From positions 12,462,001-12,526,000 of the forward strand of contig OZ038379.1 in the NCBI GenBank assembly GCA_964036045.1: a DNA stretch of 64,000 nt, written 5' to 3'. Made by a program: the position numbers and the translations under genes. Positions 1 through 64,000 of this stretch are shown in pieces. The DNA is from Eutreptiella sp. 'Long Island Sound 2002'. Lineage: Eukaryota; Protista; Euglenida. The notes beneath the pieces are model-generated. The model searched no databases and was not told the origin of the DNA. It saw nothing but the letters and a program-made list of their open reading frames with translations. Position 1 is the stretch's first letter; every line of letters starts with the position of its first letter.

Positions 1-373
1 AGGGCAGATAGGGGGGCCTTGGCAGTCTCTTGGATGGGGTGGGGGGCAGCAGGTGGAGGTAGGCACAAGGGTCAAGTCTTGATAGGTGTGGTTATTGCTG
101 TGTTTATACTATGTGCATGGGCCCACTGGCTCTGACAGGAGAAGCAGGTTGGATGCTGATGTGGCATAGTTCGCCCATGCTCGCGCGGCATTCAAGGATG
201 TTGCACCCACCTCCATGTATGTGGCTCGCAACCCCCCCCTCCACATGCCCATGCTTTATGAAAGATGAATACGCATTATTTCATCTAGATTTGTCCATAG
301 CATATCCCAGACGACCAAAGAACTGATGCAGTGTGAATGATGATTGCGCCATGCCAACGGACCTGCATGCCAA

Positions 374-460
374 TGCCCCCCCCCCCCCCCTCTCGAAAGA
401 AGAAACATGGTTCCCCTTGCTAATGCCCCCCTCTCGAAAGAAGAAACCCCCCCCCAGATT
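374..460 (+). repeat. Dispersed repeat with two CTCGAAAGAAGAAAC units; second copy at ~1196-1275
   Basis: cccccc-(c/t)tcgaaagaagaaaca-N-cccct(t)gctaatg-N-ccctctcgaaagaagaaac occurs at both positions. Confidence 0.7.
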
Positions 461-1379
461 TTTTCACCAAATCGCACATGAATTGCCCTTTTTTGCCTAG
501 TTTCTTTGGTGTGCAATGGCATGTGATGGGCACACGATATTTTGTGATGGTGCATAAGTGGAAATACGCCCATTTGTGGTCCAGACGTGTCTCAAACTGC
601 TTCATAATTTTGTCGCGGATGTCTTAAAATGTTGTGCTTGTGTGGGATGACCACGAGTAGGTTCCACGGGAGTTTATGGTAGGTCGTATGCCACCTTGAC
701 AGCATGTGCCATTGCCTGATCATGTTGCCTAAAACTACATTTGTTGCTTGTCTTGTGTGTCCTTTGTGCCCGCAGTGGTCTTCTGTTTTCATTTCCTCTT
801 CCGCGGTGCTGTTGTACAAGCGCAATATTGGGGACGCCACATGAAGTATATGGTGCTGAAACTTTTTGAAGTAGGTCTAGGGTCATCAATTTCAACCATC
901 ATTGTTTCAAAGGTTGCAGTTGCGCATTTTTGTCGTGTTTGCTATTGTGTGCTTGCATGTGTGAAGGAGGAAAGGCATGGGAAACAAATGTTGAGCACCA
1001 CAAGAAAAAAGGTGTAAAAGCATAAAAAAAATTGCAGAAGGTGGCAAATGTGAGCTCCACAGCCACCACAGAAATGCAAGAGGTACAAAGCATTGGTCCC
1101 CACCGTGCTTGCACCGATGGCACAAGCTAGAAAATGCGTGCGCAATTTTTTTTATTTTTGGCGAGAATTTGAGTCAATGGCCCCCCTGTGCGTGTGTCAA
1201 TGGACCCCCCCCCCTTCGAAAGAAGAAACATGCCCCCCCTTGCTAATGGTCCTCCCCTCTCGAAAGAAGAAACACAGCCCGGGCCATTGACAGGGGGGGG
1301 TGTTATGAATTTTTTTTTGAAATGATAGTATGACATTTGATCACCTCTTGAAAAGGCAATTTTGAACAGCAGCAAGCAG

Positions 1380-1521
1380 GCTCACTTTGCTCAATTTGCT
1401 CGCTTTACCTCAGTGGGACGGACAATGAGACACATGAGGGGTCATGGGTCCGGTCATGTGCATGGTCGCCCGTTAAAGTGAGCTGAAGTGGGCAAAGTCA
1501 GCTAAAGTTGGCAAAGTGAGC
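1380..1521. repeat. Small MITE-like inverted-repeat element
   Basis: gctcactttgc (1380-1390) is the reverse complement of gcaaagtgagc (1511-1521); internal aaagt-gagc subrepeats; no TSD recognised. Confidence 0.3.
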
Positions 1522-2102
1522 GAGGTGAGCAGGAAGATTGATTAGCGGGTGCTCACGGGGGCACATAAAGAAGACAGCCAGCAATTGTGCATATTTTGCC
1601 CCTCCACTAGCCGCATGCACAACCCCACATGTCTACAAGCCACACCCTTCCAGGCGTGCAACTGCTGCTGCTCCGGTTGTGCCTGGCCTTGGACTGGCGC
1701 ATGGAGGTGCTCTAGGAGGGACTGCAGACATTCGTGCAAGGGCAACGGCTCAAGCTGATTGCTTAGCAGGCTGGTTGCTGCCCGCTAGCCATGTGGTAGT
1801 GCAGCCTCCACTACCCACTTTGGGGGGCACATGTGGCCCCACTGGCTGGTGCTGATAGTAGCACAGCACGTTGCGCGTAGCTCACATGGCGTGACCCCCC
1901 CCCCCCCAGGGCCACTTATGCCTGACTGTGGAGTGCATTACCTCTGGTTTGCATTTGTCTGTTTTTTAATTAGGTCACCCCCCCCCCCCCCGGGCCAGCT
2001 GGGCCTGTTTGCTAAGCATTCACCGACATCTCTCTCCGTTCTCACGGCCGAACGAGTGCCAGAGAACACCTCTCCGCCTTCGCCACAGCCGGCGCAGCCC
2101 GG

Positions 2103-3159
2103 TTGTTACCCGCCGAGAGCCGACAGCTAGCGGTCCTCGGCTCCATTGACTCCTACAGCTACATCTTACAAGATCATTTGTGGTTCAAAGACGGATTTGA
2201 CAGTGACACGCGGTCAGTGGTTTTGTCTTCTCTTGAGCAATGTGTGGATGCCAATGCAGCCACTTCCTTGTATGGTCAACAGCCAAGTATGCTACTCGTG
2301 GGGAAAATGGAGGATAGACAAAAATCCTTACCGACATGAGCAGAATCCGCAATCATGTAACCACCCTGAGGAAATTTGCTCTCCTTCTCTTCATGGATCG
2401 AGAAGACAATGTCTCTGGACAAACATTTCTGTCTAAAGTGTTGGCCTTTGCGGAAAACATCCCTTTCTACTGTGAAAAAATCTCCATGGCTGACAGACCA
2501 GTTCTGGACATGGCCACCCATAAGGAAATGGTCACATGGATAGCTTATTCGACCCCCAAGTCCATATGCAAACCAACAGGGCTACGTTCCGCTGTGGTGT
2601 TCAAAACCCTCAGACTCATGTCGCCAGGACAAAAATTGAATAAAGTCGCGTACAAGGAGCCTGAGCTACGGCTAAATTAGTATGCGGTGCAAATGCATGT
2701 GGACCACGTCAACAACATCATGGCAACATTGCAACTCGACTCCAAAGAGCAATACCTGTAACCCGGGGAAACACGCGTCTGTTCTTTCCACAACTACCTC
2801 CGGATCAGGTACTGCTATTTGCTGACCAACATGGAACTAAACCTCGCTTCCAGATTCAACCCATCAGTTGGTACAGAGGTGGAGATTATGTGCGCTTCTC
2901 GAGGGCTTTTGATGGCTTCATCAAAAAGGAGTACAAGGATAAATGGGCCCCTTTCATGTTCATGTCTGAGCTCTCCATATTCTGGGGCATTCGTGATGTC
3001 ATGACACCGGAATCGTGCGTCCGCAGTTCTGTGCTTGGTCACAGCAGGTGCCCAAGTGAGATCCATGACCCCACCCACCCCCCAGCCCCGTTACAGCCCC
3101 CACAGCCCCCACAACGGCCGCAAGGGCAACGCATGGACCCCACCCAGCCCACGAGGTAG
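2103..3159 (+). pseudogene. Decayed intronless ORF of unknown family
   Basis: Protein-like segments 2103-2339, 2336-2680 (+in-frame continuation past stops), 2890-3159 joined by frameshifts/stops; no family recognised. Confidence 0.35.
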
Positions 3160-3238
3160 ACAAGCGCACCCCCGCCCTACCCCCCCGACCCTCCCCCCTT
3201 TTTTGTGATTAGCCTACCTCTGCATTGTTGCGGCCACA

Positions 3239-3685
3239 ATGGAACCCGGCGATTCCTCCCGCAAGAGGAAGCGGGGACGCAGGTCGTCTGATCCTGGGCG
3301 GACAGAACAAAAGCGGAGAAGGCAGGACCGCAATCTGATCCACGATGTGACCGTCACGGAGCATCTGGCAGCAGCATCCAGCAGTTACCGAACATGGACG
3401 CTTGTCCCATCTATACCAGATCAAAAGTAATTCAGTCTCCTTGCCGCATTGGCTCACAGGCTCGAACGGCACGTCCCGCACCCTGTGAGTCGCCAGCCAG
3501 AGTCGAAAAGACACGCCGGAGTACACTCCATGGAACGAACGGTTGTCATCACGGATGTCGACACCAACAGGTCGCTGAAAGCTGGCATCACAACACAACG
3601 CATTGCTGATGTTCCCAAGGGTACAATGCGGCTGTGGTGCATGGGGCTGCCCCGTCTGGTCTTAGCTTACCAGCATGTGGTGTAG
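3239..3685 (+). pseudogene. Decayed ORF with NLS-like basic N-terminus
   Basis: ORFs 3239-3430 and 3449-3685 are in the same frame separated by one TAA; begins MEPGDSSRKRKRGRR. Confidence 0.35.
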
Positions 3686-4096
3686 GCCTTTGTGGACGAG
3701 GACCCTAACACATGACGCCACATCCTTCTTACAGTTCAGAATGCACACGGCCCACACGTTACATTTGTTCTTGTACTTATCTTCTGTATGTACCCCCCCC
3801 CCCCCTGCTGAATCTGTATGTTACTCCGTGCACTTCTTGAAACTAAACAGCAACTGACGGGGAAAGGCCGAGTGAGTGCCATGCTTTGCAGCCCAGTCAG
3901 TTCGCACGTAAACAGTGAATGCAGTCCACACCCTAAGGACGACTGCTATTTATTGATCCTGGTTGTTCACTAGAGTCGGCAGACAGGACAAGCCCACAAG
4001 TGACCCAGAGAGCTAACCGCAAGAAACACCTCACTGTACCTTACATAGTGGAGCACCCCAACCAAGAAGGGGACACGTGCATTGATTGAGCTACGC

Positions 4097-4170
4097 AGTA
4101 TTGCTGGACTAGTGGCTGGAATTGTCTATGGCGGGGACATTCAGTCCATCGGAACCGACCATTGATCCCC
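4097..4170 (+). repeat. ~74-bp direct repeat, second copy at ~5774-5848
   Basis: tgctggacta(g/a)tggctggaattgtctatggcggggacattcagtc(c/t)atcggaaccgaccattgatccccca at both sites. Confidence 0.9.
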
Positions 4171-4369
4171 CAGCCCCGTTACAGGGGCCAAAATGTTTAA
4201 CAGGTCCCAACCATAGTACACGCCAATATGGAGAAATAGGTGGGCACCGTAGGTGTTGGAAAATTTTTGGTGCCACATCTTGGGAGGGGGCTAGTAAACC
4301 GGTCACCCCATGTTTAGACTCAAAATGCACAGTTTCTTTTTGGGGGCATTTTCTCTAGGCCCCCAAGAA

Positions 4370-4770
4370 GGTAGCGGTTATGTGGCCACTTATGATTCTA
4401 TCCCCCTAATTGGGAGATCCTGAGAAGGCAGGGGTTCTGTAACCTTTTTTGACTTCATCCCCTTATTGGGGACCCCTGAGAAGGCAGGGTTCATGTAGCA
4501 GGGGTCATGTAGCCACTTCTGATTTCATCTCCTTGTTGGGGACCCCTAAGAAGGCATGGGTTTTGTAGCCACTTCTGATTCATCCCCTTATTGGGGACCC
4601 CCGAGAAGGCAGGGGTCATGTAGTAGGGGTCATGTAGCGACTTTTGATTCCATCTCCTTGTTGGGAACCCCCGAGAAGGTAGGGTTATGTAGCCACTTCT
4701 GATACATCCCCTTATTGGGGACCCCCGAGAAGGCGGGGTTATGTAGCCACTTCTGATTTCGTCCCCTTAT
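4370..4770 (+). repeat. ~55-bp tandem satellite (~7 degenerate units)
   Basis: Unit ttcatccccttattggggacccccgagaaggcaggggtcatgtagccacttctgat; single units also at ~23160-23220, 28368-28418 and 33751-33803. Confidence 0.9.
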
Positions 4771-7091
4771 TGAGGCTTCCTCCTCTGCGGTGCATGCAGC
4801 GCGCGTTGGGAATAATTTCGACTGCAAACAAGACAAACAAATCATTGTCACTGTATTCGGTGTTTTTTGCACACTCCACCCCTCTACACCGTGCAATAGG
4901 TCCCAAGCATTTTTTCCCCCCAAGGACCCACCCCTTTCACCCGTGTCCGGGGGGGCTCCCTAAACAATATGGATAGGCCCCCGTTCTAGTTGGGGATATG
5001 TCTCGGTCCCGAGTCTTTGGTGCGGGCCGTGCCAAAAGAGGTCTCTTTATTGTCAACCCCCCCCCCAAAAAAAATACATACAAAATACATGATTACATGC
5101 CAGACAAACCTATTCAACACATTGACACTGTGGGGGTTTGATTTTGCCGGATCTCAGAGGCACTTGAACCAGGGTCTTCCGTGTAAGCCTCAGATTTTCA
5201 AAAACTATGCCAACGAGATCTGTGACATCCCACACAGTGGTGTGATAATGACTGTTGCCTTTATTGAGTAGCACTATATATTACAGGCAGAGCAGGCTTT
5301 TTGTTTTAGACCGGACTACTGCTTGGGACGGTCGTTCACACTGGGGCGAGGCCTGTAGCTGTGGCCTCTCCCCATTATTCAGGTTGTCACCGGCTGAGGT
5401 CATTGAGGACCCGTCCTGCGTTTTGTTTGGTTACAGGCAACCGAACATAGTTCTTCAGGGCCCCTCCGGCCCTAACCCCACTACCTGCGGTTTCTCTAAG
5501 TGTTGGCAACGACCAGTCAGCCCTCACTAGTTCCGGGTGACGCTGACGTATGGGCACATCTGGTTTCCTATGACCTGTTGTTGAATTCCCCAAGACCGAA
5601 TGAGTGTCGGGGAGCACTGTAGAGCCTCTGCACCGCTTTTAAGCATCATTGGTGGGTCTCCAGCCAGGGTGACTCGGAATGCATGATTTTCTTTATATAA
5701 TGGCGTTATATAGTGGTGTTTTGTAAGCTGAGCTGACCTGTGCACAGTGAATCCGAGACACCAATTGAACCTGAGTACTGCTGGACTAATGGCTGGAATT
5801 GTCTATGGCGGGGACATTCAGTCTATCGGAACCGACCATTGATCCCCCAATCGAACCTGATATGGATGTGCTGCAGTGCAGCAGAACAATGCACTGATTG
5901 TGGTAATGACCATGCGCCTCTGACACGGGGGCGTATGCGAGCCCAGTATCCGTTGCATCATGGCCCAAAGCAGGGGGTGTGGGCGGCTACGACCACGTGA
6001 CACTGCTGAGGAGGGAGAGTGGAGACCTCCGTTGTTGTATGCTAACCCCATATGCCACCTCGTCCTTGCCACTTTCTTCATAGCAAGATTTATGAGAGAC
6101 AACATGAGTGGAGATCATTTTGAGATGACCAGCAAGTCGCTTTTGGCGTAAGTAGACCGGGAGGTGGCTGCGCGGGGTGCATGGGTGTGAATATTGCTTG
6201 GACACCATGGTAGTTCAAAGAAAGGGGTGATTTTGGTCCTAGCCCCTCACCCCACCCGCCACCCACCAAGGCGCCAAAACGTGTAAGGGGTGCTGGGGTC
6301 AAGGACGCGCTTGGGCACAGCCCAAATAGCCCACCGTGGTGGCAAATGTGAACCAGAAGCACCGCTTGCCGCCCACATGCAAACTGAACATGTGCAACAA
6401 GGGAAGCACTTGACGTGGCGTGCGCACGGCATAGATATTTGGCCACCTATCCCGACCACGCAACCGTGCTTGCCATCAAGGTGTTTTCTCTCCGTAGGGG
6501 CCGTTTTAGGAGAGGGTAAAGCCTAGGCTTTTTCGGGAAAACACACCGTAGAAGTAGCGTATGATGTGCGCGCGGCGTAGATACTCGCCCACACTTCAAA
6601 GTGTGGTATTCTCGTACCTAGAATTTCTTTGCTGTTCCTTCGGATCCCCAAAAATATTCCCGTTGCACCCTGAATCACATTGGCAAAGCATCAATGCAAA
6701 AGTCGCTCCGCCCGTGTTCTGTTTGTGGAGGGTACCATATTTTCCCTTGAAATACCGTTGCACCCCCCCCCCCCTCGGAGACCATCACTTGGTGAGCCCC
6801 CCCCCCCCCCACCCCATGGGAGACTGTCGCAGGTTGGAGATTTCAAAGGGGGGGTAGGGTAGTTGCGCCATGGGGACTGGCTCCACCTACTTAATAGCGC
6901 CTTACCGCATGGGGCAAAGAGGGTGCACAATGATGCGTCACAGGAGTCATTGGCAATGTCAGACAGAAAATGACGACTCACCAGGTCCCGAGGGAGGGGG
7001 ATGAGCTAGATGGTGTTTGCACATGAACCACATTTTTGCTACAGTTGAAAAGAGAAGAGAGAAGTGAACTTGGTTGAGCGATGACCGAATG

Positions 7092-7156
7092 AGACACTAA
7101 AAAGGGTTATAAAACCAAGATTGGTTCCACGAGCTTGGTGACCCTAACCCTAACCT
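7092..7156. repeat. Telomere-like hairpin module; second copy at 16920-16985
   Basis: agacactaaa-agggttataaaaccaaga(t/c)tggttccac(g/c)agcttggtgaccctaacc(c)-aacct; agggt/accct and accaag/cttggt can pair; ends in CCCTAA units. Confidence 0.8.
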
Positions 7157-9159
7157 CCGGCGCCAGGGCAGGGCGGGGTGCCCCGTGGGCAAGGGGGGGG
7201 GGTGCCTCCCATCCCCGCTGCAGCGCCTAGGCAGGGAGGGGTGCCACGTGGGCAAGGGGAATGAAAAAAATTTTCAGGCACCTTCGGTGCCATCACATGT
7301 ATGATCGGCAGCTATTGACCCTTGGCGACTAAGTGGGCCTGGAGGGCAGGGTGTCGGGGGGGGGGTCGCGTACCAGAATTTAGGAGACGTCCCCCTCGTG
7401 AAATGTCCAGTAGGTTGTGTTGGGCCTTGTAGGTTGAGCGAGGTGGACAAGACACAGGAAAAAAGAATGCAGAACACTTCAAGGGCTACAAAAACAGTGG
7501 TATGATGTACAGCAAGCAAATGCAGGGACCCTCCTATTTGAACACTAAGGTATTGTGTTTTTTTGTGTTCCAAAACTGGTGAGTTAGGCAATCAAGGGAC
7601 ACAGTGTACATAGGCGGCTTGGCCTCGAAATATGTACAGCAAAGGTAGCATAGCTACTAGATTGGATGTAGGTGAGGCATTTCTCCACATGAGGAGAGCC
7701 CAAGGGGCCGCAAGACCTATACACTCCACGCGGGAGGTGGAAACCTACCACGACCACAAAAGGGTCAACACTAGACATTTTGGAGGATTTTAAGGCATTC
7801 ATGATCTACATGATCTACAAAGAATGGGTGCAACCCCACCCCCTGCCCCTATGCGCGCATCCATGAAAAATGTTTGTGATTTAGGCAAGGGGGGCGGCTT
7901 GTTCGAGTTTGAGACCCCAAGCGGGTGCGAAAACTTTTGGGGGTCTAGAGGGGGGGGGGGTCGGCTGGCCAGGCGCCGGGCTCCCCAGGGGGTTTGGTGG
8001 GTACCCCAACATACACACCTCAAAATAATCCCCATGACACGCTGATCATTTTTTTGGTCCAGTAAACATAGTCCGGAAGCTGCAAAGGTGAGCTTAGGTG
8101 CTATGCTACAATGCGGGTGCTCCGCTCGGTTCATATAGTACCTCTAAAGCAGGCCTACCCCTTGCAAAGAGAGGGGACACTGCTTTCTCCTGTCGATACT
8201 TTCGAGTATGCCGCCTGGCCATGGCCACACCTTCAAATTGAAGACTCAATCAAGGGCAGTGATAACGGGAGTATGTACAAACAACTACGTAGGGCGAAAC
8301 ACATGTCTTCTCACCCTCCTATCACCCTATACACATTGTGTGTTTGATACCCCACACTCTAACGGTCCTATTCTGAGGAAACACAGATACCCTCCCCTAT
8401 CTACCCTGGGCTTACCCATACAGGTGTTGTGACGTCATTCCACTTCAAGAGCCCAAACGGTGTGTGTGTGTGTGTGTGTACCCTATACTCTATTGCGTTC
8501 TGAGCTGTACCTAGCATGCATGTGTTCCCTTGTCCTACGTGTTAGGTGTCTTGCCCTTGTTATCCGTCGCCCTCCCTCCACTAATCTGCCATGTGTCATT
8601 GTTTCATGAACCCTATCCCTCAGATGTGAGCAGTCAATGCATGCGCCTCCACCCTCCTTTGGCGGTTGTGACCCGATGCTTAGACGCCGTCGCTTCCCCA
8701 TGACACATTGATCATTTGGAACATACACAACTGGGGTAAAAAAATATCAGAAAAAGTTTTCCCATTAGCTCAGGCTCCCATCAGCCAAGGTCCGACCCGG
8801 AGGTGAGGTAAGGGGTCTAATTTTTTTGTGTGTTTTTCACCCATTTGTGAATTTTCCACCAAATTTTTTTTTTCGGAGCCTTCGGTGCCAACACTTTCTC
8901 CCGAGATCTTAATTTGGAGAAAGATGGGTTCAAAAACTTTGGGATGTCGGAGGGGGGAGGGGGGGGATTCGAACAGGCCACCCCCCTCAGATTCAGGGTT
9001 GCTATTTTCCAAAAGGGGAGGGGTTGAGGCATGAGGCACCCGATGGCTATTGTCCACCATGGTGACAGCCATTGCAACCTGGCTTTGCACCCTATTCTGT
9101 GGCCATGGCACACGGGCTCACTAGCCATGAAGCAACGGATACAACGGATACCGAATGCC

Positions 9160-10110
9160 CCAGTGTCACAAGGGTGGACCTACCAGGTTTAGCAGCAGCA
9201 AGCAAGCAACACGCAACAGCGCGCGCGAAATGGGGAAAAATCGAACGTCCGTCGTGGTGCTTTGGATTTGGTTGAAATTTTGGTGCATGATACCTATGGG
9301 TGTGAAGTACAATCACACAAAGTTTGAGCGAGAAACTCGACGGTGGCGGTCGGGAACGGGATTCGCAAGTGGCGGATCTCAGTTTCAAAAAATGCAGTTT
9401 AGGGCCAAAAATAGCCATTTTTGGGCCAAAAAAGCCCTGGAACACATTCAAAACGGCCAAACGAAGGGAAACGGTGGGTACACTCCACTTGCGGCTTGAC
9501 TTCCCCGTGTCAACGAGCTCTTTGGGGCCCTCTAACTCCATGATATATCCCTGAAATGGCCCAAAAAGGCCCCCAGAAGCTCCAACTGCCGACAGCCACG
9601 AACCAAGAATAGGCCATATCTTTGGCTACATGGCTCAAAACGCGATTCCGAGGGCACCTACTCCACCCGCAACCCCCCACTTTTTGTGGTTTCCTCTCAG
9701 AATTACCCAAACGGACGCCTAGACCCCAATACCTAGGCCCACTAGGCTGCGGCAAGCTGCAAGCTCAAGCCCAAACAGGTGGGTGCCCAAATGGGTCAAC
9801 AGGGTCCACTAGGGGCAAAAGGATGACTTTTCTCAAAAATGATCCTAGACCATGTGCGACGCCAAAACAAGTGTTTTTGGACCGTTTGGAGCTTGTGGTG
9901 GCCCATTTTGATCCTCCTAAAATCCCAAAATGCCTTGAAAATGGGCTGTTTGGCGACCAAAAATGGGTCAAAAATGGGTCAAAAACGCATTTTTTCCAAA
10001 CCTCATCCTACACCATTTGGGGTGCACAAACGGGTGAAATTAGCCCATTTTGAGCCCATTTTTGGGCATTTTGGCCCCGCAGAAGTCCAAAAAGCCTTGA
10101 AAGTGGGCCT
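9160..10110 (+). repeat. Abundant dispersed repeat family R (~1 kb, internal ~150-bp subrepeats)
   Basis: Diverged inverted copy at ~15908-16925 (e.g. agggtggacct-accaggtttagcagc vs gctaaacctgttaggtccaccct); partial copies at 10370-10616, ~62430-62870, ~63830-63955. Confidence 0.85.
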
Positions 10111-10202
10111 CGTGGTGATGGGGTTCACTTGCAAGCTGATTTCACTTTGTCAAGAGCCATCAATGTGTGAATCATTCTTGATGTCCCTCACCAGTCATAG
10201 CT

Positions 10203-10312
10203 GATGTTCCCTCCCCCACCAGCTCGGTCCCAATGTTGAGTCTTGATTAGGGTTAACGCTCACCCTAACCAGGATTGAATATTGGGACCGAGCTGGTGGG
10301 GGAAGGAACATC
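10203..10312. repeat. 110-bp near-perfect palindrome centred on head-to-head TTAGGG/CCCTAA
   Basis: ~53-bp arms gatgttccctcccccaccagctcggtcccaatgttgagtcttgattagggtta / tcaccctaaccaggattgaatattgggaccgagctggtgggggaaggaacatc with a short loop. Confidence 0.9.
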
Positions 10313-10697
10313 GTCTAGGAGCCTTCAACAACAAATGAGGTACACAGTGGAAAGTGGATGAGAGCGGCTGAAAAGGGGTTCAAAATGAGCTGTATTCATC
10401 CGTTTGTGCAACACAACTAGACTAGGATCATTTTTCCAAAACCATGGTTTTGACCTGTTTTTGAGCCATTTGTCATCCCAAGTTGGCCGAATTTTCAAGG
10501 CCCTTTCGGCCTTGAGAGGGGCCAAAATTGCTCAACATGGGCTCAAAATGGGCTCATTCCACTTGTTTGTGCACCCCAAATAATCCAAAAGTATCTTTGG
10601 AAAAACACATTTTTGATCCACTAGTTGTGCCTCGTCTCAACTTTTGTTTGTGTCTCCAATGTTTAGGCAGTTTTTCTGTCTTTGTTTTTGTTAACCC

Positions 10698-11553
10698 ATG
10701 GACGGGGTTGAGCACCCCGATCAAGCCCAGCAGATGTCAGCAGAGGAGCGACTGGCTGCCCAGGCCAAGGAGATTCAAGACCTCAGAGAGCAACTCGCCC
10801 GAGTGGCAGTGAAGGAGGGACCACGCTTGCCCCCGCTGAGCGTGCCGGAGATCAACCGAGCCCTCGAGACGCCCCAATTGGCAATGGATGCGGCTGATGC
10901 TCTCGAACATCAAGGCGTACGTACGGCTTAGGGCTGGTGAGGTAGGGGAGATCCCCCGCCCCAGCGAGTTCGGCGGCCAGTCAACGGAGGCCGCGGTCGA
11001 TCCGGGGGAGCAGCTGGCGTGGCGGGTCTGGGACTGTGTCTCTCAGTCCCAAGCGGCTTATGCCCGCCGATATGCCGGCTCCCTGGGGAAGTCCAACTCC
11101 GAGTCCAACCAGTACGCTACGTTGGAAGAGGCATGGAGGGCGCTGGGGTTGGCATTCACATGGCGGAGTGTGAAGTTCAGGGAAGTGGGCGGAGTGCTGC
11201 AGTGGCAATCACGGCAAGGGGAATGGATCCCCGTAGAGTCACCACCGAGCGGAGGGTGCCAGAGGTGTGCGCAGCGGGGTTCCCCCGACGAGCGGCACTG
11301 GCACTTTAGGTGCCCGCACTGGTCCTCACAGGATCAGCTGGAGCCCGGACGAGCCGCCCCGGGCTCTGGCATCACAGGCACCGCGGCAGAGCTGCGGGCA
11401 ATCGCCCGCAGGTGGGAGACGGCAGCGCCTGGCAGACGGCCCCTGTTCCCCAGAAGAAAGCGCAATGCAATCGTGGAGACCGAGGACCCGGTCGCAGTAT
11501 GCGTCGCGGCTTCAAGCATTGGCCGCTTACGCGGAGCGCACAGGCCCGCCTGA
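10698..11553 (+). pseudogene. Gag-like protein of element 1, frameshifted
   Basis: N-terminal coiled-coil-like segment; GTAC duplication at 10917-10924 links ORF 10698-10931 to ORF 10888-11553; C-x2-C..HW..C motif (CQRCAQRGSPDERHWHFRC) aligns with gag of element 2. Confidence 0.75.
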
Positions 11554-22962: not shown

Positions 22963-24102
22963 GGGGGAACGTTAGCGCGCCGGGCGCGCGCCGGGCGCGC
23001 GCCGGGCATCTTTTTGGACCCGTGCCCCTCTAGTGGCCTTTTAGGGGGTGCACTAAGGGGGCGCACTTAGCACAGTGCAGCTATTTGGGCGCCTAGCTGT
23101 ACTAGAGACCCACACTTTGAGATACTAGGAGCATCATGGTGACCCCCGGCTTAGGTTTTGACTTCTGATTTTGTCTCTTTTGTTGGGGACCCCCGAGAAT
23201 GCAGGGGTGACGTAGCATTTCCGCCCTCTTTTGGGCCCCAACCTTCCGGTGCTATTGAGGAAACCGGGACAATCTTTGAATCCTAAGTATGCGTCGCATG
23301 TTTACAAGGTGACTGTTGCCGTTGATATGTTGGGCAACATTATATGGATTTGCCCCTTGGCCCCCGGGACATCAGCAGATGTTTTGATTTGGGATGGGTA
23401 CCCGAGGTGATTTCTTTGATTTTGAAGTTGGGGCCCATGATGGTGCTTATAAAGGCCGGATTCATGTCATTGTGCCATTCATTGGAAGAAAGAATGGCAC
23501 TTTGACAACCTGCCAACAATGTTACAATGATGTGCATGGGTGGTACAGGGCACGCATTGAGCAGCTGTTTGCTCGGTTGTGGCATTGGGGTTTGGTTAGG
23601 AACATTTGGCGTGGCGGCCCCAATGAGTTGCAGCAGTCAGTCCGCATTTTGTTGCATTTCACACAGTTTTGCATCCAGAGGCAAGTCCGTCACCCCCCCT
23701 ACGGACCATGGGAGCATGTCCCGCCTCAGATTTGGACTGACCAAAGCAACTCGGCCGCCACGCAAGATGAGGCAGAGGATGAGGCGGAAGTGTGTGTGTT
23801 GTGTTGCCAAAGGCGCTCCCCCGTCGCAGTTTGTGATGAGTGTAAGGAGCATTATTGTACTGAATGTATTGACACCCACACTTGTGGGACCAATGTTGTT
23901 TGTTTTTTACACTACAAATGACAGTTAGAGTGGTTGAATTCACAGATTCTGCTTTATTTTGCAACGTGCTTTGTAGGGAAGGTGTGCAGTGCAATGTGGT
24001 CTACTTGGGGGGCTTCTCCATGGGAGGGTAAATCTGGGGCTGAAGTCGGGATAGTTAATAGAAAAGTAGTGCTCCGGGTGCGCGCCGGGCAAACATTCCC
24101 CC
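22963..24102 (+). mobile_element. PIF/Harbinger-like (IS5/DDE_Tnp_4) DNA transposon, internally deleted, copy 1
   Basis: TIRs GGGGGAACGTTAGC / reverse complement GGGGGAATGTTTGC; 3-bp TSD AAG (22960-62, 24103-05); transposase remnant inside. Confidence 0.85.
23266..23921 (+). pseudogene. DDE_Tnp_4-type transposase C-terminal half with terminal Cys/His zinc finger
   Basis: NPKYASHVYKVTVAVDMLGNIIWICPLAPGTSADVLIW, HDGAY, PFIG, YNDVHGWYRARIEQLFARL; ends CVLC..CDEC..YCTEC..HTC. Confidence 0.85.
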
Positions 24103-25019
24103 AAGGTCCCCCATTGCAAAGGGGGGGTGGAGAAGTGTAGGAAGGATGAAATGCAGGGGGAAGCTGGGGATTCCCCTATGGGCAAGACCCATGACGTGAC
24201 ATAGATGCTCAGGTGCCCTTCTCCTTCTTTTTGCCCGCAGACAAGTATTGGGACCACTGCCACTTGGCCCCATCAGACGAGTGCGATTGGTGGCAGCCCA
24301 AGGCCGTCGCCCCGGCAAGGGTGCACTATGACCATTGTTCGGGGAACCAATACCAATCAGGCATGGGCTTGCCCGTAGACTGCACCTCATGGCCCACCAC
24401 ATGAACAACCTCCACTGACTGTTCTGGCGGAGCGATTGGGCAACAACGTTGTAGACGATGTGCCTCCTTTGTGGGGATGCCCCAAAGAAAATGGTCCATG
24501 TCTAGGCCCGATGAGCATAGGGGGGCGTTCCTGCAAGCGCACGCATGGCGCCCAATCGTAAGTTAGCTTTCCCGTGACCACCCTGAAAACCACCCAAGCT
24601 TGGCAAAACAGGCGATTCAGACAGCAATCTGGCATTTTTAGTGTGAAACATGGTTTGTTTCAACTCATTATCTGAGGTTTTGGACTGAGTAAGAATCTGA
24701 GTAGTCCTGTGCTTGGTAACACAGCAGTGACTACCGCAATCACCATCGCCATCGGGGAAAAACGGGTCCAAAATAGGCTACTTTTTGCACAGCATGCGCA
24801 CAGCACGGGCACAGCACACAGTGCAACCCCTAGTCCCACGAATGGTGGCCAGCCACTCAACACTTGCAGGCCTAATTGGGCATAGGCTCGGGGGTGGCTG
24901 GTGTCTGCCACAACTGTATGCCTTCATGGCCACCGCATCGAGAAATCATTTCAACCACAACCTCGATCAATTGTCTCCATCAAAAAGCTCTCTCTCAGTC
25001 AACAGCCATGCCTATGGGG

Positions 25020-25290
25020 GTGTTCGCTGTGCCCGCGCTGTGCACATGCTGTGCGAAAAGTCGGCTGTTTTTCACCACTGGTAGACACCGGTCCCAGGGT
25101 CCTGAATTCTGCACCCTACACCCCCCCTGCTGGTACACCCTGCTGGGATTTGTTTTTTAGTCTGATGCTTGCCACGGGTCCCAGGGTCCTGAATTCTGCA
25201 CCCTATGCTGTTTTAAATTGATCATACATCCTTCTGCAGTGGGTGGTTTTCATGGGTGTTCAAGATAAACAACGTAATAATTGGCGCTGT
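25020..25290 (+). repeat. Dispersed non-autonomous repeat, second copy at ~49890-50150
   Basis: ctgtgcgaa(a/g)agtcggctgtttttcaccac..gggtcccagggtcctgaattctgcaccc (twice per copy)..ataaacaacgtaataattggcgc. Confidence 0.85.
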
Positions 25291-26407
25291 GTGAGAAAAA
25301 CGCCCCCTACATCAGCTTCATTGCGGTCACATCTATACCATACCTAACCTCTCTATGCAGTCTATCCACTAACCACTAACCACTTCTGTTATTGCTCCCC
25401 ATCCACTGCTGCCGTGACCCCTACCATCCTCTTGTTTCTGTTCTCCTTGCTACTCCTACTTCCTTGTCTTGGACCTTTGTACATACGCCCTGGTGGGGTC
25501 ACTCAAGTGGATCATGAGAGTGCTCAACTCTCAAAGCTTGAGGCTGTGGTGGTTGCATCACCCAAGTCACTTCACCATTGACATGGCGTGAGGCCACTTT
25601 AAGGGCCAGTTGCATGCAGGTTGCGCGTGAGGTGCCCGCCACTGGATCAAACTACTGCAAATGGTCCCCCAGCAAAGCCCTCAAAATAGTATCCATTTGA
25701 GGTCCTCAAAATCTGGCTGCATTTGGTTCCTTGGTTGGGGCTTTGGCTATTGTAACTTGTTGGTGGCTGTTAGATGACTGTTCAACATTCTTGGAAGTTT
25801 CAAGATCATTGTTGTTGCTGTGCAAATTCTTTCTATCGGCCTGCATGTCTGCCCTGGAAGCATGGGGGAATGACACAACACTCACCATAGGCCTGAAATT
25901 GCAGATTCAAACACATGCAAGCGATCTACAAACAACAAGAGGAACATAACGGGCATGCACGCATGGTGCGTGTAGTGGCACTGGTGGTGCACAGCCACAC
26001 CCTGGGACAGAAAGAAGCCGAGCTGGTGGTGCTAGAGGACAACTAGGCAAGATTCACGAGCTTCTTGGAGACCTAGTGGGCGTGTCCGGGTCATGATGTC
26101 GTTCATGCATAATAAAGCGGGACTACCATCTAAGGCAGCAAAGGATTCATCAAAAATGTTTGCAGGTTGGTCAAGTTGGTCAGTGGGGATTTGGTGGAGG
26201 GCCATTACTCAGATTAATTACACCTTGCGCTAGTGAAGAAGCCAACCTCCAAGTGTATGTGGCTCCTATTTGTGTAACCCCCCCCCCCTCTTTAAAAGCA
26301 CACAGCTGAAATAAAAGCACACACGCTGGCATTTGTTAAATGCATCAAAACAAAAGCACGTAGCACCATTCCAGCCTCCCTGCCCCCCAAAATGAAAGCG
26401 TAAAGAC

Positions 26408-27216
26408 CAAGCATGTGCAGCCGCAGCATGCCGCAGCACCCGTTTTTTGGAGCTGCACATAGGTGTTTGGAAGCATGCCGCAGCATGCCGCGGCATCCAA
26501 AATTGCTCAGTGCATGTCCAAAATTGCTCAGTGCATGTCCAAAATTGCTCAGTGCATGTCCAGCTCCACAGGCTGGCTGCTGCTCAGATCAAGGTTTTGC
26601 AACAGGCAGCCACAGTGATGTCTGGCAAGGTGGATAATCTGCATGCAAAGACTATCAAAGGGCGAGGCAAGGCTCAAGCAGCAAGTAATTGTTTCAACCC
26701 AGAAGTACTGCAGACCAAAGAAATGATGTCTTATTCTGAGTTGTGTAAATACATACCCAATGTGCCACAATCTGAGTGGGTGCGGTATATTGCTCTGCCA
26801 CCCCGAGCCCTCTGCTGGATTCTACTGTAGCCAGAGTGGCATGGTGGGATGCCAAAAAAGATGATTTTCCGACTTTGAGTAGCATTGCTGTTTTCCTTGT
26901 CCGACGACCACGCTCTGCTTGCCATGTTGAGCGAACGTTCAGTTTGATGGGCCACATCCAGACAAAGGACCGTTTGCATATGGGCAACAACACTTTGCAC
27001 CGTTTGGCTATGATGTATGTCAACAAACCCACTACCGACGATCCGGATGGTGAAAGTGATTAATTCGGCCCAACAGTGTTATGCATGTTGTCTCTTGTTT
27101 GTGAGTTCACTTTCCAACAGATGCGTAGGTACCCACATGTGCAGGTAGAAGCATGCCGCGGCATGCCACAGCATGCCGCAGCACAAGAAAATTTTCCAAG
27201 GGACCGCACATGCTTG
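26408..27216 (+). mobile_element. Internally deleted hAT DNA transposon
   Basis: 11-bp TIR CAAGCATGTGC; perfect 8-bp TSD GTAAAGAC (26400-07, 27217-24); subterminal gcatgccgc repeats; 21-bp x3 tandem at ~26498-26561. Confidence 0.92.
26600..27063 (+). pseudogene. hAT transposase C-terminal dimerisation domain fragment
   Basis: WWDAKKDDFPTLSSIAVFLVRRPRSACHVERTFSLMGHIQTKDRLHMGNNTLHRLAMMYVN; frameshift upstream. Confidence 0.9.
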
Positions 27217-28547
27217 GTAAAGACCGTGAAATTGATTGCCAAACACATGCATTCTCAAGCCTCAAGAACAGTTACAAGAGAAGCAGCCATATGAAGCTAC
27301 AGATCGGAGCCAAAGCATGGACCGTAGGATAAAAGCCAGCAAAGAGTAAAAGCATGCAACAAAATAAAAGCAGTGCCGGCTTTTCAAAGGGGGGAGGTCT
27401 AGTCCATTTTGTAAAATAAACCCTAAGAGACAAAAAGGAACACCCTTCCAAACTCTTGGGTGCACATCATTATGACACAAGGTATGTATGGGGATGACAA
27501 GACAGGGACTTCCAACCATGGAGGCACTGTGTTGGAACAATGGGGGACAACCAGAAATTTTTTTTTAGAAAACAGGGCATTCTAGTAGTGATATAATATC
27601 ATTGTAGGCTAGAATTTTTGACCTAAAATATTCTAGTTTCAAAATCCTTGAACGTTCTAGGTTCGAGGTAAGGAGATTCGTCTCTGTGCTCTTCTGGCCA
27701 CTTTTTGTTGTCGCATATGAGAGATTCCCCGTAATCTATAAAAGGACACCACCATGTTGGCTGTGTCTTTGCATGTGCCTGGCGTCCATCACATGAAGAT
27801 GAAGGTGTTGCTAGTCCTCAACGGTCTTGGCAGTTGTTTTGTGTCTCTTGAACACATGATAGTGTGTGTCCCGTTGCTTTTGTTCAGTATGGTGTTCGTC
27901 GTCACGTGTAATAGTTTGCATAATTTCGTGCCCCTCGGGAGTTGGGCTATTAGTCTCCGGTCCAGTTCATAGGTGAATTGCACTATAAAATGATGGTTGC
28001 CAAATGGGTTGCTAGCCTCGGAGATAGGTGGCTCTTGGTTTTCTCAAGTATAGGTATATTGTTCATGGTCGTAATCTAGTATTTCTTGCACATATTATGC
28101 TATGTTTTCCTTGTGTTCCAGTGAATGTTGGTAAGGCATGTACAAGCTTTCATACTCATTCTCCATTATCTAGTATGGGCCCAGCGCTGGGGTGTTCTGT
28201 TCCTCTTGTTGTATTGTTTGTAATGAGGGAGCGTTAGTGCGTTGGGCGCGCGCAGGGCAACTTTTTGGGCTATTTTTGATTCCTACCCTTGTTTTTGGGT
28301 TGGATTCTACCCGCCGGATGGGTGAGTGGGTGGGCTTTTTGCCTGGGCTATGTAGACATATTAATTTGTCTCCACCATAGGGACCCCGAGAAGGTAGGGC
28401 TGATGGAGTCATATTGATCTGTAGTTCCGTAGGAATGGAAGTTCCGCCCGGAGTGCGTGTGTGTGTGCCCGATTGACTCCACTGGGGGCGTCTCCCTCCC
28501 TGTTGCAGATAAGTTTTTCTGTGACTGAGGTGCACTGCTCTAGTGCC

Positions 28548-29852
28548 ATGTCTGATCTGCAAAACGCTTCTGGTAGATCATCGTCTGCAACAGCGCGGGT
28601 GGGGCGCGGGGGCCGCCGGTCGAAAGGCCCAAAGCGCCCGGCTGCTCCACAGGAGTGGGAGTGGGAAAAGCTGGTTGCGGACGACAAGCAGACCCTAGAT
28701 ACCGCTTGGTGCATGCTCCTGGACATGCCAGGCCTGGCTGAGGACGTACCAGTAGAAAGCCGCACGCCTGTCCTGGACTGCGGCTTCACTTGCTGGAACT
28801 CTTCGTTGACGCTGACGACTACACACTGCGCGGTGTTGTTTCGGCGCCTGCTGGGCGTGCCCATGGTCAGCTCGGAGTTCGTGACGTACAGGGACGCGTT
28901 TCTGTTCGCCCTCTCGGTGCACTGGGACGTCGACGTCGCCAAATACGACCTGACCCCCGAGCAGTCCCAGGCAGCTTTCGCTTTCGTGGACCTGCTGGCG
29001 GCAGATCTCACATACGGGCGTGCTGGGCTCACCTCTGGGGAGGAGGCCACGGCGGGGCGGGCGTCAGCTCCAGCGCCGGGGAATCCTGCGGACGCCGACG
29101 ACCCCTCTGAAGGAGAACGTCCCGGCCACGCGGATGGCGAGCTTGAGGAGCCCGACAAGTATGCGATGACCAAGCAAAATATCCGGGCTGTACGGAAACA
29201 AGCTGGGGCGTCGCGCTGGGCAATCAGACTGGGGCGACTGCTTGAGAACATCATCATGGACACTGACGACCGCGAAAGTAACGGCGCTGGCATGGACGTC
29301 GACGGCTGGCGGAGCCAAGCAGCCACGGAGCCAGCGAACGGAGGAGGCAAGCTCGAAGTCGCGATGGAGGTGTGGTCTGTGCTGCTCCGCACGGAGGAAT
29401 GGGCACAAAAGCTTCTCAAGGACAAGCACCGCGAGGCAAAAGCCCGCCGCAAGCGCAAGGCCAAGCGGGCGGAAAAGCGCGAGCGCAAGGCCAAAGACAA
29501 AGGGCGTGGGGGCGCGAAAGGCAAAAGGTCGTATTCTTCCTCGGAGTCCTCGTCGGCATCCTCGGACTTCTCCGATAGCTCCTCCGACGACGGTGGGCGC
29601 GCGGCGCGCAAGTCATCCAGCTCATCGACGTCACCGGACTACCAGAAGGTGTTTGAAAGCACACAGCACGCCCCTGGGGCGCCGGCTTTCGTGTGGATCA
29701 AAGGGGAGCCACACTTCAGGAGTCGAAACTCAGGGGACCTGGTGAACTGCGCGCGACAGCCAAAAACCCCCTGCCGAATCTGCGGCCACTGCCACTGGTA
29801 CTGGCAGGGGGGGGCATACAGCTGCCGCGGGCAGTACGCGAAAAAGCACTGA
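28548..29852 (+). CDS. Gag-like protein of element 2
   Basis: ATG immediately follows repeat A; Lys/Arg-rich and Ser-rich tracts; C-terminal CARQPKTPCRICGHCHWYWQGGAYSC. Confidence 0.8.
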   Translation: MSDLQNASGRSSSATARVGRGGRRSKGPKRPAAPQEWEWEKLVADDKQTLDTAWCMLLDMPGLAEDVPVESRTPVLDCGFTCWNSSLTLTTTHCAVLFRRLLGVPMVSSEFVTYRDAFLFALSVHWDVDVAKYDLTPEQSQAAFAFVDLLAADLTYGRAGLTSGEEATAGRASAPAPGNPADADDPSEGERPGHADGELEEPDKYAMTKQNIRAVRKQAGASRWAIRLGRLLENIIMDTDDRESNGAGMDVDGWRSQAATEPANGGGKLEVAMEVWSVLLRTEEWAQKLLKDKHREAKARRKRKAKRAEKRERKAKDKGRGGAKGKRSYSSSESSSASSDFSDSSSDDGGRAARKSSSSSTSPDYQKVFESTQHAPGAPAFVWIKGEPHFRSRNSGDLVNCARQPKTPCRICGHCHWYWQGGAYSCRGQYAKKH

Positions 29853-31160
29853 CTCGGCGATGGGCGGAGGGGCTCTGACTCGGACTCCCCGATCCGCCCC
29901 CGCTGCCCTCGTCCAGAGGGCCCTGCCGCGCATCCGACCGACGGACAGTCAACGCCCTGCGGGTGTGGGGTTGGCGGCGCTGCCGGGGCAGTTGTTGCAA
30001 GTGATCGAGGAATCGGCGTACGGACTGCAGATGCCATCGCCCTCTCGGAGGCCATCACACGGTACCGGGGGGCGGCCGCTGCCGACTTCGCCACCACCTA
30101 CGACAGCACAGCTCTCTACGGATTCGCGAAAGACACAAGAGACAGCTATGGAGATGCGCTGCGACGCCTCGCCGTCACCGTCAGGCGACAGCCGGGTGCC
30201 AGCGCCCGGGAATGCCTGCAAGACCACATGCTTGGCCTCATCCGCACCACGGAATCGGACAGTGGCCCCCGAAAACTTCTCGCAGCGGTCAGGGTACTGG
30301 AGAAGTTCAAGTGGATCCAGCCCATCGTCTGCCCAATGGACTGGAAACTGGTCGAAGCCGTCGCCTCTTTCCATGAAAAGCGCCGGGGAGCCTCGTACAA
30401 ATTCTGGGCGTCCATGCGAGCGTTCCGCAGCCTCTGCGAGCTCGCCTCCGCACCACACGAATGGGAAGTGGTGGCGCTGGCGGCGCTCAGCATCGCATTT
30501 GGCCTCCGGGCAAAGGAAGCCGTCACCGCTTACTATGATGGATCCACCGTCCGCTGGCAAGGGGCAAAGGGGCGCAGTGGACCCTGCGAAGAGGTGCCAG
30601 GCCCCTGGACAGCCTTGTGGGCGCAGCGCCTCTGGGACCTCCGTGCGCGCCACGGTTACCACCCAGAGCGCCCGGCATGGCACAGTACTCGGCAGAGCCT
30701 GCACAAAGCTCTCAAAGACCTCGTCAATCGCCCGAACTCGGGCTGCTCGCTACTCCGCTGGCATGGCTGGCGGCGCTTCGGGAGCGCGCAGCTCCGCTGC
30801 TTGGGCGCCCCCACGGACACGCAATTGCGCTGGGGGGGCTGGGCGACGCCGGCAATGCTCCGCATTTACGCGTACCCCACGCACACGTGGGAGTTCGTTC
30901 GTGGGGGGCCGCTCATCATCCCCTCACAACAGGCGGAGACACTTGGTTGGCAGGAGCAGACGGGAACCACGTATCAGATCTGGTCACCATGGGTCCGGGC
31001 CGACCTCACCCGGGCGCAATCGGCCCCACCCCGCCCAACGCTACAGGGTCCTCCACGACCCGACGGGGAGGTTACGAGCACACCACCGATGCGGAAAAAG
31101 CGAGTTCGTACAACATCGAGCGGCACAGCAGGAGCACACGGAGCTGCGACCGCAAATTGA
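29853..31160 (+). CDS. Tyrosine recombinase of element 2 (frame open from the gag stop; first ATG at 30228)
   Basis: FGLRAKE, GAKG, RWHGWRRFG, RWGGW, LRIY; upstream YGFAKDTRDSYGDALRRL aligns with element 1 MQSWRPRTRSQYASRL. Confidence 0.9.
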   Translation, partial: LGDGRRGSDSDSPIRPRCPRPEGPAAHPTDGQSTPCGCGVGGAAGAVVASDRGIGVRTADAIALSEAITRYRGAAAADFATTYDSTALYGFAKDTRDSYGDALRRLAVTVRRQPGASARECLQDHMLGLIRTTESDSGPRKLLAAVRVLEKFKWIQPIVCPMDWKLVEAVASFHEKRRGASYKFWASMRAFRSLCELASAPHEWEVVALAALSIAFGLRAKEAVTAYYDGSTVRWQGAKGRSGPCEEVPGPWTALWAQRLWDLRARHGYHPERPAWHSTRQSLHKALKDLVNRPNSGCSLLRWHGWRRFGSAQLRCLGAPTDTQLRWGGWATPAMLRIYAYPTHTWEFVRGGPLIIPSQQAETLGWQEQTGTTYQIWSPWVRADLTRAQSAPPRPTLQGPPRPDGEVTSTPPMRKKRVRTTSSGTAGAHGAATAN

Positions 31161-32946
31161 GTTGCTGGCGCGCAAAGTGTCGAGCCTGGACGGTATACGT
31201 TGGGGGCGCCGGGAGATGGTCCGCACGGCGCTCGTTGACATGTACTTGGCGCTGCTAAACATCGATGGAGGTGCGGCGGCAGCTCCTCTTTTCCGAGATG
31301 TTCTAGAAGGCATAGCGGAAAGTGGCCTGTGCCGTCCAGACGACATGCTTTACGACGACAGTACTCCGCTGCCACCAAAGAACCAGTCCCAGAAGGTGCC
31401 CGAGCAGGTGGCAGCCAAGGGCTTGGGCCCAGCAGGACGCGTCAGCCTCGCGCGCAGCCTCTGGCGGAAATGTGTCCCGCGGGGGCTTCGGGCGATCTAC
31501 CGTCGGTGTACCAAATCCTTCTCCTGCCGGGGGGCGGCACGCCACTCCAGCGCGACAGCCCCCCTTTCTCACATGTTTGAATCGGTTCACGCTGTCACGT
31601 GTGGCGCTAAGCCCACGTCGGCCCCTGTTTCTGCCAGCGCCTTTCTTAGACCTAAGTCTTCCGACAAGTGCAGGCTGCTCCTCAATGCCACTGCCATAAA
31701 CGCTTATGATGAGCGTCCTCCTCCCAGGGTCAAGCTCCCTGCCCTCTCTGCTATCATGTCTCGCTTCCAGCACAGGCCCCTTGGGCCACTGTACATGTGT
31801 AAATTGGACTTGACCAATGCCTATTGGAGTATCATACTCCCAAGACGGTGGCGCCGCACATTTGTAGTTCAGGCAGGCCAGCGTCGGTGGCGCTTTACGC
31901 GCCTGCCATTTGGCTGGAAGTATTCTCCAGCAATCTTCTCCAGCAGCCTCGTTTCTGGGATTGTGGCGCGTGCACTGCGCGGCACAAATGTTGACTGGGA
32001 TGTCTACCTTGACGACATCCTCATCACCGCCACTAGTCCGGCGGCAGCCCGGGCAGGGGTGCAGCGTGTGGCTGCGGCTCTCCGTGATGCGGGGTTTATA
32101 ATTAGCCCCAAAAGCGAGCTGGAGCCTTCAACCTGCATCACCTTCCTCGGCAAGCGGCTGGACTCTGTTAGGCGCTCTGTTTCCAACAGCATGGACATGC
32201 TCAAGGCCACGCTGCGTTTGTGGCTGCAAGGGGTCGGCACGGGGCGCATGCCAGCGAGAGAGATGGCCCGCTTCCTGGGGCGATTACAGTGGGTCTTCAG
32301 ACCAATGGGGGGGGCATCTGTTTTCCTGGCGGGGGCCTATAATGCCATGCACCACCGCTCCCCATTTTTCAGCCGCACGCTGATCCGTGCCACTGGTACG
32401 GCTCTGCTCCTCTCCTTCCCGTCTCACGGTCTCAGTGACCCATCACATGTGCGTGTACATACTTTCTTCTCAGACGCAGCGCCCTGCGGACGGCGTTTCA
32501 GAATCGGGGTCGTTGGTTCCCCAGGTTTTTACAGATCCTACGTCTGTCCCCGCTGGGTCCGCAGCCTGCAGCAGGCAGAGCTATATGGCGTATATGGAGC
32601 TCTAAAAGCTGCAGTAGGCTGCCGGTTGCGTTCTGTGGCTGTGGGTATCGACAATGAGGCGGTCCGAGTCCAGTCCGCCTCCCTACGGGCGTCCACTGAC
32701 TGCCCTGTACAGCTGCGTCTGTTGCGACGCATCTTCTGGCTGCGGGCGTGGAGTGGCCTGCAACTGTCTGTTTTTCGAGTGCCTTCAGCGGTGAACCCCG
32801 CTGACCCTCTGAGCCGGAAGCATGAAATGCTTTCCCGGGCCTCCATGCTGAGCCTCTGCGAGCAGCGTCGGGTGGCCTGGGGGGAGTCAGACCTGCCGTT
32901 TGACCGCCTACGACAGTCCGTCCCCACTCCCAGGGTGGCTCCATGA
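29860..32946 (+). CDS. RT/RNase H polyprotein of element 2 (N-terminal ~430 codons overlap the YR gene)
   Basis: 1028-aa ORF; KLDLTNAYW, RLPFGWKYSP, YLDDIL; RNase H FFSDAA, QQAELYG, GIDNEA, NPADPLSR. Confidence 0.95.
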   Translation: MGGGALTRTPRSAPAALVQRALPRIRPTDSQRPAGVGLAALPGQLLQVIEESAYGLQMPSPSRRPSHGTGGRPLPTSPPPTTAQLSTDSRKTQETAMEMRCDASPSPSGDSRVPAPGNACKTTCLASSAPRNRTVAPENFSQRSGYWRSSSGSSPSSAQWTGNWSKPSPLSMKSAGEPRTNSGRPCERSAASASSPPHHTNGKWWRWRRSASHLASGQRKPSPLTMMDPPSAGKGQRGAVDPAKRCQAPGQPCGRSASGTSVRATVTTQSARHGTVLGRACTKLSKTSSIARTRAARYSAGMAGGASGARSSAAWAPPRTRNCAGGAGRRRQCSAFTRTPRTRGSSFVGGRSSSPHNRRRHLVGRSRREPRIRSGHHGSGPTSPGRNRPHPAQRYRVLHDPTGRLRAHHRCGKSEFVQHRAAQQEHTELRPQIELLARKVSSLDGIRWGRREMVRTALVDMYLALLNIDGGAAAAPLFRDVLEGIAESGLCRPDDMLYDDSTPLPPKNQSQKVPEQVAAKGLGPAGRVSLARSLWRKCVPRGLRAIYRRCTKSFSCRGAARHSSATAPLSHMFESVHAVTCGAKPTSAPVSASAFLRPKSSDKCRLLLNATAINAYDERPPPRVKLPALSAIMSRFQHRPLGPLYMCKLDLTNAYWSIILPRRWRRTFVVQAGQRRWRFTRLPFGWKYSPAIFSSSLVSGIVARALRGTNVDWDVYLDDILITATSPAAARAGVQRVAAALRDAGFIISPKSELEPSTCITFLGKRLDSVRRSVSNSMDMLKATLRLWLQGVGTGRMPAREMARFLGRLQWVFRPMGGASVFLAGAYNAMHHRSPFFSRTLIRATGTALLLSFPSHGLSDPSHVRVHTFFSDAAPCGRRFRIGVVGSPGFYRSYVCPRWVRSLQQAELYGVYGALKAAVGCRLRSVAVGIDNEAVRVQSASLRASTDCPVQLRLLRRIFWLRAWSGLQLSVFRVPSAVNPADPLSRKHEMLSRASMLSLCEQRRVAWGESDLPFDRLRQSVPTPRVAP

Positions 32947-32981
32947 GAGCAGGTGCAAGGCTCGCATTCGCTCGCGGGCCT

Positions 32982-33750
32982 CTGTGAGTAGCACCGAAGA
33001 AGCAATGTGTTTTGGATGGAGAGTGTCTTACAGTGGAGGGTGCACATGCTTGTCTCCTGCTTTGATGCGCGGCGCACACACACGCACGGGGGAACTGTAG
33101 TTCCGTAGGAATGGAAGTTCCGCCCGGAGTGCGTGTGTGTGCCCGATTGACTCCACCGGGGGCGTCTCCCTCCCTGTTGTAGATAAGTTTTTCTGTGACT
33201 GAGGTGCACTGCTCTAGTGCCACCCGCCCAACCCGCCCTCTATTACCGTGACCTTCTCACGGGTATGCGTTCCAGTCGAACTGTCCTCTGGAGCCTGTGC
33301 TCCAGTGACTGTGAGTAGCACCGAAGAAGCAATGTGTTTTGGATGGAGAGTGTCTTACAGTGGAGGGTGCACATGCTTGTCTCCTGCTTTGATGCGCGGC
33401 GCACACACACGCACGGGGGAACTGTAGTTCCGTAGGAATGGAAGTTCCGCCCGGAGTGCGTGTGTGTGCCCGATTGACTCCACCGGGGGCGTCTCCCTCC
33501 CTGTTGTAGATAAGTTTTTCTGTGACTGAGGTGCACTGCTCTAGTGCCACCCGCCCAACCCGCCCTCTATTACCGTGACCTTCTCACGGGTATGCGTTCC
33601 AGTCGAACTGTCCTCTGGAGCCTGTGCTCCAGTGACTGTGAGTAGCACCGAAGAAGCAATGTGTTTTGGATGGAGAGTGTCTTACAGTGGAGGGTGCACA
33701 TGCTTGTCTCCTGCTTTGATGCGCGGCGCACACACACGCACGGGGGAACT
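32982..33750 (+). repeat. 327-bp tandem array of terminal repeats B(115)-A(127)-C(87), 2.35 units
   Basis: B at 32982-33096, 33309-33423, 33636-33750; A at 33095-33221, 33422-33548; copies appear identical. Confidence 0.97.
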
Positions 33751-35204
33751 CTCCCCACCATGGGGACCCCGAGAAGGCAGCGGTGATGTAGCCATATTGA
33801 TCTGAGGGAATTGAGCAGCTGTTTGCTCAGTTGTGGCATTCGGGCTTAATTCGGAACATTTGGTGTGGTGGTCCCAACGAGGTGCATCAATCAGTGCACA
33901 TTTTGTTACTTTACCCAATTTTGCATCCGGGAGCAGGTCCTTTTCCCTCCGTATGGACCGTGGGAACTTGTTCCCCCTCATGTTTGGAAGAGCACCAAAG
34001 CAACCGTTGAGGATGCCACGCAAGATGATGTTGGAGATGAGGTTGATATATGTGCATTGTGCAGTCAAAAGCACACTACAACAAAATGTGGTGAATGTAA
34101 TTTGAATTATTGTGTGGAATGTATTGACCCGCACACCTGTGGGGCCAAGACTGTTTATTGAACAGTCTTGCTTGTCCAATTTGAGTGAACAAATTTGGCG
34201 GAACAAAGTTGTGAAGGTGATCCAGATATGCTTTTCCTGATCGATGTTGTGCAGGGATGGTTTGTTGCTTCATTTGGTTGGCAAGAGGCATCTGTTGGTC
34301 TACTCGGGGGCTTCATAGGGTAATGGTGAACTTGGGGACTCAATCTGGGAAAGTCATCATAAAAAGAGCACGCAGGGTGCGTGCGGGGCAAACACTCCCC
34401 CAATGTGTCATATACTCCTGGGAGTAGTTGCATAGAGTTGCATAGTTTCCAAGTGTAGCAGCCACTCTATCCTGCCAGGTTCTGCTATGTTGTCCTCCTG
34501 GCCAGCTTTGTACCCAACTACGAGTTCCATGGCCCTTGAGGCTCTTGCAACACCATTTGGATTTGTTGTGTGTTCGTCTTCGCTACTATCCCATGAGGTC
34601 ACCACCGCTGCTTGCTGCATTTTTTGTTCAGCATTGTGTACCCTGCAACTCAGTACCTGAAGGTGTACACAAATTGACAAGTTCTAGGTCCTCAAGTGGT
34701 CCCCAGACGACAGACAGAAAACAGAACATCTGCCATCCAGACCCTTTGGGGGCGCCTTAAGCGCAGTGCGCGCGCAGTGCGCGCGCAATGCAACTATTTG
34801 GGCGTCTAGCCGTACTGGAGACCCATACTTTGTGATACTAGGGGGCATCATTGTTGCCCCTAACGTAGGTTTTGATGCTTCTTCCACATTGGGGATATGT
34901 CATTTTTGGATTTTCACCCACTTTCACCCATTTCCGCCCCGTTTCACACTTTTTTGCTCATCCCCACCATGGACTCCCACACTTTGGTGTGGGCCCTTGA
35001 GTTGGGGTGACAGACTCCCCGGTTTTTGCTTGACCACGGTCGAATGCCCTATGCGAGGCCGCATCACTGCTGATAAGGATGCGTGGTTGTACCACAACTA
35101 GAAACTGGAGTTTGACGTGGATTCCCTCCTACAAGCCACTGTGCCCCACGGTCAGTTACAGTCCTGGTGGAGTGCCTACTAGAAATGAACAGATGGATAT
35201 GCGA

Positions 35205-38200
35205 CACCTTCCGAAAACAAATAAATGAACACACCACAATAGCTGCTGAAGACCCGAATAATACCTTTAAGTGGAAGTGTGCTTCAGAGCCATTTGCTAT
35301 TGTTCTCGCAAGCGCGGGGGGTTGGCACACAATCTGGGGTTTTCAAGACAGACTGGGCCAAGGGGTATGCGCCATGCATATGTGGTTTTGCACGGCCAAA
35401 GCAAAGGAAGTCTCCTGAAGAGCATGTGACACCCTTCACAAAAGAGTGTAATCCCTGGTGTTCGCCCTTGCCTCTGAGTTCACCTGCTTTTTCAGGCCTA
35501 CTGCTTTCACAAGATATGTCTTTCAACGAGTTTCCCTCCGTCAGTCTGTTCCTTAAGGTGCCTGGACTCTCTGAGGAGGCCCAAAAGCTGAATCAACAGG
35601 CGTGCCATGTGGCCTACGGGGGTGATACTGAGGCTGCTCTCCAGTATGTAGAGATGGCCATCAGAACCACCAACAGTTCCCTGCCCAGAGAATTGTTGTA
35701 CAACAAAGCTTTGTTGCTGCTGCGCCAACATGATCATAAGTTGTGCCTCGAGGTGGTCAGTCAGATTTTGGTGCGATTCCCTCAGGTTTTCCCCCTTGCC
35801 GCGATGTGGGTGTGATGGGAATTGATGGGAGTTCCCGCCAGCACTGCCCGAAAGCTTTCTATTCTGTTTCCAGGACTGACCAAGGCTGACGTCAGCTGGA
35901 AGGGAACAGGCAACTGATGATGGAAGGTCAACCGGCGGTCCTTGGGGTTAACTTGGAGGTGGATGGCCAACCAAGGGCAGTTCTGTTGCAGACAGAAGGC
36001 CCCCGGCTGTTTTTTCTGTGCCTTGTTCAGGGCCCTCCTGACTGTAGCCCCACCATCCACCCTTTGCACATTAGTCGTCTTTCAGGATGTGCATTACCAG
36101 GTTCAGAACAAGCCCCAGAGCTGTCATTATCATTGTCTAGCACTTGTAGGGCCACTTGCTGAAATGTTTCTGTGTCGTGCTGCGGCTGCTTCATTTCTGT
36201 TCTGCAGTCCTGCTCGATATGCAATGCTACACCTGTGCTGCATGTCCAGAAAACCCCTGCACATCTGAGATCAAGGCCCATCAAGGCCCATCAAATTGAT
36301 CAGCGGAATGTGCTGAACATGAAGATGTATGTGGTGGGGGCCAACGATCACTTTTTTTTTTTGAAGGGTGTAAAGTGGTGATAATTGGCCAAAATTGGCC
36401 TTCCAAACTTCGTAATCGTTGTTTCGTCATCGGGGGGGCACCCCCTTACCTCCACTACATTCATCCCTGTTCTATATTCACCATATCCAACCCTGTGCTG
36501 CCGCATAAATTGAGCCGTTTCGGACCCCCAAACCAGAACCTCCCCTCGCTGACCAATCCTCCATTGATGCTTGGCGAACGGTGGTGGATTTCCGAAATAC
36601 GAATGCGGCGACCAAGCAGGACACACATACACACTCCCAAAGGTTGAGACGGTGTCAGCTTTTGGCCCTTGCATGCGGCGTTTTGAGTGGTTGGTGGTTT
36701 TGGGGTTGGCGTTTTGAGTGGTTGGTGGTTTTGGGGTTCGTACTGGCGCAGTCACCCCGAAAATGAGCGCTGTGCCTATGCTGTGCCCAGGCTGTACGGA
36801 ACCGCAACATAGGACTGGCATTTAGGCTGGCATTGCGTAGTGCCTGGCTGCGTGTGTTTTTGTTCGACTGTTGCCATGGCAGTTCCTGGTTGTTCTTGCC
36901 TTTGTAGGCGTGGGACCAGGTGCTGTGCCTAGCCTCCAAGGCCTGGCTGAGCGAGGGGAAGTTTGACGATGCGCTGGCCTGCTTGTGGCAGATCCATGGT
37001 GTTTACTTACAGGAATACGTCTCCTCACAGCTGATGATCGCCGAAAGCACGGGTCAGTGCCCCTTTGCCCCCAAAACAGATATGTGAGAAATGTTGTTGC
37101 CCTTTTGGATTCGGAGCATTGGCTAATGGGCCGGCGACAACATACTATGATTGCTGTGCTCCGTGACAGTACAGACAAAGAGAGGGTGGAGATTTGCACA
37201 GCGACTCATTTGGCGTTGGGACTTTGCTACCAGTTTGTTGACTTCACTTACACCGACAGATTGGGAAATCCAACATGTATCTCCAATCAGTGTCACCTTC
37301 CGAAAACAAATAAATGAACACACCACAATAGCTGCTGAAGACCCGAATAATACCTTTAAGTGGAAGTGTGCTTCAGAGCCATTTGCTATTGTTCTCGCAA
37401 GCGCGGGGGGTTGGCACACAATCTGGGGTTTTCAAGACAGACTGGGCCAAGGGGTATGCGCCATGCATATGTGGTTTTGCACGGCCAAAGCAAAGGAAGT
37501 CTCCTGAAGAGCATGTGACACCCTTCACAAAAGAGTGTAATCCCTGGTGTTCGCCCTTGCCTCTGAGTTCACCTGCTTTTTCAGGCCTACTGCTTTCACA
37601 AGATATGTCTTTCAACGAGTTTCCCTCCGTCAGTCTGTTCCTTAAGGTGCCTGGACTCTCTGAGGAGGCCCAAAAGCTGAATCAACAGGCGTGCCATGTG
37701 GCCTACGGGGGTGATACTGAGGCTGCTCTCCAGTATGTAGAGATGGCCATCAGAACCACCAACAGTTCCCTGCCCAGAGAATTGTTGTACAACAAAGCTT
37801 TGTTGCTGCTGCGCCAACATGATCATAAGTTGTGCCTCGAGGTGGTCAGTCAGATTTTGGTGCGATTCCCTCAGGTTTTCCCCCTTGCCGCGATGTGGGT
37901 GTGATGGGAATTGATGGGAGTTCCCGCCAGCACTGCCCGAAAGCTTTCTATTCTGTTTCCAGGACTGACCAAGGCTGACGTCAGCTGGAAGGGAACAGGC
38001 AACTGATGATGGAAGGTCAACCGGCGGTCCTTGGGGTTAACTTGGAGGTGGATGGCCAACCAAGGGCAGTTCTGTTGCAGACAGAAGGCCCCCGGCTGTT
38101 TTTTCTGTGCCTTGTTCAGGGCCCTCCTGACTGTAGCCCCACCATCCACCCTTTGCACATTAGTCGTCTTTCAGGATGTGCATTACCAGGTTCAGAACAA

Positions 38201-39389
38201 GCCCCAGAGCTGTCATTATCATTGTCTAGCACTTGTAGGGCCACTTGCTGAAATGTTTCTGTGTCGTGCTGCGGCTGCTTCATTTCTGTTCTGCAGTCCT
38301 GCTCGATATGCAATGCTACACCTGTGCTGCATGTCCAGAAAACCCCTGCACATCTGAGATCAAGGCCCATCAAGGCCCATCAAATTGATCAGCGGAATGT
38401 GCTGAACATGAAGATGTATGTGGTGGGGGCCAACGATCACTTTTTTTTTTTGAAGGGTGTAAAGTGGTGATAATTGGCCAAAATTGGCCTTCCAAACTTC
38501 GTAATCGTTGTTTCGTCATCGGGGGGGCACCCCCTTACCTCCACTACATTCATCCCTGTTCTATATTCACCATATCCAACCCTGTGCTGCCGCATAAATT
38601 GAGCCGTTTCGGACCCCCAAACCAGAACCTCCCCTCGCTGACCAATCCTCCATTGATGCTTGGCGAACGGTGGTGGATTTCCGAAATACGAATGCGGCGA
38701 CCAAGCAGGACACACATACACACTCCCAAAGGTTGAGACGGTGTCAGCTTTTGGCCCTTGCATGCGGCGTTTTGAGTGGTTGGTGGTTTTGGGGTTGGCG
38801 TTTTGAGTGGTTGGTGGTTTTGGGGTTCGTACTGGCGCAGTCACCCCGAAAATGAGCGCTGTGCCTATGCTGTGCCCAGGCTGTACGGAACCGCAACATA
38901 GGACTGGCATTTAGGCTGGCATTGCGTAGTGCCTGGCTGCGTGTGTTTTTGTTCGACTGTTGCCATGGCAGTTCCTGGTTGTTCTTGCCTTTGTAGGCGT
39001 GGGACCAGGTGCTGTGCCTAGCCTCCAAGGCCTGGCTGAGCGAGGGGAAGTTTGACGATGCGCTGGCCTGCTTGTGGCAGATCCATGGTGTTTACTTACA
39101 GGAATACGTCTCCTCACAGCTGATGATCGCCGAAAGCACGGGTCAGTGCCCCTTTGCCCCCAAAACAGATATGTGAGAAATGTTGTTGCCCTTTTGGATT
39201 CGGAGCATTGGCTAATGGGCCGGCGACAACATACTATGATTGCTGTGCTCCGTGACAGTACAGACAAAGAGAGGGTGGAGATTTGCACAGCGACTCATTT
39301 GGCGTTGGGACTTTGCTACCAGTTTGTTGACTTCACTTACACCGACAGATTGGGAAATCCAACATGTATCTCCAATCAGTGTCACCTTC
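35205..39389 (+). repeat. 2089-bp direct tandem duplication
   Basis: All ORFs repeat with offset 2089; CACCTTC microhomology at 35205, 37294 and 39383. Confidence 0.97.
35540..35760 (+). CDS. TPR-like helical exon of a host gene (duplicated at +2089)
   Basis: LSEEAQKLNQQACHVAYGGDTEAALQYVEMAI..LLYNKALLLL; a second TPR-like exon from 36908 (AWDQVLCLASKAWLSEGKFDDALACLWQ); boundaries approximate. Confidence 0.45.
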
Positions 39390-40051
39390 TCATTGGAGAT
39401 AACCCACAGCATTTTCCATGCCCAATACTAACAGTTCAAAGGAGGGAAACCTGAGAGTGGTTCACAAGTCATGGTGTGGAATGTGGGATGCTGTAACACC
39501 ACAATCCTCCGTTGTCACACCTTCTCGGCCCTACAGACAAACTGCCAAACACACCTAGCACTGAGGGCAACATATTCAACAAGTACCGACACACCCTTCT
39601 CACTGCCATATTGCTCCCTGCATTATAAATATGCATGTTGACCGGTGATGAGTAGCAACATGCTTTGTTGAATTGCCACCAAACAGTAGGAGAGTCTGTA
39701 TGATGGGGCAAAGAAGGGACACGTCCATGCTGTGGGCCTTTTTTGGTGAAGATGGAAGTTAGTGACAAACAGGGAAAATGCAACGATGTAAATGGCTGGT
39801 ATTGTGCCCATCTAGAAACGAGGGGAAAGCATGCATGCAACTCATATAAATGCATAACAAGGCTCATTGTTACTGGTACTAGGCACTACTATGCAGCTTG
39901 GGTATGGTCCTGTACAAACTTTGTGCCTAGCATGCACACAGCGCGCACTACACCCCCCAAGCAATGGTCATCCAATCAATCTCCACTGCATTGGTGTGTG
40001 TTGTTGTGCATCTTTTCCTATATGTATGCAACAAGAGTTTGGATTTGGTTT

Positions 40052-40338
40052 GGCCCCTTTCCGGTTGGGGATATGGACCGGCCCCTTTCCGGTTGAGGAT
40101 GTGGACCAGCCCCTTTCTAGTTGGGGATATGGACTACCCCTTTTCCACTTGGGGATGTGCACCGGCCCTTTTTCACTTGGGGATATGGATTGGCCCCTTT
40201 CCATTTGGGAATATGGACCAGCCCCTTTCCACCTGGGGATATGGAGTGGCCCCTTTCCAGTTGGGGATATGGAGTGGCCCTTTTCCGGTTGGGGATATGG
40301 AGTGGCCCCTTCCCGGTTGGGGATATGGACCGGCCCTT
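40052..40338 (+). repeat. 28-bp tandem satellite (~10 units)
   Basis: Unit gcccctttccggttggggatatggaccg; an isolated unit at ~4970-5000. Confidence 0.92.
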
Positions 40339-40743
40339 TAGAAAGCATGTTCCACACTTTTTTTGATCACTCCAAGGGCAACTTTGTGCGAGTTTATAAG
40401 AGAAGCAGCCATAATGGCACGACAAGACTGCAGTTCAGAAGAGGATGAAATTGGTGAGTCCAAGTCGAACTCTGATTGATCTTCGGCAAACAATTTGATA
40501 ACAATGAGCATTCCTCCGTGTTTCCTGTTTGTGTTGCCTGGTGGTGTTTAGGTGAGGCACAATGTATGGACCCAAAAAGATGAGTTGATTACCTGTTTTC
40601 AGACATTATGACAAATGTATATGCTGAATGGGTCAGTGTGGTGCATTTTTGCAATTCCAGGTGGATATGGTTCAGTTCGGCGCGGGGGGGGGGGGGGGGG
40701 GGCTCCCCCCTGGACCCCCTCCCCCCCTCCCCTGGGCCCCCTG

Positions 40744-41110
40744 GGGTATATTTCGGGGATCACCGGGACACGGCACAGTGCATCCCCATCACTCAGAAAC
40801 AAACAAATAACAGGGGAGAGCTCCTCGCGGCTATACATGCCATTCACCATAGGACACAGCACAAGCGCACACTGATCTGCTCTGATTCAAAACTAGTGGT
40901 CATGGGGGCCACAGGCAAAGCCAGCAAATGGCGGCGCCATGACTGGCAAGGTTCGCGGGGGCCGGTGGGCCACGTGGACCTGTGGGAGCAACTCCTTGGG
41001 GAAATTGAGCAGGCAGGGGCAGCGGTACGCTGGCTGCATGTCCCCTCACACGTTGGCATTGTAGGGAACACACACGCGGACACACTGGCTGACATGGGCC
41101 GCCGCAAATC
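40744..41110 (+). pseudogene. RNase HI-like domain (retroelement-type), N-terminus disrupted by a G-run/C-run insert
   Basis: GVYFG, QTNNRGELLA, ICSDSKLV, WRRHDW, HVDLWEQL, HVPSHVGIVGNTHADTLADMG. Confidence 0.9.
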
Positions 41111-41660
41111 CCCCCTCCTCCGAGGGTATGTCACCTCAGCCCGGCGCCCACAGCAGGAAGGGCAGGCACAAGAACAGGAAGACGAGTCCGACCTGGATGA
41201 GCCACCCATGTTTTCTCCGGAGGAGCGGGCGGCCAGCCCGCCTCCTCGTGGCACCCCCCCCCCCCCCGACCCCCCGCAGACAGGGAGTTACTGCACTGCT
41301 GGAAGTCGAAGACTGCACCCCAGCCTCCAAGAGACCACGCCACTCACCAGGCTGTACTGACCCGGCCTCTGGGTGGAGGTCGCGGGCGGTCTCCCGCTCA
41401 CCACGGCAAACACCAATGCGTGACGTCAGGCAGGAACTCTTCCCCTCGTCAGCCCCCCCCTCCTCCCCAGGCAGCTGTGATGAGGCCTGGCTGGCACCCA
41501 GATCGCCAGCAACGGCCTCCACGATCACGTGCAGCACGGAGGGCTCACGGTGTGGAACACCGGACCCCAGCCGCCCTTTGTTTGGCACGCCATAATGCAC
41601 GCGAGCCCACACCCCCATAGGATCAGACTCCATGAGCGTCAGACACCCCAAACAGGGCAA

Positions 41661-41738
41661 GAGACCGGCACGGCCTAGTAGTGAGAGCGGTAGTCTTCAG
41701 TCGTCCAGTGCGGGGGTTCGATCCCGGGAGCTGGTGCT
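41661..41738 (+). ncRNA. tRNA-derived (SINE-like) Pol III cassette
   Basis: A-box-like ggcctagtagtgag, B-box GGTTCGATCCC; cloverleaf does not pair properly, so not called a tRNA. Confidence 0.45.
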
Positions 41739-41974
41739 CTTGGGTTCCCTGCACGTAGAGCTCTCTAGTCGGCGTCGTGGGAACCACCCCCCCCTACAGC
41801 AACCCGCGCCACCACCGGTACCGGTGGATCGGGTGGAGGTCTCGTCCGTTTTGCCCCAACCCCCAAAAAGTGACACGCAGGAACCACACACACCTGCAGC
41901 AGTGCGCGCCGCCACCTGTACTCGAACAGGTCGATGGGAGGTCCCGTCCGGTATTCGAAGGGATCGGTGGGAGA

Positions 41975-42045
41975 CCACCGATCCCGGGACTCGAACCACC
42001 TCCCTCACGGCAAACGCCGGGTGCGCTGCCACTTGAGCGGCCGCC
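41975..42045 (-). ncRNA. tRNA-derived (SINE-like) Pol III cassette, convergent with the previous one
   Basis: Minus strand gctcaagtggcagcgc (A-box-like) and GGTTCGAGTCCC (B-box), followed by an 11-bp hairpin. Confidence 0.45.
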
Positions 42046-43004
42046 TTCTGAGAAGTGCTGGAACTTGGCACAGGGAACGACCACACACGCAAACACACTC
42101 ACCACACATGCAGGCGCCTCGGCGCCGCCCAGCCTTCCCACCCTCTGTATGGCTGTATGTTGACCTCCGAAAAGCCAGTACCCACTGGGGTTTTTAAATC
42201 CTAAGGACCTAAGTAGCCCAGGGCCGGTGGCAGTGGCCCACAAGGGTGACCTCTGACCGCCCCACCCCCCACGACTAGGTGACCCGGAATCACAGGTGTG
42301 TGGCCGAGAGGGGCCAGCGCAAGCGAGCATGCCAGTGCGACGGTGGGAGCCAAAGTGGGACACAACAAACGCTACGCCCCAAACTCAGTCCGAAGGCGAC
42401 AATGCCCTGAACCCTGTAGAAGCAGCCCGACTCTTACCCCATCCAGGGACGAGGGAAGGGACGAACTGCAAAGCACTGTCTGCGTGACACGGACAATCAT
42501 GGAACTGAGATGGCGATGAAGGTCGTGAGGCAGGCGCGGCTGGAGCTAAGTGGCGGGTCCACACCTGACCAATTGAGGCCCCCCTCCCCCCTCCGCTCAA
42601 GCAACGCCCTGCCTTCACCCCCACCATCTCCAAGTCGACCCGGCCGTAGTCTCATTGCATCGCTGGAGGCTAAGCAGCGTGATCTTGTGCCATCACAGCA
42701 TGCGACTACCCTGTCAACGTCGACGCGTGGTGCGACTGAGGCCCGGTTGGTGTAGAACAATGGTACCATGGAATGTTGCCCAAAAGTAAAAGTGGTCAAG
42801 GTGCCTTAGCATCACAAATGGGTGGCCAATTGTTGTGTTTGGGTGGAATCAACAATGTTGGGGTCTAAGATTAGGCCGCAGGGCACCTTGTTGATTCGAA
42901 AAAGTCGGTTTTGCCTCTTGCTTTCCACGGGACACATGGCAATGAATGCTAGGACACATGTACACACCAAGCCTGGGACCACTATAGGACAAGTGACACA
43001 AATG

Positions 43005-43078
43005 GTTGCCACGGGATTGGAACTTGCAACCTTTTGACTCGTAGTGCAGTGCACATACCACTGGAGTACTGCCTGCAG
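43005..43078 (-). ncRNA. Degenerate tRNA-like/SINE head
   Basis: Minus strand ccagtggtatgtgcac...aaaaggttgcaagttccaatccc. Confidence 0.3.
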
Positions 43079-43346
43079 CGTCACACAATTGCTCAAGGAC
43101 CATGTACAGACCGAGGGAAGATTTTTTCTCAAAAATGGACAAAGATCTTGTGTTTCCACATGACTCTAACTGCAAAGCAACCAAAAGGAAGGTGTGTTCG
43201 AGCTTGGGACCGAAATCCAGGTCACTGGGAAGCCGTTTTGCTGAAAAATCGGTTCACTGAAATCACCTCGAAGACTGTTGTTGGATTAAGTGCAGGCGTG
43301 GACGCCATATAACCCTCTTTTTGGGGTCATTCGCATAGGATAGAGG

Positions 43347-43946
43347 GTGCCTCGCACGCAGTGCGTGCGATGCGGCTGTCATGGTCCCCCTCCGCTTCGA
43401 TTGCCCATAGTTCATCTCTACCGGTGCAGCGGACATCGCCGGGACCTTCGCGCTCACGGGGCAGATCTTCACAACATCAACATCAAAGCTGAGGCCCAAA
43501 AGAGCGCATGCTCCAAAGACTACGGTGTGGTCCCGTCAAAGCGAGAAGGAGCACAACATTATCTTGCAACAATTAAAAGATCTCTTCTAGATTTACATAA
43601 GAGGGAGAGGGTCTTCTTGGATCAACTAACCAAGCACTTTGCCCAATCTGAGCCCCCTAAGTTTCCTCTGTGTAAATGTGGGCCTCGTCAACAGGAGGTC
43701 TACCAACAACAATTCCGAACGGCGCATGTGAATTTTTGGAATCAGAACCCGGACTACCCCCCACTCCCGGCTAGAGCACCCACAGTTCTTGAACAGATTT
43801 TGAAAGTGGGCAAAGGGAAACACATTCCAAAGGACACGGAAGATAAGGAAGAAACGGAGAGGTTGCAACAAAATAAGGCGCGGGAGAAGCGGAAGGAGAC
43901 GGAAAAGGTGGCATCACAATCGGCCACACAAACCTCCAGCTCCTAG
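43347..43946 (+). CDS. Hypothetical Cys/His-containing basic protein, possible second ORF of the adjacent Harbinger-like element
   Basis: Uninterrupted 199-aa ORF (GTG start); CVRCGCHG..CSGH, LCKCG; Lys/Glu-rich tail. Confidence 0.45.
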   Translation: MPRTQCVRCGCHGPPPLRLPIVHLYRCSGHRRDLRAHGADLHNINIKAEAQKSACSKDYGVVPSKREGAQHYLATIKRSLLDLHKRERVFLDQLTKHFAQSEPPKFPLCKCGPRQQEVYQQQFRTAHVNFWNQNPDYPPLPARAPTVLEQILKVGKGKHIPKDTEDKEETERLQQNKAREKRKETEKVASQSATQTSSS

Positions 43947-44486
43947 CATCTCCGGATTATTTAGGACACGCTCCCCCTTCCCCTCCCCCAATGAAGGTTC
44001 TACGCCGGGGACTTCTTTTTCCATCCCACAACCTCCGAAAGCGGCACCCCCCTTTCCTAAAAAGCGAAAGCATGCTCACCCCCAGAACATCCTACTACCC
44101 CAGGCTAGGGAAAGAAGGCAGATGAACGAACAACCAAGCAGGTGTTGAAGTACCTTTTGAAGGTGTGGCATGGGGTGGCCCATCAAATTCCGGTGAAGGA
44201 AGAGAACGTGCGTTGGTGGATGGTGAGGTGTGGAAGGAGGCTAATAAAAGATGGCTAGGAAGTTGTCATACTTTGTAGATCTCTTCGCGAGGAAATAGCC
44301 CTCAAGGGTTGCGATGAGGTGATTGCAGAGGAGTGGTATCAGAAATATGGGCATGGTGTTCTGCTCATGCGAGAAGAGATGTTCATTTTCTTTTTTAAAA
44401 CATGATGCCACGGCAAAGGATGTAACGGCTTATGTGTCACAATTTGCGGCTAGTGCTGATGTGGTTGATGCAACCGTGCTGCAACC

Positions 44487-45230
44487 GTGAAAAAAGATCA
44501 TGAATATCTCAATATGGTGATGGACGAGATTCGATGGTTTGGCTGCTTGAACCATAAGAGTCATAGCCCTCATTTCCCTGACCTTGTGACCCACTTCACG
44601 GACTCTATGCCTGTTAGCTCGATAGGTGGTGTGCATATTTGGAAGCTAACCTTTGTCGTTGACCACTGAGGGAACAGAGTTTGGATTGGTCCACTCATGC
44701 CTGGCACCACACCGGATGTTATAATATGGGACAAATATGGTCCATCAACGAAGTTGGGTTTATTCAAGAATTTTGAGGTAGGGAATCACGATGGTGCATA
44801 CAACGGCCGCTTGCATTGGCATACTCCTTTCATCGGCCGCAAGGTTCTTACAAACGTGAAAGAGAGTATAACAATGTATATGGCTATTATCGTCTTCGTG
44901 TTGAGCACCCATTTGCCCGTTTGTGGCATTGGAAGGTCATTCGAGACATTTGGATGGGTTCTGCTCGTGACCTACATGCCAATACACCCATTCTTTTGCA
45001 TTTTACACAATTTCAGATCCGTTGGTAGGTGTTGTATTAGCCGTACGGACTTTGGGAGCATTTCCCTTCTTCAATTTGGCACGACGAGGAAGCACCTTCA
45101 TTGGAGCTTGACTTGGATGATACCTATATGTGCCAATTGTGTGCACATAAGGACATTTCAAGAGTGCTCGCAACACCATCTGTTTTTGTGCAATAAATGC
45201 ATGGCAATGACTCATGTGATTTGCCAGATG
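44487..45230 (+). pseudogene. DDE_Tnp_4/Harbinger-type transposase (divergent family), stop and frameshift
   Basis: FTDSMP (D1), IWKLTFVVDH*GNRVWIGPLMPGTTPD, NHDGAY (D2), PFIGRK, YRLRVEHPFARLWHW (E), Cys-rich C-terminus. Confidence 0.85.
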
Positions 45231-45527
45231 ATCAACCATAATTATATTGTATTGTTGTTTTATTCAAACCAGGGGGTGCCATAAGGACACTCACCCTTTT
45301 TTTTTTTAACTATGGCATCCACTCTCTGATGGTGGTGAGGTACCAGATCGTGAGGTACCTTAGTTGGTAGTTGTATTAACCTCTAATACCATAGGTCCCA
45401 GGTTCAATTTCCAGTGTTTGCAATATTTTTGGCTTCACTTTTTTGGTCTTTTTTATGTCTGCATGTTACCCCAGGCTGTGTTTGGCTTCTTTTTTTTGGT
45501 CTGTTTTATGTCCGCATGTTACCCCCA

Positions 45528-45612
45528 GCGGTTACCCTCCAACTGCCATCGGTTACCCACCAACCGCCATCGGTTACCCACCAACCGCCATCGGTTACCC
45601 ACCAACCGCCAT
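45528..45612 (+). repeat. 21-bp tandem repeat x4
   Basis: cggttacccaccaaccgccat. Confidence 0.95.
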
Positions 45613-46714
45613 CATAGGGCGTATTGGACACTCTGAGTTTTTTTTTTCTTTCATTACGGCACCCCCTGATTCAAACATTGAGAAAAATTGCGTGTTTAGA
45701 AGAAATTTGCTCCAGGTGTGTTCATTGTGCATGTGCTTTTCACTTGTTGTGAGGTGGTGTTGAGGCTACAATTTGGGGCACCAAGTGGCTTGGGTGGTGG
45801 GGGTGGGGTGAGACGTGAGGCTGTCCACCATTGTGGGGGTATAGTATGGTCTAGTGAGGCAAGAACATTGCCAATTGTAGCAAAAAATCCCAATTTCTGG
45901 TGTGTGTGCACTGCGTGCACATTAAAGGGAGAAATAGGGAGTGCACACATGCCCCCTTGGTTTTTCTTACCCTTCGAGTCCAAAGTGAAGAGGAGCAACA
46001 GAGAGGGCCAACCTATTCCAATTTTCCGCATTGGAATTGGATATGTCTCCCCCATCATACCAGGACCGGCAAAACACAATAGCGGAAAAGAATATCCTAC
46101 ATGGAAGTAGAAACTATGAAGCACCAAGCCCTACCAGGTGGTGAAAAAAAACCCCATGCACTCAAACATTCTCTATGCCAAAAAGTGGGTCATGTACATT
46201 ATATAGATAAAAAAGATGCCCGGCATGCACAGGGTGTGTTCCGCTCCCCCATGGTAGTTGGTTCAACAACGTCACTGCGGCATTGGTGCCCAGTGCATGT
46301 GCGGCACTTGCGTGGCACTTTGCCAGACAAGGAGAAAGAAGTGGTTTGGCTCCAATCCAGACCCCCTGCCCTAGAAATGGTGCATTCAAATGCCCTCCAA
46401 TGAGAAGGCTGAAGTGTGCACCAATGGACACCACTCAAGGCACCGCATTCTGTTTTGCCCTCCAAACCATGACCCAGAGTTGTCATATGAGGCATCTCGT
46501 TGGGTTTGACGATAGCCCACAACAGTGACCAAAGCCAACATTCCTGACATTGACATGGATCCATCACATGTGGACGGACAGGAAGGTATTGAATCTGTCT
46601 GTCAACAAGACATATTGCAAGGGTGAAGAGGAATGCCACACTGGCTCCGTACATCTTAGTATCTTGCCTTGCTGGTGCTTCTTTCGTTTGGGCCAGTTCA
46701 TGTGTTGTGCTTAG

Positions 46715-46930
46715 GCAAGCTCACGGAGCCTGACATCAACGAGAAGTGTGGGGTGCTGAAGGCGTGGATTGAGACCATCCACTACCTCCAGCACTGGTTC
46801 ACACAAGCCAAGTGGAGCTTTGACACCGGCGCATTCCAAAGGGCACATTTCAGCCTTTGGCAGCTGCAGACAGTGATGCCTTCGATTGCGGATGTTAATG
46901 CCATAGTGCCCATCCAAGTCCTGAGGGTCC
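46715..46930 (+). CDS. Probable host-gene exon
   Basis: After ttag: KLTEPDINEKCGVLKAWIETIHYLQHWFTQAKWSFDTGAFQRAHFSLWQLQ; coding-like composition; boundaries approximate. Confidence 0.4.
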
Positions 46931-49900
46931 TGGTGCACAGTGCCATTGCAGGTGCCTGCTTTCCAAGGGGTGGTAGGGGTTCAGAGAGGATTTTCGTAGC
47001 GTAGGGTGCAGTGGATAAGGGCAGGTGCCCCTCCTCTGTGGACTGAGTCTGCGACCCTGCTCTCTCTCCTTTTCCGCAACAGCCCTCCGCTGACAATTTG
47101 CAACTGACAGCAACTGCTCCGGACCATTTGCCAACTCCGTCCAACTGCTCCTAACACGCCACTTTGAGCCCTCCCCCTTCCAGTGCATCCCTGGTACAGG
47201 GGCTCTACACAGGCTGTATAGATGTTTTATATGGTTTGACTCTGAAACAGCATCATGCAGGGACATCATCATTGTCCTCCTGTTGGGGTGCACATCAACA
47301 TGTGTATTTGCACGCCCGTACTTCATGAGCTTCTGTCAACTTAATGGGAGCCCACCCTGGGTTCAAAGGCATTGCCCACAGCCCATTGGTTGTGAGGTCA
47401 ATATTCTCTTTCCTTGCTTAACCCCGCCCCCCCCAGCTCCCATGGTCAAGGAGTTTGGACTCACTGCAGCAAGAGTTAACACAAACAGAGCCATCATGGA
47501 GGACGCTCCATGGTTGCCCTCTGAGGTGCAGCCAAAGTCTAGCCACTTGCGTTTTCCTTCGTGAATGAAAATGGGCTTGTTGTAATTATCTGCACGGCTG
47601 GATGCAGAGGGATACCCCCTGATCTGAATGAGATGTTTTCCAAAAAAGACAATAATCTTGAGCATATCATTGGCTCAACATGCAGACCTAGGTGGTCAAA
47701 ATATTTTTTTTCCACTGCTTTCTGAATATGCCCCACATACCCCCTTTTCAAGCCCTTCCGTGACCAGGCAACACTATCATCTATCTTGAAAACGCTGTAC
47801 GCTGTACGTGTGCACGTTTGTTGCGTGCTCAATAGATAGGTTGGCTCAGCAACCCCATCCGCATAGATATGCGGCCACCATTGATGAAAAAACTTGTTCT
47901 CCCAGAACCCTCTAGCCTTGTGTTAGACCCTCCCACATCAGGGGTGTGGAGCACAGGAAACACAATCAAGTGTGTTAAATGGGAAGTACCAATAAGCAAA
48001 GCGACTTTTACGGTTGGTCCCTCATACTGGTAGCCACACTATGCACTCTTGTAGAATCGCTCTTTTCCGCACTGCAAATAGCAAGAGAGCTGTGTCAGCT
48101 CGAGAGTCCGTCACCCCCACAGTGGGTGTCATCCTGGTCGAGGTAGAGGGTCTTCTACAGCTCATTAAGACGTGTGCTAGTGATGCCCTTGACAACGTGA
48201 AGAGCTTCCTCCTTGGCGTGTCTGACTTGGGACATGATGCTATGAAAAGCGCCAAGATAGATTGGAAAGCGTCAAGCGAATGTCACTAATGAGTTATGGA
48301 TGAGCCTGAGGGGGAGGAGGGCAAGGCTTCAAGCGGCGGTTTCCGCACATTTCACTGATATTGTCGCTGTTGCGCACCAGGGTGGGGGTTTCTAGGGCAG
48401 TGTAACAGTGTATTGCCCCCCCCCCCCCCTTGGCGAGAAAAAGAACGGGAAAATCCACTTTGTAACTCAGGCAGAGAGAGGCAATATCACAGAGTGTTGA
48501 AATAAAATTATGCAACAAAATAGAATCACATGTGTGATTTTAAATAGGTCCATGGTTCATGAGACTATGATCGGCATATGCCTTCCCTAGGGTGCGACAT
48601 CCATGCCCCGGGGAATGCTTTCCCTGCGGCGCCTGCAATGCGCCCTGTGGCACGCAGTTTGGGTAATTATACAAGAATACACGCGGAATAGTGCCGCATA
48701 CGTACACACATTTGTTACATACCATTTACCCCCCCCCCCCCCCACACACACACACCACTTTTGTCTCCTATTTGATGGTACATTCCCCTTTTTGGGCCTC
48801 TATCTTTCACAAATGGTGCATTTGATTCCGTATGATGTTGATCCGTGATGGGCACTCTTTCATTCGAGGCCTTGGAGAGCATCTGTTTGCCCAATTGTAC
48901 AATTGGGCTGTGTGCCGCGAGCCGGGCACCAAGTTGGGGATGAACTGGGAGGAGCACATCCTACGACTCCATTAGATGGTCCATGCTGTGAACAACATTT
49001 CATCAACAAGTGCAACGTTAAGTACAAGCCATATGGTCCATGGGGTCATTTTCTTGGACAATGTACACTAAAGCTAATTCCCCTTTCCCTGCGGCGCCCG
49101 CGGCGCGCCTGCGGTGCGCAGGAAGCATTCCCCTGTGTGGTGATGCTGGTGGTAGATCGATTGTGTATGAGTCCTTGACAGAGGCAGCCTACGGCATGCC
49201 ACTGCCTGCCCATGCTGATGGAGTTGGAACCTTTTTGAGCATGTCCATCCCCCCTACTGCACAGTCTCTACTCAGATGAGCTTTGTGCTGCTTTGGTAAT
49301 GTGCTGCTCCTTTCCAGACTGGGAGGTGGATTATGGGACACGCTCAGCTAGTCGTCATGTCAGACACACTCATGGACAGCATGGCAGCAAGCGTACCTAG
49401 AGCCTTGCACAATAATGCCAATATGGTGTAGATGTTGCTTTGCCAATACCCACACTGTGCTCCTCTTAAGTGGTCAGTTTGTACAGGCACTATGGCCTTG
49501 GACTCCTAGTTGAGACGGTGGGCTTGGGCACTTTCTCAATCCAACATTTTGGTTGATTTGTATGGCTACTTGCCCAAGGCAGGCCCTAGCCAATGTGTAC
49601 AAGCAGCTTGCCGGCCTCATGTCAACACATTCATCTAGGCACAATGCCTCGCCCCCAAGTAGTTTGTAATGGCATTGTGCTGCGCAATTGTTTGCCACAC
49701 CAATAAATATCGCAAGCCAAGATCCTCCTTGGCACCACGGCACACCACTCACCATGCCATCCTAGTTGAACACCCTATTTTGCCTCTGAGCATCCTTGGC
49801 CCCAAATATTGAGTGGTGCCACGCGAAAAATGCCCGTAAACATCTCCAACAAGTAGGTCCGTGCAGCGGAGGTGTGACAAGGGGGGTGCACTATGCGCTG

Positions 49901-50289
49901 TGCGCACGCTGTGCGAAGAGTCGGCTGTTTTTCACCACCGGTAGCCATGGGTCCCAGGGTCCTGAATTCTGCACCCTACAGCCCCTGCTGGTACACCAGG
50001 GATTTTTTGTTTTAGTCTGATGCTTGCCCCAGGGTCCTGAATTCTGCACCCCTGATGCTGCTTTGAATGGATCATGCATGCTTCTGTAGGTGGGTGGTTT
50101 TCAGGGGTGTTCCCGGGATAAACAACGTAATAATTGGCGCCGTGCCCGCCCTGTGCCCGCACTGTGCGCGTGCTGTGCAAAAACGTAACAGGGGAAGTAG
50201 TCGCTTGTGCATATCTCATAAGAGGATGGGTGGCATACATGTCCTGCTGTGCAACTTAGATGACCCCTCTTCCTAGAGGTTGGCTGCCA

Positions 50290-50566
50290 CAGGCCTCTGG
50301 CCCAATACCCAATCCTGGTTTAGGGATTGCCTACAGACTGCAGAGGTGTCTTTCTGGTCCAACGTCACAGGGAATGCATGTGGACCTCAGCTGGACAGCA
50401 TCGCCCCACGCACAGCTGCATCACTGGTGTGCAAAGCACGGTTGGCTCTTCTGCATCGACGCTGGCAAGAGGCTGCACAACTCACATCTGATCACTCTGT
50501 CCCTCCTAAGTGGCACAGGCGGGTGCATACTATTACACGCCTCATGGCTCAGGGCGCAAAGGTATC
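50290..50566 (+). CDS. Probable host-gene exon
   Basis: WFRDCLQTAEVSFWSN..SLVCKARLALLHRRWQEAAQL..ends gcaaag/gtatcc donor. Confidence 0.35.
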
Positions 50567-52759
50567 CTTCCAAGTCCTACAGATCCCTGAGAGTACTCCA
50601 GTCCCCCCCTGCACCTCTCCCCATGAATCCTGTGGCCCCACATCATCAACATGTGTGAGGAATAATGGTGCTGAGTTGTATGCGAAGCTATGGAAGCCGG
50701 AGGACTCCCAAAGTTGCAGCTGCCCATCTCGGCACCCTCACATATGGTACATGTGGCCAAAGCAGCTCTCTAGTGCAGTGGTGCAACAGTACACCCTTAC
50801 GGCGGCCTGTGATTCAGCACAACAAGGCCCTGGCGGCACTGCACAATCATGTTTCAAGCTGAACCAAGTCCTAGCTCACCATCTGCTGTCGCGCCTGATG
50901 AGGAAACATGCAATCCTGGTTTGAGGACTGGATTTTTGATATCATGGGAGATTTCCTGAGAGCCTGAGAACACTAGTTCGGTTTTGTAAGTAGGCTAGAA
51001 AATGACAAAAGCAACAAGTTGTGTGTCCAGCTGGATAACGGCTTGTTTAATGTTCATGCCCCCCAATTTGTGCCCTGTTTCAAAAAAAAAATTCAGGACC
51101 ACTCCTGTCGCCCCGCTCTTCGTCCACCAGCCACCTCCAGAGCCTGCGACACCACGTTTCCCAGGTATTTCTTCCCAAAGGGACCGATCATTTCATGTCA
51201 CCGCCCCCACTTTCCTCGAATCAAAGTGGCCGGAACTCCAAGGCCATCTCACATATCTCTCGGGGACATTCGGTATATACCAACACGGAGCGTTTTGGCA
51301 CTTTTTGGGAAATGTTGCAATTTTCGCTTTGATGTGTGGAAGTAAGGACACCTCCCCTATTTTGAGGGTGGGGAACTCAGAAAAACATAATTTGGAAGGT
51401 ATTTAGATGGTCAGGGGTGGGTTTTGGGGCCTAGTAAGGGGTTGGGAGGACTAAAAATAGGGCATGACACCATCCTACGCAGATTGCTAAAATTAGGCAG
51501 CTTAGAGACAAAATGGTGACGTGGGCCATGATTCACCACTAAAAGTGAGTGTGAAAGATGGAAATGAGCAAAAGGAAGGGGAATGCTTCCAAATTCCATT
51601 GTATGGGGTGGGCAAAGGGTAGGGATGGTAGGGATGGGCGACTTTTAGGGGTAAAGTGGCTATTTTTTACCACTCTGGGTAGGATTCCATCAACAGTGAT
51701 GTCCTACCCCATTTTGTGATAATTTTCCCCTCGTACAGCTCTCCCACTGTCGCAACCTTCTCCGAAAGATAAATTTTTGAACCTCCCACCCCCAAAATAG
51801 GGGGGGCTACCTCTACAACCCCCCAGAAGAAAAGCGCACCTGGTAACGGGGATAGGGGTGCGGTGCAGTCTGTCTGAAACCTGACCAGAACAGGCAAAAA
51901 AAAAACCCAATCTGTCAATGGTAACAGCCAATTTTCGGAAAAACATGGTTCCGCCCCCCGCAACCCCAACCCATACATCTCTGAAAAGCCCTTTTCAAGG
52001 GCTTTCCGAATATACCCCATACAGCCCCCCCCCCCCCCCCCCCGAACGGGACACTCAGTGGGCACAAATGAGGCATTGACCCTTGAAAACGCTCCGCGGT
52101 GGCATAAATGTACCCGCAACGTCCCCGAGAGATATGCCTCTTTTGGGTTCAAATTACCTACCCTGCCTCCCCACCCACCCACTTTATCCTTAGTGGTTTG
52201 GTCAGTGCGGCACCCCACCATGTAGAAACAGCACCGGCGGACCAAAACAGCAGCTTGGTGGACCTTCAAGAAGGGTTGATGTGCGAGAGGCCAATTTGGC
52301 CGCATGTAGAAGGCAGCAGTCACGGCAGAGCAAGGGCATCCGGTAGCGATAGGCCAGTGGGCACCACCATCTACCAAGGAAAATGATCTACCAAGGGCGG
52401 ACAAGGGTCTGTGACGAGATGCCAATACGCCCCGCCAGCTTCAGACAGCAATCATCTCATGTGTCATGCCTAAACCCCCACCTCTCCGGAAGTCCAAGCC
52501 AGTGGAGGAGTTGGTGTATGGCTTACACCTGAGTGGCCCTGGTGTTTCGAGAACAGCACGAGTCCCACAGCCAAAGCCATGGGACACTCGCGTTCCTGCC
52601 CTTGCCCATGAGACGTTGGAATCGCCCACTTACCGGTAGTAGAGCTCAGTAGAGGGCTGCTGAACCTCGGTGTGCAGTGCATATGCGCAGTGCAATGTCC
52701 CATGTAGAAGTCCAGTGTTCGTGTGCCTCCACCACTGCATATGGCTGCCTCAGGCCTTC

Positions 52760-53185
52760 TGCTCCCGGTGGTACATGGCTGCTCTGGACTGCTGGCATGA
52801 GGCCATGCAGTGCGAACCCCTCCTGATCCCCGCCACCGCTGCCGCTCGTGCCGCCGCCTTCTCTGCCACCGGTGCCGCACACACGACGTATGTAGTGCTT
52901 ATGGTTCCCTTTCTGAGCAGCCGTGGGATCCTCAACGCACGCCGCGTCTGCCGCCTGTGGCGTACGGAGATCATGGTGGGGCTCCAAGATGCCGGGGCCG
53001 CCCAGCAGTGGCCATGCATGCCCACCCGTTTGACGCAGTTGGGGCTTGTGGAGCGGCTGTTCGATGTGGGGGTTGTGGATGTGCAGGTGTACTGGATGCC
53101 GCAGGAGGCACAGCTGTGGCTGTACTTGCAGGGGGGCACTCAGCTGGTGCTCCGGAGCTGCAACCCGTTTGGATTCGCCCACCAT
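52760..53185 (+). CDS. Host exon containing an F-box-like motif
   Basis: VLMVPFLSSRGILNARRVCRLWR (~52890-52965) fits the F-box pattern FL..L....VCR.WR; boundaries approximate. Confidence 0.45.
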
Positions 53186-55499
53186 ATCCCAGTTTTCAGG
53201 CTCCAGGTGCCATGGTGCTCGCACATAAAACACAACGCATGGCATTCACCGTCTGAGATGAAGGGTCCCTCTGTTTGCGGGCAGAATGGTGTGAGGCGTA
53301 GGTTGCCTTTTTTTTTTTGTAGGTCGTGTGCACTTTTTTGGGGGGCGCAAGCCGCCTGTGGAAAAAAAAAACTGAAAATGCTGTGGCTTCACGACCTACA
53401 CCCCAGCCCCCCAAAAGTACGTGATTTACGCTTTTTTTTTTTACGCAACCTACATCCAAAAAAAAGTGCACGTGACCTGCAGCCAAAAAAAGTGCAGGTG
53501 ACTAACGCTTTCTTTTACGCCACCTGCATCCGAAAGAGAACGGAAGTACATGCGACATACATCCAAAAAAGTGCACGCAACCTACGGCAAAACACAAAAA
53601 TGAACGCGGCCAGCCTTGCTAGATTTTTAAACAGGCTATGCGGTCATTCTGAATCCTGCTCAGGGGATGCCGAGACAGCGCGGGTTTCACAGTCTTCCTG
53701 GAAAAAAGGCCCCCAAAAGGGAGCGAAACAACAAGGACCATAATCCAATGAGGATGGTGTCAAGTCTCATGCCTCTGTGGCTGCTGTGGCAGTGCGCCCA
53801 AAGCGCAAGTCTGCCCTGCACAGCATCTATTGAACCTTTTCCGCCCCCCTTTTGATTTGTGGGTTGTGTGCAAGGGAAGTGTATTTGTTAGGGCAACTGC
53901 ATTGTGACGCATGGAGGTTTCATTCGTGTTGGCCACAGATTGATGAAATTTTGTCGGTTCCGTTTTTTGCTTTTGTACCGCTCATCTCTTGCGTGTTGGT
54001 GGCCCTCGGTGCACTGCCTTATCCTCACAATCAGAATGTCACTGACGTCGCCCCTTTCCTCCGCGGGAAATTCATCTATTCTGCGCGCCTTCTGAATGTC
54101 TACATCGGAGGAATGGGTTTGCTGCATGGCCAGGTATGAGGCTGGGCTGAAGCTGACAATGCGCTCGCTTGAGATGATGATGGGGGTAAGGGCTGAGTTG
54201 TAGAGTTGTCTGTGGCTGTTGGTGTGCCTGTTCTGTTTGTCGAGGACATGAGCTGGGGTGGATGGAATCCAGCCGCTGGGATGGCAGGGCTGGGACTTGG
54301 GCTGGGGCTACGCTGGCTAGCGCCGGGGCTGTGCTGAGATACTTCCTGTTCCTACCCGCACCGCACTCCTTTCGCCACCCCTTGTGCCCCGATGGCTTCG
54401 CCTGTCTCACACCACCTCGCCCACACTTGCCACGAGTACTGGCAGCGCCGCTGAGTCCTGAGGCGTCAGCTCTGTGTCATGTGCCGCTCAGTAATACCTG
54501 CGGCTGTGACACCCAGAACTCAGTAACAAACAGCTGCATCCAGCGTGTCCTTCGGTAGAATCCGGCGATTTGTGAGCTGCCAATCGCCAGTGCCAAGTCT
54601 GCTCCGCCCCCTGCTGCTTCCATCCCCACAACACCTCCTCTTTCCAGCCCCACAACATGACGCAGCAATGCATTGGTCTGGAGCTCAACCTCGGCGACAG
54701 CGGGAAGCATATCTTGACTGGCTACTGGCGTTCTCCCGCATCCTGTCGCGAGCCCACCAGCCCCTCCTACACGGACCTCATCCCCACGCCCGGAGAGCAT
54801 CTTGCACCGCTGGCCCCCCAGCCCCTGGACCCCAGCAGCCCCATGTGCTCCCCCATCCTTTGGAACACCGGGGCACGCACCGCATGCACGCTCGATGCCG
54901 AGGGCTTTAAGGGCCCGTCAGTAGATCGCGTAGAGGCCCTGCGGGCTTTGCTGAAGTCTTCGAGATCCGTGCCTGACACACACAATTTATTGCAGGTTTG
55001 GCTGTGCGTCGTTGTGTGCATGCCCCCACCCACGCGTCCCAATCCACTGCAAGGTCCCCCATCAACGCCCCCCCAAACACTTGGTGATCCGAAGCCCCTA
55101 TGTTACATTTCCCACATCTGCATCTGTGGAGTACCCTCCAAACTTCGCCGTCTTGGGAAAGATTTTGTGTGGAGCATGCCAGCGCTAGCATGGGGGACGC
55201 CAAGGGACAGAAGCTGCACCTCTGAGTGTTGAGACAACGGACCCACCCTCACCTGCCACAGTTTCCCCACCGTCTCCAGACAACCAATGCGGACACTTTC
55301 CTCCTAAAACCTCAAACCAATGTGCACACCCAGAAGTACCAACCGGCACACTTACTGAGCCTTTGGGGTGGCCCCTCAACCGGCAAACCTCAGCCCCTCA
55401 ACCCGTCCGTCCCAAGCCCCGTTTCCTGGCCCCCTGCCACACGTTTCACTTCATCACAGGCCGCTCTCTCACTCTTCCCAAAGCCTCCAAAGCTCAGCA

Positions 55500-55800
55500 T
55501 CTTCACAAAGCGGACCGCCAGCCTTCGGCTGGTGTTCTCTCAGGACGTGGCCTCCCGCCTGCGCAACGGCACTGTGAGGCCACCGCAGCCGTTCCTGTCC
55601 CCGCACTACGGCTCCGTGATTGGATACCATCTCCCGGACACTGCCCCGTCGCAGGACGCATTCACGATCCATGGCACGCCGTGCCTTTTGTACTGGGCAT
55701 TGAAGCAACTGATTGCCGCAAATACTGCGCCGGTGGAGATGGCATTGCGTGTGACGTATGCCCCGGGTTGTCGAGGCCGGTGTTGGACGCTGGCAGGGCC
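55500..55800 (+). CDS. Probable host-gene exon
   Basis: SLRLVFSQDVASRLRNG..TIHGTPCLLYWALKQLIAAN; GC-rich coding-like. Confidence 0.35.
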
Positions 55801-57008
55801 GATTGGCTCCCGAGGGCAGAATGGTTGGCGAAGTGTGGTCTGGGTTGAGGGTTGGGGGAGGGTTGGGGGTGCACTCGGGAAATATCAGCCCCCGCCGTGC
55901 ACCGAAGGTTATAAAGAGGAGCGCCTCCCACCTCCCTCCGGACGCCCCTCCCCCAGAAGAGAAGTTTGCAGGAGGGAAACGGGAACGGTTTACTGAGGGA
56001 AAAGTTGTTGGCCCACCACTTTGATTGGGATCCAAACCCCCGCCCCCTCTGTGCACCATTTCTCACCTCCAATGCGGCGGAGAACACCCTGCCTGCGTTC
56101 GCAGCAGGCACGGAGTTCAGAACACAGTTGATCATCATGAGAAAAGGGGCCGATCCGGTTCTTAGTGCACAGCGGTGTCCAGCAGAGATGTATTTTAATA
56201 GTGGTCGAATAATTTTGGTGGGGGGGGGGGGAAGGGGGCCGGGGTCTGAGGGGCCCGAGATGACGAAATGACGATTACGAAGCCCCTTTGTCCCGCTTGT
56301 GGTAAAGGGTAAGTTTTGCCACTGAAGCTGCCAGATTTTTTCCTGAGGGGCCAAAAGTGACCCAAAAAGTTTCTTCGGTCAAAAAATGTCATGAGGCCCA
56401 TCAAATTGATCAGCAGAATGTGCTGAACGCCAAGATGTATGTGGTGGGGGCCAAAAAGCACTTTTTTTTTTCAAGGGTGAACATTGACCAAAATTGGCCG
56501 GCCGCATTTCGTCATCGTCATTTTGTCATTGGGGGGGTGGGGGGCGCCCCCTCACTATATCCATCCCTGGTGTCCAGTGTGCAGTTCGATGCAGTCCCAC
56601 GTGTGTCGCCAGTGCTAGTCAACTGCAGTGCCCCTATGCAGCCACCTCTCACGCGCCCCAGAATGCGCAGCTGGTTGTCCCTTTGCACGAGTGCTCGTGC
56701 CCAGACATGACTGCAACCTGCGTGCCCAGTCATATGCCGATGCCCTCACAGGCCTTTCCTTCTCCCCTGCAAAACGAGTCCCAGGAGTGCCCTTTAGGAA
56801 CGAGGGGCTCTTGATGAAGCACAGCGGATTGCGGTTGGTGGACGGCGGTGGGCGGTCAACCGGCGGCTGTTGATGTGGTGACGGGCGGCGGTTCGTGACC
56901 GGCTGGCGCGCTTTTGGGGCCCGTTTTTTCGTGGGATGCAGGTTAGGGCGGGCGAGTCCCAGAGGTCCAGTCCCCCCCCCCCCCCCCTCTAATACCCTTG
57001 CCCCGCAG

Positions 57009-57198
57009 GTGCCCCGTGGAGGAGGATTTGATGGCATGCCACGACAGCGATCAGCTCGTCTTCTCCCTCTCCGACTGCCTGTACGCACTGTACAGCCGTC
57101 CCGAGGGCCTAGTCTCCTGCCTGCAGTCCATGTGTATCCCTGCCCCTGCCCTGAAGCCACGCACACACACGCCACTGACCGTGTCCAGCCTCCCGTGA
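57009..57198 (+). CDS. Probable terminal exon of a host gene
   Basis: Pyrimidine tract + cag acceptor, CPVEEDLMACHDSDQLVFSLSDCLYALY..SSLP*. Confidence 0.45.
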
Positions 57199-58204
57199 TG
57201 CGCCGGCCACGTCGTGATGTCCCGTGCCCTCAATCCGAATGGAGCCTGTGGGCGCTCCCCAAAAGGGGGCGATGCCAGATGCCTGTCCACCGTGCCCCTG
57301 CGCTTCCAGTGCGCACGCTTGTCCCATGCCTTTCCGTCCTCAGTCTACCTCCGCGAGGGTCTCCATCATTGCACCATCGGCTCTATCCCCTGTGCTTGCG
57401 CCCCAAGGACGACTCCTGCGGGGCCATTCAGTATCGCCCTCGCCCCTACCCTTTTCGTGGGTGTAGGTCTATTCTGCATTTTCCCCTGTGCGTGACGTCA
57501 GATGTACCCCGTTGACCAACGTGTTGGCAGCACTCATACCATGGCAACAGCCGTTGCGCACTTGTGTCTGCGTCTATCGGAGAAGTGCTGCTGCCCGTGC
57601 TGCGCAAAGTTGATTCTGGTACTTTCCTGAAAGGAATATTGAGGGGTCCGTGAAAAAAGAGTGGTGGTTTGCATTGTGTGGTTTTCCTGTTTGCGTCCGT
57701 GTCGTCCTGCATTTTTGCATCTCTCTGCAGATGCACGTACTTGTGGAACAACACGAGTCATGCATCAAGCAAGGCAAATGAATGCGGTAATTCATCGGGA
57801 ATTTGGACGCTACAGCATCAGGGCTCCTGACAACAGCTCAGCACCACTGGGGGATGGGGGGGGCGCACCACCCACCCACACCCCCTCGATGCCCAGCCCC
57901 ATTGTGTTCGGCGTAAGTCACTTATTTTTTTTTTTGGTGTAGGTTGTATGTGGAGGAAAAACCTGAAAATGCTATGGCATGCGACCTACATCAAAAAAAA
58001 TGTGTCTTCCGTTTTTTTTTTGTGATGTGACCTACATCCGAAGAAAAAAAAATTGCATGCGACCAACAGCAAAAAAAACAAAACAACGCCATATACACTT
58101 TTTTTGTGACGCGACCTACACCCACAAAGAAAACCAGTACACGCGTCCTACATCCCAAAAAAAAAAGTGCACACGCATTACTGTGCCAAAAAACAAAAAC
58201 ACTT

Positions 58205-58570
58205 CGGCGTGGCCCCTCGAGTTGGGGTAATGGACTCCCACACTTTGGTGTGCCCCTTGAGTTGTGGTTATGGACTCCCACGCTTCGGTGTCGCCCCTCA
58301 AGTTGGGGTGATGGACTCCCACGCTTCTGGGTGGCCCCTCCGGTTGGGGTGATGGACTCCCAAGCTTCGGCCTAGCCTCTCAAGTTGGGGTGATGGACTC
58401 CCGGGCTTGAGTGTGGCCCCTTGAGTCGGGATGATGGTGTTCCATGCTTGGGTGTGGCCTTTTGAGTTGGGGCGATCGACTCCCATGCTTCGGTATGGCC
58501 CCTTGAGTTGTGGTTATGGATGCCCATGCTTCGCTATGGCCCCTCGAGTTGGGCCGATGGACTTTCACGC
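58205..58570 (+). repeat. ~41-bp tandem satellite (~9 units)
   Basis: Unit gcccct(c/t)gagttggggtgatggactcccacgcttcggtgtg; partial unit at ~34968-35010. Confidence 0.92.
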
Positions 58571-59689
58571 TCCTTCTTGAGATTACTTGAACCTCTAGCT
58601 CTGATATTGAATTTGGCACAAGGCTTGCACGTTGCGCATGTGGTGTAAGCAGGGAGAGGTGCATCTACCCTTGTGGCTTGTGGTCCGCGACCACCACCTC
58701 AAGTTGCTAAGACCATACACACACACTTGCTGGTGCCTACAAAGGCCAAAAAAAAAGGCAAATGGCTCTTCGTGATGGAAACTCTCACACTACCATATAA
58801 TGGTAGTGCTGCGAGTAGTTGTCTGTGCTCATGCGCACTTCTAAAGGTGTACCATAGTGTAATGGGATGGTCAGGTACTTGCTTTCTTGTCAATCCACCG
58901 GGTCACTGCAAAGTAATGCACCTACCCAATGTACGGTATGTACGCCATGTGTGAAGGCGTCTTTCTGTGGCACATTGTGAAGGTTCCAGGTTTCAAGGAG
59001 CCCACCTAGTACTCCTCGGAGTCGATTGCCCAACACCCCTTCAAGTTGGGACCCGTGGAACACTTGGTCACCGCTCGAGCAGAACCACAAAAACCGTCTT
59101 CCTCAAAAAAAAAGCCCACAAGAAGGGAGTGAAACAACAAGGACCACAATCTAGTGAGGATGGTGCAAGGTCACATGCGTTTGAGGATGCCGTGGTAGTG
59201 CCCCCCAATAGGCGATTCCATCCCGCAAAGGAAATCATGGCACCAATTGAATCTTTCGTGCCCACCTTGGACTTGTGGGGTGTGTGAGAGGAAGGCGTAT
59301 TTGTGGTGCATGCACTACGAAGGGTGTGGTTTTTGCTTGACCACGGTTGAGTGTCCGATGCGTGGCCAAGTCCTTGCCAATGAGGATGCGTGGATTTTTA
59401 AGAAGTGGAAAATGTAGGTCAATGCGGATCCCTTCTGGAAGCCACCTTGCCCCGTGGTCCTATTGAAGACGAGGAGGACACAAACAAAACTATTGTACTA
59501 GCCGGTAGGGTTAGTGCGATTTCAAAGCCCTCCGTATGATTGATGAGGAGGAGCCCCTCTCCCCGCCCAGAGTAGCTGAACCTTTGGATGCTGGCACTCC
59601 TAGGGGGAGATTGTGCTATCTTTGTCACTATGGCATGGAAGGTTACCTGTAGGTGTCCTCTGGATGAGACCAAACCTCTTGTGGTGGGA

Positions 59690-60220
59690 GATTGGTTGAG
59701 TGACAAGGATATTGCTATATGGGCTTACTGACAAGTTGTATCACAATGAAATCGATGAGCCATGGGCATGGACTATAGCGGTGACATACGTTGTGTCCCA
59801 CCTACAAAAATGAAGATGTATGAAAGGACTCAGGCAACCCGTGGTGGTTTGGCCCGGAGGTGGTGGCACATATTTATTCTTAATATTGGCAATCTTGAAG
59901 GGCTTCACTAGTTTGTTTGTGCCATGGACTGCACAGGGCCAGTATGGGCCTTCAAAGTGTGGATTTGGGAGCCACTGTTTGGTATTTCCTTGATTTGGCC
60001 AATGTTGACACGCCTCCAACAAAACGGCATTTTGACACATGCTTTGGCTTTGGGTTTTCAAAAAGATGGTTCGTCATGTGGCTATCAATCCTTGCATCTT
60101 TGCGATGAGGTGGTTGGCCATCACAGAAGCTTGGAGGACATTGATGTTGTGCTGACACCTTTGCCGAAAGGATTCATCCGTGAAGCATTGCACATCATCA
60201 ATGCAGATTGCTGCGTCTGA
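59690..60220 (+). pseudogene. Ulp1/SENP-like (clan CE) cysteine protease relic
   Basis: DWLSDKDI, FILNIGNLEGLH*FVCAMD (HW with TGG>TAG at 59909), VWIWEPL, FQKDGSSCG. Confidence 0.75.
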
Positions 60221-61539
60221 GTCCTAGGCACCGTCTTGGAGATTGGATGGGAGGAGGACTTGACTTGCTGGAAGGCTAGGTCTCCTCCTACACCAGCCTC
60301 CAACTCTGAGTCCCCGCTCCCATGTACTTCGCCTCTCCTTTTTGAAGAAGAGGATCCTCTTTCACAACCCAAGGAGAATATTGCTACCACCCCCTCCTTG
60401 GAGCCGAAAGCTGGAGAATCTCCTCCTTCCCCAACCTCCAACTTTGAGGATGCGCCCCCAGACGGGCAGTCGGTGAAGGGCAATGTTGACGCCCCCCACC
60501 AATCCCGCACTCTATCTCTTTTGATCCCACCACGCATGATGACACCCGTCCGTACGTGTCCATCCCGGGGGAGCGATTCCACTTTCCCGAGGGGTGTTCA
60601 AAGGGTGCAGAGGGTCGGTTGGTGAGGGACCAAATGTTTCTTGATGGGTTGACCAAGGACATTAAGCTGAATATCCATGAAGCTGGTGCGTGGAACACCA
60701 ATCCGCGTGCAAAGCCTAAGTCAACAGACTTGCAGCCTGGTTTGATCTACAAACGTGTGTTTGCCGACTTCTTGTAGTTGGTGCATGTTTTGTGAGGTTT
60801 TGTAGCACATTCCCCTCTTCTCTTCTGTTGTCTCCCCTTCTCTCCACTCCTCTCTCCGACATTATTTATTTCTTTTCGCCATCTTTGGGCGATGAGTATA
60901 AAAACCACCCTTCGCGCTACGGCTCCATTGCTTTACATATGCCGGGGGCACCCAAAATGTCCGTGGGGGCTATATGCTTCACCTTCTCCGGTAGCAATGG
61001 TGGTTGTGGGTGGTTTTTGTGACTTTTCTTGTTGTTCTTTTTTTTTCCCCAGAGAAAAGATTTTTTTCCATACGTGACCTACACCCCAACCCCTCAAAAA
61101 AGTACATGCGATTTATCCCCCCTCCCCCCAATTTTTGGTCAAAAAGCGGTTTACCAAAAAGAAAAGTGCATGTAGCTTACGCCAAAAAAAAATACGCGAC
61201 TTATGCTTTTTTCTGCAATTGACCTACGCTTCCCTCCACCCCCTGAAGACCGTTTTTCTCCGGGCCTTGGGCCAATCAACAGATTTCTCTGCCGCCTTCG
61301 GCGCCATTAGTTGAGTTTTGGCACCTCTTAAAATTCAGCACCACTTGGGGGGGGGGGGGGGGGGCTGGACCCCCCTCCCCCTGGAAGGAGCCCTCGGAGC
61401 CCTCTACAGCAGACCTTTTTCAATTTATGCTGTTTTCAACCTTTTTTCCTTTTTCTTGATACTGACCCAGACTTTCCTTCGTGTGCCTGTGCATTTGCAT
61501 CTGTGCACGTGCCTGTGCATGTGCCTGTGCGTGTGTCTA

Positions 61540-61572
61540 TGTGCGCGCGCGCGCGCGCGTGTGTGTGTGTGC
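61540..61572. repeat. Alternating purine-pyrimidine tract (GC)n(GT)n
   Basis: gtgcgcgcgcgcgcgcgcgtgtgtgtgtgtgc; potential Z-DNA. Confidence 0.7.
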
Positions 61573-64000
61573 TTACGTGTGCATGCCAACTTGCGTGTGC
61601 GTAGGTGCGCTTAGCAAGAGGAAGAAAGGTACGGTGTGTAAATAAATCGCCAGTGCCAAGGGAACGCTGGAGACCGTGCCCATCCCATGAGCCCCTGCTG
61701 TGCAGGCAAAGACTGGATTGTACATACCAATGCGATCCCCCAACCCTTGGGGGACTGCCCATGGGATGGAACTCTTAGGAGTGCTGCCACGCGTGTACCT
61801 ACTAAATTGCTCCTACAGATACCAGGTGGTGGTCACTCGCTCGACATTCTGTTTGCCTCTGTGGCGCTGGTTCGTCACGTGGACTGCCCCCTACTGCCTG
61901 GACTGCTCCAGCTGATTGTCGGGCTTGTGCAATCAGGGGACATGCTTGACCGCTGCCATCAGCTGCCACCTACGGCCAACAAAGCCGGCGCTAATTTCAG
62001 CACATTGAGCCAGACCACAGGGCTGCATCCGCTTGATTACATCGGATGCTGTGCCTGTCTGCTCGACTTTTTATATTTCACATTTGTCATGGGCAAGTGC
62101 AGCGCACTCGGATATCCCTTTTGCATTGCAAGGGTGTTGGTGCAGCCGGGTATTATTGATATATTGTGCCATGCTTGAGCCCGCCCTACTCTACCACCAT
62201 TTCATGGAATTGTTTTTGCACTCCACAACAGCAAATTCAGGATGTTCTCGGAATACTTCGATGCATGGAGACGGCGACAGGAACATGTGGGGAAACATGC
62301 TTTTGTGGTGGGGGCTTGTGCCACCCTGTGTTTCTTGTCGAATCACATGCACACACCCCAATGCCATGAGATTTCTCACCACTGCCGTCACTGACCTGCA
62401 ACCTGACGAATTTCAATGATGGTGAAATTCGGTTCCTGTGCCTGAATTTGGAGGATGCAAAATAAGCGCAGTTTGGCTGCAAACCGCCCCAAACCAAGAA
62501 CGGGCCATATCTTGGGTTACGCGGCTCAAAATGCGATTTCAAGGGCACCCCATCCACCGCAACCCTCTACGTTTGTTTGTTTGGTTTGTGGTTTCCATCC
62601 CTTGGAACTGCCCAAATGGACGCCTAGACCCCTGTACCAGTGCTCATTTGGCCCCTGCAAGCAACAAGCTTGAGCCCCCAACGGCGGGCCCAAAATGGTT
62701 CCTGGGGTCCAATGAGGGCAGAAAATTGGCCTGCTTCTAGACGAAGTGCGTTGCCCAAAGAAGAGCTTCTGGCCCGTTTTGAGACTGTGGCAACCCATTT
62801 TGGCCCATTGAAAATCCAAAAGCCTTGACAATGGGCCATTTTGGGACCAAAAATGGGTGACCCATTCCCACCTCCATGCACTTGCCTTCCCGATTCCCAT
62901 CTATGTGCCCTTGCATTCACAACTGCATGCAAGGCCACCCCAACTACGCGTTGAAGCACCACAACATGCAAGACCACCCCCAATGCACACCGATGCACCA
63001 CAGCATGTAAGTCCCAGCAGGGCTGGGGACCCCCGCCCCCCAAAGCTGGTGCCCAAAAGGCGCGTGCCCCTCAATCCTGTCTGCAGTATGCCAGCTATCC
63101 CTGCAGCAGTACCAGTTGTCTTTTTCCGATAAATGCGATGATTGGATGTTTTATTGCTCTTGCCCCATTGCTCATCTGCTGAAACCCAGCGCCTGACCCA
63201 CCTGGTGGCCGAAGCAAGTATGGGTATCAGCAGCAAATGATCATATGATAATTTAAATTGTTTTGCCCCCCTGTGATGTTGTGTGCACTTATCATTGCGC
63301 TCAACCACCACCACCACCTTTTACATGTCTACCAGCTGCCAATGCCTCCCTCACACCCTCTGTGGCAGGCAAAGGTCAAGCAATAGGACGTGAGCATCAC
63401 CACATTTCAACACCAAAGGCACTGTTGCATGACCAACCGGAAACACCGCCACCATGTGCACCACCATCACACCAAACAAAACAACCTCACAAAAAAAATG
63501 TCCCCTTTCGGGACAGCCACCCAGAACGCATGCACAGCACCCACCCACATCGCCCACATTGGCTCCTCACAATATTGGCCGCCTCACCGTTACCGCTCCT
63601 TCCCCCGCAAGGTCATTGTCATCTGAAGACAACGGATCTTGACCATCTCAAGCTATGCGGCCCTTCACCCACAGCCAAAGCTTGCCCTTGGGTGCCCCTT
63701 ATGTCTTCTCCACCGTAAGGGACAACCACAACCCCTTATTGCTGCTGGTGCATCCCGTCCCCGGTGGACTCCCAAGACCCATTTTGGGGCCGGCCTGTTG
63801 GGGTCAAGCTTGCTGTTTGCAGGAGATTTCTAGGTCTTTTTCACACTTTCCATGGGCGAAAAAGGTCAAAACAGGCTCAAAGTGGGATCATTTCACTGGT
63901 TTGTGCCTCCCAAATAGTCTATCAGTTTTGGAGAAAAACGTTTTTGACCCATTTTGATGTGGACGGGGCTAGGATGGAAATTGAGGATTGGGGACATGGG

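Follow-up and report, generated by a model that had tools for sequence, protein, structure and literature searches.

A probable full-length YR retrotransposon of VIPER/TATE architecture in an intron-containing host outside the Kinetoplastida

Positions 28416-33750 of the window, the 64,000-nucleotide stretch of DNA that was analysed, are probably occupied by a full-length, coding-competent YR retrotransposon of VIPER/TATE architecture, residing in a host that has introns and lies outside the Kinetoplastida. The element runs in the order A1, gag, YR, RT/RNase H (RT/RH), B1-A2-C-B2-A3-C-B3 (Table 1), and its ORFs, motifs and repeats bear out the original prediction of a full-length YR retrotransposon whose genes follow the order gag-YR-RT/RH. 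It has the content of the DIRS order, namely RT/RNase H and YR together with neither a DDE integrase nor an aspartic protease, and a Pfam search of its ORFs returned no other families. Regarding the host, the eIF3L gene is interrupted by an intron of ~1.5 kb and its product matches mammalian eIF3L at 4e-75 and a T. cruzi protein at 4e-15, with about 50% identity to the human protein as estimated from the printed alignment. Given the introns and this eIF3L similarity, the host is not a kinetoplastid, whereas the known distribution of VIPER/TATE is Kinetoplastida.

Table 1. Positions in the window of the coding regions, repeats and target of the element
Feature	Position	Strand	Basis
Host 53-nt repeat unit forming the target	28369..28421	.	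Repeat family D5
A1, 5' split direct repeat	28416..28548	+	Repeat families D3, D4; probe matches; end comparison among copies
gag-like ORF	28548..29852	+	Translation, 434 aa, stop TGA
YR reading frame	29853..31160	+	Frame translation, 435 codons, no stop
RT/RH ORF	29860..32946	+	ORF list and translation, 1028 aa
RT domain core, with YLDD	31774..32151	+	Pfam RVT_1 E=4.9e-14, ORF residues 639-764
RNase H-like domain, limits approximate	32455..32820	+	Conserved D, E, D and terminal NPADPLSR
B1, 115 nt, ends GGGGGAACT	32982..33096	+	Repeat family D2, 100% identity; probe
B/A junction palindrome GGAACTGTAGTTCC, presumed recombination core	33091..33104	.	Second copy 33418-33431
A2	33092..33222	+	Direct repeats, probe
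C spacer, 86 nt	33223..33308	+	Comparison among copies
B2	33309..33423	+	Direct repeats, probe, Tandem Repeats Finder
A3, part of extra 327-bp unit, not in L008	33419..33549	+	Repeats, copy comparison
Second C copy, extra unit	33550..33635	+	Repeats, Tandem Repeats Finder
B3, element right end, ends GGGGGAACT	33636..33750	+	Repeats, end comparison among copies

The gag frame opens at ATG 28548 and closes at a TGA at 29850-29852; its product matched no Pfam family, and the C-terminal part consists of a basic, serine-rich tail followed by a CX2CX3H knuckle-like motif, which is common to the window element and the distant relative L014. Some VIPER/TATE gag proteins also have a zinc-knuckle-like motif (PMC6681497, PMC12278014). 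The YR shares the gag frame and starts directly after the gag TGA, its earliest ATG being codon 126 at 30228, and the RT/RH ATG at 29860 lies 8 nt past the gag stop in a frame that is open from 29746, giving a 107-nt overlap with the end of gag. The catalytic residues of the YR are R (LRAKEA), K (GAKGR), HxxR (HGWR), W (GGW) and Y (RIYAY), and these motifs align with the YRs of RT-first relatives. Pfam Phage_integrase matches in three family members are weak (E = 0.29, 6.7e-4 and 0.1); the AlphaFold model of the YR has a pLDDT of 76-93 in the catalytic domain, with Cre, XerA, XerH and lambda Int (E 2e-4) as its best Foldseek matches, every one of them a tyrosine recombinase. In the RNase H region, columns D438, E473, D497 and P546-R552 are invariant or almost so in alignments A3 and A4, RVT_3 matches the equivalent region of the window's second RT ORF and of P0111, and DNA_pol_viral_C gives weak matches to the corresponding region of P0109 and P0146. 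It had been predicted that all ORFs are open and all motifs present: the frames are indeed open and the motifs were found, but the YR does not form an ORF of its own with an initiating ATG. Among five sampled subfamily copies, only that in the window has all three frames open; L001, L002, L008 and L009 each contain frame breaks, and in L002 and L009 gag is among the broken frames.

The first 5 nt of A1, GATCT, are a variant form of the GAACT core, and its last nucleotide is the first letter of the gag start codon. The three copies of A are 97-98% identical, the three of B and the two of C are each 100% identical, and the overlap between A and B amounts to 5 nt, the core GAACT; for both the A and the B probe, a shuffled-sequence control gave 0 expected matches. 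Tandem Repeats Finder reports a 327-nt period with 2.4 copies and 100% matches, so that the predicted duplication of a 327-bp unit is present in the window sequence as a perfect repeat. The description of C as a unique 87-bp spacer requires correction, as it measures 86 nt and was found in all copies and subfamilies compared: its position is kept in all subfamilies, its length across them is 84-150 nt and L006 and L007 match its sequence at about 80-84% identity, with no hairpin conserved among the copies compared. The arrangement A1..B1-A2-C-B2 occurs in three independent copies of 95-99% identity and in three divergent subfamilies, and this terminus is the family norm. Probing with A and B found no solo A-C-B unit in the 64-kb window, the units lying only at element 3' ends. 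There are 0 inverted-repeat pairs of >=30 nt in 27000-35500, the element is not bordered by identical terminal repeats, and neither PR nor rve domains were found.

The palindrome at the B/A junction has only 2 matches in the window, compared with 0.08 expected, and is also present at this junction in L001, L002, L003, L004, L006, L007 and L009. Its consensus is GGAACT-NN-AGTTCC, in which the arms are conserved and the spacer varies from GT to AG, and the junction is probably the recombination site. A GAACT-like core borders the insertions, and this core is all that the ends share with the junction. No longer target duplication was seen in four insertions, a duplication of 2-5 bp being indistinguishable from a shared crossover core. 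It is envisaged that a circular cDNA containing the B/A junction would recombine, via the YR, with a GAACT-like target. For the window element, the target is formed by a host 53-nt unit, of which an 87% identical partner lies immediately 3' of the element (33752-33804); the flanks are identical in L008.

The RT ORF overlaps the whole of the YR gene with its first ~430 codons, which are in the +1 frame. Resampling of synonymous YR codons gave an expectation of 8.2 stops in the +1 frame over the YR of the window element, compared with 0 observed (P about 1.5e-4), and of 13.2 compared with 0 for the distant relative L014 (0/10,000 resamplings); in L017 and L021 both frames are simultaneously open over 0.95-1.6 kb. 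The RT is in the +1 frame relative to the YR in 5/5 lineages examined and its frame is open across the whole YR gene in four distant lineages, whereas L003 and L005, from other subfamilies, have stops in the +1 frame, both copies being decayed. No conservation of the peptide encoded by the overlapped part of the RT ORF was found. Judged from the frames alone, a single transcript may yield three products: Gag, by termination at the TGA; the YR, by readthrough into a Gag-YR product or from an internal start; and RT/RH, from the ATG just downstream of the gag stop or through a +1 shift in the stretch shared with gag, after which the ribosome would traverse the YR region in the +1 frame. Such translation of RT/RH through the YR region would explain why the +1 frame is free of stops.

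The layout described above is that of VIPER and TATE, which consist of gag, two overlapped ORFs (YR and RT/RH) and split direct repeats of the form A1...B1-A2-B2, with no target duplications (PMC12278014). The window element has the same gene order, YR-RT/RH overlap and split direct repeats, and the ORF sizes in T. cruzi, 492/338/948 aa (PMC6681497), are similar to the 434/435/1028 aa found here. In T. cruzi, SIRE consists of A2, about 30 bp and B2 and has the same sequence as the 3' terminus of its parent element (PMC6681497); its spacer is therefore a precedent for C, and its A-spacer-B module corresponds to the 327-bp A-C-B unit. Nevertheless, SIRE is dispersed in very many copies whereas the window unit is found only at 3' ends, once doubled, and the spacer of the window lineage is longer than in VIPER/TATE and is conserved across subfamilies. 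The element also differs by eye in its RT, in that its YLDD corresponds to [I/L]DN in the RT alignment published for VIPER/TATE, and the lineage is therefore at least not nested within VIPER/TATE. Ngaro and PAT share with it A1...B1A2B2 repeats, YR HxxR...GW...Y motifs and an RNase H ending NxADxxSR. However, in these elements RT/RH stands ahead of the YR (PMC8547959), the reverse of the window element, which by gene order is thus not Ngaro/PAT-like. Nor is a C spacer on record for Ngaro or PAT. DIRS1 resembles the element in having RT/RH and YR and in its presumed integration from a circular intermediate without target duplication. Its terminal repeats are inverted, however, and it includes an internal complementary region; a DIRS1-like assignment was rejected given the lack of inverted-repeat pairs of >=30 nt around the window element and its different gene order. 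An LTR retrotransposon (Ty3/gypsy etc.) is likewise rejected, there being no LTRs, protease or DDE integrase.

The family is young and present in many copies in the host genome, with 29 RT genes in one 90% cluster and sampled copies that are 95-99% identical. Its wider RT clade comprises 294 representatives at E<=1e-30, none of them named, and of 20 representatives looked up 0 had an informative source name; nor did the searches find any named relative of the element. The original prediction of a possibly undescribed lineage therefore stands for the lineage and its host, but not for the design, which is the VIPER/TATE layout (PMC12278014). The YR-first order is found in every clade member with a readable gene order, and gag-YR-RT/RH is also the order of the window's second element and of L003, L005, L014, L017 and L021. 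Sequence searches returned no VIPER/TATE protein and kinship with VIPER/TATE is judged on architecture, which leaves room for an independent lineage whose YR-first order and overlap are convergent, for example a rearranged Ngaro/PAT-like element with no VIPER/TATE kin. This would fit the RT/RH-then-YR order of the nearest relatives in NCBI assemblies (L010-L013), the canonical YLDD, the occurrence of the terminal NxADxxSR in Ngaro too and the poor resolution of published RT trees of YR elements (PMC6681497). It is nonetheless rather unlikely: in an RT tree with Ty3/gypsy RTs as outgroup, four RTs from YR-first elements group together (SH-aLRT 99) away from the RT-first relatives, which fall outside a 44-row clade containing all YR-first rows, and convergence would have to account for several idiosyncratic coincidences with VIPER/TATE, namely order, ORF overlap, ORF sizes, A-spacer-B repeats and the lack of any longer target duplication. 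It is also possible, if less probable still, that the window copy is non-autonomous and its open frames reflect mere youth. Compared with L006 and L007, the window subfamily has 2 additional nt that cut the YR body off from its ancestral start and place ATG 29860 out of frame with it, so that the YR could be defective; the first in-frame ATG lies past the conserved N-terminal region, and the sister copies have decayed fast, all four of them being broken. Such a reading, in which the YR cannot be made for want of a start codon, is unlikely given that the same frame arrangement is seen in the window copy and L008, in L001 and in L002, and that L009 keeps these frames open. As at least four independent insertions share this arrangement, a source element carrying it could transpose. 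Moreover, the YR of L014 is also in the gag frame directly past a TGA, which fits readthrough as a normal route.

The origin of the extra A-C-B unit is a separate matter. L008 is a second contig of the same locus, with the same insertion in flanks that are 100% identical; over 17 kb the two contigs are 99.7% identical, the element itself differing by 13 substitutions, and L008 has one A-C-B unit only. The extra unit is missing from L008 and from all other copies sampled, which makes it either a duplication private to this copy that followed insertion or an assembly error, and not a trait of the lineage. The predicted capacity of the terminal module to expand in the lineage is accordingly unsupported, L008 and three independent copies having one unit. 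If real, the unit may have arisen after insertion, either through unequal recombination involving the identical B copies or because the YR acted at the two B/A sites. That it is instead an artefact, the true locus having one unit as in L008, is a plausible if not the favoured explanation: the two window units are 100% identical, 1.5 kb further downstream the contig has another perfect tandem duplication, of 2089 bp, which is missing in L008, and related contig names (ctgNNNN_41x_l) resemble long-read metagenome assembler output. However, the two contigs differ by 30 substitutions and 5 gap openings in three aligned blocks over 17 kb and represent distinct haplotypes or strains, both window units have C where A2 of L008 has A and therefore do not result from simple stitching of two alleles, and head-to-tail joins at B/A junctions are also seen in L003 and L004. 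These joins, in which whole elements are concatenated at the B/A junction, might alternatively indicate that expansion belongs to the life cycle, with units gained during reverse transcription or by YR integration of A-C-B minicircles at B/A sites, in which case variable unit numbers would be a lineage trait. A palindromic site is present at every B/A junction and each 327-bp unit is flanked by two direct sites. This scenario is improbable, given that the count of units per copy, which the original prediction had called for, gave exactly one in all four independent subfamily insertions and in L006 and L007. In addition, the existence of a same-locus allele with one unit places the change after insertion and in place, for which unequal homologous exchange between the 115-bp identical B repeats suffices with no element function involved. 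The doubled terminal module is of little importance in itself.

Returning to the probable full-length element of VIPER/TATE architecture, the literature treats VIPER-like elements as a kinetoplastid peculiarity, TATE-like ORFs in Diplonema having been noted and left unexamined. It is tentatively suggested that the window element belongs to a widespread, unnamed sister lineage of VIPER/TATE in intron-bearing eukaryotes, whose mRNA would be decoded in three ways, as Gag, as Gag-YR by TGA readthrough and as RT/RH via the +1 frame through the YR, and whose palindromic junction would be its own recombination site, allowing concatenation. A young intact copy outside Kinetoplastida, together with hundreds of environmental relatives in which the YR likewise comes first and the ORFs overlap, would make the design an ancient, broadly distributed branch of YR retrotransposons. 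The element would be a tractable case for how three proteins arise from overlapping frames, and GGAACT-NN-AGTTCC is a directly testable candidate for the recombination site of such elements.

The retrotransposon is intact, as the original prediction had it, with the tyrosine recombinase (YR) placed before the reverse transcriptase/RNase H (RT/RH), all frames open and the motifs in place. Its repeat map of split direct repeats A and B was confirmed by the repeat finder and Tandem Repeats Finder, and the C spacer is present where predicted, its length being 86 nt and not 87 nt. The repeat unit measures 327 nt, its two full copies are identical, and A and B overlap by five bases, GAACT. Probes made from A and B gave no further match in the window and no chance matches in shuffled sequence, and the repeat finder found no inverted repeats at the element. 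Conserved RNA hairpins in C were considered and rejected, given fold z-scores of -2.2, -0.2 and +1.2 in three subfamilies.

Features of the retrotransposon and of the remainder of the window, in window positions
Feature	Position	Size or match	Remark
A repeats	28416-28548, 33092-33222, 33419-33549	97-98% identity	repeat finder and Tandem Repeats Finder
B repeats	32982-33096, 33309-33423, 33636-33750	100% identity	repeat finder and Tandem Repeats Finder
C spacer	33223-33308, 33550-33635	86 nt	
gag	ATG 28548 to TGA 29850-29852	434 aa	
YR frame	codon after gag TGA to 31160	435 codons, open	gag frame; differs from RT/RH frame
RT/RH ORF	29860-32946	1028 aa	
Minisatellite arrays	4376-4772; 40052-40336; 58202-58571	periods 54-70, 28, 41 nt	
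Schlafen AlbA_2	21455-21991	E=5e-6	mobile-element remnant or stray domain
DDE_Tnp_4	23394-23921	E=7e-4, below Pfam cut-off	mobile-element remnant or stray domain
RNase H	40608-41360	E=3e-20	mobile-element remnant or stray domain

The gag product matches no Pfam family, carries a CX2CX3H knuckle-like motif at its C-terminal end and, in an exact look-up of all 434 residues, had no matching record. Within the RT/RH ORF, RVT_1 matches residues 639-764 (E=5e-14) and is followed by an RNase H-like part and a terminal NPADPLSR; the first ~430 residues are of low complexity and match nothing. Sequence comparison and fold prediction together identify the 29853-31160 frame as a tyrosine recombinase: the R, K, HxxR, W and Y motifs are kept among eight homologues, three family members give weak matches to the catalytic part of the Pfam Phage_integrase profile (E = 0.29, 6.7e-4 and 0.1), and the same motifs line up with those in YRs from RT-first relatives, themselves scoring E=0.004-0.005. 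An AlphaFold model built from 9 sequences was too poor for use (pLDDT 49); that from a broader alignment was usable, with a pLDDT of 76-93 in the catalytic domain, and its best Foldseek matches were all tyrosine recombinases (Cre, XerA, XerH, lambda Int and integron integrase, E from 2e-4). Searches of PDB sequences with the single YR sequence and with a YR profile returned spurious matches only.

The overlap of the YR and RT frames is not accidental, in this element and in distant relatives. When the synonymous codons of the YR frame are resampled with the codon usage of the element, 8.2 stops are expected in the +1 frame over the YR, and none is present (P about 1.5e-4); elsewhere in the element the +1 frame has 8 stops in gag and 13 in the RT part. 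In L014, a Logan contig (SRR31154554) whose RT is ~26% identical to the focal RT, gag closes with TGA and gives way, without a change of frame, to a YR that scores E=3.5e-25 against the YR profile; an RT ORF of 945 aa that begins near the gag stop crosses this YR in the +1 frame with 0 stops against 13.2 expected (0/10,000 resamplings). The gag-like ORF of this contig (3-1991) also holds three 2A-like peptides, DVESNPGP, DVETNPGP and DVEPNPGP. On two JGI contigs, L017 and L021, the YR lies directly upstream of the RT, which occupies the +1 frame, and the two are jointly open over 0.95 and 1.6 kb, and a further distant relative, L022, has the same gene order and frame relation. The N-terminal RT peptide overprinted on the YR has no similarity between lineages, so that a conserved function for it was rejected; the trait preserved is thus the ability to translate through this region.

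The focal RT frame opens at 29746, which leaves 107 nt of overlap with the end of gag, and its first ATG lies 8 nt past the gag stop. RT/RH may be reached from the end of gag, via re-initiation or a +1 shift, and the YR may come from ribosomes that read through the TGA or initiate internally. Two bases near 30030 are present in the window subfamily but absent from two divergent subfamilies (L006 and L007), and their effect is that the ancestral YR start (ATG 29860) falls into the RT frame; this shifted state is common to four independent insertions. A programmed -1 frameshift at about 30025 was also considered and rejected, as no slippery heptamer is present and the 2-nt insertion that sets this subfamily apart from L006 and L007 accounts for the shift.

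All protein relatives near enough to be located lie in one ENA assembly, ERZ25074135, and the focal RT belongs to a 90%-identity cluster of 29. Three further independent insertions of the subfamily (L001, L002 and L009) share 95-99% identity with the window copy and carry one unit each, in the arrangement A1...B1-A2-C-B2, the B2 of L009 being cut short. A C spacer, 84-150 nt long and starting CACCCGCCCA..CCCGCCCT, is also present in L006 and L007, with 70-80% nucleotide identity to the focal element, and in L003/L004, whose YR is 45% identical. Given its presence in independent copies and divergent subfamilies, the three-part repeat is how elements of this family normally end, and C is not unique to the focal copy as had been proposed. 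All three frames are open in 1/5 sampled subfamily copies, that of the window: L009 has one nonsense codon in gag, L001 and L002 have several breaks, and L008, the same locus on another contig, has a nonsense codon at YR codon 306, a change that the overlapping RT frame reads as missense, R to W. An 85-nt tandem array of 7 or more copies (L006 4500-5309) immediately precedes the L006 element, and a second GGAACTNNAGTTCC motif lies at L006 5211-5224.

L008 (57.6 kb) has this insertion between the same flanking sequences, with one A-C-B unit. The flanks are 100% identical over 100 nt each side, and the two contigs are 99.7% identical over 17 kb; there are 13 substitutions inside the element, and L008 lacks a perfect 2089-bp tandem duplication at window 35205-39382, the joint of which has 7 bp of microhomology. 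The contigs come from different haplotypes, strains or assemblies and, given the single unit in L008, the extra 327-bp unit is either a recent in-place change or an assembly error. Two observations weigh against an assembly error: a base common to both window units differs from the A2 of L008, and L003/L004, read as [A-int-B][A-int-B][A-C-B], also show units joined head to tail at this junction. A real duplication is favoured, if by no wide measure. The amplification is private to one contig, and counting units per copy gave a single A-C-B in L001, L002, L009 and L008; whether real or an error, the extra unit is no evidence for a terminus expandable across the lineage, as envisaged by the original prediction. 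The concatemer itself (L003 5553-10919 / L004 570-10919) consists of two near-identical full-length copies of a divergent subfamily and an A-C-B unit, with GGAACTGTAGTTCC junctions at its joints and a period of 5003 nt.

Every B|A junction contains GGAACT-NN-AGTTCC, in the GGAACTGTAGTTCC form in L003/L004. Within the window this palindrome occurs at two junctions only, with 0.08 expected, and it is found at the B|A junctions of all subfamilies among the loci compared, the arms being kept and the two central bases varying between subfamilies; more GGAA(C/T) and GTTCC half-sites lie within 30 nt after the junction. The left flanks of four insertions end in GATCT, CAACT, GAACT and GAACT, and at their right ends GGGGGAAC precedes a T or a C. 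Strand exchange may take place within a GAACT-like core common to the circular junction and the target, and the insertion ends are consistent with such an exchange and with no target duplication longer than that core. Two 53-nt units, 87% identical to each other, flank the window copy, and a 53-bp target-site duplication was rejected given that the element's own repeats are 97-100% identical. These units partly resemble the minisatellite at 4376-4772 (matches of 16-25 nt), which suggests that they are a host repeat.

The window is TE-rich. A second, older YR-first element of a different family lies at about 10376-16187, with a YR-like frame interrupted by one internal stop (11453-12226), an RT 32% identical to the focal RT (13736-15004) and flanking direct repeats of 70-80% identity (10376-10620 and 15909-16187). 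Scans for tRNAs and Rfam families gave no match in the window and no host-informative match in nine loci. L009 contains a host eIF3L gene (13466-17051), about 50% identical to human eIF3L as estimated from the printed alignment. It has two long exons, the first aligning with human residues 87-369 (E=4e-75, compared with 4e-15 for the T. cruzi protein) and the second with residues 366-549, and their separation by ~1.5 kb means a spliceosomal intron. Given this intron and a protein far nearer to human than to T. cruzi, the host, as judged from this gene, is not a kinetoplastid.

A profile search of 1.84 billion representatives returned 294 RT/RH relatives at E<=1e-30. An informative source name was found for 0/20 RT/RH representatives looked up, and cluster look-ups of 28 relatives likewise gave none, a few being labelled generically, e.g. 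'hypothetical protein'; a scan of bacterial and archaeal genomes found no relative. In L010-L013, the nearest relatives among NCBI assemblies, RT/RH comes before YR. A quick maximum-likelihood tree was rooted on a Ty3/gypsy outgroup, three Ty3/gypsy sequences being excluded as their matched stretch was too short; in it, the four RTs from YR-first elements fell within one 44-row group (SH-aLRT 99), and the RT-first group was separate from it.

In VIPER and TATE a gag-like ORF comes first and the YR and RT/RH ORFs, which overlap, come after it; the repeats are arranged A1...B1-A2-B2 and there are no target duplications (PMC12278014). The T. cruzi VIPER ORFs are 492/338/948 aa, SIRE comprises A2, about 30 bp and B2, and VIPER/TATE have hardly any matches outside Kinetoplastida, contaminant VIPER/TATE-like contigs being mentioned (PMC6681497). 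Compared with these published descriptions, the focal element agrees feature by feature in gene order, ORF overlap and split repeats. It differs in its non-kinetoplastid host, in a longer spacer that is kept across subfamilies and, as read by eye, in YLDD where the VIPER/TATE RT alignment has [I/L]DN. Ngaro, PAT and DIRS1 do not fit in gene order or terminal structure. In summary, the original prediction of an intact, YR-first element of an undescribed lineage stands, without its unique spacer and with an amplification confined to a single contig. The lineage and its host are undescribed, but the layout is the published VIPER/TATE design (PMC12278014, PMC6681497), and on this comparison the element would be best filed as a VIPER-type design outside Kinetoplastida.
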